From the sequence record PZ534512.1: 64,000 nucleotides of DNA. One strand, written 5' to 3'. Position 1 is the stretch's first letter, and each line of letters begins with the position of its first letter. Below are positions 1-64,000 of this stretch, piece after piece. Source of the stretch: a phage. Position numbers and translations under genes: made by a program. The notes beneath the pieces were generated by a model. The model was given only the letters and a program-made list of their open reading frames with translations. It did no database searches and was not told the origin of the DNA.

Positions 1-39
1 AAGAAACGATTAGAAGATTTAAAATAATTTCACAAAGTT

Positions 40-69
40 GTTTACATAGGGTTTTAGTTGTGATACTAT
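40..69 (+). promoter_or_regulatory. T4-type early promoter
   Basis: GTTTAC-N18-TACTAT, followed by conserved leader ctactgaggagaataaaATG. Confidence 0.6.
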
Positions 70-97
70 TACCCTATCTACTACTGAGGAGAATAAA

Positions 98-283
98 ATG
101 AAACGTTGTGAATTAATTCGAAATGTTGCTATTGCAATTTCTGCTTCTGCTTTTAGTTTTTCAATGTTTGTTGGATTTATATGCGGATTATTGACTACAG
201 CAGAAAACGTTTTTTCACTTGTAGTAGCATTTTTAATTGGTTTAATCGCTATCGTTATGGATAAAATTTCTAAAGGTGAATAG
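98..283 (+). CDS. small hydrophobic protein (61 aa)
   Basis: ATG preceded by GAGGAG RBS; one predicted TM segment. Confidence 0.5.
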   Translation: MKRCELIRNVAIAISASAFSFSMFVGFICGLLTTAENVFSLVVAFLIGLIAIVMDKISKGE

Positions 284-284
284 A

Positions 285-665
285 ATGTATAAAGTGTATG
301 CGGATTATCAGGCTAATCCATCTGAAAAGCCAGGTTGTCAAATTGGATGGGCTCATGATACTTTGCTTGAAGCAGTAGATGCTGCTCAAAAATTGGGATA
401 TAAATATGTAGAGATTGTTCAACCGTCAGGAAAAGTTATTACTCTTGAAGAGTTCAATAACATTAAACCAAACTTTTTACTTTTTGCAGGTGATAATTAT
501 TATCCTCGTGGTGGATATGCTGATTTAATCGCGAAAGCCGCCACTGAAGATGAACTCCGTGACATTATCAAAGAAAATGAAAACAAACCAGATTATGGTT
601 CTAATCGCTTTGATTGGTGGCAAATTGTAAATGCCAATACGCATACTATTGTTGATGAAGGTTGA
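285..665 (+). CDS. hypothetical protein (126 aa)
   Basis: ORF track start 276 is GTG; first ATG at 285 has GGTGA RBS. Confidence 0.45.
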   Translation: MYKVYADYQANPSEKPGCQIGWAHDTLLEAVDAAQKLGYKYVEIVQPSGKVITLEEFNNIKPNFLLFAGDNYYPRGGYADLIAKAATEDELRDIIKENENKPDYGSNRFDWWQIVNANTHTIVDEG

Positions 666-955
666 TAATGATTCTTTATGCGAAAGTATCGTCCATTGAA
701 AATGGATATAAATATGATCAAGACGCGGCTAAAGCCTTGATTGATGATTATGGCATTTTAACATATTTTGAAGTTGAAAAGGTTTACATTGACCGTTCAT
801 CTTCACAAGTTAAATTAGTAAAGGAAGACCGTAAATTTAATACAGTAAATTTTGATTTCTTTATTGAAACAGAAAAAGGTCCTCTTGAATATGATATTTT
901 CAAGAATCCTTTGGGTCTTGAATGCATCGTAAATATGTATTATCATAAATGGTAA
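662..955 (+). CDS. hypothetical protein (97 aa)
   Basis: ATGA start/stop overlap with upstream ORF. Confidence 0.45.
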   Translation: MIMILYAKVSSIENGYKYDQDAAKALIDDYGILTYFEVEKVYIDRSSSQVKLVKEDRKFNTVNFDFFIETEKGPLEYDIFKNPLGLECIVNMYYHKW

Positions 956-1052
956 ATATGCTTTAAGAATTATTTGTTATTATTAACTCATATCGCACTG
1001 ATTAATACCCTCTATCATCAAGGGTTCTTGCTTAAGAGCCTTTGTTAATAAT

Positions 1053-1125
1053 TGGGAATTAGCCAAGTTGGTAAGGCACTGGATTTTGATTCCAGGATGC
1101 AAAGGTTCGAGTCCTTTATTCCCAG
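1053..1125 (+). tRNA. tRNA-Gln (anticodon UUG)
   Basis: cloverleaf, acceptor tgggaat/attccca, T-arm GGTTCGAGTCC. Confidence 0.85.
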
Positions 1126-1126
1126 C

Positions 1127-1213
1127 GCGAGAATGGTCAAATTGGTAAAGGCACAGCACTTAAAATGCTGCGGAATGATTTCCTTGTGGGTTCGAGTCCC
1201 ACTTCTCGTACCA
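1127..1213 (+). tRNA. tRNA-Leu (anticodon UAA), long variable arm
   Basis: acceptor gcgagaa/ttctcgt, anticodon loop cttaaaa, encoded CCA. Confidence 0.8.
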
Positions 1214-1219
1214 AAGTTT

Positions 1220-1291
<72 letters not shown>

Positions 1292-1303
1292 AAATTTAAT
1301 TTA

Positions 1304-1377
1304 CTCCGTGTAGCTCAGTTTGGTAGAGCGTCTGCTTTGGGAGCAGAATGTCGTAGGTTCAAATCCTGCCACGGAGA
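1304..1377 (+). tRNA. tRNA-Pro (anticodon UGG)
   Basis: acceptor ctccgtg/cacggag, D-arm tagctcagtttggtagagc. Confidence 0.8.
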
Positions 1378-1379
1378 CT

Positions 1380-1466
1380 GGAGGCGTGGCAGAGTGGTTT
1401 AATGCACCGGTCTTGAAAACCGGCAGTCGCTCCGGCGACTCATAGGTTCAAATCCTATCGCCTCCG
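1380..1466 (+). tRNA. tRNA-Ser (anticodon UGA), long variable arm
   Basis: acceptor ggaggcg/cgcctcc, anticodon loop cttgaaa. Confidence 0.8.
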
Positions 1467-1473
1467 TAATTTC

Positions 1474-1546
1474 GCTGATTTAGCTCAGTAGGTAGAGCAA
1501 CTCACTTGTAATGAGGACGTCGGCGGTTCGATTCCGTCAATCAGCA
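1474..1546 (+). tRNA. tRNA-Thr (anticodon UGU)
   Basis: acceptor gctgatt/aatcagc, anticodon loop cttgtaa. Confidence 0.8.
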
Positions 1547-1552
1547 TATCAA

Positions 1553-1624
1553 GGCCCTGTAGCTGGAAGGTTCAAGCAAGCGACTCATAATCGCCAGATG
1601 GTGGTTCAATTCCACCCAGGGCCA
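1553..1624 (+). tRNA. tRNA-Ile (anticodon CAU, presumably modified C34)
   Basis: acceptor ggccctg/cagggcc, anticodon loop ctcataa; T4 tRNA-Ile is of this type. Confidence 0.7.
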
Positions 1625-1665
1625 TATTTTGGGAACATAAATACTCTTAGAAATAGGAGATATTT

Positions 1666-2331
1666 ATGTTCCATTACACTTATAAAATAACAAATAAAAT
1701 TAATAATAAAATCTATATAGGCGCTCATTCTACCGAAAATTTAGATGATGGATATATGGGTTCTGGTAAATTATTAAAAAGAGCCCAAGACAAGTATGGT
1801 ATAGAAAATTTCTCTAAAGAAATATTAGAGTTCTTTGACGATAAAACCTCTATGTTTGAGTCAGAAAAGAATATTGTGACTGAAGAGTTTTTAAAGCGCC
1901 CTGACGTTTATAATTTGAAATTAGGTGGTGAAGGTGGTTGGGACCATTTAAACACTGAAGAATATTTGGATAAAAAGAAAGAAGCTTCCTTAAAAGGAGT
2001 TGCCGCTTTTAAAACCAGATTTGAGAACGACCCAGACCTTAAAGAAAAATATCGTAAAATGGGTTCAGAAAGGTTTAAACAGCTTTGGGATAATCCTAAG
2101 TATAGAGAGAAATTTTTAAATACTAAATCTTTCTTGGGTAAGACCCATACTCCTGAAACTATTAATAAAATGAAAGAATCTCACGCCAGAAATAAACACC
2201 AACAGGGCGAAAAGAATTCCCAATTTGGTATGATGTGGATTCATTCATTAGATGAAAAAGTTTCTAAACGTATTAAGAAAACTGACCCAATTCCAGAAGG
2301 ATGGTTTAAAGGTCGAAAAATGAAATTTTAA
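1666..2331 (+). CDS. segB: GIY-YIG homing endonuclease SegB
   Basis: 221 aa, YTYKITN..KIYIG motif, GGEGG; lies inside the tRNA cluster as in T4. Confidence 0.8.
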   Translation: MFHYTYKITNKINNKIYIGAHSTENLDDGYMGSGKLLKRAQDKYGIENFSKEILEFFDDKTSMFESEKNIVTEEFLKRPDVYNLKLGGEGGWDHLNTEEYLDKKKEASLKGVAAFKTRFENDPDLKEKYRKMGSERFKQLWDNPKYREKFLNTKSFLGKTHTPETINKMKESHARNKHQQGEKNSQFGMMWIHSLDEKVSKRIKKTDPIPEGWFKGRKMKF

Positions 2332-2334
2332 CTA

Positions 2335-2411
<77 letters not shown>

Positions 2412-2725
2412 GACAAGAAGCCGGGTCGCTACCGGTAAGTCGTCGGACTGATGTTCCCTGAGTAAGGAATTGCGTTAATAATCTTTGCGTTTATTGATGC
2501 CCTCTTATATCACAGCAGAAACGGCGCACCGAATTATCGATTCGAGGAAATATCTTTGCCGTAAGCCGAGTAGCGTTTTTGACGGAACGTTCGGATATGG
2601 TCGAGATATGGCCTTTTAAAAATATTGAGTAGCGTCAACTGCTTGATAACCGGGTTCAAATCCCGGCGTTTCGTACAAACACTTGCCTTAGCAGGTGGAA
2701 CCCCGACAAGGTTGCCGCAAGGCTT
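2412..2725 (+). ncRNA. stable small RNA block (T4 rnaC/rnaD-like species 1/2 RNAs)
   Basis: ~310 nt GC-rich, ORF-free, tRNA-like T-arm (ccgggttcaaatcccgg), directly after tRNA-Arg as in T4. Confidence 0.45.
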
Positions 2726-2754
2726 AGCCCCGACCGAAAGGTTGGGGCTTTTTA
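2726..2754 (+). terminator. hairpin terminator (GAAA loop + T-run)
   Basis: agccccgacc-gaaa-ggttggggct then ttttt. Confidence 0.6.
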
Positions 2755-2755
2755 G

Positions 2756-2763
2756 TATAAATA
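2756..2763 (+). promoter_or_regulatory. T4 late promoter TATAAATA
   Basis: exact TATAAATA about 40 nt upstream of ATG 2804. Confidence 0.6.
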
Positions 2764-2803
2764 TAGTAGTATATTAAATCCACGAATTAAAACAGGAAAT
2801 AAG

Positions 2804-3277
2804 ATGAAATCATATACTCAATTTTTAAATGAAGCGGTGTTAAATGAAGCATCTAGCACCGAAATTCAAGCTGTCGCAAAAGCAGCCATTGCAGCGGGTA
2901 AATATTCTTATAAAGATGCTTCTGATGAATCGCGATTCCAGTTCGCACGCGACATGAAAGCGGAAGGATTTACGGGAAATGCAGTTAGTATGGCCTGGAA
3001 AAGTTTAGTTGCTACTGGCGCTGCTTTTGCAAAGGCTTCGGGTAAACCTGCTCCTAAAGCAGATCCTAAAGTCGCACAAGAGAAAAATATTGTTAAAGGA
3101 ATTATCTCCAAATATGAAGCTATCCTTAAAGAGCTTTTAGTAATCAAAACTGAAGGCCAAAAACTAGCTCGTGCTTATAGTTTCAAAGATAACCCACATG
3201 CTCACTCTCTTGAGTATGTTGAAGACATTCAAAAAATTATTAAAGACCGCATTTGGTCTGCTAAACAAATCAAATAA
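2804..3277 (+). CDS. internal-protein-like capsid-targeted protein (157 aa)
   Basis: N-terminus MKSYTQFLNE/AVLNE fits T4 CTS pattern with L-x-E protease sites; AGGAAA RBS; own late promoter. Confidence 0.6.
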   Translation: MKSYTQFLNEAVLNEASSTEIQAVAKAAIAAGKYSYKDASDESRFQFARDMKAEGFTGNAVSMAWKSLVATGAAFAKASGKPAPKADPKVAQEKNIVKGIISKYEAILKELLVIKTEGQKLARAYSFKDNPHAHSLEYVEDIQKIIKDRIWSAKQIK

Positions 3278-3285
3278 CATTCTTA

Positions 3286-3314
3286 GCCCTAGCCGAAAGG
3301 TTGGGGCTTTTTGG
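3286..3314 (+). terminator. hairpin terminator, near-duplicate of 2726-2754
   Basis: agccctagcc-gaaa-ggttggggct then ttttt. Confidence 0.6.
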
Positions 3315-3445
3315 TATCTAGGCCTTTCCAGGCCTCTCTAGACATCATTTAGTTTCTACCCTTTATAATATATTATCCTATCCTTTGATTTCCCCTCCCT
3401 GCCCTAGAATTCCTCAAAACTTTTTAAAAATTTTTTCACAAAACG

Positions 3446-3475
3446 GTTTACATCCTTGTCCTTCCATGGTACTAT
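3446..3475 (+). promoter_or_regulatory. T4-type early promoter with conserved leader
   Basis: ttttcacaaaacgGTTTAC-N18-TACTAT then acaactatcaactactgatacag. Confidence 0.7.
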
Positions 3476-3518
3476 ACAACTATCAACTACTGATACAGAA
3501 AACAACTTGGAGAATGAA

Positions 3519-3782
3519 ATGGATAATTACGGCGAACTGTTCAACTTCTTTATGAAATGTGTTTCAGAAGATTTTGGTCGTACAGTGAATGATATTAAAG
3601 TTATCGGTCCTGATCATCCGATGTTTGAAACTTATGCAGTAATGGGTAATGAAGATGGTCAGTGGTATACTGTAAAGGTTGTAATTAATATGTTCACGGC
3701 AGAAGGTTATGTTAAACTGTCTTCTAAAGTTTACCATGATAACGACGAAATCGCAGAAGAATATTTCAATAATATGAAATAA
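3519..3782 (+). CDS. hypothetical protein (87 aa)
   Basis: ORF track start 3456 lies inside the promoter; ATG 3519 has GGAG RBS. Confidence 0.5.
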   Translation: MDNYGELFNFFMKCVSEDFGRTVNDIKVIGPDHPMFETYAVMGNEDGQWYTVKVVINMFTAEGYVKLSSKVYHDNDEIAEEYFNNMK

Positions 3783-3850
3783 TTGTGTACAAACACCAAG
3801 GATGGTGTTATTATAGACTTATCAAAACAAATACAGAAACGGAGAAATAA

Positions 3851-4015
3851 ATGACTACTTTAATTATTTGGTTCGACGAAAATGAAGAAACATACTGCGT
3901 GAACATTGGCGAAAGCCCAATGCCAGAATTTGAATCTTCAGATAAAAACTCGGTTGTATCTTGGGCTGAAGGTTATAAAGCAGCAAAAGGCGATGTTGAA
4001 ATAGTTTACATCTAA
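3851..4015 (+). CDS. small hypothetical protein (54 aa)
   Basis: GGAGAAATAA RBS then ATG; below ORF-track length cutoff. Confidence 0.4.
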   Translation: MTTLIIWFDENEETYCVNIGESPMPEFESSDKNSVVSWAEGYKAAKGDVEIVYI

Positions 4016-4059
4016 GTATGAAGGCGTTACTATAGACTTATCATCACAAGGAAAACATT

Positions 4060-4395
4060 ATGAAACGTAACTTTAGTAAAGCTTTTTGTAATAGAAATGA
4101 TTATCCTGAAGAGCTTTTTGAATCTAAGGAATTTAAAGAGTTTAACGAACGTTCTCAAAACATGCCTGTACAGTGGGTATTGGATTATGCTAACCGTATC
4201 TTTGAAGGCGTACGTTTCGTTGGCCCCGATGATGAAGCTCCTTATTTTAAAAAGGCTTGGGAACTCGCCAACCAAGCATATATCAATGCTTTAGAATCTT
4301 CTAAAGGTACTGACGATGATTTTATTTTATTGGCTATCAATGATGCCGTTGTCGAGGCCATCGACGCCTTTATCGACGAGCTAGACGAAGAATAA
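4060..4395 (+). CDS. acidic hypothetical protein (111 aa)
   Basis: AGGAAAA RBS; coding-like composition. Confidence 0.5.
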   Translation: MKRNFSKAFCNRNDYPEELFESKEFKEFNERSQNMPVQWVLDYANRIFEGVRFVGPDDEAPYFKKAWELANQAYINALESSKGTDDDFILLAINDAVVEAIDAFIDELDEE

Positions 4396-4452
4396 GTTTA
4401 CAATCTATTAGAAACGTGATATTATCTAATTATACAAACCTAAGGAAATACT

Positions 4453-5046
4453 ATGAACACACTGAAGAAAATTGTTGAGTTTATTCGCACTAAACTTGGT
4501 TCTGCTATGGCTAAAAATCTATCTGTTGAAGAACAGTATACTGCTGCGGCAGCAAAACTACTTGATAAGATTAAAGATCTAAAAACTGCTTCTGTTAAAT
4601 CTATTAATGAAGAAAAGCGTATTCGTGAACTTATTGTCGAAAAGAATAAGCAGGCCGAATCAAAAGAGCGTGAAATTCGCAAGCTTCTTTCGGAAGGTCA
4701 AGATGTAACAATGCATGCTAAACTTGGTTTACTATATCGTCGAACAGCTGAGCAGTTGACTACTAAAGCTGATGGTTATGCTGAAATGCGAATTGAAATC
4801 GCCAAGAAAGTAGTTGAATTGGATGATGCTCGCCAAGAACTTGCAGTTAAATTGGAATATATCCGTGAAACTCGTGCAGCAAATGCCCTTGGAATTAGTA
4901 CTGCTGATGATGTAGTTGAAATTGCAGCACTGACTAAGGTTGATATTGAAGATACTCTTGCTCGAGTTGAAACCTTTAATGGCAATATTTCTGGGGTTGA
5001 AACTACCTCTGCCGATGTTCAGGAATATATTAATTCTCTGAAATAA
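4453..5046 (+). CDS. coiled-coil hypothetical protein (197 aa)
   Basis: AAGGAAATA RBS; followed by UUCG hairpin at 5052-5067. Confidence 0.55.
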
Positions 5047-5087
5047 TGATAAGGGGCTTCGGCCCCTATTACTTGGAGTAAGTAGGA

Positions 5088-5696
5088 ATGAAAATGCAAA
5101 GTGATTTCAATTCAATGTTTGAAGAGTTCCAAAGACAGGTTGATGTTCCAGATCAATTATTAAATGCTCTTAAACGTATGGCAGAAGGACGTAATTATTA
5201 TTGGGGTTCTTCATATGAAACTGATGAAAGTCTTTCTAGAGGATTTTCTAGAGGTAAAAAGTCTTTAATACGTCCTGGAATACTTATTAACAGTATTGAA
5301 TCAATTCATTTATTAACATGCGATTTTGACGTTGAATTTACTGATTTTGTTTCTCCTGAATGGACGGTCTGTTATTTAAACGACGATTATGATTATCTTG
5401 GCGTTTATAGTTTAAGTGATGCACGGTTTAAACGTAATTTACAAAAGTCAAATTTATTTTATATTGATACTACTGTAAAATTTCAGGGCAAGAAATATTT
5501 CTTTACTCTTATAGTTGATTCTGAAACGAAGCATGAAAATAAACGTATTCTTAGTAAAAAGAATATCTTAACTATTGTCGATGATCTTTTTGATAAATTC
5601 GTAGAAAATCCCAATTTTGAAAGCGATTTATTATTAGAAAAATTTGTGAAGGAATGCAGAGAATATGTCAAAGCCATCAATGTATCTTCCAAGTAA
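5088..5696 (+). CDS. hypothetical protein (202 aa), ECR-tail family
   Basis: AGGAATG RBS; C-terminus KFVKECREY. Confidence 0.5.
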   Translation: MKMQSDFNSMFEEFQRQVDVPDQLLNALKRMAEGRNYYWGSSYETDESLSRGFSRGKKSLIRPGILINSIESIHLLTCDFDVEFTDFVSPEWTVCYLNDDYDYLGVYSLSDARFKRNLQKSNLFYIDTTVKFQGKKYFFTLIVDSETKHENKRILSKKNILTIVDDLFDKFVENPNFESDLLLEKFVKECREYVKAINVSSK

Positions 5697-6057
5697 ACCG
5701 TTGAAGTATGAATTAAAGCGCCAGCTAATTTCTACTGATGTATTAATAGGTCCTGTAATAGCTGTATCATTTGTAATTCTACTGGGGGTTGGAATAGTTA
5801 TAGATGTTATGACTGATATTGAATCTAATATAATATTTGCGTCAACATTAATTCTTCCAATGATAGTTCCATTTTTATTAGTACCTGTAAATTGGGTAGG
5901 ATACTGGTATCAAGGAAGACATTATCGTAAACGCGTACGCGATTGGAAAGCTCAGTGTAAAAAGATTAAAAATGAACACCAGCTTAAACTTGCTGCGTAT
6001 GAATTTGATGAAATTATGAAATTTGTTAAGGAATCACGATGCAAAAGCCAAAACTAA
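5665..6057 (+). CDS. 2-TM membrane protein (130 aa), ECR-tail family
   Basis: overlaps upstream gene; two hydrophobic helices; C-terminus KFVKESRCK. Confidence 0.5.
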   Translation: MSKPSMYLPSKPLKYELKRQLISTDVLIGPVIAVSFVILLGVGIVIDVMTDIESNIIFASTLILPMIVPFLLVPVNWVGYWYQGRHYRKRVRDWKAQCKKIKNEHQLKLAAYEFDEIMKFVKESRCKSQN

Positions 6058-6413
6058 ATAAAGTTAAATATTCGTTTCCAGAGGCACTATTAATTCTTGC
6101 CGTATCAGCATTTGCAGCTCTTGCAGGTAGTCTTATTGGATTGTTAATTGACTGTTTTATTTTAAACATCCGTAGTAACGTCAGCGGTATAATAGATATA
6201 ATAGAAGTTTGGAGTGAACTTCATTATACTATAGCGATTTCATTATTTTCATTCTTTGGTACAATGTTATATTTTCATTATGATAATTTTAAAATAAATT
6301 GGCAAAGAAAAAAGGATTACAAAATACAATTAAAGGAATATAATAGCTACATGTCTTATATTGAAAAAGAATCAATGGAAGAGTTTGTGAGTGATTGTAG
6401 GAAAATTAAATGA
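6039..6413 (+). CDS. 2-TM membrane protein (124 aa), ECR-tail family
   Basis: overlapping start; C-terminus EFVSDCRKIK. Confidence 0.5.
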   Translation: MQKPKLNKVKYSFPEALLILAVSAFAALAGSLIGLLIDCFILNIRSNVSGIIDIIEVWSELHYTIAISLFSFFGTMLYFHYDNFKINWQRKKDYKIQLKEYNSYMSYIEKESMEEFVSDCRKIK

Positions 6414-6898
6414 TTTTAAAAACTCGCTGGTATGATTTAGATGATGGGGATGATGGCATTTCAGTTGATAGAGTTGACTGGAGTGGCTGTTCCGAAGATA
6501 TGAAAAAAATGTTAATTAGGGAGTTTAGAATGGGATATCAAGCAGCTAAGCCATCTACTATAACAGATGATAAGTTCGTATGTATTCATAATGGTCGCGC
6601 TAAGTTAACGAACGCTGATTGGTTCACAGATAAAATTATGATTCTGTGGTATATTATTAGTCTTCCTGTGACATCATTCGTATTTTACTTTTTTATAAAA
6701 AATCCAATGGACAGAATAGGAGATTGGATTCTTTTAACCATACTTGTTAATATTTTTACAGCAGCAATATTATCTGGGATATGGTGCGTGTTCATTGAAA
6801 TGCCATGGCGGTTACGCAGACAGCAAAAGATTTTTGATGAAAAGAAATATACTCAAAATTTAAATAACTTTATCACTGAATGCAGGAAATTAAAATGA
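6410..6898 (+). CDS. membrane protein (162 aa), ECR-tail family
   Basis: ATGA overlap; two TM helices; C-terminus NFITECRKLK. Confidence 0.5.
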   Translation: MILKTRWYDLDDGDDGISVDRVDWSGCSEDMKKMLIREFRMGYQAAKPSTITDDKFVCIHNGRAKLTNADWFTDKIMILWYIISLPVTSFVFYFFIKNPMDRIGDWILLTILVNIFTAAILSGIWCVFIEMPWRLRRQQKIFDEKKYTQNLNNFITECRKLK

Positions 6899-7335
6899 AA
6901 ACACTATCAGCTGGTATTATCTTTATGACAGAAGATAAAGATTTATTTATGGGACGAGTTACTGGTTCTCGTAAACCTGGATTGATGGCACATCGCTGGG
7001 ATATTCCAAAGGGGCGTGTAGAAAGTTCTGATTTAAGCGCATTAGATGCAGCACGAAGAGAATGCTTAGAAGAGACCGGTTTTAGCAATTATAATCCAGA
7101 CCTTCTAGAAGACCTAGGTGTATTTAAATATTCTAGTAATAAAGACCTACAGTTATTTTATTATACGATTCCAGTAGAGCATGAGATGTTTAGAAATTGC
7201 CATTGCGAGTCTTATTTTGAAAATAAAGATGGTGTTATGATTCCAGAAATGGACGCTTTTGCTCTTATTCCTCGTACTCAGTGGCAATATGTGATGGGTC
7301 CTTCACTTTACCGAATAATGAACAGCCTCTTTTAA
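6880..7335 (+). CDS. nudE: Nudix hydrolase NudE
   Basis: Nudix box RRECLEETGF; 151 aa; immediately upstream of e as in T4. Confidence 0.8.
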   Translation: MQEIKMKTLSAGIIFMTEDKDLFMGRVTGSRKPGLMAHRWDIPKGRVESSDLSALDAARRECLEETGFSNYNPDLLEDLGVFKYSSNKDLQLFYYTIPVEHEMFRNCHCESYFENKDGVMIPEMDAFALIPRTQWQYVMGPSLYRIMNSLF

Positions 7336-7866
<531 letters not shown>

Positions 7867-7870
7867 AGCT

Positions 7871-7900
7871 GTTTACTTTCTCTTGCAATTGTGATAGTAT
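7871..7900 (+). promoter_or_regulatory. T4-type early promoter
   Basis: GTTTAC-N18-TAGTAT. Confidence 0.55.
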
Positions 7901-7954
7901 ATTCACAGTTACTTGAATAGATAAATTACTAATTAAAATATTTAAAGGAAACGC

Positions 7955-8272
7955 ATGAAAACATATCAAGAATTTATTGCAGAATCTGCTGCAGGACAGC
8001 GTGTAGAAGGCGGTTATATCTGGATTGAACAAGTTGAGCCGCCAAGTCGCACTTCTACAGGTAAATGGAAAATCACTGTTGATGGTCCTGGTGGTAAACG
8101 TAGGACTCTTAAAGAAATTAACGGGTACTATGAAGAAGCTCTTTCTGACGCGGGTACTTATATGATGCAAATCATGATTAAAAACCCAGAAAATCGTTTT
8201 GCGGCTAGAGTTTTCCGCCGTATTGGAAATAAGCTTTATGATGCATATTCTAAAAACTTCCCTAAAGAATAA
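7955..8272 (+). CDS. internal protein (IPII/IPIII family), CTS-bearing
   Basis: N-terminus MKTYQEFIAE; basic 105-aa protein; downstream of e as in T4. Confidence 0.75.
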   Translation: MKTYQEFIAESAAGQRVEGGYIWIEQVEPPSRTSTGKWKITVDGPGGKRRTLKEINGYYEEALSDAGTYMMQIMIKNPENRFAARVFRRIGNKLYDAYSKNFPKE

Positions 8273-8288
8273 AAATTAAAGGATACAC

Positions 8289-8762
8289 ATGAAAACATAT
8301 CAAGAATTTATTACTGAAGCAGCTATTAATTCTCAAATTATTGCTGAATCTTTTACTGATCTTTTGAAATTTAAAAAAGGTCAAAAAATCACTGCTGTAT
8401 TGGATGATGGTACAGAAATTGAGATGGATGTACAAGGATATAATTATGCAGTAGATGGAAAACTGTATAATAAATCTCATGCTAAATTTGATTCATTTGA
8501 CGACTTTGTTAATACAGTTGAAGATGAAAAAACTCGTCGATCCATTGCAACTGGTGATGCTAAGGTTCTTATGGCACATGGTCATGAACGCATTCGCGCT
8601 AAACAGAATAAAATGGGTGAAGATAATTTTGCATTAGTTGGTTATCAATCTGGTAAACAAACTTATGGCTATCAACGTACTGCTACAATGTATAATAAAA
8701 ATGGTAAAATTGCCTTTGTAAATAGTAAAGGTTCTATTCAGTACGTTAAATCGTTCAAATAA
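8289..8762 (+). CDS. internal protein (IPII/IPIII family), CTS-bearing
   Basis: N-terminus MKTYQEFITEAAINSQIIAE with two L/I-x-E sites; 157 aa. Confidence 0.75.
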   Translation: MKTYQEFITEAAINSQIIAESFTDLLKFKKGQKITAVLDDGTEIEMDVQGYNYAVDGKLYNKSHAKFDSFDDFVNTVEDEKTRRSIATGDAKVLMAHGHERIRAKQNKMGEDNFALVGYQSGKQTYGYQRTATMYNKNGKIAFVNSKGSIQYVKSFK

Positions 8763-8897
8763 TATGGGAACAGCCTGGACCTCATTTGAGGTATTCCCGC
8801 CAACCTGTGATAAGGTCGAGCCAAAGCGCGGTAATGGGTAATGCAGGAATGGACAACTCATGTGCCATGGAATGGCCCAAAAATTAAGAGAGAAAAT

Positions 8898-9440
8898 ATG
8901 AAAACATTTTTAACTGGCCCGTATCTATCCCTGATGAATGCTTTTACACACCATTCTGATGCTAGAGTAGAAGAAATTTGTAAAAACGAATATATCCCGC
9001 CATTTGAAGAATTACTTAAACAGTACTGTACACTTCGTATAGATGGTGGACGTCAATCCGGTAAATCACTTGCTGTGACTAACTTTGCTGCTAATTGGCT
9101 GTATGATGGCGGAACAGTTATTGTTCTATCTAATACTTCAGCTTACGCTAAAATTTCTGCAAATAACATTAAAAAGGAATTTTCGCGTTATTCTAATGAT
9201 GATATACGTTTTCGTTTATTTACTGATTCTGTGCGCAGTTTTATTGGTAATAGAGGTAGCAAGTTCAGAGGTTTATCGCTTTCACGAATTTTGTATATAA
9301 TTGATGAGCCTGTTAAATCTCCTGATATGGATAAAATTTACGATATTCATATTGAAACTGTGCAACACTGTTGTCGAAGCTATAATGCTGAAACAGGTGA
9401 AACAGTTCGTCCTCAATTTTTTGTGATTGGAATGCAATGA
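8898..9440 (+). CDS. P-loop NTPase-like protein (180 aa)
   Basis: Walker A GGRQSGKS, Walker B LYIIDEP; start moved to ATG with GAGAGAAAA RBS. Confidence 0.5.
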   Translation: MKTFLTGPYLSLMNAFTHHSDARVEEICKNEYIPPFEELLKQYCTLRIDGGRQSGKSLAVTNFAANWLYDGGTVIVLSNTSAYAKISANNIKKEFSRYSNDDIRFRLFTDSVRSFIGNRGSKFRGLSLSRILYIIDEPVKSPDMDKIYDIHIETVQHCCRSYNAETGETVRPQFFVIGMQ

Positions 9441-9766
9441 TGACAGACACACAGCTTTTCGAATATCTTTATTTTTCGCCAAAAACTATTAAAAATAAAT
9501 TGGTGAATCATTTTGAAATTTTGGCAAATAATAACATTTTGAGCGAATTTTATCCCAAGCAATACAAATTACAAAAAGGCGTATTCAAAGGATGCAGAGT
9601 TTTGTGCACTGCTCCTAATGCACGGCTAATGAATAAAATTCCATATTTTACCATGGAATTTATTGATGGACCTTTTAAAGGACTAATCACCCAAAGTTTA
9701 ATGGCATATGATTCTGAGCCATTTTTAATTAAAGAACAATCTTGGATAAATTTATTTTCTAATTGA
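9437..9766 (+). CDS. hypothetical protein (109 aa)
   Basis: ATGA overlap coupling. Confidence 0.5.
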
Positions 9767-9773
9767 GGTTTAT

Positions 9774-10136
9774 ATGAAAGCATATCAAATTCTTGAAGGC
9801 ACACATAAAGGTACTATTTATTTTGAAGATGGTATTCAAGCACGAATTATTGTCTCTAAAACCTTTAAAGAGGACTCTTTTGTAGACCCAGAAATTTTCT
9901 ATGGTTTGCATGCCCGTGAAATTGAAATTGAGCAACAGCCTACAGTTAAAATTGAAGGTGGTCAACACCTGAACGTTAACGTTCTGCGTCGCGAAACTTT
10001 GGAAGATGCAGTTAAGCATCCGGAAAAATATCCGCAGCTGACCATCCGTGTATCCGGTTATGCAGTTCGCTTTAACTCTCTGACTCCGGAACAGCAGCGC
10101 GACGTTATCGCTCGTACCTTTACTGAGAGTTTGTAA
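9774..10136 (+). CDS. autonomous glycyl-radical cofactor (GrcA/YfiD-like)
   Basis: C-terminal glycyl radical motif [27 protein letters not shown]; 120 aa. Confidence 0.8.
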
Positions 10137-10357
10137 TGGCAAAGATAATTATTGAAGGTTCTAAAGATGTGCTAAATGCTTTCGCCGAGTGGTTTAGTAA
10201 TTCAGGCGAACAGCAATTTAATGAAGCCTGGAATATGGGTGATATTGATGGAATTTATCCTACGACAGAAATTTCTGTTCAAGGATATGGCATTCATGAA
10301 CCTATTCGTTTAGTTGAATATGATTTATGTACTGGTGAGGAAGTCAAATATGATTGA
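10136..10357 (+). CDS. hypothetical protein (73 aa)
   Basis: TAATG overlap with upstream gene. Confidence 0.45.
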   Translation: MAKIIIEGSKDVLNAFAEWFSNSGEQQFNEAWNMGDIDGIYPTTEISVQGYGIHEPIRLVEYDLCTGEEVKYD

Positions 10358-10616
10358 AGACATTAAAGGTTATAAGCCGCATACTGAAGAGAAAATCGGT
10401 AAAGTGAATGCTATTAAAGACGCTGAAGTTCGTTTAGGACTTATCTTTGACGCTTTATACGATGAATTCTGGGAAGCACTAGATAATTGTGAAGATGATG
10501 AACTCGCGAAGAATTATGCTGAAAGCCTCGATCAGTTAACTATTGCTAAAACGAAACTCAAAGAAGCCAGTATGTGGGCTTGTCGTGCAGTGTTCCAACC
10601 AGAGGAAAAATACTAA
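10350..10616 (+). CDS. Acb2-like cyclic-oligonucleotide sponge candidate (T4 vs.4 position), 88 aa
   Basis: position 4 genes upstream of regB; small helical acidic protein; AGGAAG RBS; assignment from recall. Confidence 0.45.
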
Positions 10617-10894
10617 TGGCTCAATTAAGTGCAGGGTTTGGTTATGAGTATTATACTGCACCTCGTCGTGTATCTGCCGCTCCTAAGAAAATTCAAAGTC
10701 TTGATGACTTCCAGGAAGTAGTCCGTAAAGCTTTTCAGGACTATGCACGCTATCTTAAAGAAGATTCGCAGGACTGTCTCGAAGAAGATGAAATTGCTTA
10801 CTATGAGCAGCGTCTTGAACAGCTTAAAAACTTACATGAGGTTCGTGCAGAAGTTTCAAAGTCTATGAATAAATTGATTAGATTTAAAGAATAA
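10616..10894 (+). CDS. hypothetical protein (92 aa)
   Basis: TAATG coupling to upstream gene. Confidence 0.45.
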
Positions 10895-10896
10895 CT

Positions 10897-10926
10897 GTTT
10901 ACTTTTCCTCTTGACTGTGGTATAAT
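10897..10926 (+). promoter_or_regulatory. T4-type early promoter
   Basis: GTTTAC-N18-TATAAT. Confidence 0.65.
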
Positions 10927-10953
10927 TTTTCTATCAGTTAAGAGGAGAATAAC

Positions 10954-11415
10954 ATGACTATCAACACTGAAGTTTTTATCCGTCGAAATAAGCTTCGTCG
11001 TCACTTTGAGTCGGAGTTTCGTCAAATTAACAATGAGATTCGTGAGGCATCAAAAGCAGCAGGGGTCTCATCGTTTCATCTAAAATATTCTCAGCATCTT
11101 CTTGATCGTGCAATTCAACGGGAGATTGATGAGACATATGTTTTTGAATTATTCCATAAAATAAAAGATCATGTTTTAGAAGTTAATGAATTCCTGAGTA
11201 TGCCTCCGCGTCCTGACATTGACGAGGATTTTATTGATGGGGTTGAATATCGTCCTGGACGTTTAGAAATCACAGATGGAAATCTTTGGCTTGGATTTAC
11301 AGTTTGTAAGCCTAATGAGAAGTTCAAAAACCCGTCACTTCAATGCAGGATGGCAATTATCAACAGTCGTCGTTTACCAGGAAAGGCTTCTAAAGCAGTA
11401 ATTAAAACTCAATGA
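10954..11415 (+). CDS. regB: RegB site-specific endoribonuclease
   Basis: 153 aa; matches T4 RegB as I recall it. Confidence 0.85.
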   Translation: MTINTEVFIRRNKLRRHFESEFRQINNEIREASKAAGVSSFHLKYSQHLLDRAIQREIDETYVFELFHKIKDHVLEVNEFLSMPPRPDIDEDFIDGVEYRPGRLEITDGNLWLGFTVCKPNEKFKNPSLQCRMAIINSRRLPGKASKAVIKTQ

Positions 11416-11422
11416 GGTAAAC

Positions 11423-11968
11423 ATGAGAAAAGCACTACTCGCTGGTCTATTGGCCATTTCAATGATGGCACATAGCTCCGAGCATACTTTCAGTAATGTC
11501 CAACTCGATAACATGCGTTACGCGTATCAATTCGGGGAACAATTTTCTAAGGATGGAAAATATAAAACACACAAAAATATCCACAAGAGCGGATTAGGTC
11601 ATATAATGGCTGCCATTTTATGGCAAGAAAGCTCTGGCGGAGTTAATTTAAAATCTAAACCAAAGCATCACGCCTACGGAATGTTCCAAAATTATTTGCC
11701 TACTATGCGAGCAAGAGTTAAGGAACTTGGTTATAATATGACCGATGCTGAAATAAAAAGAATGTTGAATAAACGGTCCAATTCAGCTTCCTGGGCGTAC
11801 ATTGAACTTTCTTATTGGTTAAATATACATAAGGGCGATATAAGAAAAGCAATATCCTCTTATAATTCGGGATGGAATGTTAAAGCAGGTTCTAAATATG
11901 CTTCTGAAGTCCTAGAAAAGGCTAATTACCTTAAAAATAATAAACTTTTGGAAATAGTAAATGACTAA
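11423..11968 (+). CDS. secreted lytic-transglycosylase-like protein (T4 vs.1 position)
   Basis: signal peptide; SLT-like motif LWQESSGG...AYGMFQ. Confidence 0.55.
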   Translation: MRKALLAGLLAISMMAHSSEHTFSNVQLDNMRYAYQFGEQFSKDGKYKTHKNIHKSGLGHIMAAILWQESSGGVNLKSKPKHHAYGMFQNYLPTMRARVKELGYNMTDAEIKRMLNKRSNSASWAYIELSYWLNIHKGDIRKAISSYNSGWNVKAGSKYASEVLEKANYLKNNKLLEIVND

Positions 11969-12302
11969 AATTTTGGTTTTATGTATAGGATTAATTTCAT
12001 TTTCTGCGTTAGCAGATACATCATATACTGAAATTAGAGAGTATGTAAACCGTACTGCAGCGGATTATTGCGGGAAAAATAAAGCATGCCAAGCTGAATT
12101 TGCGCAGAAATTAATATATGCATATAAAGACGGAGAAAGAGATAAATCAAGCAGATACAAAAATGATACATTGTTAAAACGATATGCTAAAAAGTGGAAT
12201 ACCTTAGAATGTTCAGTTGCGGAGGAGAAAGATAAAGCCGCTTGTCATTCAATGGTTGACCGTTTGGTAGATTCTTATAATCGAGGATTGAGTACTAGAT
12301 GA
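11961..12302 (+). CDS. exported small protein at T4 vs position (113 aa)
   Basis: signal peptide MTKILVLCIGLISFSALA; positional assignment only. Confidence 0.4.
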   Translation: MTKILVLCIGLISFSALADTSYTEIREYVNRTAADYCGKNKACQAEFAQKLIYAYKDGERDKSSRYKNDTLLKRYAKKWNTLECSVAEEKDKAACHSMVDRLVDSYNRGLSTR

Positions 12303-12778
12303 TTGTAAAATATATCAAGGGCGATATTGTCGCCCTCTTTCTTGAAGGTAATATTATTGCGCACGGGTGCAATTGTTTTCATACAATGGGCAGTGGTGTA
12401 GCTGGTCAATTAGCAAGAGCCTATCCCAAAATTTTAGAAATAGATAAGACCACAACTGAATATGGTTCGCGTGAAAAACTCGGTGATATGTCTATTGTTT
12501 TTAAACATAAACCTAATGGTTTTGGCATATGTTATAACTTGTATACGCAATACGAACCAGGTCCTAATCTTGATTATGGTGCTTTAGTAAACTGCATGAT
12601 AGAATTAAATCTACAGGCAGAAACCCTTTTGTTTAAACCGGTAATTTACATTCCACGCATAGGTTGTGGTATTGCTGGCGGCGATTGGGATAAGGTTTCT
12701 AAATTAATCGACATGTTTACTCCTGATATTGATTTAATAGTGGTGGATTATGAAAGTGCATTACCCGCATCCGTTTGA
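12299..12778 (+). CDS. macrodomain (ADP-ribose binding/hydrolase-like) protein
   Basis: IKGDIV...AHGCNCFHTMGSGVAGQ and IPRIGCGIAGGDW motifs typical of Macro domains. Confidence 0.6.
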   Translation: MIVKYIKGDIVALFLEGNIIAHGCNCFHTMGSGVAGQLARAYPKILEIDKTTTEYGSREKLGDMSIVFKHKPNGFGICYNLYTQYEPGPNLDYGALVNCMIELNLQAETLLFKPVIYIPRIGCGIAGGDWDKVSKLIDMFTPDIDLIVVDYESALPASV

Positions 12779-12962
12779 TCCTAAAAACAAAGCAGTAATT
12801 ATTCGTCAATGGGAACGCATTTGCCGTACTAAATGTCCAATTAATAGTCCACATGATGTAGATAAAGACTACATTGGAACATTCGTTGAATATACCTTTA
12901 TTGATAAGAAAGGTCGTAAACAACATGTAGAAGAATATTGCTTAAAGGTTACATGGTTATGA
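12750..12962 (+). CDS. hypothetical protein (70 aa)
   Basis: ORF track; overlaps upstream gene end. Confidence 0.4.
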   Translation: MKVHYPHPFDPKNKAVIIRQWERICRTKCPINSPHDVDKDYIGTFVEYTFIDKKGRKQHVEEYCLKVTWL

Positions 12963-13165
12963 GCCAAACTAGTATTCTTAAAAATGCCCACTGTGAAAAG
13001 TGTAAGTGGCCTGTTGTTTTTGCTTTATGTAATGATGAAATGGCTTGTGATTTCGATTATTGGTGCTATTGTTCTAATAAAGGATGCATCAATCATAAAG
13101 GTGAAGGATTTTATTCGGGATTTTATCCTTATCCTGATTTCGTTAAAGAAGGTAAACCAAAATGA
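12938..13165 (+). CDS. Cys-rich zinc-binding small protein (75 aa)
   Basis: CEKCK...CNDEMAC...CYCSNKGC cysteine clusters. Confidence 0.45.
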   Translation: MLKGYMVMSQTSILKNAHCEKCKWPVVFALCNDEMACDFDYWCYCSNKGCINHKGEGFYSGFYPYPDFVKEGKPK

Positions 13166-13338
13166 ATGATGATTTAAAATATCAATTATTACGTGAACTT
13201 GATGTTTTGATTGAACTTTCTGCACAAAAAGGATTTATAATTGGATCGGGTCAAAAAGACCCCAACGGTCATTCAATCGTAGCGGTTATGAATCAGAAAC
13301 GAGTCATTTTAAAACTTTTGGGGATTGACATACTGTGA
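13162..13338 (+). CDS. small hypothetical protein (58 aa)
   Basis: ATGA overlap with upstream stop; below ORF-track cutoff. Confidence 0.35.
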   Translation: MNDDLKYQLLRELDVLIELSAQKGFIIGSGQKDPNGHSIVAVMNQKRVILKLLGIDIL

Positions 13339-13520
13339 GCCTAAGCAAAGAACAAAAAGATAAATTGTTTGAGCTTATCCATGAACTTCTAGATGAGCAT
13401 GCAGAAGCAAACACCTTTTATGATGAATACGGCCCGCTATCTCCCGAACAGCAGGAAGAATTTGCTGATCGGTTTGATAAGAAAGAAAATGAATTAATAG
13501 CTTATGTGAATACGCTTTAA
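13335..13520 (+). CDS. acidic hypothetical protein (61 aa)
   Basis: GTG start overlapping upstream stop. Confidence 0.4.
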   Translation: MSLSKEQKDKLFELIHELLDEHAEANTFYDEYGPLSPEQQEEFADRFDKKENELIAYVNTL

Positions 13521-13529
13521 GAAGGTGAT

Positions 13530-14111
13530 ATGGCGAGTTTAATTTTTACTTATGCAGCAATGAATGCTGGAAAATCTGCTTCTCTTTTGACTGCTGCACA
13601 TAATTATAAAGAACGTGGAATGAGTGTATTAGTTCTTAAGCCTGCTATTGATACTCGCGATTCTGTCTGTGAAGTTGTTTCTCGCATTGGAATTAAACAG
13701 GAAGCGAATATTATTACAGATGATATGGATATTTTCGAGTTCTATAAATGGGCTGAAGCACAAAAAGATATTCATTGCGTATTTGTAGATGAAGCCCAAT
13801 TTTTAAAAACTGAACAGGTGCATCAATTAAGCCGAATTGTTGATACATATAATGTTCCTGTTATGGCTTATGGATTAAGGACTGATTTCGCTGGAAAATT
13901 ATTTGAAGGTTCTAAAGAACTTTTGGCGATTGCAGATAAACTTATTGAACTAAAAGCAGTTTGTCACTGTGGTAAAAAAGCGATTATGACAGCTCGATTA
14001 ATGGAAGATGGAACACCAGTTAAAGAAGGTAATCAAATCTGTATTGGTGATGAAATTTATGTTTCTTTGTGTAGAAAACATTGGAATGAATTAACTAAAA
14101 AGCTCGGTTAA
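13530..14111 (+). CDS. tk: thymidine kinase
   Basis: 193 aa; MASLIFTYAAMNAGKS P-loop; Zn ribbon CHCGKKA; matches T4 Tk. Confidence 0.95.
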   Translation: MASLIFTYAAMNAGKSASLLTAAHNYKERGMSVLVLKPAIDTRDSVCEVVSRIGIKQEANIITDDMDIFEFYKWAEAQKDIHCVFVDEAQFLKTEQVHQLSRIVDTYNVPVMAYGLRTDFAGKLFEGSKELLAIADKLIELKAVCHCGKKAIMTARLMEDGTPVKEGNQICIGDEIYVSLCRKHWNELTKKLG

Positions 14112-14120
14112 TGCAAAAGT

Positions 14121-14128
14121 TATAAATA
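14121..14128 (+). promoter_or_regulatory. T4 late promoter TATAAATA
   Basis: exact motif about 25 nt upstream of ATG 14154. Confidence 0.5.
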
Positions 14129-14153
14129 GGTTTATCTAACTAAAGGGGTATAT

Positions 14154-14366
14154 ATGCTACAATTAACTGAAAAGCAACTTCGCAATCTTACTGTTCTTCA
14201 ATTAGATGAAATTCGTAGGGAAGTTGGAAATATCATTTCAGCTTTGCGTCGAGAAGTATCACTCAACCAATCTCCGGCAGACTATACTAGATTGCGAAAT
14301 TTTGAAAAATACCTTGATAAAGTTAAGGCCGTGCATCGGCATAAAGTAAATACAGGACAAAAATGA
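14154..14366 (+). CDS. hypothetical protein (70 aa), T4 rI.-1 position
   Basis: AAAGGGG RBS; positional. Confidence 0.5.
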
Positions 14367-14378
14367 TAGGAGGCCTTT

Positions 14379-14672
14379 ATGGCCTTAAAAGCAACGGCAC
14401 TATTTGCCATGCTAGGATTAGCGTTTGCTTTATCTCCACCAATTGAAGCGAATGTCGATCCTCATTTTGATAAATTTATGGAATCTGGTATTAGACACGT
14501 TTATATGCTTTTTGAAAATAAAAGCGTAGAATCATCTGAACAGTTCTATAGTTTTATGCGAACGACCTATAAAAATGACCCGTGCTCTTCCGATTTTGAA
14601 TGTATAGAACGAGGCGCGGAGATGGCACAATCATACGCTAGAATTATGAACATTAAATTGGAGACTGAATGA
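14379..14672 (+). CDS. rI: lysis-inhibition regulator rI (periplasmic)
   Basis: 97 aa with signal-anchor N-terminus; adjacent to tk as in T4. Confidence 0.8.
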   Translation: MALKATALFAMLGLAFALSPPIEANVDPHFDKFMESGIRHVYMLFENKSVESSEQFYSFMRTTYKNDPCSSDFECIERGAEMAQSYARIMNIKLETE

Positions 14673-15055
14673 AATTCAGCGACTTTTCACAAAGTGGAAA
14701 ACCTTCAAAGGCAGATGAATACTTAGGTTTATTAATGGCTGCACAAGCTTATTTTCATTCTGCGCATTTTGAAACTAAAAGTTATGCTAGACACAAAGCA
14801 TACGATTTTATTTTCTCTGAGTTACCAGATTTGATTGATAAATTTGGTGAGCAATATTTGGGGTATTCTGGTAGAAAATACACGCCGTCAATTCCGGATG
14901 CCAGTAAACTTCCTACCGACACAATTAAAATGATTGATCGCATACTAGACCAATCTAACGGCATTTACAAAGAAATGCCTCCAGCCATTCAAAGCACGAT
15001 AGATGATATTACTGGAATGTTTTACCGGAGTAAGTATCTTCTTTCCCTCGAATAA
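14669..15055 (+). CDS. hypothetical protein (128 aa), T4 rI.1 position
   Basis: ATGA overlap with rI. Confidence 0.55.
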
Positions 15056-15058
15056 CAT

Positions 15059-15084
15059 TAGTCTCCTTCGGGAGACTTTTTTCA
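15059..15084 (+). terminator. UUCG-loop hairpin terminator
   Basis: agtctcc-ttcg-ggagact then tttttt. Confidence 0.7.
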
Positions 15085-15092
15085 TTTTACCG

Positions 15093-15122
15093 GTTTACTT
15101 TTCATTTGAGCTGTGATACTAT
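15093..15122 (+). promoter_or_regulatory. T4-type early promoter with conserved leader
   Basis: GTTTAC-N18-TACTAT then acaactatc. Confidence 0.65.
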
Positions 15123-15150
15123 ACAACTATCGGATAAAGAGGAGAACATC

Positions 15151-15339
15151 ATGAAAATTGAAGCACTCAATCAAAAAGGAAATATCTACGTCATCATTAA
15201 TGGTGATTTTTTCGTCGACATGGATGAAGTTACTAGTGAAGAACTTGTAGAACTTCTTAAGAAACGTTATAATATGTGTGATGAAGTTGCAACTCACATG
15301 GCGTGTGCAATATTCTCTCTTTCATATGTGGTGGAATAA
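15151..15339 (+). CDS. hypothetical protein (62 aa)
   Basis: GAGGAGAA RBS; ORF-track N-terminal extension runs through the promoter. Confidence 0.5.
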
Positions 15340-15521
15340 TGATTAGTATCGAACAAGCGGATAAAATTAAGGAATTGGTAGCTTTAATTCGCAAAGCAGA
15401 TGAGGAACGCATTAACTTTGCCTTATCAGGTATTGAAGAACTTGAAGCTAAAGTTGATAATGCTTTAGAAGCGTTAGATATGTTTCTTGATGAAATTATC
15501 GATCACAATACGAGAATTTAA
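15339..15521 (+). CDS. hypothetical protein (60 aa)
   Basis: TAATG coupling; GGTGGAA RBS. Confidence 0.45.
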   Translation: MISIEQADKIKELVALIRKADEERINFALSGIEELEAKVDNALEALDMFLDEIIDHNTRI

Positions 15522-15523
15522 GT

Positions 15524-15718
15524 ATGCTGACACACGAACAGTTTGAAAAAATCATTAAATTAACACGTGATGTTGAAATAGATTCATATCAATTAGCAGT
15601 TGAGCACTGTGAAGGATATTCATACGAAGGTATAGCAGCAGCTAAAAAGGATTTGGATAAATCTAAAGCTAAGTTAGTTCAATATCTTGAAATGATTAGG
15701 TGGAATAATGAAAACTGA
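15524..15718 (+). CDS. hypothetical protein (64 aa)
   Basis: ORF track; tightly packed. Confidence 0.45.
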   Translation: MLTHEQFEKIIKLTRDVEIDSYQLAVEHCEGYSYEGIAAAKKDLDKSKAKLVQYLEMIRWNNEN

Positions 15719-15881
15719 AAAGCAGATGTTTTTAATGAAGCTAATTGAAGAATATGCTAATGCAGTTTCTGACTATGAGCATTCTGCTCGGGAAAGAGGT
15801 ACAGCTTTCGCCAAAGAAGAAATGAAAATCATGGTTGATGCTCACACAAAGCTTCAGAATTTTATTGAAAACGTCATTTAA
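15708..15881 (+). CDS. small hypothetical protein (57 aa)
   Basis: ATG overlapping upstream gene end; below ORF-track cutoff. Confidence 0.35.
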   Translation: MKTEKQMFLMKLIEEYANAVSDYEHSARERGTAFAKEEMKIMVDAHTKLQNFIENVI

Positions 15882-15883
15882 TG

Positions 15884-15913
15884 GTTTACAAGTTGGCAAG
15901 GTTATGGTATAGT
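15884..15913 (+). promoter_or_regulatory. T4-type early promoter
   Basis: GTTTAC-N18-TATAGT. Confidence 0.65.
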
Positions 15914-15941
15914 AATCTTGTCAACTGCCAAGGAGAAGAGA

Positions 15942-16046
15942 ATGAAAATTTTGTTTGTTGTGTATGTGGTGATTCAATATAATTACCCAATGTTTACCTA
16001 TAATCTGGTGAACAATATTATTGATATGATTCAAAGGAGTATGTAA
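15942..16046 (+). CDS. 34-aa hydrophobic micro-ORF coupled to downstream gene
   Basis: AGGAGAAGAG RBS then ATG; stop overlaps next start (TAATG). Confidence 0.35.
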   Translation: MKILFVVYVVIQYNYPMFTYNLVNNIIDMIQRSM

Positions 16047-16591
16047 TGATGAGCGAGGCGAAACGATTAGTATTAGAAGTTAGTTCACTTTTTGGTGAAT
16101 TGGCTATAGAAAAAGTAAATAATATGTATCGTTTGACACAAGAAGACGATATGCTATATTTTACGCCTAGTGAAATCATTCATTTAATCCAAATTGAAAA
16201 TCCTTATACTGATAAAATTGTAAGCATTAATGATGAGCATAAAATTCATTTTTATTCTTCATGCCCAGGATTTAATATTGAAAGCGAGTCAATATGCTTA
16301 TCAGTTATCCATTGGGATAGTTTTATAGATAAGATTAAATATTTTTATTATTCTAATGAAAGAAAACATAGTTTAAAATGGTTTAAAAATTGCAATGCTA
16401 TTATTACTAACGCTTGCAATCAGAATGATGAAACTGTTTTAAACGTATCAAAATGTTATGAAGATGGAGATGTCTTAACTATTCGTCAAATTGATGATTT
16501 TCGAGCACATATTGTCACATTTACCAAAGACGAAGCTATTGCGCTAAAGACTTATCTTGATTCTGTCATTCCAACTATGATTTCAAAGTGA
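16046..16591 (+). CDS. hypothetical protein (181 aa), paralog A
   Basis: shares PGFNIESE and C-terminal KTYLDSVIPTM motifs with next ORF. Confidence 0.55.
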   Translation: MMSEAKRLVLEVSSLFGELAIEKVNNMYRLTQEDDMLYFTPSEIIHLIQIENPYTDKIVSINDEHKIHFYSSCPGFNIESESICLSVIHWDSFIDKIKYFYYSNERKHSLKWFKNCNAIITNACNQNDETVLNVSKCYEDGDVLTIRQIDDFRAHIVTFTKDEAIALKTYLDSVIPTMISK

Positions 16592-16597
16592 GGAAAT

Positions 16598-17119
16598 ATG
16601 TTTATTTCAAGTGAAAGTGGTTTAATTCGTGTTGAATTTAAAAATGACATCTTTCTTATTCAAGGAGATGATACTATTAAAATGAGTTATGACGAAATCA
16701 AGAAAATTTGTCACATTCTTGGAAGTCGTGGAAAAGTAAATGCTGTTATTGACATCGGTGATTTATGGGTAACTCTTTATGAAGTATCCGAAGGATTTAA
16801 CATTGAAGATGAAAACAACATCTTAGCTATTGATAAAAGAAGCGATTTGTTTGATGTGTTAAAAGTTTATGAACAGTCAAACGGTGGAAGAAAAGCTGCA
16901 TTGATTTATCAAAAACCACATTCATGCGGAACTGCTTCAATTATTTCAGATATTGAAGATGAAACTGATACTTATATGTGTGTTTTAAAAGCTGGTGGTG
17001 ACCGTCATCCGGATTTTATTTCTATTCGTCAAAACAATGGAGAAATTTCATTATCAAAATCAGAAGCTGAAGCTATGATTAAGTATTTAACAACTGTTAC
17101 ACCTTCAATGAAAGGATAA
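16598..17119 (+). CDS. hypothetical protein (173 aa), paralog B
   Basis: EGFNIEDE and C-terminal IKYLTTVTPSM motifs. Confidence 0.55.
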   Translation: MFISSESGLIRVEFKNDIFLIQGDDTIKMSYDEIKKICHILGSRGKVNAVIDIGDLWVTLYEVSEGFNIEDENNILAIDKRSDLFDVLKVYEQSNGGRKAALIYQKPHSCGTASIISDIEDETDTYMCVLKAGGDRHPDFISIRQNNGEISLSKSEAEAMIKYLTTVTPSMKG

Positions 17120-17121
17120 TT

Positions 17122-17583
17122 ATGATTATTAATGAAAACTCTTGGCACTATAAATTATTCAAACTGTTTAACGACGAATGGAAACGACCTAAGACACTGT
17201 GTGCATACTTTTGGTCTATTGTTATCCCTACATTTTTCGTTTCTTTTTTCGGATGTACTATACTCGCAGGTCTAACTATTATCTGTGCAGAAATCATGCA
17301 GAAATGGCTTATTTTTGGTAGTTTATGGACTCTTATTCCATCAGCATTTATACTTGCCATTTTGCTTGTTTTACTTATTATTGGTTCATTTGTTATTCCT
17401 GCACAACTGCATGAAAAATATAAAGATTATAAATGGAAAAAGGATTATGCTTTACATGTAGAAAATATTGATAGGGCGTATAAAGGTTTACCTCCTATTC
17501 AACCCAAGAAATCTATTATCGTCGAATTTTTAAAAGCACGTAAAGCTAAAGTATGTCCTGTTATTGAATATAAGGCTGAATGA
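17122..17583 (+). CDS. multi-TM membrane protein (153 aa)
   Basis: three hydrophobic helices; AAAGGA RBS. Confidence 0.55.
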   Translation: MIINENSWHYKLFKLFNDEWKRPKTLCAYFWSIVIPTFFVSFFGCTILAGLTIICAEIMQKWLIFGSLWTLIPSAFILAILLVLLIIGSFVIPAQLHEKYKDYKWKKDYALHVENIDRAYKGLPPIQPKKSIIVEFLKARKAKVCPVIEYKAE

Positions 17584-18593
17584 TGAAAACAGTAATGAAA
17601 AGCTATTTTGGTAGTCATCTTTATGGAACTTCTACTCCAGAATCTGATGTAGATTTTAAAGAAATCTTTGTTCCTCCTGCTCGTGATATTCTTATCGGAA
17701 ATGTTAAAGAGCATATGAGTAAAAACACTAACAACACATCATCTAAAAACACTAAAGATGATATTGACCATGAACTATACAGTCTTAAGTATTTCTTTAA
17801 ATTAGCAGCAGATGGTGAAACTGTAGCATTGGATATGCTCCACACTCCACCGGAACTAGTAGTTAAATCTGATTTGCCTGATGTATGGAAGTTTATTCAA
17901 GACAATCGTTCTCGTTTTTATACGACCAACATGAAATCCTACTTAGGATATGTTCGCAAGCAAGCTTCTAAATACGGTGTTAAAGGTTCTCGTTTGGCCG
18001 CATTACGCGATGTATTGAAAGTAGTTAATCAAATCCCCGATCAGTGGGTTGATTACCAAGAAGATGGTTCTATTAAGCAGCGTCGCACTAAAGTTGAAGA
18101 TATTAAGCATCGTCTTCCAGAAAACGAATTCTGTGAATGGGTGTTCCATAATCATGAGAAAACAGGTCCACAGACGTTTTACACAGTGTTGGGTCGTAAA
18201 TATCAGACAACGCTTTCTCTTATTGAGCTTAAGCAGTCACTGAACAAATTAGATGCTGAATATGGTGAACGTGCTCGTAAGGCCGAAGCCAACGAAGGCA
18301 TTGACTGGAAAGCTCTGAGCCATGCCTGTCGTGGTGGACTTCAACTATTGGAAATTTACAAAACTGGCGACTTGGTTTATCCACTTCAAGACGCTCCATT
18401 TATTCTCGACGTGAAGTTGGGTAAACATCCATTTAAAACAGTTCAAGAGTTTTTGGAAGATGTGGTCGATCAAGTAGAAGCAGCATCTACTGAAGCTTCT
18501 AAGAACGGTATGCAGCAAAAAGTAGACATGGGTTTCTGGGATGACTTCCTTGAGAAGGTCTATCTTGAAAACCACCGAAGTTATTATAAATGA
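17580..18593 (+). CDS. Pol-beta-superfamily nucleotidyltransferase-like protein (337 aa; T4 nrdC.11 position)
   Basis: hG[GS]...DxD motif YGSHLYGTSTPESDVDF near N-terminus. Confidence 0.6.
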   Translation: MMKTVMKSYFGSHLYGTSTPESDVDFKEIFVPPARDILIGNVKEHMSKNTNNTSSKNTKDDIDHELYSLKYFFKLAADGETVALDMLHTPPELVVKSDLPDVWKFIQDNRSRFYTTNMKSYLGYVRKQASKYGVKGSRLAALRDVLKVVNQIPDQWVDYQEDGSIKQRRTKVEDIKHRLPENEFCEWVFHNHEKTGPQTFYTVLGRKYQTTLSLIELKQSLNKLDAEYGERARKAEANEGIDWKALSHACRGGLQLLEIYKTGDLVYPLQDAPFILDVKLGKHPFKTVQEFLEDVVDQVEAASTEASKNGMQQKVDMGFWDDFLEKVYLENHRSYYK

Positions 18594-18595
18594 TA

Positions 18596-18619
18596 GGGAG
18601 CCTTCGGGCTCCCTTTTTT
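18596..18619 (+). terminator. UUCG-loop hairpin terminator
   Basis: gggagcc-ttcg-ggctccc then tttttt. Confidence 0.7.
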
Positions 18620-18643
18620 ATTTCAAAAATTTTTCACAAAACG

Positions 18644-18673
18644 GTTTACAAGCATAAAGCTTTATGGTACTAT
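18644..18673 (+). promoter_or_regulatory. T4-type early promoter with conserved leader
   Basis: GTTTAC-N18-TACTAT then acaactatcaactgatacag. Confidence 0.7.
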
Positions 18674-18707
18674 ACAACTATCAACTGATACAGATTTGGA
18701 GAATAAA

Positions 18708-19676
18708 ATGAAAACTGTAACTATCAATAAGGGTATCTACTTCGGTAAAGAAATCTCTGGAACTTTTGAGCTCTTAGGCGAATGGTTCCCAGATAATGCT
18801 CCGGTAGATGCACAAGGAGATGGTAAAGTTTTTGTTGAAATTGACGGTAAGCGTCGCGGTGTTTGGGTTTACAAATCAGACATTTCATATGATGGTGTAA
18901 AAGTTGAAGAAGTTAAAGAATCATATGAAGATATGAAAACCCGCATTAATAAAAGATTTAATGTTATGGGAATGATGACGAATGGTATTATTAACGGAAA
19001 CATTCGTTCATTAATTATCTCTGGTGCGGCGGGTATTGGTAAAACGTATTCTTTAGATAAAGCTTTAAATAAAGCAAATGATATTGGATACATTGAATAT
19101 AAAAGCATTAATGGTAAAATCTCTGGTATTGGTCTTTATGAACAGCTTTGGAATAATCGTGAAGAGAATTCTGTCCTTTTGATTGATGATGTGGATGTTT
19201 TCTCTGATATGGACATTCTTAATCTTCTGAAAGCTGCTCTGGACACTGGAGAGACCCGTAAAGTCTGCTGGAGCACTGCGTCTTCTTACTTAGAAGAAAA
19301 AGGCATTGAGCGTGAGTTTGAATTTAAAGGAACGATTGTTTTTATCACAAACGTTGACATTGACCGCGAATTAGACCGTGGTACTAAACTTGCTCCACAT
19401 TTACAAGCATTAGTGTCCCGCTCAGTTTATTTGGATTTGGGTGTTCACACTAATGAAGAAATTATGGTCAGGGTTGAAGATGTTATTCTTTCAACTGACA
19501 TGATGCAAAAGCGCGGTCTTTCTGATGAAGAAACTTATAAAGCATTATCATGGATGAAAGTCAATGTTAATCGTTTACGCAATGTTTCACTGCGTACTGC
19601 TCTTTATCTTGCTGACTTTATTATGACAGACAAAAACGGTTGGGAAGAAATTGCTGAAACGGTATTATTAAAATGA
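18708..19676 (+). CDS. AAA-type ATPase (322 aa; T4 nrdC.10 position)
   Basis: Walker A GAAGIGKT, Walker B LLIDDVD; GGAGAATAAA RBS. Confidence 0.65.
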   Translation: MKTVTINKGIYFGKEISGTFELLGEWFPDNAPVDAQGDGKVFVEIDGKRRGVWVYKSDISYDGVKVEEVKESYEDMKTRINKRFNVMGMMTNGIINGNIRSLIISGAAGIGKTYSLDKALNKANDIGYIEYKSINGKISGIGLYEQLWNNREENSVLLIDDVDVFSDMDILNLLKAALDTGETRKVCWSTASSYLEEKGIEREFEFKGTIVFITNVDIDRELDRGTKLAPHLQALVSRSVYLDLGVHTNEEIMVRVEDVILSTDMMQKRGLSDEETYKALSWMKVNVNRLRNVSLRTALYLADFIMTDKNGWEEIAETVLLK

Positions 19677-20392
19677 AAAAATATTTTACTATCTATAAAA
19701 CTGAAATATTAAATTTAAAGACAGGTATTAAGAAATACTATTATGGTCGACATATAACTAATAACATCAATGATTCGTATGTTGGTAGTGGAAATTATAT
19801 AGAACGTGTAAAAGTGTCAAATGACCACATATTATCAAAAACGGTTTTAGAAGTTTTTGATAATTATGATAAAATGGTACAAGCTGAAATATTATATATC
19901 ATGGCAGGTAAATTGAAATATGGAAAAAACTGTGTTAACCTGTCATACGGGGGTGAAGGAGGAAAGGTTGCAGATGAAACTAGGATAAAATGCAAAAAGC
20001 ATTCTATAAATTTATGGAAAAATCCTAATCATATACAGCATATGAAGAAAAAGATGAAAGAGGTCACATCCACGCCGGAAGCTAAATTAAACACTTCAAT
20101 AAAAACTTCGCAACGATATAAGGACCCAGTTTTTGTTAGAAAAGTTAGTAATATTATTAAAAAGAAACTAAGCAATCCTGTAGTAAAAGAAAAGCATATT
20201 AATGGAATTAAAGCTGCAAAGCGTTCTCATTTAACTATATGGCAATATGAAGATGAATTATTCGAGCTTTGGAAAGAAACTAAATATGGATGGAGAAAAT
20301 TTACAAAGGAAGCTATAAAACACGGGTATCCAAATGAACCGTATCGTAGTATGGTATCAACCTTTCAGAAAAGACATTTAGAAGAATCCTAA
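19673..20392 (+). CDS. GIY-YIG homing endonuclease (Seg-like)
   Basis: TIYKTE...KYYYGRH and SYGGEGG motifs shared with SegB; AT-rich codon usage. Confidence 0.6.
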   Translation: MKKYFTIYKTEILNLKTGIKKYYYGRHITNNINDSYVGSGNYIERVKVSNDHILSKTVLEVFDNYDKMVQAEILYIMAGKLKYGKNCVNLSYGGEGGKVADETRIKCKKHSINLWKNPNHIQHMKKKMKEVTSTPEAKLNTSIKTSQRYKDPVFVRKVSNIIKKKLSNPVVKEKHINGIKAAKRSHLTIWQYEDELFELWKETKYGWRKFTKEAIKHGYPNEPYRSMVSTFQKRHLEES

Positions 20393-20474
20393 GACAAAAA
20401 GGCAGTTCAGAAATAGATTATATGGACTGCCATTAAAAAGATGACTAGAATTAAACTGGTGAATGGAGGTAGTG

Positions 20475-20777
20475 ATGTTATACTCAAAGGCTCGTGAAAT
20501 TTACGAAACTAAAATTAAAGAAGCAGTATTTCAGTTCGCAACAACGATGCGATGGACAAATGATTGGGAGTATTCAAAAAATCATAAGAAGCCCATGGTG
20601 ACAAGAAAGGCTCATATGTTAGTGTTAATAGACCGTGAGCAGATTAAAGCCCGAGAAGCCCTCCAGAATCATAAAAAGGCTGCTTTTGAATGGTTTATGG
20701 ATAACACTGCTCCTGAGACTAAGAAAGCGGTGAGCGCGTGGTTCAGTGGAAAAAATTGTGAAAGAAGTTTCTTTTAG
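20475..20777 (+). CDS. hypothetical protein (100 aa)
   Basis: GGAGG RBS before internal ATG. Confidence 0.5.
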   Translation: MLYSKAREIYETKIKEAVFQFATTMRWTNDWEYSKNHKKPMVTRKAHMLVLIDREQIKAREALQNHKKAAFEWFMDNTAPETKKAVSAWFSGKNCERSFF

Positions 20778-20779
20778 TT

Positions 20780-20809
20780 GTTTACAAGACCGTTCCTCTG
20801 TGGTACTAT
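20780..20809 (+). promoter_or_regulatory. T4-type early promoter with conserved leader
   Basis: GTTTAC-N18-TACTAT then acaactatcaactac. Confidence 0.7.
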
Positions 20810-20837
20810 ACAACTATCAACTACGGAGGAACAGAAA

Positions 20838-21365
20838 ATGAATGCTAAAGATATTTTCAACTTGGTAAACTACAATGATGGTAAATTTAAATCTGAAGCA
20901 CAAAGTAAGTTCTTTAATGACATCTCAATCGGTGGTGAAATCACGGTTGATGGAGGACAAGTTTATAAATCTCGTTGGAATTGGATCGTTATTATCGATG
21001 AGATTGGTATTGTAGAAATTTACAAAAATACGAATAAAAATCGTACATTACACTGGTCTCGTGATACTAACGAACAGTACAAAAAGGATAAAGCATCTAA
21101 ATTATCTCGTGTAACTCAAGAAGATATTGAGTTCATCAAGAAAGATATTTTGATGTATGATAACTTAATTGCTGAAGAGCAAGCTGTTATTGATAAATTT
21201 GACGAGATTAAAGCTTCTCGTGAAATTCCTGATTTTATGAAAGAATCAGTAAATGAACGATACACTCTCATTTCAGAGCGTATTGAAACTTACAAAAAGC
21301 AAAGAGCTGAACGCCAGAATACTCTTCAGAAGTTTGAAGAACGGTTAAAGACGGTACTCGCATAA
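20838..21365 (+). CDS. hypothetical protein (175 aa)
   Basis: GGAGGAACAGAAA RBS; ORF-track extension runs through promoter. Confidence 0.55.
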   Translation: MNAKDIFNLVNYNDGKFKSEAQSKFFNDISIGGEITVDGGQVYKSRWNWIVIIDEIGIVEIYKNTNKNRTLHWSRDTNEQYKKDKASKLSRVTQEDIEFIKKDILMYDNLIAEEQAVIDKFDEIKASREIPDFMKESVNERYTLISERIETYKKQRAERQNTLQKFEERLKTVLA

Positions 21366-21420
21366 CCGCTTTATACCAAGGATGGTATAATGGTTCTAAG
21401 CCCTTTTAATTGAGATTATT

Positions 21421-21825
21421 ATGAAACAGTTGATAATTAAAAGATTGAATTTATTGATATGTTGTTTATGTATAGTAATTGCATATGGTTATTACGCAAT
21501 TAATGATTATATGCATTATAAAGATTATGATGTTACTGTAGTTAATACCATTACAGGAACTCAAGGAAAGGGGTCTAGTTTATCATTTATTGCTGTATAT
21601 GAACTCAAAGACGGTTATAGATTTAGTGAATATATTTCCCCAGAGATGTATTCTTCAATAGAAAAAGGTGATAATATTACTGTAAGTTTACGTCCTTTCG
21701 ACGTAAAACAGACATTGTTTGATAATATTGTTTGGTTCTTTGGAATGGTATTAGTTCAATCTGTATGCGGTGCTTATATAGTCTTTTCCATCATATTCTG
21801 TGTATTTAGTAAAATTGAAAATTGA
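21421..21825 (+). CDS. membrane protein (134 aa)
   Basis: N- and C-terminal hydrophobic helices. Confidence 0.5.
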   Translation: MKQLIIKRLNLLICCLCIVIAYGYYAINDYMHYKDYDVTVVNTITGTQGKGSSLSFIAVYELKDGYRFSEYISPEMYSSIEKGDNITVSLRPFDVKQTLFDNIVWFFGMVLVQSVCGAYIVFSIIFCVFSKIEN

Positions 21826-22724
21826 GTGAGAAAAATATGTCAGTAGTAATTAATAATGTCAATGCAGTAATTAAATCTTTAGTTAATAAAAAATTAAATG
21901 AATGGACTGTACTTCGTCGTGGAGAGCCAGATAAATTTTTTCATAGATTTAACCCAACTTTGGATTTGAATGTTATTGACAGAGATGTTCATGCTGAAAT
22001 TTTAGATAAATTTAAAGTTGATATTGGGTTTGGATTAGATAAACATTTGCAACGAACAAACGGATCTGGAATGGGTTTATCTAATCGCATCATGAAAGCC
22101 CTTAATAAAATTGGAGCATTGTCTCGTATTAACGCGAGTGAAATCCTTCGCAATTATAATAAAGGATATGACCTTTATGGTCGATTAATGCCGAAATTAT
22201 CATTTGACCAAATGATCGCAGATTTGTGGGAAAATCAACGACGATTATTAGCATTAGGCGCTCGATTAGCTAAAGGTCTAGATAAACAAATGATTTTTAA
22301 GACCAATAATACAGAAGACCTTAAATGCTTTAAATTTAGTATTCGCGGCGATGATTATTATATCAGAGCTCGCTCTACAGATTATGTTAATATGGGGCAT
22401 CATCTCTGTTTAGCTTTTGAAGTTTTAAAAGAAGCCGGAACATTAGAATATTCGTCTGGTGCAAAATGCCCGATTGGTTCAAGTTGTATTTTAATTTATC
22501 GCCCGGATGAATCCAGTTCATCTAAATTACCTACAAAACCTGTACCAGTTCGTAGTAACGAAAAACATTCTGAACAAATTGATTATTTTAATAAGCAAAT
22601 TGAAGAGCTGAATATTTCTATTCAACAGTATGACGATGAAATTTTCAGACTATCTGGATTGAGTAGTAAAGCTAAATCTGAGCGTGAAAAATTAATTAAA
22701 ATTGTTGATTTACTTAAATCTTAA
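21822..22724 (+). CDS. hypothetical protein with C-terminal coiled coil (300 aa)
   Basis: ATGA overlap; alternative start at 21837; heptad-like C-terminal ~45 aa. Confidence 0.55.
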   Translation: MSEKNMSVVINNVNAVIKSLVNKKLNEWTVLRRGEPDKFFHRFNPTLDLNVIDRDVHAEILDKFKVDIGFGLDKHLQRTNGSGMGLSNRIMKALNKIGALSRINASEILRNYNKGYDLYGRLMPKLSFDQMIADLWENQRRLLALGARLAKGLDKQMIFKTNNTEDLKCFKFSIRGDDYYIRARSTDYVNMGHHLCLAFEVLKEAGTLEYSSGAKCPIGSSCILIYRPDESSSSKLPTKPVPVRSNEKHSEQIDYFNKQIEELNISIQQYDDEIFRLSGLSSKAKSEREKLIKIVDLLKS

Positions 22725-22732
22725 GGAACACT

Positions 22733-23761
22733 ATGAAAACTCGTTCTCAAATTGAAGATATGGTTCGTAATGCCAGCTATACTCGTGATGTTATGACATT
22801 TTTGTGTGAAAATAATTTAGACCCTGATAAAGTTAATCGTGTTATTCATCACTTTAAGTATACGAATAGCAGTGAATGGGTGCGTAATTTTAGTAAAGCG
22901 GGGTATATTACACAAATGACTGCTCGTGAGCAGCTCACCGATTTCTGTAAAACTATTGATTATAAAAATCCTCTATTTGTTCAAGGTGTTGGTCAGAGTA
23001 AGGTTGATTTATCATCTGGATTTTTTAATCCAAATCATTATCGTATTGAATGGAGATTTATTGCTCTATTCCGTAAGCAATTAAAGCAAATTTTGTCGAC
23101 GGCTAGTCGATTAAAAGGTTCTGACATTAACTTAAAGAACCTGAAATTTGATGGTTATACTCTTCAGATGGAAGTAAGACCATTAAAAGAAAATAACAGA
23201 ACTGCACGAATTAGCTTTAAACCTAATACAAAAAATTCTCTTTCAATTTGCGAATGCCTTAAATCGCAGTTGACAGAAGCATTTAAGTATATGGATGTTG
23301 TTGCCGCTGTTCAGTCTAAGATTTTACCTCGTTTTGAGCGAAATTGGGAACATACAACAACATATGAACTTGATATGGTTGTTTCATTTAAATATGATTT
23401 TTTGAGAAAGGACGAAGTCCCGCAAGAGAAAAAGCAGGAAGTACAAGATAACTTAAATTTAAATTTATCCAATTACTTATCAAACGATCCTAAATTTTGG
23501 ATGTATAGTTCAGGTAATAAAGATGCATGGAAATTTAATAAAGTGAATTTTCTTCCTATTGAAAATCCGAGTCTTAAACCTGTTGAAAAATGGCATGCAG
23601 ATGCGATTGAGAAGTCTATCAAGGCAGTAGATGATGAACTCGTTAAAGCAACTAATGAAGTGCTAGAAGCTGAAAAGATGTTGGAAAAAGCTCAAGAAAA
23701 AGTCAAAAATCTTACGAAGCAACGTTCTAAACTGAACAATGCACTAAATGCACTGAACTAG
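22733..23761 (+). CDS. hypothetical protein with C-terminal coiled coil (342 aa)
   Basis: AAGGAACAC RBS; C-terminus ...LEKAQEKVKNLTKQRSKLNNALNALN. Confidence 0.55.
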   Translation: MKTRSQIEDMVRNASYTRDVMTFLCENNLDPDKVNRVIHHFKYTNSSEWVRNFSKAGYITQMTAREQLTDFCKTIDYKNPLFVQGVGQSKVDLSSGFFNPNHYRIEWRFIALFRKQLKQILSTASRLKGSDINLKNLKFDGYTLQMEVRPLKENNRTARISFKPNTKNSLSICECLKSQLTEAFKYMDVVAAVQSKILPRFERNWEHTTTYELDMVVSFKYDFLRKDEVPQEKKQEVQDNLNLNLSNYLSNDPKFWMYSSGNKDAWKFNKVNFLPIENPSLKPVEKWHADAIEKSIKAVDDELVKATNEVLEAEKMLEKAQEKVKNLTKQRSKLNNALNALN

Positions 23762-23790
23762 TTTACATTGCCACAAGGATGTGGTATAAT
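23761..23790 (+). promoter_or_regulatory. T4-type early promoter
   Basis: GTTTAC-N18-TATAAT, overlapping stop of upstream gene. Confidence 0.65.
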
Positions 23791-23818
23791 GTTCTTACTT
23801 TCTACTGAGGAGATTATT

Positions 23819-24820
23819 ATGACTCGCAACGAATATATTAAATCGTTCAACAGCGTTATTGATGATAAAGCTATACCGATGTTTGGTCAAAATATCGTTC
23901 TTTCTATTATCAATCAATGGCTCAATAATACTGATGCAAGTATTGTTTCTTCTACTAAATTTATTCATGAAATTCGTAAAATTTCTAGCCGTGTAGATAA
24001 AGATGTTATTAAGAAAACCTTTAAAGAGTCTCGTCTTCTTTCATATTTGGTTAATCGGGATATTCTTGGTAATTTTGGGAAAGAAATTAAACGAACTAAA
24101 GATGTAGTAGGATATAATTGGTTCGGTGATGTTAATTCTTATCATCTTAATAATAAAGAAGACCCTGAGAATATTTTTACTCGTCGTTGGATTAGTAATT
24201 TCAAACTTTTCAAAGGACAAATTCTAAAATCAGCTTCTAAATTATGTTATGGCGATTATCGTCAAATTCATCCTTTGGCTTCTGATATGATTATCGTAAA
24301 AGAATATGAGCTTGATGAAAATAAAGTAGCTATTTTTGTGAATTATGGATTTTTTACACCAAACGCTAGCCAAAAGAATATTAATAAATTTTTCTCAATT
24401 GCTAGCACTATAACTCGTCAGTTAGAGACTGCATTACTTTGTATGGAAACAGTAGAAAATATTCATACATATCCTTTTAAGAATATATGCGGATGGGAAG
24501 GATATAAAATTGTAATTAGTCTTCGTGAAGTGAAATGTGCTTATTCACCTACTGATAAAGAAATTTATCAACAAAAATGTGAGGAAATTGTGAATACTTC
24601 TAAAGAAGAAACTACCCTTGAGGAACTAATGGATAATCTTGATGATTCGCCTGAACCGGCAGAAATTCGTCCAGAAGTTATTGCATTAGAAAAAGCTTAT
24701 AAAGAAGTTCTAGAAATTTCTAATAAAGCGCAGAAAGAATATGAGCAGGCTAAAAAGATTTGGGAAGAATCTGTCAATCGCTTGGATCGTCTTGAACAAG
24801 CTTTACAGTTAATTAAGTAA
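23819..24820 (+). CDS. hypothetical protein with C-terminal coiled coil (333 aa)
   Basis: leader ctactgaggagattattATG; C-terminus ...RLDRLEQALQLIK. Confidence 0.55.
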   Translation: MTRNEYIKSFNSVIDDKAIPMFGQNIVLSIINQWLNNTDASIVSSTKFIHEIRKISSRVDKDVIKKTFKESRLLSYLVNRDILGNFGKEIKRTKDVVGYNWFGDVNSYHLNNKEDPENIFTRRWISNFKLFKGQILKSASKLCYGDYRQIHPLASDMIIVKEYELDENKVAIFVNYGFFTPNASQKNINKFFSIASTITRQLETALLCMETVENIHTYPFKNICGWEGYKIVISLREVKCAYSPTDKEIYQQKCEEIVNTSKEETTLEELMDNLDDSPEPAEIRPEVIALEKAYKEVLEISNKAQKEYEQAKKIWEESVNRLDRLEQALQLIK

Positions 24821-24872
24821 TTTAAAGCCAAGGATGGCTCGGAGCATAAATCATTAACCAAGTGAGAAGAAC

Positions 24873-25802
24873 ATGAAAACTCGTAAACATTATATTGATT
24901 ATTTTGACAGTCTTATTACTAAACATCGTAATTATCAGATAGGACACAGAGCAGTAATCAATAATATTCTTCGTGATTTCCTTCAATATGTTGGCCAGGA
25001 AAATCATATCTGTAAAGATACTCAAAACGCTTATTCTCATTCGTTAGGCAATTTGCTTGAATGGTTTAAACGTTCTCGTATGTTATCTTCTACTGTAGCT
25101 CACGATAACATTAAAAACTTTATGAAGCCGAGCTTTATTAAATCTGAGACATCTATAACCGATTTGGTTGAATTTACTATTGTTAACGATGTTAAAAAGA
25201 CTCATTTGGCTGATTGGTTATCTACCATTCCTGAAACTAAATTTGCTGATAAATTTGCTTGTCAATTCAATGACCAAGTGAATATGCTTTTTAAGCATGC
25301 TCGCAAACTATTTACCGCGGGCGATGACCGTACAAATACAGTTCATGTTAAGGACTGGGTTATTGCTGATGAAGTAACACACAAGCCAGGTGGTTCATCA
25401 GTATTAATTAATATCCAGGTTCCTTATTATTACTCACGTAATCTTGGCACCATGACAGCTAAAGAAATTAATAAGCACAACAAAACTATTCGTTCGTTGT
25501 CTTATAAACTCCGCATGATGTTAAAAATTATGGACGTAGTGGAAATGTATGACGAAACCGAAAATAATGGTTCAATGTTATACAGTTCACGCATTCTAAT
25601 TAAACTGAAGAACCCTAATACATATAAGACAGTTGTAAAAGAGCCTAAAGTAGAAAAGGTTGATAATCTGAGTGAAGAACGCGAATATCTCAATGCCCGT
25701 TTGATTGAAGTTGAAGCCCAAATTGCAGAACACACCAAATTGTTAAAAGCTCTTAATGCAAAAGCAAATGGTTTACGTAATGCTATTGAGGTATTGAAAT
25801 GA
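24873..25802 (+). CDS. hypothetical protein with C-terminal coiled coil (309 aa)
   Basis: GAGAAGAAC RBS; C-terminus ...[21 protein letters not shown]. Confidence 0.55.
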   Translation: MKTRKHYIDYFDSLITKHRNYQIGHRAVINNILRDFLQYVGQENHICKDTQNAYSHSLGNLLEWFKRSRMLSSTVAHDNIKNFMKPSFIKSETSITDLVEFTIVNDVKKTHLADWLSTIPETKFADKFACQFNDQVNMLFKHARKLFTAGDDRTNTVHVKDWVIADEVTHKPGGSSVLINIQVPYYYSRNLGTMTAKEINKHNKTIRSLSYKLRMMLKIMDVVEMYDETENNGSMLYSSRILIKLKNPNTYKTVVKEPKVEKVDNLSEEREYLNARLIEVEAQIAEHTKLLKALNAKANGLRNAIEVLK

Positions 25803-26188
25803 AAAAGCGTTTATTAGAAGACATTGCAGCTTCAAGTAATTCCAGTTTAATTAAAATTATTATGGCTGGTGAGGAAGATGATATGGAAATGCGTGGAAAG
25901 ATTCACGGCTGCGACGATTTAGATTTTAAACCTCCAGCATGGGATGCTATTATGGCTATGGTTGAACGACGTGAAAGAGCTTCTAAAAACGTTCCTAATT
26001 GCCCTGAATGCGGTACTGAACAAGTTCAATTGATTAACTGGCGTAAACCAGAGCTTGAATATAAATGCCGTCATTGTAAACATAAATTTAATAAGCATGC
26101 TCCGGAAATGGTTAAATTGCCTGACTCTACTGAGTTCTTTAAAGAACTTGTGAGTGTTCAACCAATGCCTAATAATATTTTGGATTAA
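25799..26188 (+). CDS. C4 zinc-ribbon protein (129 aa)
   Basis: CPECG...CRHCKHKF. Confidence 0.5.
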
Positions 26189-26190
26189 AA

Positions 26191-26433
26191 ATGACCAAGC
26201 GTAAAGAATATATGGAGACTGCTGAAAAGGCAGTCCGTGAATTAGCAATAGCTTATTATAATGAACATGGTAAATTTCCTGATAGATACAGCGTGCTTAA
26301 ATCTGCTGTAACTCGTTCATACAAAAATATGCTATCAGAAGTAAGTGATATTATATACAAACATAAAGAACAAACGGGCCAAAGTCTTGATTACGACGAG
26401 ACTTTTAAACAAGTACTAGGAATTAAGGAATAA
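26191..26433 (+). CDS. hypothetical protein (80 aa)
   Basis: tightly packed ORF. Confidence 0.5.
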
Positions 26434-26434
26434 T

Positions 26435-26698
26435 ATGTTTAAAGTATATGGTTATGATAGCAACATCCATAAATGTGTGTATTGCGATAATGCAAAACGT
26501 CTTTTGACTGTGAAGAAACAGCCGTTTGAATTTATCAACATTATGCCGGAAAAAGGTGTTTTTGATGATGAGAAAATTGCTGAGCTTCTGACGAAACTAG
26601 GTCGTGATACTCAAATCGGCTTGACAGTGCCTCAGGTATTTGCTCCTGATGGAAGTCATATTGGTGGATTTGACCAACTGCGAGAATATTTTAAATGA
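26435..26698 (+). CDS. nrdC: glutaredoxin/thioredoxin NrdC
   Basis: 87 aa; CVYC active site; matches T4 NrdC. Confidence 0.92.
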   Translation: MFKVYGYDSNIHKCVYCDNAKRLLTVKKQPFEFINIMPEKGVFDDEKIAELLTKLGRDTQIGLTVPQVFAPDGSHIGGFDQLREYFK

Positions 26699-26910
26699 TG
26701 CTCGAAGGAACTGACTATATTCATGATTACCGCGGAAGCGCGGTATATGTAGGTGATGAAGTTGCAGTTTATTATGGGTATGGAACTTTGATGACAGCCA
26801 AGGTTATTCAAATTAAAAATAATCGTGCTAAACTTGAAGTTTATTATTCTAATGGTGAAAAGTCTATTTCTAAGTGGAAATACGGCGATTGTATGGTCAA
26901 ACTGGGGTAA
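26695..26910 (+). CDS. hypothetical protein (71 aa)
   Basis: ATGA overlap with nrdC. Confidence 0.5.
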   Translation: MMLEGTDYIHDYRGSAVYVGDEVAVYYGYGTLMTAKVIQIKNNRAKLEVYYSNGEKSISKWKYGDCMVKLG

Positions 26911-26912
26911 AT

Positions 26913-27083
26913 ATGATTTACGATATTAATGTAGCAAGAGCTTCGTCAATGGTTACTATTCCTGCTGAAGAACTAGATCGTCTTCATAAAATTGAAGAAC
27001 TTCTTTGGGAAATTGAATGTGACCTGCCATCAGGACTAGAATCCTGGATTGATGATGAAGAACTTAATAAATTGCGAAATTAA
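26913..27083 (+). CDS. hypothetical protein (56 aa)
   Basis: internal ATG with GGGG RBS; alternative start 26874. Confidence 0.35.
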   Translation: MIYDINVARASSMVTIPAEELDRLHKIEELLWEIECDLPSGLESWIDDEELNKLRN

Positions 27084-27093
27084 TTGGTGAAAA

Positions 27094-27414
27094 ATGACTA
27101 TTGAAAATAAATTAGATGTTGATGCAGTTCTGAGCGAAATCATTGAAGACCATGATGCATTTTCGGAAAACTATGATTTCGATTTTTCCGATTATCTTAA
27201 ACCTATCGAAATAGAAGACTGGGTGCAAGATGGTAAATGCCAATATCGTCAGTGTGTTTACTTTAGTCCAAAACATAATGTACATGTAGCGGTAAATGAA
27301 TCTCGGTCAGGTTCTTATCATTCTGACTGGTATTATGCAGTTCCGACTGTTGAACTAGTCGAGCCCCGTGAACGTGTAGTAACTCAGATAGTACGAGAAT
27401 GGATTACGCTATAA
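27094..27414 (+). CDS. hypothetical protein (106 aa)
   Basis: GGTGAAAAA RBS. Confidence 0.5.
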   Translation: MTIENKLDVDAVLSEIIEDHDAFSENYDFDFSDYLKPIEIEDWVQDGKCQYRQCVYFSPKHNVHVAVNESRSGSYHSDWYYAVPTVELVEPRERVVTQIVREWITL

Positions 27415-27537
27415 AACCTTGGTGGGCGGCTAGATGGGAAACTGTAGAGCCAGAGCCGGAAGAACCGGTTTACACTGATGAAGAAACAGTATATAATGAA
27501 CCAACGATAAATGACTTAATTGATATGGAGATGGGAC

Positions 27538-28023
27538 ATGATTACAGTAGATAAGTGGTTTAGAATTAATCGTGCTGATACAGTGCTGTGTAATTACTGG
27601 CCGGAACTTAGTGCAGGTACTGTCTTTAAAGTTCGTGAACTTGCAAAAGAATGTGAAGATGATATAGAGCCTGATACTGGAATTATTGAAATTGAACTTT
27701 CCGACGGAAAGATTATTAATATCTATGATAAGCCAATTACGTATTGGTGCTTATGGAATACTGAATCCGTTGAAAATGGCGAAATTGAAGAAGTTGTAGA
27801 GCGAACTAATCAAGTTGTTCAGAAGCCTAAAGCCGATTTTCAAGGTGAACGTATTTCATACGCATTAGCTAAATTAGCTGCACAAGAAAATAACGATGGC
27901 TATGAAGGAAATTTGATGCAAGCTGCGGCAGAATATATTGAATGGCTTGAAACCCAAATTTCTTTTTCTGACCAAAAGATTCGGCAATATAAGCGATTGA
28001 ATCAAATGTTTTACAATACTTGA
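27538..28023 (+). CDS. pin: Lon protease inhibitor PinA-like
   Basis: 161 aa from internal ATG; position immediately upstream of gene 49 as in T4. Confidence 0.55.
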   Translation: MITVDKWFRINRADTVLCNYWPELSAGTVFKVRELAKECEDDIEPDTGIIEIELSDGKIINIYDKPITYWCLWNTESVENGEIEEVVERTNQVVQKPKADFQGERISYALAKLAAQENNDGYEGNLMQAAAEYIEWLETQISFSDQKIRQYKRLNQMFYNT

Positions 28024-28064
28024 AAATAATAAATACCCTTATCTATTTAAGGTAAGGGTTTATT

Positions 28065-28538
28065 ATGTTATTGACTGGCAAATTATATAAAGAAGAAAAA
28101 CAGAAATTTTATGATGCGCAAAACGGTAAATGCTTAATTTGCCAACGAGAACTAAATCCTGATGTTCAAGCTAATCACCTCGATCATGACCATGAATTAA
28201 ATGGACCAAAAGCAGGAAAGGTACGTGGATTGCTTTGTAATCTCTGCAATGCTGCAGAAGGTCAAATGAAGCACAAATTTAATCGTTCTGGCTTAAAGGG
28301 ACAAGGTGTTGATTATCTTGAATGGTTAGAAAATTTACTTACTTATTTAAAATCCGATTACACCCAAAATAATATTCACCCTAACTTTGTTGGAGATAAA
28401 TCAAAGGAATTTTCTCGTTTAGGAAAAGAGGAAATGATGGCCGAGATGCTTCAAAGAGGATTTGAATATAATGAATCTGACACCAAAACACAGTTAATAG
28501 CTTCATTTAAGAAGCAGCTTAGAAAGAGTTTAAAATGA
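28065..28538 (+). CDS. 49: endonuclease VII (Holliday junction resolvase)
   Basis: 157 aa; zinc cluster CLICQ...CNLCN; H-N-H-like core; matches T4 gp49. Confidence 0.92.
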   Translation: MLLTGKLYKEEKQKFYDAQNGKCLICQRELNPDVQANHLDHDHELNGPKAGKVRGLLCNLCNAAEGQMKHKFNRSGLKGQGVDYLEWLENLLTYLKSDYTQNNIHPNFVGDKSKEFSRLGKEEMMAEMLQRGFEYNESDTKTQLIASFKKQLRKSLK

Positions 28539-30352
28539 CAATTGAAAAAGAAATTGAAGGATTGATTCATAAAACTAATAAAGACCTTTTAAACGAGAAT
28601 GCTAATAAAGATTCTCGTGTTTTTCCAACTCAACGGGACCTTATGGCTGGTATTGTGTCTAAACACATTGCCAAAAATATGGTCCCGTCTTTTATTATGA
28701 AAGCGCATGAAAGCGGAATTATTCATTTCCACGATATTGATTATTCCCCTGCTCTTCCATTTACTAATTGTTGTTTAGTAGATTTAAAAGGAATGCTTGA
28801 GAATGGATTTAAGCTTGGTAATGCGCAGATTGAAACTCCTAAATCAATTGGAGTTGCTACTGCAATTATGGCACAAATTACTGCACAGGTTGCTTCCCAT
28901 CAATACGGCGGAACGACTTTTGCTAATGTAGATAAAGTACTTTCTCCTTATGTTAAACGCACCTATGCAAAACATATTGAGGATGCAGAAAAATGGCAAA
29001 TCGCCGATGCACTGAATTATGCTCAATCTAAAACAGAAAAAGACGTATACGATGCATTCCAAGCTTATGAATATGAAGTAAATACTCTCTTTAGTTCAAA
29101 CGGACAAACGCCTTTTGTAACAATTACATTTGGTACGGGAACTGACTGGACTGAACGAATGATTCAGAAAGCAATTCTGAAAAATCGTATTAAAGGTCTT
29201 GGTCGTGATGGGATAACTCCTATTTTCCCTAAGCTTGTTATGTTCGTTGAAGAAGGTGTTAATCTTTATAAAGACGATCCGAACTATGATATTAAGCAGC
29301 TTGCTCTAGAGTGTGCAAGCAAAAGGATGTATCCTGATATTATTTCAGCTAAGAACAATAAAGCTATCACTGGTTCATCTGTTCCTGTTTCTCCAATGGG
29401 TTGCCGTAGTTTCTTGAGCGTATGGAAAGATTCGACTGGTAATGAAATTCTTGATGGACGTAATAATCTTGGTGTTGTAACACTGAATCTTCCTCGCATC
29501 GCGTTAGATTCTTATATTGGAACACAATTCAATGAACAGAAATTTGTTGAGCTATTTAATGAACGAATGGATTTATGTTTTGAAGCTTTGATGTGTAGAA
29601 TTAGTTCCTTAAAAGGAGTTAAAGCTACTGTTGCTCCTATTCTTTACCAAGAAGGTGCATTCGGGGTTCGTCTTAAACCTGATGACGACATAATTGAGTT
29701 ATTTAAAAACGGTAGAAGTTCAGTGTCCCTAGGATACATTGGTATTCACGAATTGAATATTCTTGTCGGTCGTGATATTGGACAAGAAATTTTAACTAAG
29801 ATGAATGCTCATCTTAAACAGTGGACTGAAAGAACTGGATTTGCTTTTAGTTTATATTCGACTCCTGCTGAAAACCTTTGTTATCGCTTCTGTAAACTTG
29901 ATACAGAAAAATATGGAAGTGTAAAAGATGTTACCGATAAAGGCTGGTACACTAACAGTTTCCATGTTTCAGTAGAAGAAAATATTACTCCGTTTGAAAA
30001 GATTTCTCGTGAAGCGCCATATCATTTCATTGCGACAGGTGGTCACATTTCTTATGTTGAACTTCCTGATATGAAAAATAACTTAAAAGGCCTTGAGGCC
30101 GTATGGGATTATGCTGCGCAACATTTAGATTATTTTGGTGTTAACATGCCGGTAGATAAATGTTTTACATGCGGAAGTACCCATGAAATGACTCCTACTG
30201 AAAACGGATTTGTTTGTTCTATTTGTGGAGAAACTGATCCTAAAAAGATGAATACAATAAGAAGAACATGTGGTTATTTGGGAAATCCGAACGAACGTGG
30301 ATTTAATCTCGGCAAAAATAAAGAAATCATGCATAGGGTTAAGCATCAATGA
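28535..30352 (+). CDS. nrdD: anaerobic ribonucleotide reductase NrdD, intron-less
   Basis: 605 aa continuous; C-terminal glycyl-radical motif RRTCGYLG and Zn site CTCGSTH...CSICG. Confidence 0.95.
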   Translation: MTIEKEIEGLIHKTNKDLLNENANKDSRVFPTQRDLMAGIVSKHIAKNMVPSFIMKAHESGIIHFHDIDYSPALPFTNCCLVDLKGMLENGFKLGNAQIETPKSIGVATAIMAQITAQVASHQYGGTTFANVDKVLSPYVKRTYAKHIEDAEKWQIADALNYAQSKTEKDVYDAFQAYEYEVNTLFSSNGQTPFVTITFGTGTDWTERMIQKAILKNRIKGLGRDGITPIFPKLVMFVEEGVNLYKDDPNYDIKQLALECASKRMYPDIISAKNNKAITGSSVPVSPMGCRSFLSVWKDSTGNEILDGRNNLGVVTLNLPRIALDSYIGTQFNEQKFVELFNERMDLCFEALMCRISSLKGVKATVAPILYQEGAFGVRLKPDDDIIELFKNGRSSVSLGYIGIHELNILVGRDIGQEILTKMNAHLKQWTERTGFAFSLYSTPAENLCYRFCKLDTEKYGSVKDVTDKGWYTNSFHVSVEENITPFEKISREAPYHFIATGGHISYVELPDMKNNLKGLEAVWDYAAQHLDYFGVNMPVDKCFTCGSTHEMTPTENGFVCSICGETDPKKMNTIRRTCGYLGNPNERGFNLGKNKEIMHRVKHQ

Positions 30353-30819
30353 ATTATGATAGATTTTATCCTTGCGATTTTGTGAATGGCCCTGGTTGCA
30401 GGGTCGTTCTTTTCGTTACAGGTTGTTTGCATAAATGCGAAGGGTGTTATAATAAATCAACATGGAATGCTAGAAATGGTATTCCATTCACTGGTGAAAC
30501 ACTAGAACAATTAATTGAATGTTTGAATAATGATTATATAGAAGGATTGACTATAACTGGAGGAGACCCTCTCTATCCGGATAATCGAGATGTTATTCAT
30601 TGCATTGTTCAAACAGTAAAAAATCTTTATCCCAATAAAAGCATTTGGTTGTGGACAGGATATAAGTTTGAAGATATTAAACAACTAGAAATGCTTAAAT
30701 ATGTTGATGTTATTATTGATGGGAAGTATGAGAAAAATCTTCCGACTAAAAAGCTGTGGCGAGGATCAGATAATCAGCAACTTTGGTCAAATACCGATGG
30801 GGTGTGGAAACATGATTAA
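30349..30819 (+). CDS. nrdG: NrdD activating enzyme (radical SAM) NrdG
   Basis: 156 aa; CxxxCxxC cluster CLHKCEGC; ATGA overlap with nrdD. Confidence 0.92.
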   Translation: MNYDRFYPCDFVNGPGCRVVLFVTGCLHKCEGCYNKSTWNARNGIPFTGETLEQLIECLNNDYIEGLTITGGDPLYPDNRDVIHCIVQTVKNLYPNKSIWLWTGYKFEDIKQLEMLKYVDVIIDGKYEKNLPTKKLWRGSDNQQLWSNTDGVWKHD

Positions 30820-30934
30820 ATTGAATTGCATTATGGATACTATAAATGATATGATTTTTCATTTTGGTCCAGAATTTTATTCTCAATATAGTTTAGTGCT
30901 TATCAATGCTTGGTTAATCAATTAAGGGTAAAAT

Positions 30935-31150
30935 ATGTATAAATTTCGTAAAGGTTTAGCTGATTTTCTTACAACTGTAACATTCTTTCTGTTTATGGCA
31001 GTTGGAGCTATTTTCCTTATTCCTTTTATTGCTATATTTTTCGTGATTAGTTTGATTTCTCCAGAAAAGGGCTTATCTTCTAGTGAGTTCAATGAGCGTC
31101 TGGATAAAATTACTAACAAGCTGAATTCTGTTCTTGATAAAAAGGCTTAA
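30935..31150 (+). CDS. small membrane protein (71 aa)
   Basis: AAGGGTAAAAT RBS; one TM helix. Confidence 0.5.
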   Translation: MYKFRKGLADFLTTVTFFLFMAVGAIFLIPFIAIFFVISLISPEKGLSSSEFNERLDKITNKLNSVLDKKA

Positions 31151-31152
31151 TT

Positions 31153-31464
31153 ATGATTAGTTTTGAGCGGTATGTGGTAGAGAGTTTGAAGGGTTTTGAT
31201 ATGTTCGGTAATGACTATTATTTTTACGAATGTAGTCTAAATCCTAGTTTTTGGGCTGGACGTGAACGAGATCTCGAAGAAATTAATGCTCGTGCCGAAT
31301 TGTTAGGTGAACTGCCTACGGTTTATTTTACCTTTGATGCATCTGGATTTGTTATCCAGGTTTATTTTCCTGAAGAAAACTCTGGTGAGGATTCTGTTAA
31401 TCCTCCTTATTGGGCTTACCAAGGAATTATTTCTCGTGGAACAAAACTTGAACTTAAAGAATAA
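31153..31464 (+). CDS. hypothetical protein (103 aa)
   Basis: tight spacing to upstream gene. Confidence 0.5.
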   Translation: MISFERYVVESLKGFDMFGNDYYFYECSLNPSFWAGRERDLEEINARAELLGELPTVYFTFDASGFVIQVYFPEENSGEDSVNPPYWAYQGIISRGTKLELKE

Positions 31465-31759
31465 GATTGAAGTCTATGGAATTCCAGATGAAGTAGGTCG
31501 TTGTCCTGGATGTCAATCAGTTACAAAACTTCTAAAGGAGCTCAATGCTCCTTTTACTTTCTATAAAGTTCTTACAAATAATGGTAAGATTGAGTATGAT
31601 CGTCCACTGATTGTATCTCTTGCTAAACGCGCTGGATTCACATCTCTTAACATTCGTTATCCAGTCATTTTCATTAATGATTCTAGACAAAAGAACATTA
31701 AACACTTCAAAGAAACTCTCATTTCACTTGGATATGATAGAGATATCATAGAAGATTAA
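31433..31759 (+). CDS. nrdH: glutaredoxin-like NrdH-type redoxin
   Basis: CPGC motif in IEVYGIPDEVGRCPGCQSV; no in-frame ATG, so GTG 31433 proposed (TTG 31445 or ATT 31466 possible). Confidence 0.55.
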   Translation, partial: LVEQNLNLKNKIEVYGIPDEVGRCPGCQSVTKLLKELNAPFTFYKVLTNNGKIEYDRPLIVSLAKRAGFTSLNIRYPVIFINDSRQKNIKHFKETLISLGYDRDIIED

Positions 31760-31762
31760 GAC

Positions 31763-31784
31763 GGGCCCTCTGGGCCTTTCTTTC
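31763..31784 (+). terminator. hairpin terminator
   Basis: gggccc-tct-gggcc then tttctttc. Confidence 0.5.
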
Positions 31785-31857
31785 TCACATTCTGTATATT
31801 ACCATTCTAAGCTATCGTTCCTTTCTTATCATTCCCTAAAATATTTTTCACAAAGTT

Positions 31858-31887
31858 GTTTACAACAAGTTCAAACCATGGTATTAT
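31858..31887 (+). promoter_or_regulatory. T4-type early promoter
   Basis: atttttcacaaagttGTTTAC-N18-TATTAT. Confidence 0.6.
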
Positions 31888-31917
31888 TAACATATGAATT
31901 ACCTTTGAGGAATTGAT

Positions 31918-32100
31918 ATGGTTGTAGTTGATAAAGAAATTAAAAAGGGACAGTATTATCTCATTAATGGTAATGCTGTTCGTGTTACTCATGTAAATAG
32001 TTTTGAAGTTTGCTATATTATACTCAAGTTACATAAACGCATGATTTGCGATCGTGCTGCATTTAGTTCAGTTGCTAAGGAAATTAAACTCCATGGGTAA
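31918..32100 (+). CDS. hypothetical protein (60 aa)
   Basis: GAGGAATTGAT RBS. Confidence 0.5.
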   Translation: MVVVDKEIKKGQYYLINGNAVRVTHVNSFEVCYIILKLHKRMICDRAAFSSVAKEIKLHG

Positions 32101-32386
32101 AACGTATCGTCGTAAAGACTTAAAAGTGCGTGATTATGACTATTTCGGAAAGCGTAAAGCTCCTGATGGGGTAAGTCATAAAGATATGGTTGAAAACATT
32201 TTTCGCTCAGATAAATGGCGTAGAATGAAAGGTATTGATTCAGAAGTTAAAGATGAGCTAAATCGCCAATTACGTGGTGAAGTAAGAAAGTTGAAAAAAT
32301 CAGTTTACATTGACGATGATTTTGATTATAATACTTCTCAACGAGTTGCTAAACGTAAATCAAACGAGTGTTATCGTTACAGCTGA
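32093..32386 (+). CDS. basic hypothetical protein (97 aa)
   Basis: ORF-track start is GTG; ATG 32093 has AAGGAAA RBS. Confidence 0.45.
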   Translation: MGKTYRRKDLKVRDYDYFGKRKAPDGVSHKDMVENIFRSDKWRRMKGIDSEVKDELNRQLRGEVRKLKKSVYIDDDFDYNTSQRVAKRKSNECYRYS

Positions 32387-32393
32387 GGAAATT

Positions 32394-32525
32394 ATGAATA
32401 TCAAACGAATGCTTTTTAAGCAGGGGTTATACACTTTAAATGTTACTCCAAAAGGTGATACAACTAAGTGGTCAGTAAATGACTGGATTAAATTTATTGA
32501 TGAAAACGGTAACTGGAAAATTTAA
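32394..32525 (+). CDS. small hypothetical protein (43 aa)
   Basis: GAGGAAATT RBS then ATG. Confidence 0.4.
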   Translation: MNIKRMLFKQGLYTLNVTPKGDTTKWSVNDWIKFIDENGNWKI

Positions 32526-32726
32526 ATGAATCCTGAATCTAAATTATCACAACGAATTGCCGAATCTCGTCGTCAGTTCTTTGAAAATATGATAGCCCAA
32601 GGTATTGATGATGAAGTTTTTCTAAACTGGTTTTGGAATCACAAATATTCAAGTTGCTCAGGAGCAATATTAATATCAGCCGCAATGATGTATGAAGGCT
32701 GGAAGGGTGCCAAAAAGTTTAGCTAA
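32526..32726 (+). CDS. hypothetical protein (66 aa)
   Basis: TAAATG coupling. Confidence 0.45.
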   Translation: MNPESKLSQRIAESRRQFFENMIAQGIDDEVFLNWFWNHKYSSCSGAILISAAMMYEGWKGAKKFS

Positions 32727-32743
32727 GGGCTTCGGCCCTTTTT
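32725..32743 (+). terminator. UUCG-loop hairpin terminator
   Basis: aagggc-ttcg-gccctt then ttt. Confidence 0.6.
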
Positions 32744-32778
32744 GGATAATAAAATTTTAACGTAATTGAGGATAATTT

Positions 32779-33105
32779 ATGACTATTCAAATTAAAAACG
32801 CCATCAATTCTTACGCATATGATAAAGTAGTTTCTTTGCTAGAAAAAGGCGATATTGTAACTCCTCAAATTTTGGATAAATGGGAAAAAGAGCTTCATCA
32901 GACGATGAAACAGAATGATCAGAAGATTGGACGTAATACTATCCGTGAATTGTTGGTTCAATATATCTTGTCAGAATTTGATGTTAAAGCTTTTGGTGTA
33001 GAATCTAAAGCTTATCAAAAGCATGAAATTTCCGATAAAACTATTCGTCGCATGAAAAATCAACGCAAGAAAAAATTTGCAGACCTGAAAATTACTAAGG
33101 TATAA
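32779..33105 (+). CDS. hypothetical protein (108 aa)
   Basis: TGAGGATAA RBS. Confidence 0.5.
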   Translation: MTIQIKNAINSYAYDKVVSLLEKGDIVTPQILDKWEKELHQTMKQNDQKIGRNTIRELLVQYILSEFDVKAFGVESKAYQKHEISDKTIRRMKNQRKKKFADLKITKV

Positions 33106-33107
33106 TT

Positions 33108-33323
33108 ATGAACGAAGCTCTTATTAACGATTTGCGTCTTGCCGGATATGAAGTAAATACAAACGGCAATGGTTTAACTCAAATTGAAGGAAATGGATTC
33201 ATCCTTGAGTATGAATTTAGCCAATGGTGGTTATATGCCAATTATGGCGAATTGATTGAATATGTTGACCAATTTGATTCACTAGATGCAGCTCTTGAAG
33301 CGGCTAAGTTGATGAATGTATGA
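33108..33323 (+). CDS. hypothetical protein (71 aa)
   Basis: tight coupling. Confidence 0.45.
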   Translation: MNEALINDLRLAGYEVNTNGNGLTQIEGNGFILEYEFSQWWLYANYGELIEYVDQFDSLDAALEAAKLMNV

Positions 33324-33589
33324 AATTTATTAATATTTCTATTACTATTGAAAATTATGGCATTTTCTATGTTGACCAATACATGAAAATTTCATTTTTC
33401 CCAAATAAGACTGGTGTTGGATATTGGGAAAGTCATGTTTCTGAATTAAATGAAAGTGAATATGTTAGTACACATGAAAAGTTTTTAGACTTTTTATATC
33501 ATGCTGATTTAACTAGTCATTATATAGATATTCATGAATTTAAAAAGATGATGGAAAAAGTATTCCAAGCATACTGTTTACTTAGATAA
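33320..33589 (+). CDS. hypothetical protein (89 aa)
   Basis: ATGA overlap. Confidence 0.45.
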   Translation: MKFINISITIENYGIFYVDQYMKISFFPNKTGVGYWESHVSELNESEYVSTHEKFLDFLYHADLTSHYIDIHEFKKMMEKVFQAYCLLR

Positions 33590-33667
33590 CTGATATCCTC
33601 TATGCTTTAAGATAGATCTTCAAATATTATGATATAATAGATCTATGAATTGAGCTAAGAGGTGAAA

Positions 33668-34225
33668 ATGTCAGAAACTAAGCCTAAATATAATTACGTA
33701 AACAATAAAGAGCTTTTACAAGCTATTATTGATTGGAAAACAGAATTAGCAAATAATAAAGACCCAAATAAAGTAGTTCGTCAAAATGATACTATTGGAT
33801 TAGCCATTATGCTTATTGCAGAAGGCTTATCTAAACGTTTCAACTTTTCAGGATACACCCAGTCTTGGAAACAAGAAATGATTGCAGATGGTATAGAAGC
33901 TTCTATTAAGGGGCTTCATAATTTTGATGAAACGAAATATAAAAACCCACATGCGTATATAACTCAAGCTTGTTTTAATGCATTCGTCCAGCGTATTAAA
34001 AAAGAACGTAAGGAAGTTGCAAAGAAATATAGTTACTTCGTTCACAATGTCTATGACAGCCGTGACGACGATATGGTTGCGTTAGTAGATGAAACTTTTA
34101 TTCAAGACATCTATGATAAAATGACGCATTACGAAGAATCAACCTATAGAACACCGGGGGCTGAAAAGAAAAGTGTTGTAGACGATTCTCCTAGTTTGGA
34201 TTTTTTATATGAGGCTAACGATTAA
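33668..34225 (+). CDS. 55: late-transcription sigma factor gp55
   Basis: 185 aa from [17 protein letters not shown]; matches T4 gp55 as I recall it. Confidence 0.9.
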
Positions 34226-34427
34226 CCTCTCCGGATTCTTGGAAGAAATACCTGAAGTTGAAGCTATTCCCTATTTACTTAAAATGTATCTCAGGGAAGT
34301 TTTAGCTCTTGACATTGATATTGATCCAGAAAATCCGTATGATACCGCTTTTAAATCTAATGGTGTAGAATTAAATTACAGGTATCATTTAACAGATGAT
34401 GATTTTTATTTTATACTAGAGAAATAA
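34209..34427 (+). CDS. hypothetical protein (72 aa)
   Basis: overlaps end of 55. Confidence 0.45.
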
Positions 34428-34428
34428 T

Positions 34429-34746
34429 ATGACTGATAAACCCGAAATTAATGATGAAGTGGAAAAGCTTATTTCTTCTATTGAAGAAAAGAACCGTCTT
34501 GAAGCAGAAAGAAAAGCAAATAAGTTATTGTCTAAAAACAAACGCGAACTGAATCGTCTTTATAAGCACGCTCAGACTGCAGCTGAAAACAATAATTTTG
34601 CTCAATACGAATATGCTATCAAGAAAAGTCGGGATATTCTAAAACAGCCATATAACGATGAACTCATCAGTATTCTTTGGAAGACTACTAGATCGCAAAT
34701 TGAGGATATGATTGATGCTTACACACGTAAAATTCAAGCGTCTTAA
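34429..34746 (+). CDS. hypothetical coiled-coil protein (105 aa)
   Basis: tight coupling. Confidence 0.5.
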   Translation: MTDKPEINDEVEKLISSIEEKNRLEAERKANKLLSKNKRELNRLYKHAQTAAENNNFAQYEYAIKKSRDILKQPYNDELISILWKTTRSQIEDMIDAYTRKIQAS

Positions 34747-34918
34747 AATTAATGCAGGATTTACTGAATCTTTGAATGGTCATCTTTGTGTGAAAATTTC
34801 TGAAAAAGAATACCATGATAGTTCAATTAAAGAAGTTAATCCTCCTATTGTAAGAGCAGACCCTAATATGAAAGTGTGGGTTGATTCTTATCAAGTCAAA
34901 AAATGGTGGCAGTTATGA
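34715..34918 (+). CDS. hypothetical protein (67 aa)
   Basis: ORF-track start is TTG; first ATG at 34715. Confidence 0.35.
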   Translation: MLTHVKFKRLKINAGFTESLNGHLCVKISEKEYHDSSIKEVNPPIVRADPNMKVWVDSYQVKKWWQL

Positions 34919-35112
34919 AAGATGAACACCCAGACTTCTGAAATAGATTATAATAAAATTCGTTCCTCTAAAGAGGAAATGATGAGACTCTTTAAAGCGT
35001 CTCATGATAAAGCTAAAGCAGAAGGAACTATAAAATATAAGCGCATAAAATTTAAAAGTTCTAACGAGCCTCTGTATGGCGTATTATGTGGATAGGAGCT
35101 TCGGCTCCTATA

Positions 35113-35137
35113 TTGCTTTATAAATTTTTGGTAAAAT
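35113..35137 (+). promoter_or_regulatory. MotA-dependent middle promoter candidate
   Basis: MotA box TTGCTTTA, 11 nt spacer, -10 TAAAAT; upstream of a-gt. Confidence 0.5.
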
Positions 35138-35161
35138 AAACCAAAACAAAGAGGATATTAA

Positions 35162-36364
35162 ATGAAAGTATGTATTTTTATGGCTCGAGGTCTTGAAGGT
35201 TGTGGTGTAACTAAATTTTCTCTTGAGCAACGTGATTGGTTTATTAAGAATGGTCATGAAGTAACTTTGGTTTATGCTAAAGATAAATCATTTACTCGTA
35301 ATTGCGCGCATGATTATAAATCATTTTCAATTCCGGTTTTATTGGCAAAAGAATATGATAAAACACTTAAGCTGGTAAATGATTGTGATATTCTAATTAT
35401 CAATTCAGTTCCTGCTACTTCGGTTGAAGAAGACACTATTAATAACTATAAAAAAATTATTGATAACATTAAACCTTCTGTTCGTGTTGTAGTTTATCAA
35501 CATGACCATTCTTCTCTTTCTTTGCGCCGAAATTTGGGATTAGAAGAAACTGTTCGTCGAGCTGATGTTATTTTTAGCCATTCTGATAATGGTGATTTTA
35601 ATAAAGTTCTGATGAAAGAATGGTATCCTGAAACAGTTTCTCTGTTTGATGATATTGAAGAAGCACCGACAGTATATAACTTTCAGCCTCCTATGGATAT
35701 TGCGAAGGTTCGGTCAACCTACTGGAAAGATGTTTCTGAAATTAACATGAATATCAATCGTTGGATTGGTCGTACGACTACATGGAAAGGTTTTTATCAG
35801 ATGTTTGATTTTCATGAAAAACATCTTAAACCTGCAGGACTAAGTACTATTATGGAAGGTCTGGAACGTTCTCCAGCGTTCATTCCTATTAAAGAAAAAG
35901 GAATTCCATACGAGTATTATCGTCTTCATCAAGTAGACCAAATTAAAATTGCTCCTAATTTGCCAACGCAAATTCTTGACCGTTATGTAAATAGCGAAAT
36001 GCTTGAACGTATGAGTAAATCCGGATTTGGTTATCAGTTGAGTAAGTTGGATAAAAAATATCTACAGCGCTCTTTAGAATATACTCATCTCGAGCTTGGT
36101 GCATGTGGAACAATTCCGGTATTTTGGAAATCTACTGGCGAAAATTTAAAATTCCGTGTTGATAATACTCCTTTGACCTCGCATGATAGCGGTATCATTT
36201 GGTTTGATGAAAATGATATGGAATCAACATTTGAACGTATTAAAGAACTGTCATCTGACCGAGCTCTTTATGACCGTGAGCGTGAAAAAGCATATGAATT
36301 TTTGTATCAGCATCAAGATTCAAGCTTCTGCTTTAAAGAACAGTTTGACATTATTACAAAATAA
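35162..36364 (+). CDS. agt: DNA alpha-glucosyltransferase
   Basis: 400 aa; close match to T4 a-gt as I recall it. Confidence 0.9.
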   Translation: MKVCIFMARGLEGCGVTKFSLEQRDWFIKNGHEVTLVYAKDKSFTRNCAHDYKSFSIPVLLAKEYDKTLKLVNDCDILIINSVPATSVEEDTINNYKKIIDNIKPSVRVVVYQHDHSSLSLRRNLGLEETVRRADVIFSHSDNGDFNKVLMKEWYPETVSLFDDIEEAPTVYNFQPPMDIAKVRSTYWKDVSEINMNINRWIGRTTTWKGFYQMFDFHEKHLKPAGLSTIMEGLERSPAFIPIKEKGIPYEYYRLHQVDQIKIAPNLPTQILDRYVNSEMLERMSKSGFGYQLSKLDKKYLQRSLEYTHLELGACGTIPVFWKSTGENLKFRVDNTPLTSHDSGIIWFDENDMESTFERIKELSSDRALYDREREKAYEFLYQHQDSSFCFKEQFDIITK

Positions 36365-36403
36365 AGGGCTTCGTCCCTTTAGCTTTATACGGAGTTTGAT
36401 ATA

Positions 36404-36544
36404 ATGATATTTCTTGGATATGTGATACTTTTTCTTGCATTTTATCTATTCACTAGAGCATGTTGGATTGGGTTCTTTAGCACTCCAGATGGATTTATTT
36501 CAATAATTTTATTTTGCATTTCAATGACGGTTCTTGATATATGA
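36404..36544 (+). CDS. 46-aa hydrophobic peptide
   Basis: GGAG RBS; ATGA overlap with gene 47 start. Confidence 0.4.
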   Translation: MIFLGYVILFLAFYLFTRACWIGFFSTPDGFISIILFCISMTVLDI

Positions 36545-37560
36545 AAATTTTAAATTTAGGTGATTGGCATTTAGGCGTTAAAGCCGATGATGAGTGGGTT
36601 CAATCCATTCAGTTGGATGGAATTAAGCAAGCGATAGAATATTCTAAGAAAAATGGAATTACTACCTGGATTCAATACGGCGATATTTTTGATGTGCGAA
36701 AAGCAATCACGCATAAAACTATGGAGTTCGCTCGTGAAATAGTTCAAATGCTTGATGATGCTGGTATTACCCTACATACTGTTGTAGGAAACCATGATAT
36801 GCACTTTAAAAATACTTTAACTCCAAATGCCTCTACTGAGCTTTTGGCTAAATATCCTAATGTTAAAGTATATGATAAGCCTACTACAGTAGATTTTGAC
36901 GGATGTTTAATTGATTTAATTCCTTGGATGTGTGAAGAAAATACTGGTGAAATTCTTGAACACATCAAAACTTCATCTGCTTCTTTTTGCGTTGGTCACT
37001 GGGAACTGAACGGATTTTATTTTTATAAAGGAATGAAATCTCATGGTCTTGAACCTGATTTCCTTAAGACTTATAAAGAAGTGTGGTCTGGTCACTTCCA
37101 TACTATCTCTGAGGCTGCTAACGTCAGATATATTGGGACACCATGGACACTAACTGCAGGTGACGAGAATGACCCTCGTGGGTTCTGGATGTTTGATACA
37201 GAAACAGAACGAATGGAATTTATTCCAAACAATACTACCTGGCATCGTAGAATTCATTATCCATTTAAAGGAAAAATTGACTATAAAGATTTTACAAATC
37301 TATCAGTACGTGTTATAGTAACTGAAGTAGACAAAAATCTAACGAAGTTCGAATCTGAACTAGAAAAAGTTGTGCATTCATTACGAGTTGTGTCAAAAAT
37401 TGATAACTCTGTCGAGTCAGATGAAAGTGAAGAAGTTGAAGTTCAATCTCTTCAGACGTTGATGGAAGAATACATTAATGCAATTCCAGACATCACTGAT
37501 TCTGACCGTGAAGCACTTATTCAATATGCAAATCAGTTATATGTAGAGGCAACACAATGA
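36541..37560 (+). CDS. 47: recombination endonuclease subunit gp47 (Mre11-like)
   Basis: 339 aa; phosphoesterase motifs LGDWHLG, GNHD, GHWE. Confidence 0.93.
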   Translation: MKILNLGDWHLGVKADDEWVQSIQLDGIKQAIEYSKKNGITTWIQYGDIFDVRKAITHKTMEFAREIVQMLDDAGITLHTVVGNHDMHFKNTLTPNASTELLAKYPNVKVYDKPTTVDFDGCLIDLIPWMCEENTGEILEHIKTSSASFCVGHWELNGFYFYKGMKSHGLEPDFLKTYKEVWSGHFHTISEAANVRYIGTPWTLTAGDENDPRGFWMFDTETERMEFIPNNTTWHRRIHYPFKGKIDYKDFTNLSVRVIVTEVDKNLTKFESELEKVVHSLRVVSKIDNSVESDESEEVEVQSLQTLMEEYINAIPDITDSDREALIQYANQLYVEATQ

Positions 37561-37820
37561 CTTTTGATGAATTTAAAAATGTTATGATGAGTCAGCATTT
37601 TGAATGCGAAGTAAAAGATGATATTGGGCATAAAGAAATTATTGAATATTGGTTTGAACCACTAGAGGTTGAAGATAATTGTATTAAAAAGGTTACAGTC
37701 TGCACTGACTGGGCTGTATCTTTTAACTTCAACATTTTAGATAATGACACACCTAAATCATTACGAGATATGGCTGTATCTTGTATTAAGGATGCATACT
37801 GTGAAGTTTTCGACATTTGA
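37557..37820 (+). CDS. hypothetical protein (87 aa)
   Basis: ATGA overlap with gene 47. Confidence 0.5.
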   Translation: MTFDEFKNVMMSQHFECEVKDDIGHKEIIEYWFEPLEVEDNCIKKVTVCTDWAVSFNFNILDNDTPKSLRDMAVSCIKDAYCEVFDI

Positions 37821-38007
37821 CATTAATGATGAATTCATAGCAAACATTGATTATACCGAAGAAGATTCTAGATATGTTGGAATAATTTATATTACATCAA
37901 AAACAGCACAAGGCGTTGTTTGCATGGCTGAATTTGATGAATACTTTTTAGATTATGATGATATGATAGAATGGTCTAAAAGATACATTAAAAGGAATCT
38001 TTTGTGA
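37792..38007 (+). CDS. hypothetical protein (71 aa)
   Basis: first in-frame ATG; stop overlaps gene 46 start. Confidence 0.4.
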   Translation: MHTVKFSTFDINDEFIANIDYTEEDSRYVGIIYITSKTAQGVVCMAEFDEYFLDYDDMIEWSKRYIKRNLL

Positions 38008-39686
38008 AGAATTTTAAACTAAACCGAGTTAGGTATCAAAATATAATGTCAGTAGGTGGAAATCCTATTGACATTCAACTAGATAAGGTTCAAAAAACTC
38101 TTATTACTGGCCGAAATGGCGGTGGTAAGTCTACTATGTTAGAAGCCATCACATTTGGGCTTTTTGGCAAACCATTTCGTGATGTAAAGAAAGGTCAATT
38201 AATAAACAGCACAAATAAGAAAGAACTTTTAGTTGAACTGTGGATGGAATATGATGAGAAAAAGTACTATATCAAAAGAGGACAAAAACCAAACGTTTTC
38301 GAAATCACCGTTAACGGTACACGTCTTAATGAATCTGCCAGCAGTAAAGATTTCCAAGCAGAATTTGAACAGCTTATCGGAATGTCATATGCCAGTTTCA
38401 AGCAGATTGTTGTCCTTGGTACAGCAGGGTATACCCCTTTCATGGGTTTGTCGACCCCTGCGCGAAGAAAGCTTGTGGAAGACCTGCTCGAGGTAGGAAC
38501 ATTAGCTGAAATGGATAAGCTTAATAAAGCACTAATACGTGAATTAAATTCGCAGAACCAAGTGCTTGATGTTAAAAAAGATAGTATTATCCAACAAATT
38601 AAAATATATAATGATAACGTTGAACGCCAGAAAAAATTAACGGGTGACAACCTTACTCGTCTGCAAAATATGTACGATGATTTGGCAAAAGAAGCTAGAA
38701 CGCTAAAATCGGAAATAGAAGAAGCTAATGAAAGATTAGTTAATATTGTTTTGGATGAAGACCCGACTGATGCATTTAATAAAATCGGTCAAGAAGCAGT
38801 TTTAATTAAATCAAAAATTGACTCATATAATAAAGTCATTAATATGTATCACGAAGGTGGATTATGTCCAACCTGTTTGTCGCAATTAAGTTCCGGTGAT
38901 AAAGTTGTTTCTAAAATTAAAGATAAAGTTTCTGAATGCACGCATTCGTTTGAACAGCTTTCAACACATCGTGATAATTTAAAAGTTCTTGTTGATGAAT
39001 ACCGAGATAATATTAAAACCCAGCAGTCGTTGGCAAATGATATTCGCAATAAAAAGCAATCTCTAATCACGACGGTAGATAAAGCTAAAAAAGTTAAAGC
39101 GGCTATAGAAAAAGCATCTTCTGAGTTTATTGACCATGCTGATGAAATAGCACTGCTTCAAGAAGAACTTGATAAAATTGTTAAGACAAAAACTAATTTA
39201 GTAATGGAAAAATATCACCGAGGAATTTTGACTGATATGCTCAAAGATTCTGGTATTAAAGGTGCTATTATTAAAAAGTACATTCCATTATTTAATAAGC
39301 AGATTAACCATTATCTTAAAATAATGGAAGCGGATTATGTGTTTACATTAGATGAAGAATTTAATGAGACAATTAAATCCCGTGGTCGTGAAGATTTTAG
39401 TTATGCTTCATTCAGTCAAGGTGAAAAAGCGCGAATTGATATTGCTCTTTTATTTACTTGGCGTGATATTGCTGAAAAAGTTTCAGGTGTTAAAATAAAC
39501 ACACTAATTCTTGATGAAGTTTTTGATTCAGCGACCGACGTTGAAGGTGTAAAAGCTATTTCAACTATTTTAGATAGTTTAAAAAATACTAATGTTTTTG
39601 TTATTTCGCATAGAGACCATGACCCACAAGCATACGGTCAGCATCTTCAAATGAAGAAAGTTGGTCGATTTACTGTAATGGTTTAA
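38004..39686 (+). CDS. 46: recombination endonuclease subunit gp46 (Rad50/SbcC-like ATPase)
   Basis: 560 aa; Walker A GRNGGGKST; zinc hook CPTC; apparent GTG start overlapping upstream stop. Confidence 0.93.
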   Translation: MKNFKLNRVRYQNIMSVGGNPIDIQLDKVQKTLITGRNGGGKSTMLEAITFGLFGKPFRDVKKGQLINSTNKKELLVELWMEYDEKKYYIKRGQKPNVFEITVNGTRLNESASSKDFQAEFEQLIGMSYASFKQIVVLGTAGYTPFMGLSTPARRKLVEDLLEVGTLAEMDKLNKALIRELNSQNQVLDVKKDSIIQQIKIYNDNVERQKKLTGDNLTRLQNMYDDLAKEARTLKSEIEEANERLVNIVLDEDPTDAFNKIGQEAVLIKSKIDSYNKVINMYHEGGLCPTCLSQLSSGDKVVSKIKDKVSECTHSFEQLSTHRDNLKVLVDEYRDNIKTQQSLANDIRNKKQSLITTVDKAKKVKAAIEKASSEFIDHADEIALLQEELDKIVKTKTNLVMEKYHRGILTDMLKDSGIKGAIIKKYIPLFNKQINHYLKIMEADYVFTLDEEFNETIKSRGREDFSYASFSQGEKARIDIALLFTWRDIAEKVSGVKINTLILDEVFDSATDVEGVKAISTILDSLKNTNVFVISHRDHDPQAYGQHLQMKKVGRFTVMV

Positions 39687-39741
39687 TTTATAAGAGATTA
39701 TGCTTTAATTTATTAGAGTATAATCTCTATGGAGGAAAAAC

Positions 39742-39930
39742 ATGGAATATTCAACTGGACAGCATTTATTAACTTTTCCTGAAATAAAACGATATATTCT
39801 GAGAAATAATTTTTCTAATGAAGAGCATATAGTTACTGAATCTATGCTTAGGAATGCATTTAAAGCAGAATATACAAAAATAATGTCCAATAGAAATGAA
39901 GCTTGGACTGTTACTGATTATTATGACTAA
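39742..39930 (+). CDS. hypothetical protein (62 aa)
   Basis: strong GGAGGAAAAAC RBS. Confidence 0.5.
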   Translation: MEYSTGQHLLTFPEIKRYILRNNFSNEEHIVTESMLRNAFKAEYTKIMSNRNEAWTVTDYYD

Positions 39931-39939
39931 AGGTGTATT

Positions 39940-40329
39940 ATGACTAAAATTACTGTGAATTATACTGTTGATGTAAAAGATATTCAGCCAAAACACGTGC
40001 GTTCTGACTCAAATCCGCAAAACCAAAATAAAATTCGTCGAGCATGGGTTTTGTCTCTTTCTGATAACGCAATGGAAGTTATTCAGAACAAAATTAAATC
40101 TGCACCTGCTCGTCATGCGTATTATGAAGCTATCGATCGTGAAGTAAGTAATAAATGGATTGAACTAATGCGCAAACATACTACAGAATCCCTAAACGCC
40201 GGTGCTAAATTTATTATGACTTCATGTGGTGAACGTCTTGAAGATGATTATTGCGGTAATGCAGATGAACGTCTAATTGTTGCTGCTCAAATTGTTGCGG
40301 AAACAATTGCGGCTGATTTTAATCGTTAA
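39940..40329 (+). CDS. rpbA: RNA polymerase binding protein RpbA
   Basis: 129 aa; position immediately upstream of gene 45 as in T4. Confidence 0.75.
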
Positions 40330-40355
40330 TTGCTTTATTAAATTAGTTATAAAAT
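40330..40355 (+). promoter_or_regulatory. MotA-dependent middle promoter candidate for gene 45
   Basis: MotA box TTGCTTTA, 12 nt spacer, TAAAAT. Confidence 0.5.
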
Positions 40356-40384
40356 TAAATCTCATTTGAATTGAAGGAAATTAC

Positions 40385-41071
40385 ATGAAACTGTCTAAAG
40401 ATACTACTGCTCTGCTCAAAAATTTCGCTACTATTAACTCTGGTATTATGCTTAAATCCGGTCAATTTATTATGACTCGCGCAGTTAATGGTACAACTTA
40501 CGCGGAAGCAAATATTTCTGACACTATTGATTTTGATGTAGCAATTTACGATTTGAACGGTTTTCTCGGTATTCTGTCTCTAGTTAATGATGATGCAGAA
40601 ATTTCCCAGTCAGAAGATGGAAATATTAAAATTGCTGATGCCCGTTCAACAATTTTTTGGCCAGCAGCCGATCCGAGTACAGTAGTTGCTCCTAATAAAC
40701 CAATTCCATTCCCGGTAGCATCTGTTGTTACCGAAATTAAAGCTGAAGACCTTCAACAGCTGTTGCGTGTATCTCGCGGTCTGCAGATTGATACAATTGC
40801 TATCACGGTAAAAGAAGGTAAAATCGTAATTAACGGTTTTAATAAAGTAGAAGATTCTGCTCTGACCCGCGTTAAATATTCTTTGACTCTTGGTGATTAT
40901 GATGGTGAAAATACATTTAATTTCATTATCAATATGGCAAATATGAAAATGCAACCAGGAAATTATAAACTTCTGCTCTGGGCAAAAGGTAAACAAGGTG
41001 CTGCTAAATTTGAAGGTGAACACGCGAATTATGTAGTAGCTCTTGAAGCTGATTCTACCCATGATTTTTAA
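40385..41071 (+). CDS. 45: sliding clamp gp45
   Basis: 228 aa; GAAGGAAATTAC RBS; T4 order 45-44-62-regA. Confidence 0.95.
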   Translation: MKLSKDTTALLKNFATINSGIMLKSGQFIMTRAVNGTTYAEANISDTIDFDVAIYDLNGFLGILSLVNDDAEISQSEDGNIKIADARSTIFWPAADPSTVVAPNKPIPFPVASVVTEIKAEDLQQLLRVSRGLQIDTIAITVKEGKIVINGFNKVEDSALTRVKYSLTLGDYDGENTFNFIINMANMKMQPGNYKLLLWAKGKQGAAKFEGEHANYVVALEADSTHDF

Positions 41072-41074
41072 TAG

Positions 41075-41090
41075 AGGGCTTCGGCCCTTT
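41075..41090 (+). terminator. UUCG-loop hairpin (attenuator/stability element)
   Basis: agggc-ttcg-gccct then tt. Confidence 0.45.
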
Positions 41091-41122
41091 ATAATTTACA
41101 CTAAAACTTGAATGAGGAAATT

Positions 41123-42082
41123 ATGATTACCGTAAATGAAAAAGAACACATTCTTGAACAGAAATATCGTCCATCTACTATCGATGAATGTATTCTTCCC
41201 GCCTTTGATAAAGAAACCTTTAAATCTATTACAAGTAAAGGTAAGATTCCACATATTATTCTTCATTCTCCTTCTCCAGGAACAGGTAAAACAACTGTAG
41301 CAAAAGCATTGTGTCATGATGTAAATGCTGATATGATGTTTGTGAATGGGTCAGATTGTAAAATTGATTTCGTTCGTGGTCCTTTGACTAATTTTGCCAG
41401 CGCCGCTTCATTTGATGGTCGTCAAAAAGTAATCGTTATTGATGAATTTGACCGTTCAGGTTTAGCAGAATCTCAGCGACATCTTCGTTCCTTTATGGAA
41501 GCTTACAGCTCAAACTGTAGTATTATTATTACTGCTAACAATATTGATGGTATTATTAAACCGCTTCAGTCACGCTGCCGAGTTATCACATTCGGTCAAC
41601 CGACCGATGAAGATAAAATTGAAATGATGAAGCAGATGATTCGTCGGTTGACCGAAATCTGTAAACATGAAGGTATTGCTATAGCTGATATGAAAGTTGT
41701 AGCAGCTTTGGTTAAAAAGAATTTTCCTGATTTTCGTAAAACTATTGGCGAGCTCGATAGTTATTCATCTAAAGGTGTTTTGGATGCTGGTATTTTATCA
41801 CTGGTTACTAACGATCGTGGTGCTATTGATGATGTTCTTGAGTCTCTCAAAAATAAAGATGTTAAACAACTCAGAGCTTTAGCACCAAAATATGCAGCCG
41901 ATTATTCGTGGTTCGTAGGTAAACTTGCCGAAGAAATCTATTCACGTGTAACTCCACAGAGTATTATTCGTATGTACGAAATTGTCGGCGAAAATAATCA
42001 GTATCATGGTATTGCAGCTAATACTGAATTGCATTTAGCTTATCTTTTCATTCAATTAGCATGCGAAATGCAGTGGAAGTGA
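41123..42082 (+). CDS. 44: clamp loader large subunit gp44
   Basis: 319 aa from MITVNEKEH; Walker A PSPGTGKT; SRC motif. Confidence 0.95.
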
Positions 42083-42083
42083 T

Positions 42084-42647
42084 ATGAGCTTATTTGAAGA
42101 TGATATTCAATTAAACGAGCATCAAGTTGCTTGGTATTCAAAAGATTGGACAGCTGTCCAATCCGCTGCTGATTCTTTTAAAGAAAAAGCTGAAAATGAA
42201 TTTTTTGAAATAATTGGAGCTATTAATAATAAAACTAAATGCTCTATTGTTCAAAAAGATTATTCAAAATTCATGGTTGAAAATGCATTGTCACAATTTC
42301 CAGAGTGCATGCCAGCTGTATATGCTATGAATTTAATTGGATCAGGCTTAAGTGATGAAGCCCATTTTAATTATCTAATGGCTGCAGTTCCTCGTGGTAA
42401 AAGATATGGTAAATGGGCAAAACTAGTTGAAGATTCCACCGAAGTATTGATTATTAAGTTACTTGCTAAGCGGTATCAAGTTAATACAAATGATGCAATT
42501 AACTATAAATCAATTCTTACTAAAAATGGAAAACTTCCTTTAGTATTAAAAGAACTAAAAGGTTTAGTCACGGATGATTTTTTGAAAGAAGTGACTAAGA
42601 ACGTAAAAGAACAGAAACAACTCAAAAAACTAGCATTGGAATGGTAA
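42084..42647 (+). CDS. 62: clamp loader small subunit gp62
   Basis: 187 aa; coupled to gene 44. Confidence 0.93.
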
Positions 42648-42648
42648 A

Positions 42649-43017
42649 ATGATTGAAATTACTCTTAAAAAACCTGAAGATTTTCTGAAAGTAAAAGAAA
42701 CTTTGACTCGTATGGGAATTGCTAATAATAAAGATAAAGTTCTGTATCAGTCCTGTCATATTCTTCAGAAAAAAGGACTATACTATATCGTTCATTTTAA
42801 AGAAATGCTTCGTATGGATGGCCGTCAAGTTGAAATGACAGAAGAAGATGAAGTTCGTCGTGATTCGATTGCATGGCTATTAGAAGATTGGGGACTGATT
42901 GAAATCGTTCCTGGTCAAAGAACTTTTATGAAAGATTTAACTAATAACTTCCGAGTTATTTCTTTTAAACAAAAACATGAATGGAAACTCGTTCCTAAAT
43001 ATACGATTGGTAATTAA
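42649..43017 (+). CDS. regA: translational repressor RegA
   Basis: 122 aa; coupled to gene 62. Confidence 0.93.
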   Translation: MIEITLKKPEDFLKVKETLTRMGIANNKDKVLYQSCHILQKKGLYYIVHFKEMLRMDGRQVEMTEEDEVRRDSIAWLLEDWGLIEIVPGQRTFMKDLTNNFRVISFKQKHEWKLVPKYTIGN

Positions 43018-43027
43018 GGTAAATTAT

Positions 43028-43264
43028 ATGACACAATCAGAGATTCAGTTTACCGAAGCTTTTCTAATATTCGAAAATCTAAAACAAACATATGGTCTGT
43101 CTTCTACCCAACTGGTTTTTGACCTCCCGGAAGATAAACAAATAGAATTCCAAAAAGAATTCCAACGATTAGTTTACCCACGCCAACGCGCATTTCATGC
43201 GATTATCAAAACCACAAATACAGATGGCAAGTCCGTTATATCGCGTCGTACAATAGAAATTTAA
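43028..43264 (+). CDS. hypothetical protein (78 aa)
   Basis: internal ATG after AAGG RBS. Confidence 0.45.
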   Translation: MTQSEIQFTEAFLIFENLKQTYGLSSTQLVFDLPEDKQIEFQKEFQRLVYPRQRAFHAIIKTTNTDGKSVISRRTIEI

Positions 43265-43268
43265 AGCA

Positions 43269-43290
43269 AAGGGGCTTCGGCCCCTTATTT
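43269..43290 (+). terminator. UUCG-loop hairpin terminator
   Basis: aaggggc-ttcg-gcccctt. Confidence 0.55.
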
Positions 43291-43344
43291 GGAGTATAAT
43301 ATATCAAGAGCCTAATAACTCGGGCTATAAACTAAGGAATATCT

Positions 43345-46041
43345 ATGAAAGAATTTTATATCTCTATTGAAACAGTCGGAAATAATATTGTTGAACGTTA
43401 TATTGATGAAAATGGAAAGGAACGTACTCGTGAAGTAGAATATCTTCCAACTATGTTTAGGCATTGTAAGGAAGAGTCAAAGTACAAAGACATCTATGGT
43501 AAAAACTGCGCTCCTCAAAAATTTCCATCAATGAAAGATGCTCGAGATTGGATGAAACGAATGGAAGACATCGGTCTCGAAGCTCTCGGTATGAACGATT
43601 TTAAACTCGCTTATATCAGTGATACATACGGTTCAGAAATTGTTTATGACCGAAAATTTGTTCGTGTAGCTAACTGTGACATTGAGGTTACTGGTGATAA
43701 ATTTCCTGACCCAATGAAAGCTGAATATGAAATTGATGCTATCACTCATTACGATTCAATTGACGATCGTTTTTATGTTTTCGACCTTTTGAATTCAATG
43801 TACGGTTCAGTATCAAAATGGGATGCAAAGTTAGCTGCTAAGCTTGACTGTGAAGGTGGTGATGAAGTTCCTCAAGAAATTCTTGACCGAGTAATTTATA
43901 TGCCATTTGATAATGAGCGTGATATGCTCATGGAATATATTAATCTCTGGGAACAGAAACGACCTGCTATTTTTACTGGTTGGAATATTGAGGGGTTTGA
44001 CGTTCCATATATTATGAATCGCGTTAAAATGATTCTGGGTGAACGCAGTATGAAACGCTTCTCTCCAATCGGTCGAGTAAAATCTAAACTAATTCAAAAT
44101 ATGTACGGCAGCAAAGAAATTTATTCTATTGATGGTGTATCTATTCTTGATTATTTAGATTTGTACAAGAAATTTGCTTTTACTAATTTGCCGTCATTCT
44201 CTTTGGAATCAGTTGCTCAACATGAAACCAAAAAAGGTAAATTACCATACGACGGTCCTATTAATAAACTTCGTGAGACTAATCATCAACGATACATTAG
44301 TTATAACATCATTGACGTAGAATCAGTTCAAGCAATTGATAAAATTCGCGGGTTTATCGATCTAGTTTTAAGTATGTCTTATTACGCTAAAATGCCTTTT
44401 TCTGGTGTAATGAGTCCTATTAAAACTTGGGATGCTATTATTTTTAACTCATTGAAAGGTGAACACAAGGTTATTCCTCAACAAGGTTCGCACGTTAAAC
44501 AAAGTTTTCCGGGTGCATTTGTATTTGAACCTAAACCAATTGCTCGTCGATATATTATGAGTTTTGACTTGACGTCTCTGTATCCGAGCATTATTCGTCA
44601 GGTTAACATTAGTCCTGAGACTATTCGTGGTCAGTTTAAAGTTCATCCAATTCATGAATATATCGCAGGAACAGCTCCTAAACCGAGTGATGAATATTCT
44701 TGTTCTCCGAATGGATGGATGTATGATAAGCATCAAGAAGGTATCATTCCAAAGGAAATCGCTAAAGTATTTTTCCAGCGTAAAGATTGGAAAAAGAAAA
44801 TGTTCGCTGAAGAAATGAATGCCGAAGCTATTAAAAAGATTATTATGAAAGGCGTAGGGTCTTGTTCAACTAAACCTGAAGTTGAACGATATGTTAAGTT
44901 CAGTGATGATTTCTTAAATGAACTATCGAATTATACTGAATCTGTTCTCAATAGTTTGATTGAAGAATGTGAAAAAGCGGCTACACTTGCTAATACAAAT
45001 CAGCTGAACCGTAAAATTCTTATTAACAGCCTTTACGGTGCTCTTGGTAATATTCATTTCCGTTACTATGATTTGCGAAATGCTACTGCTATCACAATTT
45101 TCGGCCAAGTTGGTATTCAGTGGATTGCTCGTAAAATTAATGAATATCTGAATAAAGTATGCGGAACTAATGGCGAAGATTTCATTGCAGCAGGTGATAC
45201 TGATTCGGTATATGTTTGTGTAGATAAAGTTATTGAAAAAGTTGGTCTTGACCGATTCAAAGAGCAGAACGATTTAGTTGAATTCATGAATCAGTTCGGT
45301 AAGAAAAAGATGGAACCTATGATTGATGTTGCATATCGTGAGTTATGTGATTATATGAATAACCGCGAGCATCTGATGCATATGGACCGTGAAGCTATTT
45401 CTTGCCCTCCACTTGGTTCAAAGGGCGTTGGTGGATTTTGGAAAGCGAAAAAGCGTTATGCTCTGAACGTATATGATATGGAAGATAAGCGATTTGCTGA
45501 ACCGCATCTAAAAATCATGGGTATGGAAACTCAGCAGAGTTCAACACCAAAAGCAGTGCAAGAAGCTCTCGAAGAAAGTATTCGTCGTATTCTTCAGGAA
45601 GGTGAAGAGTCTGTCCAAGAATATTACAAGAACTTCGAGAAAGAATATCGTCAACTTGACTATAAAGTTATTGCTGAAGTAAAAACTGCGAACGATATAG
45701 CGAAATATGACGATAAAGGTTGGCCAGGATTTAAATGTCCGTTCCATATTCGTGGTGTGCTAACTTATCGTCGAGCTGTTAGCGGTTTAGGTGTAGCTCC
45801 AATTTTGGATGGAAATAAAGTAATGGTTCTTCCATTACGTGAAGGAAATCCATTTGGTGACAAGTGCATTGCTTGGCCGTCGGGCACAGAACTTCCAAAA
45901 GAAATTCGTTCTGATGTACTGTCTTGGATTGACTACTCAACTTTGTTCCAAAAATCGTTTGTTAAACCGCTTGCGGGTATGTGTGAATCGGCTGGTATGG
46001 ACTATGAAGAAAAAGCTTCGTTAGACTTCCTGTTTGGCTGA
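43345..46041 (+). CDS. 43: DNA polymerase gp43 (family B, 3'-5' exonuclease)
   Basis: 898 aa; exo motifs; polymerase motifs DxxSLYPS and YGDTDS. Confidence 0.97.
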   Translation: MKEFYISIETVGNNIVERYIDENGKERTREVEYLPTMFRHCKEESKYKDIYGKNCAPQKFPSMKDARDWMKRMEDIGLEALGMNDFKLAYISDTYGSEIVYDRKFVRVANCDIEVTGDKFPDPMKAEYEIDAITHYDSIDDRFYVFDLLNSMYGSVSKWDAKLAAKLDCEGGDEVPQEILDRVIYMPFDNERDMLMEYINLWEQKRPAIFTGWNIEGFDVPYIMNRVKMILGERSMKRFSPIGRVKSKLIQNMYGSKEIYSIDGVSILDYLDLYKKFAFTNLPSFSLESVAQHETKKGKLPYDGPINKLRETNHQRYISYNIIDVESVQAIDKIRGFIDLVLSMSYYAKMPFSGVMSPIKTWDAIIFNSLKGEHKVIPQQGSHVKQSFPGAFVFEPKPIARRYIMSFDLTSLYPSIIRQVNISPETIRGQFKVHPIHEYIAGTAPKPSDEYSCSPNGWMYDKHQEGIIPKEIAKVFFQRKDWKKKMFAEEMNAEAIKKIIMKGVGSCSTKPEVERYVKFSDDFLNELSNYTESVLNSLIEECEKAATLANTNQLNRKILINSLYGALGNIHFRYYDLRNATAITIFGQVGIQWIARKINEYLNKVCGTNGEDFIAAGDTDSVYVCVDKVIEKVGLDRFKEQNDLVEFMNQFGKKKMEPMIDVAYRELCDYMNNREHLMHMDREAISCPPLGSKGVGGFWKAKKRYALNVYDMEDKRFAEPHLKIMGMETQQSSTPKAVQEALEESIRRILQEGEESVQEYYKNFEKEYRQLDYKVIAEVKTANDIAKYDDKGWPGFKCPFHIRGVLTYRRAVSGLGVAPILDGNKVMVLPLREGNPFGDKCIAWPSGTELPKEIRSDVLSWIDYSTLFQKSFVKPLAGMCESAGMDYEEKASLDFLFG

Positions 46042-46054
46042 TAGAATAAATCTA

Positions 46055-46075
46055 GGGACCTCCGGGTCCCTTTTT
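46055..46075 (+). terminator. hairpin terminator
   Basis: gggacc-tccg-ggtccc then ttttt. Confidence 0.75.
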
Positions 46076-46158
46076 CATACAAGTAATATAAATCTATACT
46101 TATGAAAAACAGATGATTCTGGACCTTTAGAATTCCCTAAAAAATTTTTCACAAAACT

Positions 46159-46188
46159 GTTTACAAGACTGTTCCTCTGTGGTACTAT
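46159..46188 (+). promoter_or_regulatory. T4-type early promoter with conserved leader
   Basis: aaaatttttcacaaaactGTTTAC-N18-TACTAT then acaactatcaactactgatacag. Confidence 0.7.
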
Positions 46189-46225
46189 ACAACTATCAAC
46201 TACTGATACAGATTTGGAGAATAAA

Positions 46226-46462
46226 ATGAAAATTGTTATGGGATGCTTAGCAATTTGTTTAGTTGCATTAGCAGCAGTTCCATTTGTTAGTGTTGAAAAT
46301 GATACTCAACCTGTGATTGAATCTAGCACCGTTATTCACACTAATGGTAAAATATCAGTTAAAATTGATGATAATCTTCATGTGAATACAAATGGATCTT
46401 TAGGTGTGCAAATGGGTAATACCTGCATAAGCACTACTGGAGTAATTACTACTTGCATTTGA
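46226..46462 (+). CDS. secreted/membrane small protein (78 aa)
   Basis: ORF-track start is TTG; ATG 46226 has GGAGAATAAA RBS; signal-like N-terminus. Confidence 0.5.
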   Translation: MKIVMGCLAICLVALAAVPFVSVENDTQPVIESSTVIHTNGKISVKIDDNLHVNTNGSLGVQMGNTCISTTGVITTCI

Positions 46463-46472
46463 GGAAATTATT

Positions 46473-46853
46473 ATGAAAATCGCTATTTTGGTTATTGCAT
46501 TAGGTCTTACTGGTTGTGTAGCTCAAGGACCGGTAGTAAATCAGTCTGATGTAGGAAAAATTGTAAACTGTTCAAGCAAATTTTATAATCCTAATGTCAA
46601 GTGTTATAAAGAAGCTCCAAAGCAAACAGTCGAACAAATGCAGGCGAATTTTGACGAAGCTATTCGTCCAGATGAATCTGCTCAAGCATATCGTAATTCT
46701 GATGTAATTACACGCGAAGAAAAAATTGAAAACTACTGCGCCGAAATTTGGGCTAATTGGGCTAATAATTACCAATGGCGTACTGGTAAAAATGCTCCGA
46801 TGGAGTATGTAGTGAATTCTTATAATTCATGTGTAAAAAATTTGACTAAGTGA
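46473..46853 (+). CDS. lipoprotein (126 aa)
   Basis: lipobox LTGC after signal peptide. Confidence 0.55.
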   Translation: MKIAILVIALGLTGCVAQGPVVNQSDVGKIVNCSSKFYNPNVKCYKEAPKQTVEQMQANFDEAIRPDESAQAYRNSDVITREEKIENYCAEIWANWANNYQWRTGKNAPMEYVVNSYNSCVKNLTK

Positions 46854-46860
46854 GGAAAAC

Positions 46861-47112
46861 ATGGAAACTTTAGTAGCAGGTTCAATTTTTATGGTTTTAG
46901 TTTCAGGCGTGTTGGCTATTATTATATACATGCTTCCATGGTTTATCGCCTTGATGCGTGGGTCAAAATCGACAGTAGGAATCTTTTTCACATCTTTACT
47001 GTTTAACTGGTCAATTATTGGTTGGTTTATTACATTTATTTGGTCAATTGCGGGTGAAACTAAAAAGTCTGCACAACCAAATCAGGTAATTATCATCAGA
47101 GAGAAGGAATGA
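46861..47112 (+). CDS. imm: superinfection immunity protein Imm
   Basis: 83 aa, two TM helices, between 43 and 42 as in T4. Confidence 0.8.
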   Translation: METLVAGSIFMVLVSGVLAIIIYMLPWFIALMRGSKSTVGIFFTSLLFNWSIIGWFITFIWSIAGETKKSAQPNQVIIIREKE

Positions 47113-47258
47113 AAAGCAAAATTATAGCAGTGTTGCTTTTAATCTTGATGATTATAATAAGTATATACTATAGTGTAACGGTTCCTCTTATGATTCCAAC
47201 TATTATTTTAGGTTGGGGTTTATTACTGTTACAAGTTAAATATGAATGTATCAATTGA
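47109..47258 (+). CDS. 49-aa hydrophobic peptide
   Basis: ATGA overlap with imm stop; two hydrophobic stretches. Confidence 0.35.
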   Translation: MKSKIIAVLLLILMIIISIYYSVTVPLMIPTIILGWGLLLLQVKYECIN

Positions 47259-47265
47259 GGTTTAA

Positions 47266-48006
47266 ATGATTAGTGACTCTATGACAGTTGAAGAAATCCG
47301 TCTTCATTTGGGGCTTGCATTAAAAGAAAAAGATTTCGTAGTTGATAAAACCGGTGTTAAAACTATTGAAATTATTGGCGCATCATTTGTAGCAGATGAA
47401 CCGTTTATTTTTGGCGCTCTTAATGATGAATACATTCAGCGTGAACTTGAATGGTATAAATCTAAGAGCTTGTTTGTTAAAGATATTCCAGGTGAAACAC
47501 CAAAGATTTGGCAGCAGGTAGCATCTTCTAAAGGCGAAATTAACTCGAATTATGGTTGGGCTATTTGGTCAGAAGATAACTATGCCCAGTATGATATGTG
47601 TTTAGCTGAACTTGGTCAAAATCCTGATTCTCGACGTGGTATCATGATTTATACTCGTCCATCTATGCAGTTTGACTATAATAAAGATGGTATGTCAGAT
47701 TTCATGTGTACGAATACCGTACAGTATCTGATTCGTGACAAGAAAGTCAATGCAGTAGTAAGCATGCGCTCAAATGACGTGGTCTTCGGATTCCGTAATG
47801 ATTATGCATGGCAAAAATACGTATTAGATAAATTAGTATCTGATTTGAATGCAGGCGATTCAACTCGTCAGTATAAAGCAGGTTCTATTATATGGAATGT
47901 TGGAAGTCTTCATGTATATTCTCGTCATTTTTACTTGGTTGATCATTGGTGGAATACTGGCGAAACTCATATTGTGAAAAAAGATTATAACGGTGAGTGG
48001 AAATGA
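47266..48006 (+). CDS. 42: dCMP hydroxymethylase gp42
   Basis: 246 aa; thymidylate-synthase-like fold motifs. Confidence 0.93.
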   Translation: MISDSMTVEEIRLHLGLALKEKDFVVDKTGVKTIEIIGASFVADEPFIFGALNDEYIQRELEWYKSKSLFVKDIPGETPKIWQQVASSKGEINSNYGWAIWSEDNYAQYDMCLAELGQNPDSRRGIMIYTRPSMQFDYNKDGMSDFMCTNTVQYLIRDKKVNAVVSMRSNDVVFGFRNDYAWQKYVLDKLVSDLNAGDSTRQYKAGSIIWNVGSLHVYSRHFYLVDHWWNTGETHIVKKDYNGEWK

Positions 48007-48845
48007 TTCAATTCGTAATTCCGAGCTATCAACGTGTAGGGGCAGTTTCTGCCCTTGATATGTTTCCGACTGATTATGAACCTCATATCGTAGTACGTGA
48101 ACATGAAGAAAAAGCTTATTATGACGCCTATGGGTCTAGAGCTAAAATTATAACTATTCCTGATGATGTAAACGGAATTGCCGGTACTCGTAAAGCAATT
48201 ACTGATATGTATGCAGGTCAACGAATCTGGATGATTGACGATGATACTACTATTCGTATGAGTTCAATGCGAAAAAGAGATGATCGTCGTTGCGTAGATA
48301 AAGTCAATCAATTGACTCGTGAACAGTTCTATGAATTGATTCAATATGTTGAGGATGCCATGGATTGTGGGTATTATCATGGCCATGCTCGTCTACCTAT
48401 TTTTAAAATTACTTCATCTTGGGGTAATTATCGTGAAAATTCATATGGATTCACGAATACATGGTATGACCTTGGAAAACTTACTACAGAACAAATTGGG
48501 TATGGAAAAATTGATTTATGCGAAGATATGTATGCATTTCTCAATTTAATTAATCAAGGTTATCCGCATTTGGCCTTGTTCAAATATCTGGTTGTATCTG
48601 GAAAAGCACAAGCTCCTGGCGGGTGCAGTTCAATTCGTAGTAATTCTAAACATAATAGAGCGCTTGAGCAAATCAATATAGAGTTTCCAGAGCAAGCTCG
48701 TTGGAAAACTTCTAATATTGAAAAACGAAAATCGTTGGGTGAAGAAGACGAGCCATTAAAGGTTCTTCGCATGTGTGTTTCGCGCAAAGAAAAATCAGAA
48801 GCATTTCATAAGTTTAATGCTATTCATCCGATAGCAGTTGATTAA
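48003..48845 (+). CDS. GT-A fold glycosyltransferase (DxD), candidate second-glucose (beta-alpha) glucosyltransferase
   Basis: 280 aa; WMIDDDTT DxD motif; occupies the T4 beta-gt locus but is unlike T4 beta-gt. Confidence 0.55.
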   Translation: MIQFVIPSYQRVGAVSALDMFPTDYEPHIVVREHEEKAYYDAYGSRAKIITIPDDVNGIAGTRKAITDMYAGQRIWMIDDDTTIRMSSMRKRDDRRCVDKVNQLTREQFYELIQYVEDAMDCGYYHGHARLPIFKITSSWGNYRENSYGFTNTWYDLGKLTTEQIGYGKIDLCEDMYAFLNLINQGYPHLALFKYLVVSGKAQAPGGCSSIRSNSKHNRALEQINIEFPEQARWKTSNIEKRKSLGEEDEPLKVLRMCVSRKEKSEAFHKFNAIHPIAVD

Positions 48846-48923
48846 TGCCTAAATTTATTGTGTTATAATTACTCTATCTTTAACCAGTGAGGAAAATATA
48901 ATGATGCCTATGGAAAAAAATGA

Positions 48924-50105
48924 ATGTCTATTGCAGATTTAAAATCCCGTTTGATTAAAGCTTCCACTTCTAAAATGACTGCTGAACTGACTACATCTAA
49001 GTTCTTTAATGAAAAGGATGTAATCCGTACAAAAATCCCAATGCTTAATATTGCTATTTCTGGTGCGATTGATGGCGGTATGCAGTCTGGTTTAACTATT
49101 TTCGCAGGGCCTTCTAAACACTTTAAATCAAATATGTCTTTGACTATGGTTGCGGCATATTTGAACAAATATCCTGACGCGGTTTGTCTATTCTATGATA
49201 GCGAATTTGGTATTACTCCAGCTTATTTGCGATCCATGGGAGTTGACCCGGAACGAGTAATTCATACGCCAATCCAGTCAGTTGAACAGCTGAAAATTGA
49301 TATGGTGAACCAGCTTGAAGCTATTGAGCGCGGTGAAAAGGTTATTGTATTCATCGACTCAATTGGTAATATGGCTTCTAAGAAAGAAACGGAAGACGCC
49401 TTGAATGAAAAATCTGTGGCAGATATGACTCGTGCTAAATCACTGAAGTCATTATTCCGTATTGTTACTCCTTATTTTAGCATTAAAAATATTCCATGTG
49501 TTGCGGTTAACCATACAATTGAAACAATTGAAATGTTTAGTAAAACCGTGATGACAGGTGGTACAGGCGTAATGTATTCGGCTGATACTGTATTCATTAT
49601 CGGTAAACGTCAGATTAAAGATGGTTCTGATCTTCAAGGGTATCAATTTGTTCTAAATGTAGAAAAATCTCGTACCGTTAAAGAAAAAAGTAAATTCTTT
49701 ATTGATGTTAAATTTGACGGTGGTATCGATCCTTATTCTGGATTGTTAGATATGGCTCTAGAATTAGGATTTGTAGTAAAACCTAAGAATGGTTGGTATG
49801 CTCGTGAATTTCTTGACGAAGAAACCGGCGAGATGATTCGCGAAGAAAAATCTTGGCGTGCAAAAGATACCAACTGCACTACATTCTGGGGTCCTTTATT
49901 TAAGCATCAACCATTCCGAGATGCTATTAAACGTGCTTATCAGTTAGGTGCTATTGATAGTAATGAAATTGTTGAAGCTGAAGTTGATGAATTGATTAAC
50001 TCAAAGGTTGAAAAATTTAAATCTCCAGAAAGTAAAAGTAAATCAGCTGCTGATTTAGAAACTGACCTCGAACAGTTAAGTGATATGGAAGAATTTAATG
50101 AATAA
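48924..50105 (+). CDS. uvsX: RecA-like recombinase UvsX
   Basis: 393 aa; Walker A GPSKHFKS; near-identical to T4 UvsX as I recall it. Confidence 0.95.
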   Translation: MSIADLKSRLIKASTSKMTAELTTSKFFNEKDVIRTKIPMLNIAISGAIDGGMQSGLTIFAGPSKHFKSNMSLTMVAAYLNKYPDAVCLFYDSEFGITPAYLRSMGVDPERVIHTPIQSVEQLKIDMVNQLEAIERGEKVIVFIDSIGNMASKKETEDALNEKSVADMTRAKSLKSLFRIVTPYFSIKNIPCVAVNHTIETIEMFSKTVMTGGTGVMYSADTVFIIGKRQIKDGSDLQGYQFVLNVEKSRTVKEKSKFFIDVKFDGGIDPYSGLLDMALELGFVVKPKNGWYAREFLDEETGEMIREEKSWRAKDTNCTTFWGPLFKHQPFRDAIKRAYQLGAIDSNEIVEAEVDELINSKVEKFKSPESKSKSAADLETDLEQLSDMEEFNE

Positions 50106-50442
50106 AGATGATTTAGATTTAGATCTAGAAATTATCGATGAATCCCCCTCTTCGGAGGGGGAAGAAGAAAGAAAAAAACGTCTTTTTAATGAGTCTCTTA
50201 AGATAATTAAATCTGCTATGGAAAATGTTATCCAGGAGATTGTCATTAAACTAGAAGATGGTTCTACGCATATAGTGTATGTAACTAAACTGGATTGGGT
50301 TGATGGAAAGGTTGTAATGGACTTTGCTGTTCTTGACCAAGAAAGAAAAGCTGAGTTAGCTCCTCATGTAGAAAAATGTATTACAATGCAACTGCAAGAT
50401 GCATTTAATAAAAGGTCAAAGAAAAAATTTAAATTCTTTTAA
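50080..50442 (+). CDS. 40: gp40-position protein (120 aa)
   Basis: between uvsX and 41 as in T4; acidic N-terminus. Confidence 0.6.
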   Translation: MIWKNLMNKDDLDLDLEIIDESPSSEGEEERKKRLFNESLKIIKSAMENVIQEIVIKLEDGSTHIVYVTKLDWVDGKVVMDFAVLDQERKAELAPHVEKCITMQLQDAFNKRSKKKFKFF

Positions 50443-50451
50443 GGAGTAAGT

Positions 50452-51879
50452 GTGGTAGAAATTATTCTTTCTCATCTCATATTTGATCAAGCTTATTTTT
50501 CAAAAGTTTGGCCATATATGGATTCAGAATATTTTGAAAGTGGTCCAGCTAAAAATACATTCAAATTAATTAAATCTCATGTCAATGAATATCATAGCGT
50601 TCCATCTATTAATGCGTTAAATGTTGCATTAGAAAATAGTTCATTTACTGAAACAGAATATTCTGGTGTAAAAACACTTATTTCAAAACTGGCTGATTCT
50701 CCGGAAGACCACAGTTGGTTAATAAAAGAAACAGAAAAATATGTTCAGCAAAGGGCGATGTTTAATGCTACGTCTAAAATAATCGAAATTCAAACTAATG
50801 CTGAACTTCCTCCGGAAAAACGAAATAAGAAAATGCCGGATGTTGGTGCTATTCCTGACATCATGCGCCAAGCATTATCAATTTCATTTGATAGTTACGT
50901 TGGTCATGATTGGATGGATGACTACGAAGCACGTTGGCTATCTTATATGAATAAAGCTCGTAAGGTTCCATTTAAACTCAGAATTCTGAACAAAATTACT
51001 AAAGGCGGAGCTGAGACTGGAACACTGAACGTTTTAATGGCTGGCGTTAACGTTGGTAAGTCATTAGGATTGTGTTCATTGGCAGCAGATTATTTGCAGC
51101 TCGGACATAATGTTCTTTACATTTCCATGGAAATGGCAGAAGAAGTCTGTGCTAAGCGTATTGACGCTAACATGCTTGATGTTTCTCTTGATGACATTGA
51201 TGATGGGCATATTTCTTACGCTGAATATAAAGGAAAAATGGAAAAATGGCGTGAGAAATCTACCCTTGGTCGTTTAATCGTTAAACAGTATCCTACTGGT
51301 GGAGCAGACGCTAACACATTCAGGTCTCTCTTGAATGAATTGAAGCTCAAGAAGAATTTTGTTCCAACAATCATTATTGTCGACTATCTAGGTATTTGTA
51401 AATCTTGCCGCATCAGAGTTTATTCAGAAAATAGTTACACAACTGTTAAAGCTATTGCAGAGGAATTGCGTGCTCTGGCTGTTGAAACCGAAACTGTTCT
51501 TTGGACTGCAGCACAGGTCAGTAAACAAGCTTGGGACTCTTCCGATGTTAACATGAGCGATATTGCAGAATCTGCTGGTCTTCCAGCAACAGCTGATTTT
51601 ATGCTTGCGGTCATTGAAACCGAGGAGCTAGCAGCTGCTGAACAACAACTCATTAAGCAAATCAAATCACGATATGGCGATAAGAATAAGTGGAATAAGT
51701 TTTTAATGGGTGTTCAAAAGGGAAATCAGAAATGGGTAGAAATTGAACAAGATTCTACTCCAACTGAAGTGAGTGAAGTAGCAGGTTCACAACAGATTCA
51801 GGCTGAACAGAATCGCTATCAAAGAAACGAATCAACTCGAGCTCAGTTAGATGCTTTGGCAAATGAATTAAAATTTTAG
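50452..51879 (+). CDS. 41: replicative DNA helicase gp41 (DnaB family)
   Basis: 475 aa; Walker A GVNVGKS; GTG start after AAGGAG RBS. Confidence 0.95.
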   Translation: MVEIILSHLIFDQAYFSKVWPYMDSEYFESGPAKNTFKLIKSHVNEYHSVPSINALNVALENSSFTETEYSGVKTLISKLADSPEDHSWLIKETEKYVQQRAMFNATSKIIEIQTNAELPPEKRNKKMPDVGAIPDIMRQALSISFDSYVGHDWMDDYEARWLSYMNKARKVPFKLRILNKITKGGAETGTLNVLMAGVNVGKSLGLCSLAADYLQLGHNVLYISMEMAEEVCAKRIDANMLDVSLDDIDDGHISYAEYKGKMEKWREKSTLGRLIVKQYPTGGADANTFRSLLNELKLKKNFVPTIIIVDYLGICKSCRIRVYSENSYTTVKAIAEELRALAVETETVLWTAAQVSKQAWDSSDVNMSDIAESAGLPATADFMLAVIETEELAAAEQQLIKQIKSRYGDKNKWNKFLMGVQKGNQKWVEIEQDSTPTEVSEVAGSQQIQAEQNRYQRNESTRAQLDALANELKF

Positions 51880-51908
51880 TTTACAAGCTGACAAGACTAT
51901 GGTATAGT
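51879..51908 (+). promoter_or_regulatory. T4-type early promoter
   Basis: GTTTAC-N18-TATAGT overlapping gene 41 stop. Confidence 0.65.
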
Positions 51909-51937
51909 AGTCTTGTTGGTTAAATGAGGAGATTGTT

Positions 51938-52120
51938 ATGGAATTGGTAAAGGTAGTTTTTATGGGGTGGTTTAAGAATGAAAGCATGTTTACTAAAGAA
52001 ATCACAATGATGAAAGATGACGTTCAATGGGCTACTACTCAATATGCTGAAGTTAATAAAGCATTAGTTGAAGCTTTCATTGATGACAAGAAAGTGTGCG
52101 AAGTGGATTGCCGAGGATAA
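51938..52120 (+). CDS. dmd: Dmd antitoxin (inhibitor of RnlA/LsoA)
   Basis: 60 aa; immediately downstream of gene 41 as in T4. Confidence 0.8.
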   Translation: MELVKVVFMGWFKNESMFTKEITMMKDDVQWATTQYAEVNKALVEAFIDDKKVCEVDCRG

Positions 52121-52121
52121 T

Positions 52122-52379
52122 ATGCATATTGTTTTATTTAAACCTACTCCGTATAACGTCAGGAAAAATACTCAATTCAAAGCACTTATTGCAGATACGT
52201 GGGAATTGGTGTTAGATATTCCAGCAGAAGAAAGTCCTCCATTTGGTCGAGTGGAATTTATTAAGTTTGCTGTACGTCCTACGAAGAGGCAGATTCGTCA
52301 GTATAAAAGGTATTTTCGTAAAATCGTTAAGCTAGAGAAACAGTTTGTAACATGTGATTACGCAGAAGTTTTAAAATAG
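52122..52379 (+). CDS. basic RNA-binding-like protein at the T4 61.4 position (TifA-like candidate)
   Basis: 85 aa from ATG after GAGGATAAT RBS; K/R-rich RQIRQYKRYFRKIVK. Confidence 0.4.
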   Translation: MHIVLFKPTPYNVRKNTQFKALIADTWELVLDIPAEESPPFGRVEFIKFAVRPTKRQIRQYKRYFRKIVKLEKQFVTCDYAEVLK

Positions 52380-52381
52380 CT

Positions 52382-52411
52382 GTTTACTTTTGTTGGAAAT
52401 TGAGATACTAT
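52382..52411 (+). promoter_or_regulatory. T4-type early promoter
   Basis: GTTTAC-N18-TACTAT then ctactgaggagattatcATG. Confidence 0.65.
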
Positions 52412-52439
52412 ATAAACATAAACTACTGAGGAGATTATC

Positions 52440-52733
52440 ATGAAAAAATTTATTTTTGCTACAATTTTTACTTTGGCTTCTTGTGCTGCTCAGCCTGCTA
52501 TGGCAGGATATGATAAAGATTTGTGCGAATGGTCTATGACTGCAGATCAGACTGAAGTTGAAACTCAAATTGAAGCGGATATTATGAATATCGTTGAGCG
52601 CGATCGTCCTGAAATGAAAGCTGAAGTGCAAAAACAGCTTAAGTCTGGTGGTGTAATGCAGTATAATTATGTTCTGTATTGTGATAAAAACTTTAATAAT
52701 AAAAATATCATCGCTGAAGTGGTAGGTGAATAA
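52440..52733 (+). CDS. sp: periplasmic protein Spackle-like
   Basis: 97 aa; signal peptide with LASC lipobox-like site. Confidence 0.6.
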   Translation: MKKFIFATIFTLASCAAQPAMAGYDKDLCEWSMTADQTEVETQIEADIMNIVERDRPEMKAEVQKQLKSGGVMQYNYVLYCDKNFNNKNIIAEVVGE

Positions 52734-53347
52734 TGCTTTATCAAATGCACAAGTGTAAAGACACGTACAAATATAAAGGTGCCCAGTGTTATATCATTAA
52801 TCGTGAAAACGCAGGTCCAGGTCATTCGCATCAATCACGGTTTGTATTCGTTAAAAATAATGAAATTATAGCAGTTGCTAATTATATGTTTGTGACCAAT
52901 GATGTTAATCCGGTGCCTTTCACGTATGACAATCTAATGGACTTGGCATATGATTATAATTGGTTTAATCATGACAATTTAGTTCATATTGAAGGCGTAG
53001 GATTTGACATCTCTTATTCTAGTTATTCGTTGTGCCCTATGAGCCGAGCTCATAAAGAGCCTGAATATTTTTCATTTCGTCGGCGTGTAGACTTTAAACG
53101 CAGCACAGAGTATGTCGGTGGAATATTTGTTAAAGATAATCGAATTACTCGCATTATTTATCCTTTGGGCTGTGGTCAAAAAGATATTGATGTTGATTTA
53201 GACTTCACTGAAAATATCATTAATCATATTGCTTCTGTGTATTTTGATATTGATCATAAAATTGTAATATGTGGATATGAATTGCCATCCGAAAAACAGT
53301 CTAAAGTAAATGTTTCTATTGATGACCAAATTTTAATGCTTTTATGA
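52733..53347 (+). CDS. hypothetical protein (204 aa; T4 61.2 position, AdfA-like candidate)
   Basis: TAATG coupling; positional assignment only. Confidence 0.4.
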   Translation: MLYQMHKCKDTYKYKGAQCYIINRENAGPGHSHQSRFVFVKNNEIIAVANYMFVTNDVNPVPFTYDNLMDLAYDYNWFNHDNLVHIEGVGFDISYSSYSLCPMSRAHKEPEYFSFRRRVDFKRSTEYVGGIFVKDNRITRIIYPLGCGQKDIDVDLDFTENIINHIASVYFDIDHKIVICGYELPSEKQSKVNVSIDDQILMLL

Positions 53348-53362
53348 ATAGAGATTAATATG
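53318..53362 (+). repeat. direct repeat copy 1 (gene-junction cassette)
   Basis: attgatgaccaaattttaatgcttttatgaatagagattaatatg. Confidence 0.85.
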
Positions 53363-53716
53363 TATAGTTCTGAATTTTCATATTTAAAAATGGAAAAAAT
53401 TTCATACGATTTCATAGATGAAAAGGTTTATTACAGTTTCCATGAACCACGTTTTAATAGTGAGGTTGGGTTTATTGTAGTAAAAGACAATTTTATTTTA
53501 AAAATATATTCAGCATTAAAGGATTTTCATTACGAAAATATTAACCTAAAATTTAATAAAGAAAACGTTCGTAATTGCGCAGTAACAATTACAGGAAATA
53601 AAGGTACATGTGTTATGCTATCCGATGAAATTAATGATTTGCTAAATGATGCAGAAAATATTACTGCGCCATCTATTGATGACCAAATTTTTAATGCTTT
53701 TATGAATAGAGGTTAA
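53360..53716 (+). CDS. hypothetical protein (118 aa)
   Basis: start and C-terminal coding both lie inside the direct repeats. Confidence 0.5.
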   Translation: MYSSEFSYLKMEKISYDFIDEKVYYSFHEPRFNSEVGFIVVKDNFILKIYSALKDFHYENINLKFNKENVRNCAVTITGNKGTCVMLSDEINDLLNDAENITAPSIDDQIFNAFMNRG

Positions 53717-53720
53717 TATG
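53675..53720 (+). repeat. direct repeat copy 2 (gene-junction cassette)
   Basis: attgatgaccaaatttttaatgcttttatgaatagaggttaatatg; one extra T and one A/G change versus copy 1. Confidence 0.85.
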
Positions 53721-53882
53721 AAAACATATAAAGAATTTATTAAAGAAGATATGGTTGCTGGAGATTCAGGTGGTAATCCTGAAAATATCTCTACTGGAAC
53801 AACATCAGGTGCTGTAGTAAATAAAGGTCCTGAACAGATTCCTAAAAAGAAAAAAGAGGAATCTAAAGAAAAAGAAGAGTAA
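53718..53882 (+). CDS. 54-aa CTS-bearing peptide (candidate packaged internal peptide)
   Basis: N-terminus MKTYKEFIKE then Gly/Lys/Glu-rich tail; GAGG RBS; coupled on both sides. Confidence 0.5.
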   Translation: MKTYKEFIKEDMVAGDSGGNPENISTGTTSGAVVNKGPEQIPKKKKEESKEKEE

Positions 53883-53884
53883 AA

Positions 53885-54913
53885 ATGTCATCAATACCTT
53901 GGATTGATAATGAGTTTGCGTATCGTGCATTGGCTCATTTACCTAAATTCACACAAGTAAATAATAGTTCAACTTTTAAATTACGGTTTAGATGCCCTGT
54001 TTGCGGAGATTCAAAAACCGACCAAAATAAAGCCCGTGGATGGTATTATGGTGATAATAATGAAGGAAATATTCATTGTTATAACTGTAACTATCATGCA
54101 CCAATCGGAATATATTTAAAGGAGTTTGAACCTGATTTATATCGTGAGTATATCTTTGAAATAAGAAAAGAAAAAGGTAAAAGTCGTCCAGTAGAAAAAC
54201 CTAAAGAACTTCCTAAACAACCTGAGAAGAAAATAATTAAATCTCTTCCGTCATGTGTTAGATTAGATAAACTGGCGGAAGACCATCCAATTATAAAATA
54301 TGTAAAAGCTCGTTGTATTCCAAAGGATAAATGGAAATATCTTTGGTTTACAACCGAATGGCCTAAATTAGTTAATAGCATAGCACCGGGAACATATAAA
54401 AAGGAAATACCTGAGCCTCGTCTTGTTATTCCAATTTATAATGCTAATGGAAAAGCTGAGTCTTTTCAAGGACGTGCATTAAAGAAAGATGCTCCCCAAA
54501 AATATATCACTATCAAAGCTTATCCTGAAGCAACAAAAATCTATGGAGTCGAACGAGTTAAAGATGGTGATGTATATGTTCTAGAAGGACCTATAGATTC
54601 ACTTTTTATTGAAAATGGTATAGCTATTACAGGTGGTCAATTAGACCTAGAAGTTGTTCCATTTAAAGATAGACGTGTGTGGGTTTTAGATAATGAACCT
54701 CGTCACCCTGACACTATTAAACGAATGACTAAATTAGTTGATGCAGGAGAAAGGGTTATGTTTTGGGATAAATCTCCCTGGAAATCAAAAGATGTTAATG
54801 ATATGATTAGAAAGGAAGGTGCAACCCCTGAACAAATTATGGAATATATGAAAAATAATATTGCCCAGGGGTTGATGGCTAAAATGCGGCTATCTAAATA
54901 TGCTAAGATTTAA
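53885..54913 (+). CDS. 61: DNA primase gp61
   Basis: 342 aa; N-terminal zinc ribbon CPVCGDS...CYNC; TOPRIM region. Confidence 0.93.
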   Translation: MSSIPWIDNEFAYRALAHLPKFTQVNNSSTFKLRFRCPVCGDSKTDQNKARGWYYGDNNEGNIHCYNCNYHAPIGIYLKEFEPDLYREYIFEIRKEKGKSRPVEKPKELPKQPEKKIIKSLPSCVRLDKLAEDHPIIKYVKARCIPKDKWKYLWFTTEWPKLVNSIAPGTYKKEIPEPRLVIPIYNANGKAESFQGRALKKDAPQKYITIKAYPEATKIYGVERVKDGDVYVLEGPIDSLFIENGIAITGGQLDLEVVPFKDRRVWVLDNEPRHPDTIKRMTKLVDAGERVMFWDKSPWKSKDVNDMIRKEGATPEQIMEYMKNNIAQGLMAKMRLSKYAKI

Positions 54914-55110
54914 ATTAACCCAACTAAAGCAAATGCTAAATCTACGAATGTATCAAGAGTAACTACTGGAATATTAATACCATGTGCAATTGCAACAGGT
55001 GATAAAATAAAGTTCCAGAGTAAAATTCCTACCATAGCAGAAATAGTAAAAGCTATACGCTTTTTATTACCTTTTATGGCATTAATAAGTGCCATTAATT
55101 TTTGTACCAT
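54910..55110 (-). CDS. antisense small membrane protein (66 aa)
   Basis: only intergenic minus-strand ORF; AAGGAGG 4 nt upstream of ATG; two hydrophobic helices; stop overlaps gene 61 stop. Confidence 0.5.
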   Translation of the reverse strand: MVQKLMALINAIKGNKKRIAFTISAMVGILLWNFILSPVAIAHGINIPVVTLDTFVDLAFALVGLI

Positions 55111-55122
55111 ATGTCCTCCTTA

Positions 55123-55147
55123 TTGCTTTATATATTTATTGTATAAT
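55123..55147 (+). promoter_or_regulatory. MotA-dependent middle promoter candidate for gene 56
   Basis: MotA box TTGCTTTA, 11 nt spacer, -10 TATAAT. Confidence 0.55.
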
Positions 55148-55181
55148 TAATCTACTAACCCATGAATTGAAAGGAAAAATA

Positions 55182-55700
55182 ATGGCTTACTTTAATGAAT
55201 GTAGTCAACTGATTGAAGGCGCTGATAAAGCTCAAAATGAATACTGGGATATTCTCGGTGATGAAAAAGACCCGCTGCAAGTTATGCTTGATATGCAGAA
55301 ATCTCTGCAGGTTCGTTTAGCTAAAGATAAACCTGAATATAATCGTCATCCTGATGACTTGGCTACTGCAGGCGAAGTTGTTGATTGGCTGCGCAATCAG
55401 AAAGATTATATTGATGATGAATTCCGCGAACTTCTGACTTCTCTTGGTGGTATGAGCAATGGCGAAAAAGATGCGTCTGCTGTATGGAAACCTTGGAAGT
55501 CACAGCATGGTGAACGCCGTGAAACTTTAATTACTGATTTGTCTCCACAAGACCAGTTGGAAATTAAATTCGAAATGATTGATATTCTTCATTTCGTTCT
55601 GAACATGTTCCAAGGTCTCGGTCTTACGGCTGAAGAAATCTTTAAACTTTATTATCTGAAAAATGCTGAAAATTTCGCTCGTCAAGACCGAGGTTATTAA
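55182..55700 (+). CDS. 56: dCTP pyrophosphatase gp56 (MazG-like)
   Basis: 172 aa from MAYFNECSQ; AAGGAAAAATA RBS. Confidence 0.85.
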   Translation: MAYFNECSQLIEGADKAQNEYWDILGDEKDPLQVMLDMQKSLQVRLAKDKPEYNRHPDDLATAGEVVDWLRNQKDYIDDEFRELLTSLGGMSNGEKDASAVWKPWKSQHGERRETLITDLSPQDQLEIKFEMIDILHFVLNMFQGLGLTAEEIFKLYYLKNAENFARQDRGY

Positions 55701-55730
55701 TAGCTCGTCTTAAAAGCCGTGAGAATTTAT

Positions 55731-55738
55731 TATAAATA
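55731..55738 (+). promoter_or_regulatory. T4 late promoter TATAAATA
   Basis: exact motif ~30 nt upstream of soc. Confidence 0.6.
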
Positions 55739-55768
55739 ATCATGTAATTTAAATAAAAGGAGAATTAC

Positions 55769-56014
55769 ATGGCTAGTACTCGCGGTTATGTTAATATCAA
55801 AACATTTGAGCAGAAATTAGATGGAAATAAGAAAATTGAAGGAAAGGAAATTTCTGTAGCTTTCCCTCTTTATTCTGACGTTCACAAAATTTCTGGTGCT
55901 CATTACCAGACATTCCCTTCAGAAAAAGCAGCATATTCTACAGTATATGAAGAAAATCAACGTGATGCATGGATTACTGCAAACGAAGATTTGTGGAAAG
56001 TAACTGGTGAATAA
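55769..56014 (+). CDS. soc: small outer capsid protein Soc
   Basis: 81 aa MASTRGYVNIKTFEQKLDGNKKIEGKEISVAFPLYSDVHK; near-identical to T4 Soc. Confidence 0.92.
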   Translation: MASTRGYVNIKTFEQKLDGNKKIEGKEISVAFPLYSDVHKISGAHYQTFPSEKAAYSTVYEENQRDAWITANEDLWKVTGE

Positions 56015-56019
56015 ATTCA

Positions 56020-56044
56020 AGGACTCCTTCGGGAGTCCTTTTTC
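56020..56044 (+). terminator. UUCG-loop hairpin terminator
   Basis: aggactcc-ttcg-ggagtcct then tttt. Confidence 0.75.
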
Positions 56045-56053
56045 ATTTTACCG

Positions 56054-56083
56054 GTTTACTTTCCACAATGAGTATGGTATAAT
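56054..56083 (+). promoter_or_regulatory. T4-type early promoter
   Basis: GTTTAC-N18-TATAAT. Confidence 0.65.
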
Positions 56084-56109
56084 AGAATTATCTTATAGAG
56101 GAGAGCACT

Positions 56110-56316
56110 ATGTTAAATCGCTGGATTAAACCAAATGAAGATTTAGATATTATCATTTCACGGCATGTAATGAAAAAATATGAACTACAGCCATGGTCTA
56201 CAGAAGTTGTTGTGCATTCATTTATGATGTATGCAGATGGTTCTGTCGAATTTAATGCAGAGATTCGATATGATTATGGCGAAAAGCAAGTCGAATTCAA
56301 AAGAGGCTTTTTGTAA
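56110..56316 (+). CDS. hypothetical protein (68 aa)
   Basis: GAGGAGAGCAC RBS. Confidence 0.5.
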   Translation: MLNRWIKPNEDLDIIISRHVMKKYELQPWSTEVVVHSFMMYADGSVEFNAEIRYDYGEKQVEFKRGFL

Positions 56317-56654
56317 TGTTTATCTTTAATTGGTTTAAAAGTTTCTTTACGGATTTTTTCTCTACAACTCCCGGAGAAGGTGTAGTTCCTATTTCAAATG
56401 ACTACCTTCCTTTAACTGTAGTTGAATATGTTTATATGGGAGATGGAACAGTAGAAGCAGTTACTATGACTTATGAAGAAGCCCAAGAATATTATAAAAA
56501 TCCTTGGCGCTGGTCAACACCTACATCATCTAATACGCAGAATACACAGTCTAGTTCTGATTCATATGATACTAATGTTCCTGTTCATGTATGGACGGGC
56601 GATTCATGCGGAAGTTCTTGTGATTCTAGTTGTTCATCTACATCTTGTGATTGA
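56316..56654 (+). CDS. hypothetical protein with Ser/Cys-rich C-terminal tail (112 aa)
   Basis: C-terminus [18 protein letters not shown]; TAATG coupling. Confidence 0.5.
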
Positions 56655-57148
56655 GGAAAATTATGGAAGCAATTTTGTTTGAAATGTATATTAGCAGTGA
56701 TAGCATGTCGTTTGCTAAAGACGTTCCAATTACCGTAGCAGTAATGATTGATAAGGGTTATTGCGACCCAATGTATCTCGTAGAAAATTTCGTTTCAATG
56801 CCAGTTCCAGAAGATGCTGAAATAAAACTTAAAAAGATTGGTATTATTGAAACTGTGCCAAATATTCCATTTAGAGCAATTGAAGCATTTACTAAATCAG
56901 AATACATTAATGTTAACACAGAAAAATATAATGATGAACCTTTATCTTTTTATTCGTACGATTCAGTATATAGTTGGAAAATAGATAAAGGAAATAAATT
57001 TATAATTGTGGACGAAGATGCTTTATCATACTTTATTTCTTCTGTATGGAATAGTTTACATCCAAATTTGCTAAAAATTCATGAATTTGATGATGCTCCT
57101 ACTGTTGTTTTAGGTAAAACAGATGAAAGTTCTGAAGAAAATGCTTGA
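56651..57148 (+). CDS. hypothetical protein (165 aa)
   Basis: ATGA overlap. Confidence 0.5.
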
Positions 57149-57326
57149 ATGGTTCAGTAGACCAAACTCAATGTACATTGACGATGGTTGGGTTGAACAG
57201 GCAAATAAAGAAATGCAAAACGAATCAGAAGAATGGATGAAATCAATGATTAGTGCTGAGAAAGAAAAGAAATTAGAACGCTCAGCGCTTAAATTGATGA
57301 GAGACATCTATGGGGATAAATCGTGA
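57123..57326 (+). CDS. hypothetical protein (67 aa)
   Basis: overlaps upstream gene end. Confidence 0.4.
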
Positions 57327-57334
57327 ACAGAGAT

Positions 57335-57487
57335 ATGACGTTAGAAGAGGCTAAAGCAAAAGCAAATGAAGCAATGGATTTGCTTCTTAAAATTGGCAGT
57401 AAAATGATGGAAGAAAATGAGAAATATATCCAGGAAAACAAAATTCCTGACGGTCCATTAGTAGGCAAAAGGAAATCACATGATTGA
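57335..57487 (+). CDS. small hypothetical protein (50 aa)
   Basis: below ORF-track cutoff; stop overlaps next start. Confidence 0.3.
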
Positions 57488-57962
57488 AGTAGCAAAACAT
57501 TATTCAATAGAATTTATGTCTAAAGAAGGTAAATCAGTAAATACGCTTGATAAAAATTGTTCATTAATTATTCCTTTAGCAGAAAATCCGGATATTTTAA
57601 TTAAAGATATAAAAGAAAGAAAATATCCAGAAAATGTTATTCTAATTATAAAGCATACTGAAGATATTTTGCAGAATACTGATTCACCGTTTTCTTCTTC
57701 TGAAGCTTTAACTATTAAAGGCTATAAAAGAGCTCATGAATATGGTCTTTTTGACCTGTTTGAAGATGATAAAGTTAAATTAGCGCTTAATTTAGCAGGT
57801 CAACCTTCCAAAAGTAAAACATTCATTATTGAAGATATTAAAGATATAAATGCATTTGTTAAGATGGTCTGGGCTCATTTTGATGTTGGACTACGTTGGA
57901 GAATGTCCGAAGAAGAAAGAAAGATTATTGAAGCTAATCGTCAATTTGGTTTTTATCGCTAG
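57480..57962 (+). CDS. hypothetical protein (160 aa)
   Basis: ORF track; tight packing. Confidence 0.5.
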
Positions 57963-57970
57963 GAATTAGT

Positions 57971-58153
57971 ATGGATTTATTTGAGATGTTAGAAGATAAT
58001 CATTCTACGAATATCCAGAATGATTCTAGTGATTATAAGAAAGAGTACCGTATAGTATTACAGAATTATGGAATTGAAGCCCCAGATGCTCTTCTAGAAG
58101 AACTGGCTTCATACCATCTTGACCCTCCGCCTTGGGCTCCCTGGGCAAAATAA
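57971..58153 (+). CDS. hypothetical protein (60 aa)
   Basis: AGGAATTAGT RBS. Confidence 0.45.
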   Translation: MDLFEMLEDNHSTNIQNDSSDYKKEYRIVLQNYGIEAPDALLEELASYHLDPPPWAPWAK

Positions 58154-58164
58154 TTCAAAAAGTT

Positions 58165-58194
58165 GTTTACTTTCCTTCCTAACGATGATATGAT
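58165..58194 (+). promoter_or_regulatory. T4-type early promoter
   Basis: GTTTAC-N18-TATGAT. Confidence 0.55.
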
Positions 58195-58220
58195 AGCTTC
58201 TGAAGTATACGGAGGCTATC

Positions 58221-58844
58221 ATGATTATTAATCTTGCAGATGTTGAACAGTTATCTATAAAAGCTGAAAGCGTTGATTTTCAATATGATATGTATAAAAA
58301 GGTCTGTGAAAAATTTACTGACTTTGAGCAGTCTGTTCTTTGGCAATGTATGGAAGCCAAAAAGAATGAAGCTCTTCATAGGCAGTTGAATAAAATCGTT
58401 AAAAAGCATTTAACTAAATCGCCTTATCAGTTATATCGTGGTATATCAAAATCGACAAAAGAACTTATTAAAGATTTACAAGTTGGAGAAGTGTTTTCAA
58501 CGAACAGGGTAGATTCATTTACTACTAGTTTGCTCACAGCATGTTCTTTTTCTTACGCTGAATATTTTACTAAAATAATACTTCGCTTAAAAACTGATAA
58601 AGCTTTTAATTACTCTGACCATATCAGCGATATTATACTTTCTTCTCCTAATACTGAGTTTAAGTACACGTATGAAGATACTGATGGGCTAGATTCAGAG
58701 CGTACTGATAACTTAATGATGATTGTGCGTGAACAAGAATGGATGATTCCAATTGGAAAGTATAGAATAACTTCTATTTCAAAAGAAAAATTACACGATT
58801 CATTTGGAACATTTAAAGTTTATGATATTGAGGTAGTTGAATGA
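58221..58844 (+). CDS. modB: ADP-ribosyltransferase ModB
   Basis: 207 aa; R-S-E ART motif elements (LYRG, FSTN, EQEWMIP); tandem with modA. Confidence 0.75.
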   Translation: MIINLADVEQLSIKAESVDFQYDMYKKVCEKFTDFEQSVLWQCMEAKKNEALHRQLNKIVKKHLTKSPYQLYRGISKSTKELIKDLQVGEVFSTNRVDSFTTSLLTACSFSYAEYFTKIILRLKTDKAFNYSDHISDIILSSPNTEFKYTYEDTDGLDSERTDNLMMIVREQEWMIPIGKYRITSISKEKLHDSFGTFKVYDIEVVE

Positions 58845-59443
58845 AATACTCAGTAATGCAACTAAAAGATTTTAAAATAAAATCAATGGATGCATCGGTG
58901 CGTGCTTCTATTCGTGAAGAATTACTTTCTGAAGGGTTTAATTTATCTGAAATTGAACTTTTAATTCATTGTATTACTAATAAACCAGATGACCATACTT
59001 GGTTAAATGAAATAATCAAATCTCGTTTGGTTCCAAACGATAAACCTCTTTGGAGAGGTGTTCCAGCTGAGACTAAACAAGTATTAAATCAAGGAATTGA
59101 TATTATTACATTTGATAAAGTCGTATCAGCTTCATATGATAAAAATATAGCTCTACATTTTGCTTCTGGATTAGAATATAACACACAAGTTATTTTTGAA
59201 TTTAAAGCTCCTATGGTATTCAATTTCCAGGAGTATGCTATAAAAGCTCTACGCTGTAAAGAATACAATCCAAACTTTAAGTTTCCGGATAGCCATCGTT
59301 ATCGTAATATGGAATTAGTTTCAGATGAACAAGAAGTAATGATACCAGCTGGAAGTGTATTTAGAATTGCAGATAGATATGAGTATAAAAAGTATTCAAC
59401 ATACACTATCTATACTCTTGATTTTGAAGGATTTAATCTATAA
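58841..59443 (+). CDS. modA: ADP-ribosyltransferase ModA
   Basis: 200 aa; R-S-E motif elements (LWRG, SAS, EQEVMIP). Confidence 0.75.
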   Translation: MKYSVMQLKDFKIKSMDASVRASIREELLSEGFNLSEIELLIHCITNKPDDHTWLNEIIKSRLVPNDKPLWRGVPAETKQVLNQGIDIITFDKVVSASYDKNIALHFASGLEYNTQVIFEFKAPMVFNFQEYAIKALRCKEYNPNFKFPDSHRYRNMELVSDEQEVMIPAGSVFRIADRYEYKKYSTYTIYTLDFEGFNL

Positions 59444-59500
59444 TGGAAGGACTTAGATTCATTATACCATGAAAGTTTTAAAGCATTTTTACATAAAGTT

Positions 59501-59530
59501 GTTTACAAGTTAAGGTAAAAATGTTATAGT
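59501..59530 (+). promoter_or_regulatory. T4-type early promoter
   Basis: GTTTAC-N18-TATAGT. Confidence 0.6.
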
Positions 59531-59565
59531 ATAGTAGTTAACCGTCCGTAAGATGTGAGAAAAAT

Positions 59566-60312
59566 ATGAAGCTGTCTAATAATCAAATTCGTAAAATTAA
59601 ACGTCGTCTAGAGCATACCCAGGCATCTGCAAAAAGACGTTCTAAAGATTTTAACTTAGACTTCAATTACATTAAGAACATTTTAGATCAGAAAGTTTGT
59701 GCTTACTCAGGAGAACCTTTTGATAATCGTGTTGAAGGAGAGAAATTATCATTAGAACGTTTTGATAATAACGTTGGATACATTAAAGGGAATGTTATTG
59801 CAGTAAAGAAAAAGTATAATACATTTCGTTCTGATTATACTTTAGAAGAGTTGATTGAAAAGCGTGATTTATTTGCTTTGCGAATTGGTCGTTCATCTGC
59901 GAAAAAAGTTCATAAACTAAATTTAGATGAAAAGAAATGGGCTAAAATCAAAAAGACTTATAATCAAATTAAAGCTATACAGAAAAAGCGTGAAAATCGA
60001 ATTGAACACATTTCTAAGCTTTCTAAATCAAAACAGACCTCTGATATTAAGCTAAGGATTATAGCACTTAAAGCTCGTATTGATGGTTCTCGCATAGCAG
60101 AAGGCGCTGAAGTTGTTAAATTGAACGTTCTTCTTAAAGGCTCGGATTGGAAAACTGTGAAAAAGTTGTCAGAAGCAGAAATGCAATATGATATGTGTGA
60201 TAAAATTATTCAAGGTGTAGAGCGGTATCAAAACTTGTCTTTTATTGATAAACTTAAACTGAAAAGAGGATACCCGCTAAATTGTTCAATTTTTAAACTT
60301 ATCCGAGGATAA
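59566..60312 (+). CDS. srd: Srd-position protein (248 aa)
   Basis: between modA and dda.1 as in T4; positional assignment. Confidence 0.45.
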   Translation: MKLSNNQIRKIKRRLEHTQASAKRRSKDFNLDFNYIKNILDQKVCAYSGEPFDNRVEGEKLSLERFDNNVGYIKGNVIAVKKKYNTFRSDYTLEELIEKRDLFALRIGRSSAKKVHKLNLDEKKWAKIKKTYNQIKAIQKKRENRIEHISKLSKSKQTSDIKLRIIALKARIDGSRIAEGAEVVKLNVLLKGSDWKTVKKLSEAEMQYDMCDKIIQGVERYQNLSFIDKLKLKRGYPLNCSIFKLIRG

Positions 60313-60313
60313 T

Positions 60314-60625
60314 ATGGTTTATGTATATGCGATAGTTTACCGAGACAAAGACGGATTTACAGCGCCAGTTCCACTTGATGAACATCGTCCTGCTGTATTT
60401 TTTGAATGGAATATTGCTGATAAAGTATTTACTACTCTTAAAGAGCAGTATCGACTAGCTTTAGGTAAGGGAATTCCAAGATTAGTTGAGACTCCACGTA
60501 AATTTTGGTTTAATAAAATAGAAGTTAAACATGTTAAGCCTGACGTAGACACACAAAGATTATATCAGCGAATTTTAGATACTGGGCGTATTGTTAGTAT
60601 ACCAATTGCAGGGAATTTACGATGA
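60314..60625 (+). CDS. hypothetical protein (103 aa; dda.1 position)
   Basis: ATGA overlap with dda. Confidence 0.55.
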   Translation: MVYVYAIVYRDKDGFTAPVPLDEHRPAVFFEWNIADKVFTTLKEQYRLALGKGIPRLVETPRKFWFNKIEVKHVKPDVDTQRLYQRILDTGRIVSIPIAGNLR

Positions 60626-61941
60626 CATTTGATGATTTGACCGAAGGCCAGAAAAATGCCTTTAACATTGTTATGAATGCTATTAAAGAAAAGAAACATC
60701 ATGTAACTATCAATGGACCTGCCGGTACTGGTAAGACTACTCTTACTAAGTTCATCATTGAAGCCTTAATATCTACGGGCGAAACTGGCATTATTTTAGC
60801 AGCTCCTACTCATGCAGCTAAAAAGATTCTTTCAAAACTATCAGGGAAAGAAGCGAGTACTATTCATAGTATTCTTAAAATTAACCCAGTAACATATGAA
60901 GAAAATGTCCTCTTTGAGCAGAAGGAAGTACCAGATTTAGCTAAATGCAGGGTATTAATCTGCGATGAAGTGTCAATGTATGATAGAAAGCTATTCAAAA
61001 TTCTGCTTTCAACTATCCCGCCATGGTGTACTATAATTGGAATAGGCGATAATAAGCAAATTAGACCTGTTGACCCAGGAGAAAATACTGCTTATATCAG
61101 TCCATTCTTTACACACAAAGATTTTTATCAGTGTGAACTCACTGAAGTTAAACGCAGTAATGCTCCTATTATTGATGTAGCTACTGACGTTCGTAACGGT
61201 AAGTGGATTTATGATAAAATTGTTGACGGTCATGGAGTACGTGGATTTACTGGTGATACCGCTTTACGCGATTTTATGGTAAATTATTTTTCAATCGTCA
61301 AATCTCTAGATGATTTGTTTGAAAATCGCGTAATGGCATTTACGAATAAATCTGTTGACAAGTTAAATAGCATTATTCGTAAAAAGATTTTTGAAACTGA
61401 TAAAGATTTTATTGTTGGTGAAATTATTGTAATGCAGGAACCATTAATTAAAACATATAAAATTGATGGAAAGCCTGTGTCAGAAATTATTTTTAATAAC
61501 GGACAATTAGTTCGTATTATAGAAGCAGAGTATACATCAACGTTTGTTAAAGCTCGTGGTGTTCCTGGAGAATACTTAATTCGTCATTGGGATTTAACAG
61601 TAGAAACTTACGGCGATGATGAATATTATCGTGAAAAGATTAAAATAATTTCATCTGATGAAGAATTGTATAAGTTTAACCTATTTTTAGGTAAAACGGC
61701 AGAAACTTATAAAAATTGGAACAAAGGCGGAAAAGCTCCATGGAGTGATTTTTGGGATGCTAAATCACAGTTTAGTAAAGTGAAAGCACTTCCTGCATCA
61801 ACATTCCATAAAGCTCAGGGTATGTCTGTAGACCGTGCTTTCATTTATACGCCTTGTATTCATTATGCAGATGCTGAATTGGCCCAACAACTTCTTTATG
61901 TTGGTGTAACTCGTGGTCGTTATGATGTATTTTATGTGTGA
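60622..61941 (+). CDS. dda: Dda SF1 DNA helicase
   Basis: 439 aa; Walker A GPAGTGKT; Walker B LICDEVSM. Confidence 0.95.
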   Translation: MTFDDLTEGQKNAFNIVMNAIKEKKHHVTINGPAGTGKTTLTKFIIEALISTGETGIILAAPTHAAKKILSKLSGKEASTIHSILKINPVTYEENVLFEQKEVPDLAKCRVLICDEVSMYDRKLFKILLSTIPPWCTIIGIGDNKQIRPVDPGENTAYISPFFTHKDFYQCELTEVKRSNAPIIDVATDVRNGKWIYDKIVDGHGVRGFTGDTALRDFMVNYFSIVKSLDDLFENRVMAFTNKSVDKLNSIIRKKIFETDKDFIVGEIIVMQEPLIKTYKIDGKPVSEIIFNNGQLVRIIEAEYTSTFVKARGVPGEYLIRHWDLTVETYGDDEYYREKIKIISSDEELYKFNLFLGKTAETYKNWNKGGKAPWSDFWDAKSQFSKVKALPASTFHKAQGMSVDRAFIYTPCIHYADAELAQQLLYVGVTRGRYDVFYV

Positions 61942-61947
61942 GGCTAT

Positions 61948-62208
61948 ATGATTAACATCAATTCAAAATATTTAAATCGTCTAATAGATGGTATAAGGAA
62001 GCATACTAATAAGCAAGATAATCTCGATGTTATGGTAACAGGAGCTGAGCTCCTTCATAAGCTTTATCTTATAAGTGATACTATATTAGCAATTAAACGA
62101 ATTGAAAAACAATCATATCACAGTAATACAGATACGGTAATTACACTAGATGAAAGTGTCTGTAAATTACTAATTAAATTTGAGGAAGCTATTCGTGGAA
62201 ATAACTAA
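61948..62208 (+). CDS. hypothetical protein (86 aa)
   Basis: first of three tandem ~86-aa ORFs. Confidence 0.45.
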   Translation: MININSKYLNRLIDGIRKHTNKQDNLDVMVTGAELLHKLYLISDTILAIKRIEKQSYHSNTDTVITLDESVCKLLIKFEEAIRGNN

Positions 62209-62440
62209 AGATCAGTTTTATCTGCTTCAAGATAAAGTGAGCGAAATTTATGAAATTGCTCATGGTAAAAATCGTGAAACTGTAAAAATTGAATCTAATA
62301 AGTTGATGCTTCAATTAGAAGAAATTGAACGAGATTTAATTGCGTTAGAATTCTTTTGTGGTGAAGTGAAAACTGTTACAATTAATGATTATGTTTTAGG
62401 CGAAATTAGCTATCTTTATGAGGCGATTATTAATGATTGA
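62180..62440 (+). CDS. hypothetical protein (86 aa), tandem paralog
   Basis: shares layout and motifs with the next ORF. Confidence 0.45.
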   Translation: MRKLFVEITKDQFYLLQDKVSEIYEIAHGKNRETVKIESNKLMLQLEEIERDLIALEFFCGEVKTVTINDYVLGEISYLYEAIIND

Positions 62441-62675
62441 ATTAAGTTGGTACCAATTTAAATCTCTTATGACAAATGTTAAAGCTGTCATTGAAGAAAA
62501 TCAGGGTCCTGAAAATATTACTATTCGCGAAAAAGCTTTAAAGATAGTATACAGTCTTGAAGAAATACAAAAAGACATTGAATCTATGGCAAAATTTATT
62601 GATGAGCCTATCAATAAAGTTTATATTCAAGACTATACTGTAGGTCAAATTCGTGATTTAGCGAGGAAAATTTAA
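62418..62675 (+). CDS. hypothetical protein (85 aa), tandem paralog
   Basis: shared motifs with previous ORF; TAATG coupling to dexA. Confidence 0.45.
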   Translation: MRRLLMIELSWYQFKSLMTNVKAVIEENQGPENITIREKALKIVYSLEEIQKDIESMAKFIDEPINKVYIQDYTVGQIRDLARKI

Positions 62676-63358
62676 TGTTTGATTTTATTATAGATTTTGA
62701 AACAATGGGAAGCGGTGAAAAAGCAGCTGTTATTGATTTGGCTGTAATTGCTTTTGACCCTAACCCAGAAGTAGTTGAAACATTTGATGAATTAGTTTCA
62801 CGTGGCATTAAAATCAAATTTGATTTAAAAAGCCAAAAAGGACATCGTCTTTTTACTAAAAGCACTATCGAATGGTGGAAAAATCAGTCTCCTGAAGCTC
62901 GAAAAAATATTGCACCATCCGATGAAGATGTAAGCACTATCGATGGTATTGCAAAATTTAATGATTACATCAATGCACATAACATCGATCCTTGGAAATC
63001 TCAAGGTTGGTGCCGTGGAATGTCGTTTGATTTTCCAATTTTAGTCGATCTCATTCGCGATATTCAACGTCTTAACGGCGTTTCCGAGAATGAGCTTGAT
63101 ACGTTTAAGTTAGAACCTTGTAAATTCTGGAATCAGCGTGATATTCGTACCAGAATTGAAGCACTTCTGCTTGTTCGTGATATGACCACATGTCCTCTTC
63201 CAAAGGGAACTTTAGATGGATTCGTTGCACATGATTCTATTCATGACTGTGCGAAAGACATCCTGATGATGAAGTATGCTTTGCGCTATGCTATGGGTCT
63301 TGAAGATGCTCCGTCAGAGGAAGAGTGCGATCCTCTATCTCTTCCAACAAAACGATAA
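62675..63358 (+). CDS. dexA: exonuclease A (DEDD 3'-5' exonuclease)
   Basis: 227 aa; MFDFIIDFETMG exo I motif. Confidence 0.9.
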   Translation: MFDFIIDFETMGSGEKAAVIDLAVIAFDPNPEVVETFDELVSRGIKIKFDLKSQKGHRLFTKSTIEWWKNQSPEARKNIAPSDEDVSTIDGIAKFNDYINAHNIDPWKSQGWCRGMSFDFPILVDLIRDIQRLNGVSENELDTFKLEPCKFWNQRDIRTRIEALLLVRDMTTCPLPKGTLDGFVAHDSIHDCAKDILMMKYALRYAMGLEDAPSEEECDPLSLPTKR

Positions 63359-63364
63359 AAAGTT

Positions 63365-63394
63365 GTTTACTTCCTCGGTTAGTTGTGGTATTAT
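63365..63394 (+). promoter_or_regulatory. T4-type early promoter
   Basis: GTTTAC-N18-TATTAT then ctactgaggataataaaATG. Confidence 0.6.
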
Positions 63395-63421
63395 AACACC
63401 ATAGCTACTGAGGATAATAAA

Positions 63422-63925
63422 ATGAAAATTTATCGTGTTGAATCATCATTTAGTATTCTTAATTATGAAGATGCTATAACAATACGTCGAGATCTTTGTG
63501 TTCAAATAACGCCGTACAGGAGTATAATGGATTCATGGAGCGAAGAGTGGTTATTACACGTAGGTTATGACAGACCTAATTTTATGCATCATAGTAATGA
63601 TAATAAAAGAATTCCTCTTCCGCACGAAGACAAACTATTAGTTAAAAATGCTAATATAGCAATTAATACTAATTTTGAGAAAGAAGAATATGTAGGCGTA
63701 GATCACTATATTCCAGGATGGTTTATAGCTCTTTATCATTTTGCTTTTGCTAGTGAATATGATATGATGAGATGGTTCACACGAGAAGAGCGTGAAGAAT
63801 TAGCTTCTAAAGGATTTTATCTCGCTGTATACGAAGTACCTGAAGATAAAGTTATCATTGGTGGGCATCAAGTAATGTTCCGCAAGTCACATGCCGAATT
63901 AAAAGGCTTTATTACCTTAGATTAA
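63422..63925 (+). CDS. hypothetical protein (167 aa)
   Basis: ATG after GAGGATAATAAA leader; ORF-track extension runs through promoter. Confidence 0.5.
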   Translation: MKIYRVESSFSILNYEDAITIRRDLCVQITPYRSIMDSWSEEWLLHVGYDRPNFMHHSNDNKRIPLPHEDKLLVKNANIAINTNFEKEEYVGVDHYIPGWFIALYHFAFASEYDMMRWFTREEREELASKGFYLAVYEVPEDKVIIGGHQVMFRKSHAELKGFITLD

Positions 63926-63935
63926 AGAGAAAATT

Positions 63936-64000
63936 ATGATTAAAAATAATGCTGTTTATCAATTGAAAAAATTTGATGAAATTAAGAATTTTTCGGTACT
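63936..64000 (+). CDS. hypothetical protein, 5' fragment (runs off window)
   Basis: AGAGAAAATT RBS then ATG; MIKNNAVYQLKKFDEIKNFSV... Confidence 0.35.
   Translation, partial: MIKNNAVYQLKKFDEIKNFSV

What the first reader, a model, noticed from the sequence alone, without database searches (positions are those of the whole stretch)
2726..3314. Self-contained capsid-targeted protein cassette beside the stable-RNA block
ORF 2804-3277 (157 aa) opens with MKSYTQFLNE/AVLNE, which fits the T4 capsid targeting sequence pattern with L/I-x-E prohead-protease sites, but its Ala/Lys-rich body is unlike the IPII/IPIII-type proteins at 7955 and 8289. It has its own exact late promoter TATAAATA (2756-2763) and is bracketed by two near-identical GAAA-loop hairpins (2726-2754, 3286-3314). 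That looks like a portable module. Internal proteins are injected with the DNA and T4 IPI is known to block a type IV restriction enzyme, so this is a candidate injected anti-defence effector of unknown specificity.
Basis: partly seen in the sequence, partly recalled or inferred. Interest (0 to 1): 0.72.

Follow-up and report, generated by a model that had tools for sequence, protein, structure and literature searches.

The report
Unannotated internal head protein cassette
A gene listed only as "hypothetical" in hundreds of T4-like phage genomes has the sequence hallmarks of a protein packed into the phage head and injected with the DNA, and it sits in a swappable promoter-terminator cassette at a third such site that T2, T4 and T6 have lost.

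Summary
ORF 2804-3277 (157 aa) opens with MKSYTQFLNE/AVLNE and has an exact TATAAATA 40 nt upstream. It lies between two 10-bp GAAA-loop terminator hairpins that belong to a 36-nt direct repeat, present only twice in 64 kb.

The window is an RB51/RB68-like T-even phage. The ORF is RB32ORF132c, annotated "hypothetical protein". It is a real gene (dN/dS 0.05-0.19) from a tiny family confined to T4-like phages. Every full-length member keeps the head-targeting leader, and 11 of 12 keep an L/I-x-E protease site. The body is basic and Lys/Ala-rich like T4 IPII and IPIII, and all-helical with no informative homologue.

T2, T4, T6 and PST carry one hybrid hairpin and no ORF, a clean 559-bp indel. Other phages carry a second leader-bearing ORF (B, RB69ORF149c-like) in tandem.

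My reading is a third internal-protein locus at the rnaC/e.8 junction, built from late-promoter/terminator cassettes. The protein is probably packaged, cleaved and injected, and plausibly acts against host defence. Packaging, processing and target are untested. I rate it a new member of a known kind, of moderate interest.

The parts
2537..2675 (+). rnaC (species 1 stable RNA), the upstream neighbour. Context only, not part of the cassette.
   Evidence: Near-identical to the stretch annotated rnaC in T4 NC_000866 (read).
2723..2758 (+). Direct repeat, copy 1 (36 nt). It contains terminator hairpin 1 and the first bases of the late promoter.
   Evidence: family D1, reference copy; 20-nt core found only twice in 64 kb.
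2726..2754 (+). Intrinsic terminator 1. Stem 2726-2735/2740-2749, GAAA loop, T-run 2750-2753. It ends the tRNA/stable-RNA transcription unit and shields the ORF from upstream early and middle transcription.
   Evidence: (-20.3 kcal/mol, z -3.77). The same hairpin follows rnaC in T4, T2 and T6.
2756..2763 (+). T4-type late promoter, -10 element TATAAATA.
   Evidence: Exact TATAAATA sits at the same place in L001, L007-L011, L014, L004 (Klebsiella phage), L015, L023 and L049, and ATAAATA in the Mosigvirus loci.
2794..2799 (+). Ribosome-binding site AGGAAA, 4 nt before the ATG (6 nt from the AGGA core).
   Evidence: Read directly; conserved in related loci.
2804..3277 (+). ORF A (157 aa plus stop) = RB32ORF132c / RB51ORF140, PHROG 2280. 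Candidate internal head protein.
   Evidence: dN/dS 0.05-0.19.
2804..2848 (+). Leader (aa 1-15): MKSYTQFLNE|AVLNE|. A capsid-targeting-type sequence with two L-x-E sites, ending at residues 10 and 15.
   Evidence: pLDDT about 50 in both models, so flexible.
2849..3016 (+). Conserved N-terminal three-helix domain (aa 16-71) carrying the GKYSY and AWKS motifs.
   Evidence: conservation; helices 18-30, 41-53, 59-71.
3017..3064 (+). Pro/Lys/Ala-rich linker (aa 72-87), largely low-confidence in both models.
3065..3265 (+). Variable C-terminal helical hairpin (aa 88-154). It is replaced by a different helical module in the Klebsiella and Yersinia phage homologues.
3282..3317 (+). Direct repeat, copy 2 (36 nt, 32/36 identical to copy 1). 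It carries a decayed promoter position (GGTATCTAGG against AGTATAAATA).
   Evidence: sequence.
3285..3313 (+). Intrinsic terminator 2. Stem 3285-3294/3299-3308, GAAA loop, T-run. It ends the late transcript of ORF A.
   Evidence: (-18.3 kcal/mol).
3447..3475 (+). Sigma-70/T4-early-type promoter of the next gene, e.8 (starts 3519). It marks the right-hand limit of the locus. Context only.
   Evidence: TTTACA-17-TACTAT with TG; e.8 identified.

Best explanation
ORF 2804-3277 most likely encodes a previously unannotated internal head protein of a T-even phage.

Proposed sequence of events:
1. Late in infection, the phage late transcription machinery starts at TATAAATA (2756-2763), just behind the terminator that closes the tRNA/stable-RNA operon.
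2. The short monocistronic transcript ends at the second hairpin (3285-3313).
3. The N-terminal leader MKSYTQFLNE directs the 157-aa precursor into the scaffolding core of the prohead.
4. The prohead protease removes the leader after Glu10 and/or Glu15 (L-N-E sites). This leaves a basic protein of about 15.5-16 kDa (pI about 9.5) that stays with the packaged DNA and is injected with it.
5. By analogy with T4 Ip1, Ip2 and Ip3, its most probable job is to disarm a host first-response defence, with type IV (GmrSD-like) restriction the leading candidate.

The gene is one unit of a third internal-protein-type locus at the rnaC/e.8 junction. The locus is built from terminator, late promoter and leader-ORF cassettes. 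Recombination between the repeated terminators (25-36 nt of homology) deletes or exchanges units. This gives 0 units (T2, T4, T6, PST), 1 unit (this window, RB51) or 2 units (A+B in many Tequatrovirus and Mosigvirus genomes).

Shown: the sequence anatomy, conservation, selection, and the indel and exchange pattern. Inferred: late transcription, packaging, cleavage, injection and the anti-defence role.
For: Leader:
- It fits the strict pattern shared with the window's known internal-protein genes. Only 4 of 2685 ATG-initiated ORFs do.
- The canonical capsid-targeting sequence is MKTYQEFIAE (T4 IPII and IPIII; PMC3012670; PMC9391042).
- M1 and F7 are invariant and L8 nearly so across 12 family members at 24-97% identity. 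11 of 12 have [LI]-x-E within the first 16 residues.
- The double site at residues 10 and 15 has parallels. Ip4 (ORF 8289) has sites at 10 and 20. T4 IPI has a site at 19, which matches its reported 76-residue mature form (PMC3012670).
- Both structure models give the leader about pLDDT 50, consistent with a flexible propeptide.

Expression signals:
- An exact TATAAATA lies 2 nt after the terminator T-run and 40 nt before the ATG. It is conserved at that position in Tequatrovirus, Klebsiella and Yersinia phage loci.
- Terminators lie on both sides.

Protein:
- Strong purifying selection, dN/dS 0.05-0.19.
- pI 9.46, 13.4% Lys and 16.6% Ala, close to T4 IPII and IPIII.
- The family is restricted to T4-like phages: 13 hits among 5.8 billion proteins and 13 among 1.84 billion representatives.

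Locus:
- T4, T2 and T6 have one hybrid repeat and no ORF, and PST has no ORF at this junction.
- A second leader-bearing ORF (B, MKTYAEFLTE) sits in tandem in L003, L007, L009 and L013, and in the order B then A in Yersinia phage fHe-Yen9-01.
- B is 96-100% identical across two genera.
- T4 is known to delete and amplify DNA through homologies as short as 6-10 bp (PMC9391042).

Function by analogy: Ip1, Ip2 and Ip3 each inhibit a distinct GmrSD enzyme (PMC12373910).
Against: - There is no direct evidence that the protein is in virions, cleaved or injected. I found no virion proteomics that names it.
- The leader differs from the canonical MKTYQEFIAE at 5 of 10 positions (S3, T5, Q6, L8, N9). 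Three of these are conservative.
- Gene 61.1 also carries such a leader (MKTYKEFIKE). It lies in the 41-61 replication-gene cluster and is not annotated as an internal protein. The motif alone may therefore not be sufficient.
- The locus and its flanks are not those described for internal-protein genes. PMC2839356 states that such genes are absent outside the two classical loci, and the upstream DNA of ORF A does not align with that of classical internal-protein genes.
- The mature body matches nothing informative in Pfam, NCBIfam, PADLOC, PDB or BFVD. The anti-defence role is pure analogy.
- A third [LI]-x-E at residue 110 lies inside a predicted helix and could cause further cleavage.
Confidence: 0.65

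Rival explanations
1. The protein is packaged, but as a structural or charge-neutralising DNA companion rather than a specific anti-defence factor. In this reading the basic, Lys-rich mature protein mainly helps condense or eject the DNA.
For: - pI about 9.5, net charge +7 to +8 and 13% Lys.
- The T4 head review reports that lysines of internal proteins contact DNA phosphates and that about 1000 internal protein molecules are embedded in the DNA (PMC3012670).
- The fold is a simple helical bundle plus helical hairpin, with no enzyme-like features.
Against: - The gene is dispensable in nature: T2, T4, T6 and PST lack it.
- All three T4 internal proteins that have been tested turned out to be specific GmrSD inhibitors (PMC12373910).
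- IPIII works from a plasmid without its targeting leader, that is, in the cytoplasm (PMC9391042).
- The well-conserved N-domain motifs (GKYSY, AWKS) suggest a specific binding surface rather than bulk charge.
Confidence: 0.2
2. The protein is not packaged. In this reading the leader similarity is inherited 5' sequence shared among small late genes through recombination between gene starts, and the protein acts in the infected cell late in infection.
For: - Gene 61.1 carries an equally good leader, lies in the 41-61 replication-gene cluster and is not annotated as an internal protein.
- The first about 30 nt of all these genes are similar at the DNA level, so the motif could spread by recombination.
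- No proteomic evidence of packaging was found.
Against: - The leader is kept at the protein level in relatives whose bodies are only 24-40% identical and whose DNA has long diverged. It also keeps an L/I-x-E site at its end.
- It is the least structured part of the model, as expected of a cleavable propeptide.
- The dedicated late promoter fits the timing of head assembly.
- The neighbouring cassette B and a B-like variant (MYTVNEFLAE) keep the same leader on unrelated bodies.
Confidence: 0.12
3. The cassette is an autonomously mobile element, homing-type or site-specific, that inserted recently next to the stable-RNA genes. The hairpin duplication would then be its target-site footprint.
For: - The insert is bounded exactly by a 36-nt direct repeat, and empty sites carry one copy.
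- The homing endonuclease gene segB lies about 470 bp upstream. Homing is known to co-convert flanking markers in this region (Brok-Volchanskaya 2008, cited in PMC4122927; not read here).
Against: - The cassette encodes no recombinase or nuclease.
- ORF A is never seen at another genomic position: in IMG/VR T4-like contigs the hairpin core occurs only at this junction.
- Its divergence follows the host genus and synonymous sites are saturated (76% identity and dS about 2 against Mosigvirus). That indicates long residence.
- All combinations of segB and cassette occur: T4 segB+/A-, RB51 segB-/A+, the window segB+/A+.
Confidence: 0.04

Closest known systems
T4 internal proteins IPI, IPII, IPIII and the T-even variants Ip4-Ip10+ (Repoila et al. 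1994; Mullaney & Black 1996)
   Same: - N-terminal leader of the MKTYQEFIAE type, ending in L/I-x-E.
- Small, basic, Lys/Ala-rich body that is otherwise unrelated between members.
- Non-essential, with variable presence among close relatives.
- Gene flanked by conserved short DNA blocks (PMC3012670, PMC12373910).
   Different: - It lies at a third locus (rnaC/e.8), not at 57B-tRNA.4 or e-vs.8.
- The flanks are a strong GC-rich GNRA terminator plus its own TATAAATA. They do not align with the flanks of classical internal-protein genes.
- The body has two domains and is all-helical, unlike the beta-rich IPI* fold described in PMC3012670.
- Virion presence is not shown.
- No database names it an internal protein.
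ORF B at the same junction (RB69ORF149c / PhAPEC2_133 family)
   Same: - Same junction and the same cassette layout: hairpin, (T)AATAAATA, ribosome-binding site, leader-ORF, terminator.
- Same leader type (MKTYAEFLTE).
- Same overall build: N-domain, Pro/Lys linker, C-terminal helical hairpin.
- Filed in the same PHROG, 2280.
   Different: - Pairwise, only the 11-residue leader aligns.
- Profile-profile similarity is weak: 74% probability over 24 C-terminal columns.
- B is nearly identical across genera, whereas A diverges with the genus.
PeSL cassettes (early promoter plus stem-loop) of RB49/phi1 and other T4-like phages (Arbiol et al. 2010, PMC2839356; Comeau et al. 2014, PMC4122927)
   Same: - Repeated composite promoter/terminator motifs flank single accessory ORFs.
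- Recombination between neighbouring motifs explains presence/absence differences between close relatives while keeping each unit transcriptionally insulated.
   Different: - The promoter here is the T4 late type, not sigma-70-like early.
- The order is terminator then promoter.
- The cargo is leader-bearing head proteins.
- Only 1-3 copies per genome, at one junction, rather than dozens across the hyperplastic regions.
Morons of lambdoid phages
   Same: A single accessory gene with its own promoter and terminator, inserted between two conserved genes.
   Different: Morons are not bounded by homologous repeats and are thought to move by illegitimate recombination (discussion in PMC2839356). 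Here the boundaries are a direct repeat and the gene is syntenic across genera.

Membership tests
T-even internal (head-packaged, injected) proteins | N-terminal capsid-targeting leader of the MKTYQEFIAE type | tested here: met
   MKSYTQFLNE matches MK[ST]Y.[EQ]F[IL].E. Only 4 of 2685 ATG-initiated ORFs in the window do, and two of those are known internal-protein genes. The leader is conserved in all full-length relatives.
T-even internal (head-packaged, injected) proteins | Prohead-protease site (L/I-x-E) at the end of the leader | tested here: met
   L-N-E ends at residue 10 and again at 15. 11 of 12 family members have such a site within the first 16 residues. Actual cleavage was not tested.
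T-even internal (head-packaged, injected) proteins | Expression late in infection, in time for prohead assembly | tested here: inconclusive
   An exact, positionally conserved TATAAATA follows a terminator that blocks upstream transcription. No transcript data are available.
T-even internal (head-packaged, injected) proteins | Small, basic, Lys-rich, non-essential, variable among close relatives | tested here: met
   157 aa, pI 9.46, 13.4% Lys. Absent from T2, T4, T6 and PST. Present in about 390 of about 540 Tequatrovirus-type records.
T-even internal (head-packaged, injected) proteins | Physically present in the mature head and injected with the DNA | not testable with these tools
   No virion proteomics naming this protein was found. 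In the HY01 paper one of five major virion bands is a 'hypothetical protein', but its identity is not in the text.
Classical IP loci with Repoila-type flanks | Location between 57B and tRNA.4, or between e and vs.8/denV, with the conserved flanking block of those loci | tested here: not met
   The gene lies between rnaC and e.8. Its upstream DNA does not align with that of ipI, ipII, ipIII, Ip4 or other internal-protein genes. Only the first coding bases align.
GmrSD (type IV restriction) inhibitors Ip1/Ip2/Ip3 | Sequence or fold relationship to Ip1, Ip2 or Ip3, or demonstrated inhibition of a GmrSD enzyme | tested here: not met
   There is no similarity beyond the leader. PHROG and Pfam place it apart from internal-protein families, and fold searches are uninformative. 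Ip1-3 are themselves mutually unrelated (PMC12373910), so this says nothing about function. Inhibition cannot be tested here.
PeSL regulatory cassettes | Sigma-70-like early promoter combined with a stem-loop, repeated many times in hyperplastic regions | tested here: not met
   The promoter is the late type TATAAATA. The repeat occurs only twice in 64 kb. The recombination logic is the same.

The most novel reading that the evidence does not exclude
T-even phages would have a third, so far unrecognised internal-protein locus at the rnaC/e.8 junction. It would be organised as exchangeable terminator/late-promoter cassettes, holding at least two new injected-protein families (A and B) that the model phages T2, T4 and T6 have all lost. 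The mature two-domain helical protein A would neutralise a host defence that Ip1-3 do not cover, either a new GmrSD subtype or a different first-response system. That would help explain host-range differences between RB51-like phages and T4.
Probability: 0.3. Interest if true: 0.65.

Novelty: new member of a known kind. Interest (0 to 1): 0.5.

Why it matters
Internal proteins reach the cell together with the DNA, so they can act before any phage gene is expressed.

- **Timeliness.** All three T4 internal proteins are now shown to be specific inhibitors of different GmrSD type IV restriction enzymes (PMC12373910). Each further internal protein is therefore a ready-made probe for an unknown defence variant.
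- **Reach.** This one is carried by roughly 70% of sequenced Tequatrovirus genomes, many of them therapeutic candidates, and has homologues in Mosigvirus, Klebsiella and Yersinia phages. It is annotated "hypothetical" everywhere.
- **Why it was missed.** T2, T4 and T6, the phages on which the internal-protein concept was built, have all lost it.
- **Correction to the literature.** It contradicts the published statement that internal-protein genes occur only at two loci (PMC2839356).
- **A natural example.** It shows how T-even phages gain, lose and swap single late genes through repeated terminators.

Tried and rejected
Homology and structure of the mature protein (none informative):
- Pfam: no hit. 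NCBIfam and PADLOC: nothing significant.
- A PDB profile search with a 12-member alignment gave best E = 0.045 to ribosomal protein L20, which is chance level.
- Foldseek against BFVD found only the protein's own family. Foldseek against PDB gave E of 0.68 or worse. The afdb50 library was unavailable.
- I conclude nothing about function from fold.

Wider relatives:
- The 5.8-billion and 1.84-billion protein searches each returned 13 proteins, all from T4-like phages. No cellular homologue exists that could hint at a target.

Virion evidence:
- Literature searches by leader peptide strings, gene names, phage names and proteomics terms found no paper that detects or names this protein.
- The supplements of Silas et al. 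2025 do not contain its sequence.
- Repoila et al. 1994 and the supplementary tables of Comeau et al. 2014 are not held. I therefore cannot exclude that an older catalogue of 'more than 30 IP variants' (Comeau 2007, cited in PMC2839356) already lists it.

Ideas rejected:
- 'The hairpin is a ubiquitous terminator.' Within T4-like genomes it occurs only at this junction. The same 20-mer does occur once each in about 20 unrelated small phage contigs, so the stem-loop sequence itself is a generic strong terminator, not a mobility signal.
- 'A and B are clear paralogues.' They share a PHROG, but pairwise only the leader aligns and the profile match is weak.
- 'Recent insertion of A.' Rejected because of synteny across four genera and saturated synonymous divergence.
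Full report
**1. What is in the sequence**

- An ORF on the + strand runs from 2804 to 3277. It encodes 157 aa and starts MKSYTQFLNEAVLNE.
- A ribosome-binding site AGGAAA lies at 2794-2799.
- TATAAATA lies at 2756-2763.
- Two stem-loops lie at 2726-2749 and 3285-3308. Each has ten pairs and a GAAA loop and is followed by TTTTT. They fold at -20.3 and -18.3 kcal/mol, well below shuffled controls, and both score as intrinsic terminators.
- The stem-loops are the core of a 36-nt direct repeat, 2723-2758 and 3282-3317. The copies are 32/36 identical and 559 bp apart.
- The 20-nt core CCGAAAGGTTGGGGCTTTTT occurs only at these two places in the 64-kb window, even with three mismatches allowed. None is expected by chance.
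- TATAAATA as a word is not over-represented in the window: 7 found, all on the + strand, against 10.5 expected. The weight therefore rests on its position and conservation, not on its mere presence.

**2. Where we are**

The window is a T-even phage.
- The 700 bp around the ORF are 99.7% identical to RB51, RB68 and Ac3.
- Upstream lie eight tRNA genes, segB and tRNA-Arg. Then come rnaD and rnaC, identified by near-identity to the annotated T4 features. rnaC is 2537-2675.
- Downstream lie e.8 and its neighbours, then nudE, e (lysozyme), and two internal-protein genes at 7955 and 8289. ORF 8289 is Ip4.
- In RB51 the ORF is RB51ORF140 / RB32ORF132c, 'hypothetical protein; flanked by 34 bp imperfect direct repeat'.
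- Every one of the hundred records listed by the two searches calls it hypothetical or leaves it unannotated. PHROGs files it in family 2280, 'unknown function'. Pfam has nothing.

**3. The leader**

The canonical T4 capsid-targeting sequence is MKTYQEFIAE, as in T4 IPII and IPIII (translated). Its role in packaging is described in PMC3012670 and PMC9391042.
- I scanned all 2685 ATGs on both strands for ORFs opening with MK[ST]Y.[EQ]F[IL].E. Four matched: this ORF, the two internal-protein genes at 7955 and 8289, and the 54-aa gene 61.1 at 53718.
- The prohead protease cuts after Glu in L/I-x-E. This rule is established T4 knowledge, not tested here. The ORF has such sites ending at residues 10 and 15.
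- Ip4 has sites at 10 and 20. T4 IPI has one at 19, which fits its reported 76-residue mature form (PMC3012670).
- The leader is not a peculiarity of this allele. In an alignment of 12 relatives at 24-97% identity, M1 and F7 are invariant and L8 nearly so. Eleven of the twelve have an L/I-x-E within the first 16 residues. Examples are MKTYNEFLNE, MKSYAEFLTE, MLEYSEFLKE, MKFKEFLAE, MLKFNEFLAE, MINFSDFLNE, MKSFSSFLNE and MISFNEFVDGNLITE.

**4. The protein**

It is a real gene. dN/dS against alleles at 76-98% identity is 0.05-0.19.
- The family is tiny and confined to T4-like phages. There are 13 hits among 5.8 billion clustered proteins and 13 among 1.84 billion representatives searched with a profile.
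- Two AlphaFold models were built from alignments of 8 and 12 sequences, with pLDDT 75 and 81. Both give the same picture:
  - a low-confidence leader (residues 1-15, pLDDT about 50);
  - a three-helix N-terminal domain (18-71) carrying the conserved GKYSY and AWKS motifs;
  - a Pro/Lys/Ala linker (72-87);
  - a long C-terminal helical hairpin (88-154).
- In the Klebsiella and Yersinia phage homologues the N-domain is kept, but the C-terminal half is a different helical module.
- Composition is pI 9.46, 13.4% Lys and 16.6% Ala. That is almost the same as T4 IPII (9.33, 15%, 16%) and IPIII (9.54, 13.5%, 14%).

**5. The locus in other phages**

*Empty sites.* T4, T2 and T6 have no ORF here. They carry a single repeat copy whose left part equals copy 1 (…CCCCGACC…) and whose right flank equals that of copy 2 (GGTATCTAGGCC…). 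This is a clean 559-bp difference with the crossover inside the shared segment. In RB51 the shared segment is 25 nt of exact identity. PST is also empty.

*Frequency.* Cassette DNA is present at 80% coverage or more in 397 records. The protein is present at 80% identity or more in about 390. The e.8 flank is present in 537. Roughly 70% of Tequatrovirus-type genomes therefore carry it. The three counts come from different searches and are only approximate.

*Synteny.* The gene is at the same junction in three further groups:
- Mosigvirus, at about 76% identity;
- a Klebsiella Jiaodavirus, at about 52% identity over the N-domain, directly after the tRNA block and behind a UUCG hairpin plus AGTATAAATA;
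- Yersinia phage fHe-Yen9-01.

*A second cassette, B.* Many genomes carry a further cassette in tandem. ORF B has 187 aa, starts MKTYAEFLTE, and corresponds to RB69ORF149c. It has its own (T)AATAAATA and its own terminator.
- In fHe-Yen9-01 the order is B then A, behind one TATAAATA.
- RB69 itself has only B, split into two ORFs.
- B occurs in 165 records at 96-100% identity in both Tequatrovirus and Mosigvirus. A differs by 24% between these genera. B has therefore moved laterally in the recent past.

*A third cargo, C.* A DUF7338 membrane protein (C) with a TATAAATA occupies the same site in another T4-like lineage and is missing from sister contigs. A B-like variant there opens with MYTVNEFLAE.

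*Where the hairpin occurs.* In IMG/VR, the hairpin core is found in T4-like contigs only at this junction. It also occurs once each in about 20 unrelated small phage contigs, so the stem-loop sequence as such is a generic strong terminator.

**6. How it most likely works**

*Shown.* The anatomy is: terminator of the stable-RNA operon, late promoter, ribosome-binding site, leader-ORF, terminator, then the early promoter of e.8. Also shown are the conservation of that anatomy, purifying selection, and the indel and exchange pattern bounded by the repeats.

*Inferred.*
- The gene is silent early, because hairpin 1 stops transcripts coming from the tRNA operon.
- It is transcribed late from TATAAATA as a short monocistronic message.
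- The leader takes the precursor into the prohead core. The prohead protease removes 10 or 15 residues.
- The basic mature protein of 15.5-16 kDa stays with the DNA and is injected.

*Function.* Function is by analogy only. Ip1, Ip2 and Ip3 each block one GmrSD type IV enzyme with no cross-protection (PMC12373910). IPIII acts in the cytoplasm without its leader (PMC9391042).

*Evolution of the locus.* Recombination between the repeated terminators removes or swaps units. T4 is documented to delete and amplify through 6-10 bp homologies (PMC9391042). For A itself, synteny and genus-level divergence argue for long residence and repeated loss, not recent insertion.

**7. Comparison with what is known**

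*What it works like.* It works like a T-even internal protein gene in a Repoila-type cassette. At the DNA level it works like the PeSL cassettes of RB49/phi1 (PMC2839356, PMC4122927).

*Membership.*
- Met: the leader, the protease site, and the small, basic, non-essential and variable character.
- Supported only by motif: late expression.
- Untestable here: presence in virions.
- Not met: location in a classical locus. The gene is not at either locus, and its upstream DNA does not align with that of ipI, ipII, ipIII, Ip4 or other internal-protein genes. Only the first coding bases do.

[quoted passage not shown] This locus is an exception, 2-3 kb from the ipI locus on the other side of the tRNA block.

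**8. Verdict**

- I rate it a new member of a known kind. It is an unannotated internal-protein family, plus a sister family B, at a third locus.
- Interest is moderate (0.5). It would not astonish a T4 specialist. It is widespread, missed by annotation because the model phages lack it, and directly testable now that internal proteins are known to be GmrSD inhibitors.
- Main uncertainties: there is no proteomic evidence. Gene 61.1 shows that a good leader also occurs on a gene not annotated as an internal protein. An older catalogue that I could not read may already list this ORF.

Noticed in passing
window 53718-53882 (+): Gene 61.1 (54 aa, just upstream of primase gene 61) opens with MKTYKEFIKE, a strict match to the capsid-targeting leader. 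It lies in the 41-61 replication-gene cluster. It is conserved in 1229 phage records, including T4 itself (97.6%) and Klebsiella, Acinetobacter and Aeromonas phages. It is PHROG 1823, function unknown, and is not annotated as an internal protein.
   Followed up: partly
L003 3089-3652; L007 3100-3663; L015 1922-2491; RB69 (L017) 7429-7991 minus strand: A second leader-bearing ORF (B, 187 aa, MKTYAEFLTE, = RB69ORF149c) sits in its own late-promoter/terminator cassette next to ORF A. It is found in 165 records at 96-100% identity across Tequatrovirus and Mosigvirus, which points to recent lateral exchange. In RB69 it is split into ORF149c and ORF148c, either a frameshift or a sequencing error.
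   Followed up: partly
L023 (minus strand, about 2934-3488); also downstream of ORF A in L011, L012, L014: A 184-aa membrane protein (DUF7338, MKLLKYLSWILLVPLDF…) with its own TATAAATA occupies the same post-rnaC junction. It is absent from sister contigs L022 and L035. This is a non-internal-protein cargo in the same cassette hot spot.
   Followed up: partly
P0013 (94 aa, Logan contig of 2898 nt); corresponds to window 276-665 fused to about 3188-3277: This protein looks like an in-frame fusion of the N-terminal part of tRNA.3 with the last 29 residues of ORF A. It would be a natural deletion that removed the whole tRNA/segB/rnaC-rnaD block together with most of ORF A.
   Followed up: no
window 1053-2411 compared with L001 (RB51) 3941-5347: The window is a mosaic. 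Over the cassette it is 99.7% RB51-like, yet it carries T4-type segB between tRNA-Ile(CAU) and tRNA-Arg. RB51 instead has a different homing endonuclease between tRNA-Gly and tRNA-Ser, plus extra tRNA-Tyr and tRNA-Asn. All combinations of segB and cassette A occur among relatives.
   Followed up: no
L020, L021, L024-L028, L033, L034, L042-L045, L048, L050, L051, L053 (IMG/VR contigs of about 6-42 kb): The identical 20-nt terminator core CCGAAAGGTTGGGGCTTTTT occurs once each in a family of unrelated small phage contigs, in the context TGAAATTGCCCCGGCCGAAAGGTTGGGGCTTTTTCTTTTT. This may be convergence on a strong GNRA-loop terminator or an old shared element.
   Followed up: no
window 7955-8272 (+): This 105-aa ORF has a perfect MKTYQEFIAE leader and sits between e and Ip4, yet it falls in PHROG 3966, 'unknown function'. 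It is another internal-protein-type gene that the family libraries do not label as such.
   Followed up: no
PMC5201272 (phage HY01): One of the five major virion protein bands of this Tequatrovirus was identified by MALDI-TOF as a 'hypothetical protein'. Its identity appears only in a figure that is not held. It could be an abundant unannotated internal protein.
   Followed up: partly

Follow-up and report, generated by a model that had tools for sequence, protein, structure and literature searches.

The early promoters (Pe) of phage T4 have been described as "uber" UP/-35/TGn/-10 promoters with additional consensus regions (PMC2988021), and their GTTTAC motif is located at -36 to -31 (PMC1524935). 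Composites of the form TTTACW-N17-TAYWAT followed by a Shine-Dalgarno (SD) sequence and an ATG are the PeSLs (promoter-early stem-loop cassettes) of the T4/PST pair, where they were linked to indels (PMC4122927). In phage RB49, mapping placed crossovers in the interval from the -10 to the SD or ATG (PMC2839356). The phage endoribonuclease RegB and ribosomal protein S1 recognize the consensus GGAGRAYARAA, for which GGAGAAUAAAA is the T4 optimum and single-strandedness is required (PMC3014915, PMC1702504).

We analysed 64,000 nt of phage DNA (PZ534512.1; the window), which is the early-gene arm of a Tequatrovirus and is 99.9% identical to a Tequatrovirus. T4 positions 73,589-7,615 are colinear with it in reverse complement, at 88-98% identity. 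The window contains dispersed, repeated cassettes that, like PeSLs (Arbiol et al. 2010; Comeau et al. 2014), combine an AT-rich region, an early promoter, an SD and an ATG. As in PeSLs, individual copies lie next to indels that separate close relatives, with crossovers from the -10 to the SD or ATG, and the TTTACW-N17-TAYWAT core of the T4/PST pair is identical. Unlike in PeSLs, an upstream terminator hairpin adjoins only 3 of the 21 copies (15060, 18595 and 56021), so the full PeSL definition suits a minority. Pe3446 and Pe46159 have neither an abutting terminator hairpin nor a hairpin enclosing the -10.

Early promoters of the window

The pattern GTTTAC-N18-TAnnnT, allowing up to one mismatch, matches the window 13 times, always on the + strand; 0.51 matches are expected from shuffles, and none of 100 shuffles reached 13. 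A wider scan combined with inspection gave a total of 21 promoters (Table 1). All ten positions named in the initial annotation carry GTTTAC-N18-TA(C/T)(T/A)AT on the + strand, and, with 21 promoters found, that annotation therefore listed about half. Discrimination comes from the T4-specific pattern only and not from generic sigma-70 signals, for which a scan of the window was uninformative (87 sites vs 79 expected). An ATG with an SD sequence lies 54-84 nt downstream of every one of the 21 promoters, and the distance from GTTTAC to ATG is near-constant (56-60 nt) in 15 of them; TGn is present in 18 and GGAG in 15. The T4 genome has 34 such early-promoter sites in all, and the window's sites recur there. 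More broadly, BLAST matches to the cassette occur at 9-11 places per genome among 650 phage records.

Judged from sequence, these blocks are very probably sigma-70-dependent, T4-like early promoters coupled to translation-initiation regions, with a sub-family related through both descent and exchange. They are co-oriented with early genes, lie just upstream of them and occupy positions orthologous to T4 Pe. The published architecture is matched: GTTTAC(A/T) stands 17 bp (in the TTTACA register) from a TAnnnT -10, with an extended -10 TGn and an A/T-rich UP element at about -40 to -60. The independent record of phage Lutter agrees, annotating promoters at window positions 3447-3476, 3786-3815, 4005-4034 and ~4397. 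Nothing essential distinguishes the cassettes from T4 Pe in these features or in the consensus around the start, and the present phage has promoter-plus-gene modules of its own (ORF-X at 46226 and a 54-aa ORF at 3851). Conservation was also said to extend past the hexamers, and it does: in the 34 early promoters of T4, the information content is 0.25-0.7 bit at each position from -3 to +7, where the consensus reads ACT ATCAACT, and the UP region, with the block AAAAATTTTTCACAAA, is also informative in the logo.

From orthology and motif, we infer promoter activity and the transcription start. The UP element, A/T-rich and located at about -57 to -38 (AAAAATTTTTCACAAA), would serve the RNA polymerase alpha C-terminal domains. 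It is followed by the T4-specific -35 GTTTAC(A), a 17-bp spacer with TGn at its end, a -10 of TA(C/T)(T/A)AT, and the discriminator/start-site consensus ACAACT / ATCAAC. Transcription would begin at the A located 7 nt past the -10, and a G-poor, unstructured leader of 20-37 nt then leads to the SD and the ATG. In the best copies the SD is GGAGAAUAAAA, where RegB with ribosomal protein S1 would cut, turning early messages off.

Table 1. Early-promoter cassettes and associated features of the window
Feature	Position	Strand	Elements and remarks
Pe40 cassette, upstream of trna.4 homologue	16-100	+	GTTTAC 40-45; TACTAT 64-69; leader; ATG 98
RegB/S1-type SD of Pe40	88-98		GGAGAATAAAA
Terminator repeat, left copy	2723-2758	+	35 bp; flanks 524-bp insertion upstream of Pe3446
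Terminator repeat, right copy	3282-3317	+	~130 nt upstream of Pe3446
Pe3446 (e.8)	3401-3521	+	UP block; GTTTAC 3446-3451; TGG-TACTAT 3470-3475; long leader ACAACTATCAACTACTGATACAGAAAACAACTTGGAGAATGAA; ATG 3519; orthologue of T4 Pe at 70696; promoter-annotated in Lutter
Pe3785, before 54-aa ORF	3761-3853	+	GTGTAC variant; left breakpoint at 3814 for indels vs T4, Manna and RB32
Pe4004 (e.7 homologue)	3980-4062	+	Breakpoints 4010, 4049
Pe4396 (e.6 homologue)	4372-4455	+	Breakpoint 4437
Pe7871 (internal-protein gene)	7847-7957	+	
Pe10897 (regB)	10873-10956	+	-10 in loop of strong hairpin, 3' arm over SD; -22.4 kcal/mol, z -5.2
Pe15093 (mobD.5)	15060-15153	+	Terminator hairpin 15060-15077; sub-family TACTAT-ACAACTATC
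Pe15884	15860-15944	+	-10 in hairpin loop, z -4.4
Pe15992 (candidate)	15968-16048	+	No TGn; weakest member
Pe18644 (nrdC.10)	18595-18710	+	Terminator hairpin 18595-18614; UP TTTTTCACAAA; GTTTAC 18644; TACTAT; leader ACAACTATCAACTGATACAGATTT; GGAGAATAAAA 18698-18708; ATG 18708
Pe20780 (nrdC.8)	20756-20840	+	Short leader; 13-bp hairpin spacer:SD, z -4.1
Pe23761 (nrdC.4)	23737-23821	+	
Pe31858 (55.6)	31830-31920	+	UP block ATTCCCTAAAATATTTTTCACAAA in common
Pe46159, downstream of gene 43	46120-46228	+	UP block; GTTTAC 46159; TACTAT; leader ACAACTATCAACTACTGATACAGATTT; GGAGAATAAAA 46216-46226; ATG 46226
ORF-X	46226-46462	+	78-aa variable gene, predicted to be driven by Pe46159; missing from T4, RB32 and RB14; other gene in its place in T2 and Manna
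Pe51879 (61.4/dmd region)	51855-51940	+	-10 in hairpin loop, z -4.3
Pe52382 (sp)	52358-52442	+	
Pe56054	56021-56112	+	Terminator hairpin 56021-56038
Pe58165	58141-58223	+	Hairpin: -10 region paired with SD and ATG, z -4.1
Pe59501 (srd homologue)	59477-59568	+	
Pe63365 (motB.2)	63341-63424	+	Hairpin spacer:SD, -23.7 kcal/mol, z -5.8

Near-identical copies, module exchange and indels

Several copies had been described as nearly verbatim. They form a sub-family with a common TACTAT-ACAACTATC(AACTAC...), and the description holds for the whole block in Pe3446, Pe18644 and Pe46159 but goes too far for Pe15093 and Pe20780. An ungapped comparison of Pe46159 with Pe3446 over 75 nt gives 87% identity, and the main difference between Pe18644 and Pe3446 is a 3-nt deletion. 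All that Pe15093 and Pe20780 have in common with the sub-family is TACTAT and the next 9 and 18 nt of ACAACTATC(AACTACGGA); their upstream sequence differs. An upstream block, TTTTTCACAAA, is common to Pe3446, Pe18644, Pe46159 and Pe31858, and Pe40 has a shortened form of it (TTTCACAAA). The spacers of the paralogues Pe20780 and Pe46159, a functionally neutral part of the promoter, are identical at 17 of 18 positions. A scan of IMG/VR with TACTATACAACTATCAACT returned only 25 fragments, from a few T4-like contigs, with the same leader before different genes.

The early promoter that follows gene 43 is a patchwork, and its locus provides a clean case, in 15 genomes, of module swapping within a single promoter. 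The upstream flank is orthologous in all 15, and the spacer and leader modules are known from three other loci. Three types of spacer, at least four types of leader and three kinds of downstream gene occur there in nearly all combinations. Specifically, RB14 has an e.8-type spacer (18/18) and leader (31/31), T2 has an nrdC.8-type spacer (17-18/18) and leader (31/31), and Manna joins the e.8 spacer to the nrdC.8 leader.

The proposal that the cassettes are sites of recombination is supported by individual cassette-flanked cases, but the general correlation with breakpoints is weak. At Pe40, a 664-bp insertion in RB32 (Ip7 and Ip9) has cassette copies on both sides; at Pe18644, T2 has a 568-bp extra gene between 50-bp repeats (T-tract, UP element and -35); and nested deletions occur among Pe3785, Pe4004 and Pe4396. 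In comparisons with six genomes, the cassettes hold 11 of 75 breakpoints (p=2.7e-4 vs random bases) and 9 of 52 events. At the level of junctions in six genomes, those bearing promoters were broken in 8 of 19 cases vs 44 of 116 for other gene junctions (Fisher p=0.46), a difference from PeSLs. Promoter junctions show no excess breakage, and the cassettes are therefore one kind of short repeat among several and not the main driver. Other indel-flanking repeats are terminators, a MotA-box middle-promoter repeat and an internal-protein N-terminal coding repeat. The alignment of ERS-1 covered window positions 30.1-64 kb, and phage HY03, whose match is a paralogous cassette in a structural region, was left out.

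Cassette copies are direct repeats with stretches of 15-50 bp of identity. With this identity and the very active homologous recombination of T4, deletion, insertion or swapping of small genes and conversion of cassettes may occur, and such a pathway presumably acts on the cassettes. It seems unlikely that they are instead dedicated mobile elements, which a specific recombinase or DNA-binding protein would move as mini-circles, and not passive patches of homology for general recombination. PeSL mini-circles were obtained by inverse PCR in RB49 and phi1, with speculation about a dedicated factor (PMC2839356), and the same cassette precedes at least eight different genes across genomes. However, the switch points coincide with the longest stretches of identity (at the -35 hexamer, in the -10/discriminator block and at SD-ATG), unrelated repeats flank equally many indels, promoter junctions are not enriched, and the homology needed for T4 recombination is below 50 bp.

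Leaders and RegB sites

The initial annotation suggested that the leader may be an RNA-processing or translation element. This stands for the 3' part, GGAGAATAAAA-TG, which is both an SD and an exact RegB/S1 target, but not for the 5' part, which lacks structure. The leader 3' end GGAGAATAAAA is exactly the published 11-nt cleavage consensus. Exact matches in the window (88-98, 18698-18708 and 46216-46226; 0.52 expected) are all cassette 3' ends, and they lie in early translation-initiation regions in a single-stranded context (leader-fold z >=0). Near matches at other cassettes are degenerate (GGAGAATGAAA, GGAGAACATCA, GGAGGAACAGA and GGATAATAAAA). The cassettes resemble the RegB/S1 sites of Durand et al. 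(2006) in the exact GGAGAAUAAAA at 88, 18698 and 46216, in the unstructured leaders of early genes and in the overlap with the SD; unlike those sites, the degenerate versions may be poorer substrates. A regB homologue is encoded within the window, downstream of Pe10897, and orthology and motif together suggest that RegB cleaves at the cassette sites.

The 5' leader block (ATCAACTACTGATACAGA) is conserved. Such a block, in the form ATCAACUACUGAUAC(A/G)GAUUU, could be specifically targeted by some factor of host or phage origin (e.g., for RNase E/G entry) that sets the lifetime of early mRNA independently of RegB, a possibility that we consider improbable. In its favour, ACAGAUUUGG is similar to the RNase E model substrate BR10, ACAGUAUUUG (PMC7849360), RNase E and RNase G have a part in early T4 mRNA decay, and the block is retained at several loci in hundreds of genomes. 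The likeness is short and AU-rich, however; T4 and most relatives have G in place of A (ACGGAUUU), further natural variants occur (GAUGCGGAUUU and AAUACGGAUUU), and the e.8 leader has no AUUU. RegB/S1, for its part, requires nothing 5' of GGAG.

Similarity among copies could also reflect pure functional convergence on an optimum for RNA polymerase and the ribosome, with neither shared descent nor a role in recombination. Consistent with this, a general consensus (+1 is A in 14 of 22, -1 is T in 13 of 22) covers all early promoters, also those that are not in the sub-family, and promoter junctions are broken no more often than others. This reading is disfavoured and quite improbable, as spacers, which make no base-specific contacts, are identical or nearly so (17-18/18) between loci 25-43 kb apart and occur in new combinations with leaders downstream of gene 43, and cassette repeats of 43-50 bp flank insertions.

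A structured cis-regulatory RNA (riboswitch, attenuator or protein-binding hairpin) in the conserved leader is highly improbable: the 5' end of the long leaders permits a 4-5-bp inverted repeat (UAUCA-ACUAC-UGAUA), but example leaders have minimum free energies of -0.6 to -3.4 kcal/mol and z of -0.12 to +1.25 vs shuffles, the small repeat is deleted or broken in natural variants (ACTGATAC, ACTAATAC and the short ACTACGGAGG), structure prediction for the 21 leaders gave a mean z of +0.70 (p=7e-6; folding no better than shuffles, or worse), an Rfam covariance-model search of the window at gathering score matched only 8 tRNAs (1053-2408) and no leader, and RegB requires single-stranded RNA. The UAUCA/UGAUA hairpin itself was rejected, with energies near zero and with natural variants that break it.

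Hairpins around the -10

A hairpin encloses about one third of the early promoters, placing the -10 in its loop and, in many cases, the SD under its 3' arm. A hairpin enclosing the -10 has z < -2 at 7 of the 21 promoters; this is the position reported for RB49 and not for the T4/PST pair. The focal long-leader cassettes (3446, 18644 and 46159) have no such hairpin. A control scan recovered the T4 e and 49 hairpins. Across orthologues, single stem substitutions keep pairing in 31 cases vs 34 that break it, so general covariation support is absent; purely pair-preserving changes occur only in the strongest stems (15884 and 51879).

It is possible, if on balance doubtful, that the cassettes are self-insulating expression modules, in about a third of which the -35/-10 spacer is complementary to the transcript start or the SD. 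RNA reading through from an upstream promoter would fold so that the -10 lies in a hairpin loop and the SD is in many cases hidden, while the cassette's own transcript would start in the loop and be open to ribosomes and RegB. This coupling would be created or lost as spacer and leader modules are exchanged: downstream of gene 43, the nrdC.8-type spacer is still joined to its partner leader in T2 but no longer so at Pe46159 here. In T4 genes e, soc, 49 and I-TevI, a promoter likewise lies within a hairpin with the SD under the 3' arm, so that transcripts from upstream would be occluded and those of the embedded promoter would be open. The same geometry is predicted at Pe10897, Pe20780, Pe58165 and Pe63365, with the difference that an early promoter is embedded here and late promoters there. 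If self-insulation is real, early promoters across the genome would follow a logic that T4 is known to use only at the late promoters of those four genes.

Biological significance

The early-promoter identity of the cassettes agrees with published work on T4 early promoters, PeSLs and RegB sites, and is therefore already known; the main text of the T4 omics paper holds no per-gene data on cassette loci. The value lies in confirmation from one more genome, with nothing new for T4 in these roles, in the 15-genome case of module swapping, and in a quantitative caution that, among gene junctions in six genomes, those with promoters are no special hotspots. For annotation, the cassettes flag the true starts of many tiny ORFs, and they offer phage engineers portable expression units that are ready to use. 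Overall, they would account for the T4-type capture of host RNA polymerase within seconds of infection, for the silencing of early messages via RegB, and for the gain, loss and re-driving of small accessory genes without disturbance of their neighbours.

Genomic context

By BLAST, a 3-kb piece around the repeated cassettes shares 99.9% identity with Escherichia phage vB-Eco-KMB22, and hundreds of Tequatrovirus genomes match it at 95-97%. Local BLAST places the window as the reverse complement of T4 from ~73,589 to 7,615, spanning ipI/trna.4 to motB.2; it is colinear with T4 at 88-98% identity except at indels, has a G+C content of 31-38%, and carries nearly all of its genes on the + strand. 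The window is the early-gene arm typical of T-even phages. Relative to T4, the mobile-endonuclease genes mobD, I-TevII (intron in nrdD), mobC, mobB, segA, and segF are missing or replaced, dam is missing, and the b-gt region is replaced. Eight tRNA genes form a cluster that contains several of the indel breakpoints; tRNA content varies among T4, T2, RB14, and RB32.

Positions of features in the window
Feature	Positions
tRNA gene cluster	1053-2408
Differences from T4 in mobile-endonuclease, dam, and b-gt content	~16616-17579, 29070, 30349-30369, 35146-35171, 47988-48936, 55121-55142, 55700-55731
Long-leader ACAGATTTGG	18690-18700, 46208-46218
35-bp terminator repeat	2723/3282
524-bp insertion	2723-3317
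157-aa ORF	2804-3277
Internal-protein N-terminal coding repeat	7937/8271
Gene-start repeats ATGAAAACATATCAAGAATTTATT	7937-7990, 8271-8324, 53718-53748, 2804-2834
MotA-box-like direct repeat	53328-53362, 53686-53720
ORF-X	46226-46462
Strong hairpin, Pe10897 (regB)	10897-10956
Strong hairpin, Pe15884	15884-15944
Strong hairpin, Pe20780	20780-20840
Strong hairpin, Pe51879	51879-51940
Strong hairpin, Pe58165	58165-58223
Strong hairpin, Pe63365	63365-63424
Further sites with spacer complementarity	40-100, 15992-16048, 23761-23821

Early promoters

GTTTAC-N18-TACTAT, allowing at most one mismatch, has 13 matches, all on the + strand; shuffled sequences averaged 0.51, and none of 100 reached 13. Relaxing the -10 to TAnnnT, with inspection of context, yielded 21 promoters, named here Pe plus the first base of the -35. 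GTTTAC lies 56-60 nt from the ATG in 15 of them (54-84 nt overall), TGn precedes the -10 in 18, and GGAG occurs in the Shine-Dalgarno (SD) region in 15. Unlike this T4-specific pattern, which stands out from the window background, a generic sigma-70 scan was uninformative in such AT-rich DNA (87 sites versus 79 expected).

All 10 block positions named in the initial annotation are among the 21 promoters. Five had been described as nearly verbatim copies; alignment and repeat-finder family D1 bear this out over the entire block for Pe3446 (e.8), Pe18644 (nrdC.10), and Pe46159, which have in common the UP block, the -10, and the leader ACAACTATCAACT(AC)TGATACAGA, but the rest are graded relatives. 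Pe20780 (nrdC.8) and Pe15093 (mobD.5) have in common only TACTAT plus ACAACTATC(AACTACGGA). A second motif, CTACTGAGGAG/T, is common to Pe40 (the trna.4 homologue), Pe23761, Pe52382, and Pe63365.

The reading of these blocks as promoters, made from sequence alone, was correct, as seen from T4 orthology, promoter architecture, and existing annotation. Orthologous T4 positions carry the same sites, and additional T4 members of the sub-family lie upstream of motA (163673) and at 167086 and 146875. A profile of 34 T4 sites has A/T tracts from -60 to -40, an invariant GTTTAC at -36 to -31, TG at -15/-14, TAnnnT, and moderate conservation from -3 to +7 (ACT ATCAACT). This agrees with the published architecture, in which T4 early promoters are "uber" UP/-35/TGn/-10 promoters with extra consensus regions (Hinton review, PMC2988021) and GTTTAC at -36 to -31 is preceded by an A-rich UP-like tract at -40 to -44 (Nolan et al., PMC1524935). 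Promoter features in the GenBank entry for phage Lutter coincide exactly with window 3447-3476, 3786-3815, and 4005-4034, and one lies at ~4397.

Leader and predicted RegB site

The conserved leader had been proposed to be an RNA-processing or translation element, which holds in outline for its 3' end. The best-conserved cassettes end in GGAGAATAAAA followed by TG. The target of RegB, a phage endoribonuclease acting with ribosomal protein S1, was described by Durand et al. (2006): it is the 11-nt single-stranded GGAGRAYARAA (T4 optimum, GGAGAAUAAAA), lying within early-gene SDs and cleaved between G and A (PMC3014915, PMC1702504). Three exact matches occur in the window (88, 18698, and 46216; 0.52 expected), all of them at cassette 3' ends, and degenerate forms of the motif are present at other cassettes.

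The leader's 5' portion is unstructured. Six representative leaders folded at -0.6 to -3.4 kcal/mol (z, -0.12 to +1.25), all 21 (inferred +1 to ATG+14) were less structured than dinucleotide shuffles (mean z, +0.70; t-test p=7e-6), and an Rfam search returned only the eight tRNAs. A small inverted repeat, UAUCA...UGAUA, was rejected as a candidate: natural variants delete or break it (ACTGATAC, ACTAATAC, and a short ACTACGGAGG leader). Outside the 12-member T4 sub-family, start sites still show T(-1)A(+1)T(+2)C(+3) as a weaker preference (A at +1 in 14/22; p=0.003), so there is a general functional consensus around the start, presumably serving initiation and escape. Superimposed on it is a leader block that is verbatim among related copies only. 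The long-leader ACAGATTTGG is similar to the RNase E model substrate BR10, ACAGUAUUUG; this is only a weak lead, because T4 and most relatives have G in place of its A.

Gene-content breakpoints

BLAST alignments of the window were chained against T4, T2, RB32, RB14, ERS-1 (half of the window), and Salmonella phage Manna, giving 75 distinct breakpoints and 52 distinct events, each an indel or a replacement. Individual indels are flanked by cassettes, so the suggestion that these repeats are recombination sites stands in outline. At Pe40, RB32 has a 664-bp insertion (Ip7, Ip9) between two copies identical from -10 to ATG, where its annotation notes a 43-bp direct repeat. Upstream of nrdC.10, T2 and Manna carry an additional gene of 161 aa that lies between copies of a 50-bp repeat comprising a terminator T-tract, the UP element, and the -35. 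The adjacent Pe3785, Pe4004, and Pe4396 bound nested deletions and one replacement, with ends at GTTTAC(A) and the SD, and the 78-aa ORF-X is bounded by a cassette and a 14-bp ATGAAAAT... repeat.

Cassettes make up 4.2% of bases and contain 11 of the 75 breakpoints (p=2.7e-4). Nearly every breakpoint falls at a gene junction, however, and across the six genomes junctions with a promoter were broken no more often than those without (8/19 versus 44/116; odds ratio, 1.2; p=0.46). Other indels are flanked by other repeats, including a 35-bp terminator repeat and an internal-protein N-terminal coding repeat. For both reasons, the cassettes serve in this six-genome sample as recombination substrates and not as special hotspots.

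Several of these other repeats have features of their own. In the ipII/ipIII region, an indel of 281-291 bp has repeated gene starts (MKTYQEFI) on either side. Compared with T4, T2, and Manna, the window has a 524-bp insertion whose flanking 35-bp repeat is a terminator hairpin and which encodes a 157-aa ORF. The N terminus of this ORF, MKSYTQFLNE, is similar to the MKTYQEFI start encoded by the repeats at 7955, 8289, and 53718, an RB32 Ip gene begins likewise, and the RB32 equivalent of the ORF is annotated between 34-bp imperfect direct repeats. A direct repeat of 35-49 bp, with a MotA-box-like AATGCTTT, an SD, and an ATG, flanks a 309-bp segment; T4 lacks this segment, which in RB32 and RB14 is a 61.2-like duplicate. 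The repeat is a middle-promoter analogue of the early cassettes.

Predicted promoter-embedded hairpins

The spacers of many early promoters show complementarity to the sequence directly after the -10 or to the SD, with arms that differ from promoter to promoter. In T4, a complementary run scoring at least 7 occurs in 14/34 promoters versus 3.7% of non-cognate spacer/leader pairs (permutation p<0.0005). Given this complementarity to the transcript start or SD, read-through RNA would form a strong hairpin, and the promoter's own transcript would be unstructured.

Window segments from the -35 to ATG+5 were folded as RNA, mimicking a transcript from upstream. Six promoters gave hairpins whose loop holds the -10, at -18 to -24 kcal/mol (z, -4.1 to -5.8), and the mean z of all 21 segments was -1.69 (p=0.002). 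The SD lies under the 3' arm at Pe10897, Pe20780, Pe58165, and Pe63365. With the same 64-nt geometry, z fell below -2 at 7/21 promoter-bearing starts versus 6/115 other gene starts (odds ratio, 9.1; p=7e-4), and those six include the known e and 49 hairpins; the strong hairpin is a specific feature of gene starts with an early promoter. For the two cleanest stems, every orthologue substitution preserves pairing (from G-U to A-U or G-C); when all predicted stems are pooled, 31 substitutions keep pairing and 34 break it, with no excess. The focal long-leader cassettes are without such a hairpin. T4 e, soc, 49, and I-TevI are known for the same hairpin geometry, with late promoters; in the promoter-early stem-loop cassettes (PeSLs) of RB49, a stem-loop is reported in the same position as the window hairpins.

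Module exchange downstream of gene 43

Polymerase makes no base-specific reading of the -35/-10 spacer. Paralogous cassettes nevertheless have spacers in common: Pe20780 and Pe46159 match at 17/18 positions, and T4 146875 and 55384 at 18/18. We compared the Pe46159 locus, just downstream of gene 43, in 15 genomes (window 46041-46486). The upstream flank is orthologous in all 15, and beyond it are three spacer types (aagactgttcttccatgg, e.8-type atccctgttcttccatgg, and nrdC.8-type aagactgttcctctgtgg), at least four leader types, and a first gene that is imm.1, one of two allelic forms of ORF-X, or ORF-Y, which is unrelated. ORF-X is signal-peptide-like. Nearly all combinations of spacer, leader, and first gene were seen. 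RB14 has an e.8-type spacer (18/18) and leader (31/31), and T2 has an nrdC.8-type spacer (17-18/18) and leader (31/31); Manna joins an e.8-type spacer to an nrdC.8-type leader, and the window joins an nrdC.8-type spacer to an nrdC.10-type leader. The switch points fall within the conserved -35 and -10/discriminator blocks. Because donor-type cassettes lie 25-43 kb away, the exchange is ectopic.

Relation to known composite elements

Comeau, Arbiol, and Krisch (2014) described elements in the T4/PST pair composed of an AT-rich region, TTTACW-N17-TAYWAT, SD, and ATG, frequently accompanied by a stem-loop, and linked them to indels (PMC4122927). In RB49 and phi1, Arbiol et al. (2010) reported mini-circles from recombination between such elements, the crossovers falling in the interval from the -10 to the SD or ATG; as cited there, similar elements occur at T-even internal-protein loci (Repoila et al., 1994) and T4 deletions were described by Mosig et al. 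(1998) (PMC2839356). As these T4/PST and RB49/phi1 elements and the RegB/S1 site are already published, none of the main parts of the finding is new. The repeats themselves are real, ordinary, and well accounted for. Two side observations are of modest interest: the hairpins embedded in promoters and the mosaic promoter at gene 43.

Follow-up and report, generated by a model that had tools for sequence, protein, structure and literature searches.

A shared C-terminal helix motif in the overlapping e.5, e.4, e.3 and e.2 genes of a T4-type phage as a possible docking element

The e.5, e.4, e.3 and e.2 genes of a T4-type phage, which follow one another and overlap, encode proteins that end in a common short motif, and the conservation of this tail indicates that it is very probably a functional motif at the protein level, carried by related or linked genes that make up a module. 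The genes lie in a window of 64,000 nucleotides of phage DNA (record PZ534512.1) and are 92-100% identical, in DNA or protein, to Tequatrovirus records. In the best overall explanation, which we hold with somewhat less than even confidence, the four tails are cytoplasmic amphipathic docking helices for one common partner, most probably the product of the neighboring e.6 gene. The tail is most likely a docking helix, and not a by-product of ribosome-binding sites, because it is conserved at the protein level and keeps a constant place beside e.6.

Organization of the e.6-nudE Region

The ORFs at 5088, 5665, 6039 and 6410 correspond to e.5, e.4, e.3 and e.2 (Table 1). Each gene runs into the start of the next, by 32 nt for e.5, by 19 nt for e.4 and by an ATGA overlap for both e.3 and e.2. 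The last of these joins e.2 to the downstream gene nudE at 6895, with which it is translationally coupled. T4 record L13089 lists the hairpin between e.6 and e.5 as a putative stem-loop. The e.2 protein has an acidic N-terminal domain of ~75 aa, followed by two predicted transmembrane (TM) helices and a basic tail; its gene is intact in the window, is interrupted by a frameshift in the T4 mutant clone record OL964735.1 and is given as 309 nt in T4 annotation tables. The "sulfurtransferase" label carried by e.4 and e.3 in T4 record OL964735 finds no support in the profile searches performed here and was set aside.

All four proteins match PHROG profiles at full length, covering essentially the whole profile, with E-values of 2.6e-107 (2607, e.5), 2.5e-69 (2604, e.4), 3.4e-61 (2330, e.3) and 3.4e-79 (2203, e.2). 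PF26876 is a precomputed Pfam assignment on e.5 homologues. These four PHROGs and PF26876 are separate families of unknown function in which the tail common to all four goes unnoted, and the PHROG and Pfam matches returned for the four proteins include no entry joining the families. Searches of the literature for a PspA homologue in phages or for genes of the T4 e region returned nothing relevant; the main texts of HIDEN-SEQ and CRISPRi-ART do not mention the e-region genes in question, and the 2025 CRISPRi-ART tables still enter e.2 to e.6 as of unknown function.

Table 1. Coordinates of the genes, tail motifs and hairpin of the region, numbered along the window.
Feature	Position	Strand	Length	Description
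e.6	4453..5046	+	197 aa	Conserved upstream neighbor; predicted long helical-hairpin protein; C-terminus ...VQEYINSLK (stop)
GGGGCTTCGGCCCC-type UUCG hairpin	5052..5067	+		Between e.6 and e.5; + strand without T-run
e.5	5088..5696	+	202 aa	Soluble, tail motif; phrog_2607; ends ...EKFVKECREYVKAINVSSK (stop)
e.5 tail core	5643..5660	+		F-V-K-E-C-R
e.4	5665..6057	+	130 aa	Predicted N-in two-TM protein, basic cytoplasmic C-terminal region; phrog_2604; ends ...MKFVKESRCKSQN (stop)
e.4 tail core	6022..6039	+		F-V-K-E-S-R; degenerate; this lineage has S, I or V at the Cys position
e.3	6039..6413	+	124 aa	Predicted membrane protein; phrog_2330; ends ...EEFVSDCRKIK (stop)
e.3 tail core	6384..6401	+		F-V-S-D-C-R
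e.2	6410..6898	+	162 aa	phrog_2203; ends ...NNFITECRKLK (stop)
e.2 tail core	6869..6886	+		F-I-T-E-C-R
nudE (e.1)	6895..7335	+		Nudix hydrolase; Pfam NUDIX 8.7e-14; without tail motif

The Tail Motif and Its Specificity

The motif h-[E/N]-x-F-[I/V]-x-[D/E]-[C/S]-R is found in all four proteins and ends 3-11 residues ahead of the stop. An earlier note on this DNA had pointed to four overlapping neighbor genes with a common C-terminal tail, which is borne out by the ORF ends and by the profile ranking given below. Its literal wording of the tail, [DE]-C-R-K, applies to e.3 and e.2 only, as e.5 has E-C-R-E and e.4 has E-S-R-C-K; F-[VI]-x-[DE]-[CS]-R describes the four tails better. In a six-frame translation of the whole 64 kb, this pattern occurs five times against ~0.07 expected. 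Four of the occurrences are the C-termini of e.5, e.4, e.3 and e.2, and the fifth, an unrelated chance match at 31670, falls within NrdC.

Specificity was also assessed with a PSSM of nine columns, trained only on tails from other phage genera and hence not post hoc, which was run against the C-terminal 30 residues of every gene-like ORF (249 in all) in the complete T4-type genome. The four proteins took ranks 1 to 4 (e.2, 26.2 bits; e.5, 24.6; e.3, 14.5; e.4, 11.0), while the remaining ORFs had a mean of -5.8 bits (sd 4.1) and a maximum of 7.5. The e.4 tail, which is clear of the background in this gene-tail scan, is near it in the six-frame scan of the genome (12.8 bits vs noise of 12-13), and the latter scan yielded no member beyond e.5, e.4, e.3 and e.2.

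In a short alpha-helix, the tail element, written as h-[E/N/D]-x-[F/W]-[I/V]-x-x-C-[R/K], aligns L/I (-3), F (0), I/V (+1) and C (+4) along a single face, beside which stands a basic residue. On a helical wheel, L, F, V/I and C fall inside an arc of 40-140 degrees, amphipathicity being individually significant in e.5 only. Consistently, the AF2 model of e.5 has a helix at residues 180-196 that spans the motif, with a pLDDT of 57.6. The distance from the Cys to the end of the protein is variable because 0 to 25 residues come after the motif R/K, and the tails do not match a CaaX-type Cys box, in which the Cys is fixed at -4 from the C-terminus.

Conservation Across T4-like Phages

The core F-[IV]-x-x-C-[RK] is present in orthologues and extra copies from all 16 T4-like clades sampled (58 proteins), with carriers among RB69, the JS98 group, Kanagawa-, Jiaoda-, Karam-, Tulane-, Pseudoteven- and Winkler-type phages and metagenomic clades. 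Proteins were counted as members of the module when h-x-x-[FW]-[IV]-x-x-[C/hydrophobic]-[RK] lay ~30 residues or less from the C-terminus and the gene lay within the e.6-to-nudE block, as is the case for e.5, e.4, e.3 and e.2. No other part of the orthologues is conserved as well as the motif. Proteins at the e.5 position from eight genera, only 14-22% identical, have invariant F186 and C190 in both alignments made, together with M1 and N98 in one and P21 and D81 in the other, and e.3 orthologues with just 22-38% identity retain the tail. The codons of the motif vary freely: F is encoded by TTT 30 times and by TTC 14 times, C by TGC 20 times and by TGT 16 times, and R by five codons representing both codon families. 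Such free synonymous change indicates selection at the level of the protein. In ~10 members the motif Cys gives way to V, I, M, S or A, which suggests a packing rather than a chemical role and led us to down-weight the idea of a thiol or metal site.

Two to six tail-bearing copies are found per genome, with a single such gene in the region examined of phiAS4 and RB43 types. A profile of the three window paralogues (e.4, e.3 and e.2) searched against 1.84 billion representatives retrieved only eight proteins; the seven that were checked are T4-type, the eighth being P0101 (5923 aa, with no matched stretch), and no bacterial relatives that might hint at a function came up. Pfam, NCBIfam and PDB sequence searches with all five proteins, e.6 included, gave nothing significant.

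Ribosome-Binding Sites and Recombination Junctions

The tails also hold the ribosome-binding sites of the genes that follow. In e.5, the K-E codons (5649-5654) contain AAGGAA, the probable SD of e.4 (ATG 5665), and in e.4 AAGGAA (6028-6033) is the SD for e.3, whose ATG (6039) begins inside the R-C codons. AGGAAA in the R-K codons of e.3 (6399-6404) serves e.2 (ATG 6410), and AGGAAA in e.2 (6884-6889) serves nudE (ATG 6895), both of these start codons lying in ATGA overlaps. The tail likeness might simply follow, at the nucleotide level, from translational coupling and overlapping ribosome-binding sites, as an SD lies within the tail 5-10 nt ahead of every downstream ATG and the K-E or E-E at +2/+3 follows a purine-rich SD in many coliphage members. 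However, the SD occupies motif positions 3-4 in e.5 and e.4 but 6-7 in e.3 and e.2; F, I/V, C and R lie outside it and are encoded by many synonymous codons; Kanagawa-, Karam- and Jiaoda-type members retain F-I-x-x-C-R without E(+3); and in RB43/EBPL 25 codons lie between the motif and the stop. The earlier note would have given up a shared tail if such constraint explained it with no conservation in orthologues; the orthologues keep the motif, and the SD sits at differing motif positions. We regard this origin as hardly credible and largely refuted already, and ribosome-binding sites account only for the K/E-E or R-K positions of the tail. The proposal, from the same note, that junction sequences were reused by recombination fares little better and is very improbable. 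Tails acting as conserved linkers for cassette shuffling or duplication would suit the variable copy number, the very different gene content between e.3 and e.2 (0 to ~10 inserted genes, depending on the genus) and the natural chimeras or deletions between paralogues (P0096, P0102). Yet any two window tails share exact words of 8 nt at most, which leaves junction reuse unsupported; motif codons differ synonymously between the tails, as do synonymous sites between orthologous tails; and P0096, a natural e.4::e.2 chimera, is joined in TM1, outside the tail.

Membrane Topology and Paralogy

Hydropathy and charge counts give TM windows at residues 31-49 and 56-74 with a C-terminal net charge of +8 for e.4, and at 78-96 and 111-129 with +5 for e.2. 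In e.3, TM1 (19-37) is clear and the second hydrophobic segment (61-79) is weaker (KD19 1.37). The earlier description of the last three proteins as two-helix membrane proteins with a basic tail is accordingly upheld by hydropathy for e.4 and e.2, and for e.3 clearly as regards TM1 but less so as regards the second segment. No transmembrane segment was detected by hydropathy in e.5.

The e.4, e.3 and e.2 proteins have in common a predicted N-in two-helix layout, a juxtamembrane stretch of W plus basic residues, and the tail; in a MAFFT alignment their W-basic stretches and their tails fall into register. BLASTP gave no match between these paralogues. In hhalign, run on shallow alignments whose scores may be raised by TM composition, e.4 and e.3 matched at 85.5% over 114 columns (full length), e.3 and e.2 at 89% over 57 columns (TM2 and tail), and e.3 and RB69 ORF133c at 86%. 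Hydropathy and these weak profile matches make it likely that e.4, e.3 and e.2 are diverged paralogues, each a membrane protein with two helices. A diversified family of small membrane paralogues, as had been suggested for all four genes, is thus consistent with the layout and hhalign results for these three and does not extend to e.5, which is soluble and shares the tail only. Indeed, e.5 and a few other small soluble proteins have the tail helix attached to unrelated soluble domains, so that the unit is a shared C-terminal module and not one membrane-protein family. The predicted N-in/C-in two-helix topology would make the tail helix face the cytoplasm, likewise in the extra copies of other phages.

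The Conserved Neighbor e.6

The gene directly after e.6 is motif-bearing in 16 of 16 clades sampled, and the tail proteins are much less conserved than e.6 itself. This synteny could reflect mere common descent of one gene block. The near-invariant C-terminus of e.6, Y-[IL]-x-S-L-K (stop), has the hydrophobic spacing of the tails, in a relaxed pattern that is found in 5 of the 249 gene tails.

Foldseek searches with e.6 favored Vipp1 at an E-value of only ~2e-3, the fold evidence being divided between Vipp1 and BAR domains. A PDB sequence search with e.6 gave no match. PF04012 (PspA_IM30) gave no match at E<=1 for the window e.6 or 48 homologues, and hhalign against E. coli PspA gave a probability of 0.4%; e.6 was therefore rejected as a sequence homologue of PspA. 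A Vipp1/PspA-like fold, which would comprise an N-terminal helix, a long alpha1/alpha2-3 hairpin and short C-terminal helices, is a tentative lead at the fold level only.

A Docking Model and Its Alternatives

In the proposed model, the tail helix would be a docking peptide through which every tail-bearing protein binds one common partner. Whether the tails dock to a single partner seems to us evenly balanced. The candidate would be the e.6 product, strongly conserved and always encoded immediately upstream, an identification that on its own we consider doubtful. The membrane paralogues e.4, e.3 and e.2 would be the anchors of one membrane-associated complex, with e.5 as its soluble adaptor. 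The overlapping, SD-embedding junctions couple translation of the e.5-e.2 set. CRISPRi-ART knock-down of e.2 to e.6 in T4 caused no fitness defect, and e.2 is interrupted in the T4 mutant clone record, so that the module is dispensable in the laboratory.

Three other roles for the helix have to be weighed against docking to a phage partner. The tail might instead be a membrane-surface amphipathic helix, a C-terminal membrane-targeting sequence as in MinD or FtsA with no protein partner, which would recruit e.5 to the membrane and, in the two-helix proteins, lie in the membrane plane. The helix is short and C-terminal and has basic residues after its L/F/I/C face, which would suit this role, as would the presence of the tail on soluble proteins whose neighbors are all membrane proteins. 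We nevertheless judge it unlikely: lipid-binding helices allow wide substitution, yet F and C are almost invariant at ~20% identity across genera; acidic residues are common at -2 and +3; and the hydrophobic face has only four residues, with modest hydrophobic moments. Binding of the tails to each other in a helical bundle, by which the proteins would assemble into a hetero-oligomeric membrane complex, is comparably improbable. It would draw on the several co-translated copies per genome, the long, charged, helix-prone stretch ahead of the motif, and the one conserved Cys in each tail, which might form a metal site or a disulfide, but the Cys replacements count against thiol chemistry, a conserved core of only 9 residues is short for a bundle, and the phiAS4 and RB43 types have a single tail-bearing gene.

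The tail might also dock on a host protein (a protease, a chaperone or a membrane insertase) or act as a degron, and so provide a handle for host takeover or turnover. These are accessory genes without a laboratory phenotype, their copy number differs between phages of different hosts, and the motif is at the extreme C-terminus in most members. The motif is, however, the same across Aeromonas, Klebsiella, Serratia, Yersinia and Escherichia phages, so that any host target would need high conservation, and our searches gave no known degron or family match; we give this possibility a low probability. As an extension of docking to e.6, the latter may be a phage-encoded PspA/Vipp1/ESCRT-III-like membrane-remodeling protein with a variable set of dedicated receptors (e.4, e.3, e.2 and the extra copies, with e.5 as adaptor), engaged through a C-terminal helix that mimics its own Y-[IL]-x-S-L-K end. 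This proposal is speculative and, on present evidence, improbable.

Significance

T4 is the reference lytic phage, yet e.2 to e.6 remain orphan genes. The analysis shows that these five consecutive genes form one conserved module across Straboviridae, composed of a hub-like, conserved e.6 and fast-evolving partners that retain only a 9-residue C-terminal helix, and so brings the five orphans under a single testable hypothesis. If e.6 were truly PspA/Vipp1-like, the module would bear on how T-even phages maintain an energized inner membrane after DNA injection and during lysis inhibition; and if the remodeling proposal held, a viral membrane-repair or remodeling machine with built-in targeting would lie hidden in the best-studied phage. 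The tails also illustrate cleanly how a short linear motif can persist where genes overlap at SD-embedding junctions, and they caution against invoking ribosome-binding-site constraint for such likeness.

Comparison with Known Systems

The C-terminal tails of T4 gp43, gp33 and gp55 bind the sliding clamp gp45. As in the module described here, otherwise unrelated proteins of one phage share a short hydrophobic C-terminal peptide for one hub; the gp45-binding tails differ in sequence and belong to soluble DNA-transaction proteins whose hub is experimentally known, whereas here the hub is inferred. PeSLs are intergenic promoter/stem-loop DNA repeats associated with modular shuffling in T4-type plastic regions. 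The e region is likewise hyperplastic, with variable gene content, but its tails are coding, are kept as protein and have no more than 8 nt in common.

PspA/IM30-family proteins are encoded beside small membrane partners, PspA with PspB/PspC and LiaH with LiaI. The predicted long helical-hairpin protein e.6, followed in the same direction by genes for small inner-membrane proteins, resembles this arrangement, and the cytoplasmic C-terminal helices could recruit e.6. In contrast to Psp, e.6 has no sequence similarity to PspA, and the window membrane proteins have none to PspC (hhalign probability 0.8%). The MIM helices of ESCRT-III bind MIT domains. Their consensus is different, and no MIT-like partner is known for the tails. 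Like the tails, however, they are short C-terminal amphipathic helices with a basic end, and they serve as a docking element in a membrane-remodeling system, and e.6's own C-terminus is similar to the tails in spacing.

The C-terminal motif of e.5, e.4, e.3 and e.2

The four overlapping plus-strand genes e.5, e.4, e.3 and e.2 end in a common short C-terminal sequence (the tail), F-[VI]-x-[DE]-[CS]-R, which is a real, conserved, protein-level motif and defines a gene module of T4-like phages whose genes were previously unlinked. The window is of Tequatrovirus type, and its 5088-6898 region shares 99.3% identity with Escherichia phage vB-Eco-KMB22 and 90-97% with some 500 T4-like records. Each gene runs into the start of the next, as had been read from the sequence, by 32 nt (e.5/e.4), 19 nt (e.4/e.3) and an ATGA at both e.3/e.2 and e.2/nudE. 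Pfam, NCBIfam and PDB sequence searches returned no significant match for e.6, e.5, e.4, e.3 or e.2, and the PHROG and Pfam matches obtained place the four tail genes in separate families. In the annotation tables of a 2025 CRISPRi-ART study, e.2 to e.6 are of unknown function and their knock-down is without fitness effect; the literature searched describes neither the shared tail nor a PspA-like protein of T4.

Genes of the e.6 to e lysozyme region of the window, assigned from PHROG matches and the annotated T4, RB69 and L13089 records
Gene	Coordinates
e.6	4453-5046
e.5	5088-5696
e.4	5665-6057
e.3	6039-6413
e.2	6410-6898
nudE	6895-7335
lysozyme e	7372-7866

All four C-termini are as the earlier note read them; the [DE]-C-R-K ending it took to be shared is exact in e.3 and e.2 but not in e.5 and e.4, and F-[VI]-x-[DE]-[CS]-R is the pattern that fits all four. 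Six-frame translation of the whole window contains this pattern five times against about 0.07 expected, four times in the tails and once inside NrdC. As a guard against post-hoc bias, a PSSM trained solely on tails from other phage genera was applied to the final 30 residues of 249 gene-like ORFs of a whole T4-type genome, composed of the window and the remaining KMB22 sequence. The tail genes took ranks 1-4 (e.2, e.5, e.3 and e.4, at 26.2, 24.6, 14.5 and 11.0 bits), the remaining ORFs scoring -5.8 bits on average (sd 4.1, maximum 7.5), and a six-frame scan of the entire genome gave no additional tail member. The product of e.7 (4060-4395, upstream of e.6; rank 9 of 249, 4.7 bits) ends in ...VEAIDAFIDELDEE, with the h-x-x-F-I-x-x-L spacing of the tails and an acidic end, a resemblance that is probably due to chance.

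Some further features of the locus can be recorded here. A stable GGGGC-UUCG-GCCCC hairpin without a T-run on the plus strand lies 3′ of e.6 (5052-5067); T4 record L13089 marks it as a putative stem-loop, and its role may lie in RNA processing or stability, or it may belong to a PeSL. NudE starts at the ATG at 6895 according to T4 annotation; an in-frame ATG at 6880 (interval 6880-6897), within the GAATGC codons (E-C) of the e.2 tail, would add MQEIK. The 'sulfurtransferase' label given to e.4 and e.3 in the T4 clone record OL964735.1 (L002 3127-3863) is probably a propagated mis-annotation, since no profile search supports it.

Conservation across T4-like phages

Comparison with related phages finds the motif kept well beyond the window. 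RB69 orthologues, at 29-52% identity, retain it as FIMECREY, FVKEIRCK, FIKECRK and FITECRNLR (the last two at the stop codon), and RB69 ORF133c is an additional two-helix member terminating in ...ENFIKECRGK. The tail is also retained in the JS98 group, with more members in Kanagawavirus, Jiaodavirus, Karamvirus (six members), Tulanevirus, Pseudotevenvirus, a Winklervirus-type Serratia phage, a Yersinia phage, EcS1, an AS-yj-like Aeromonas phage and three metagenomic clades, for a total of 58 proteins. Their consensus is h(-3)-[E/N/D](-2)-x-[F/W]-[I/V]-x-x-C-[R/K], separated from the C-terminus by 0-25 residues; the Cys position holds V, I, M, S or A in about ten members overall, and S, I or V replace it in the e.4 lineage. 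When e.5-position proteins of eight genera are aligned (14-22% identity), the tail is the highest-ranked conserved stretch, and F186 and C190 belong to only four invariant columns.

Relationships among the tail proteins

BLASTP detects no connection among the four proteins. Profile-profile comparison of ortholog alignments scores e.4-e.3 at 85.5% over full length, e.3-e.2 at 89% over TM2 and tail, and e.3-ORF133c at 86%, and a MAFFT alignment of the window's e.4, e.3 and e.2 brings both their tails and their W-plus-basic juxtamembrane stretches into register. The paralog family proposed in the earlier note thus probably holds, on profile similarity, for e.4, e.3 and e.2 as distant paralogues, whereas e.5, which matches the others and JS98-type e.5 over the tail only, has the module in common with them and not the fold. 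By hydropathy, the two-helix architecture with a basic tail applies to e.4 and e.2, whose C-terminal side is strongly basic; in e.3, TM1 is clear and the second segment weaker, and no TM helix appears in e.5 or e.6. Only eight proteins among 1.84 billion representatives match the e.4/e.3/e.2 profile, the seven checked being T4-type. Two matched metagenome proteins are P0096, a natural chimera of e.4 residues 1-31 and e.2 from TM1 through the tail, and P0102, an e.4 minus both TM helices.

Constraint on the tail and plasticity of the region

Tail similarity could in principle reflect the ribosome-binding site (RBS) of the next gene, since the Shine-Dalgarno (SD) sequence lies within the tail. 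Its register differs, however: AAGGAA over the K-E codons in e.5 and e.4 (motif positions 3-4), AGGAAA over the R-K codons in e.3 and e.2 (positions 6-7). Among 46 family members, synonymous sites of the motif codons vary freely (F, TTT 30 and TTC 14; C, TGC 20 and TGT 16; R, AGA, AGG, CGT, CGC and CGA). Kanagawa-, Jiaoda- and Karam-type phages have lost E(+3) and retained F-[IV]-x-x-C-R, and in RB43/EBPL the motif stands 25 residues ahead of the stop, distant from any downstream start. RBS constraint therefore accounts at most for the K/E-E or R-K positions, and the earlier note's counter-reading, similarity explained entirely by RBS without conservation in orthologues, does not describe a tail that orthologues keep. 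Its suggestion that the tails are junctions reused by recombination is not borne out either: any two window tails share at most 8 identical nt, orthologous tails show synonymous differences, and the junction of P0096, the sole chimera found, lies in TM1, so tail-mediated cassette shuffling is without support.

The region is plastic, with 0 to about 10 genes between e.3 and e.2 depending on genus. In other genera (RB69, L003 2396-4415 region; T4-like records L010 13006-14714, L019 4622-6929 and L030 6599-9297), two more conserved proteins are encoded in this interval, one of about 310 aa (Pfam DUF7277/DUF7275) and one of 228 aa that ends in ...EFPMEGW; both are missing from the T4-type arrangement of the window. 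The corresponding block of other T4-like genera also carries a second tandem family with a common tail, not present in the window: two to six small soluble proteins of 65-106 aa ending in W-[VFIQ]-x-S-S-x-x-C, e.g., WVSSSEMC, WVSSSYEC and WQPSSC (RB69 ORF136c-139c, L010 10862-12112, L019 2708-3782, L030 and L032-L034). Intact e.2, of 162 aa, is found in the window and most relatives; in the T4 mutant clone OL964735 (L002 3860-4347), a frameshift splits it into two ORFs, one of 102 aa lacking the tail and one of 63 aa carrying TM2 and tail. T4 annotation tables give e.2 as 309 nt.

A candidate docking mechanism

A concrete mechanism, open to testing, can be proposed for the tail module. AF2 predicts a helix at e.5 180-196; a helical wheel puts L(-3), F, I/V and C inside a 100-degree arc with R at its edge, and the Cys tolerates hydrophobic replacements. 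These features would suit a short amphipathic helix in the cytoplasm that packs onto a protein surface with its conserved face. There is perhaps an even chance that this helix docks to a single common partner. The membrane paralogues would then provide the anchors, e.5 would be a soluble adaptor, and the overlapping gene junctions would secure co-translation. The e.6 protein would be the most likely partner, an identification that is itself doubtful. It seems rather unlikely that the helix instead binds lipid for membrane targeting; homotypic assembly of the tails with one another is about as unlikely, and so is binding of a conserved host target.

As for e.6, the gene directly 3′ of it bears the motif in 16/16 sampled clades, including phiAS4 and RB43, where a motif gene follows e.6 despite no membrane paralogue. 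With identities of 43-100%, e.6 far exceeds the tail proteins in conservation, and it also occurs more widely (1107 phage records). The hydrophobic spacing of the tails recurs in the nearly invariant C-terminus of e.6 itself, Y-[IL]-x-S-L-K, and a relaxed form of this pattern occurs in 5/249 gene tails (e.6, e.3, e.2, a 64-aa ORF and rIII). The rIII lysis-inhibition protein, encoded outside the window (KMB22, L027 7234-7482), ends in ...AVRHFVVTLK and has its aromatic-[IV]-x-x-L-K terminus in common with e.6 (...EYINSLK).

The AF2 model of e.6 (pLDDT 75 overall, >90 in the hairpin) comprises an N-terminal helix, a long helical hairpin (25-80/86-145), short helices and a C-terminal helix. The PspA_IM30 profile finds no match in 48 e.6 homologues, and hhalign of e.6 against E. 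coli PspA is non-significant. In Foldseek, Vipp1 structures fill the top eight PDB places for the model (probability 1.0, E 2e-3 to 1.5e-2), and archaeal CdvB2 comes next. The words 'shock protein A' stand in a single GenBank record. As the fold evidence conflicts, a PspA/Vipp1-like assignment of e.6 is taken as a lead, not a membership.
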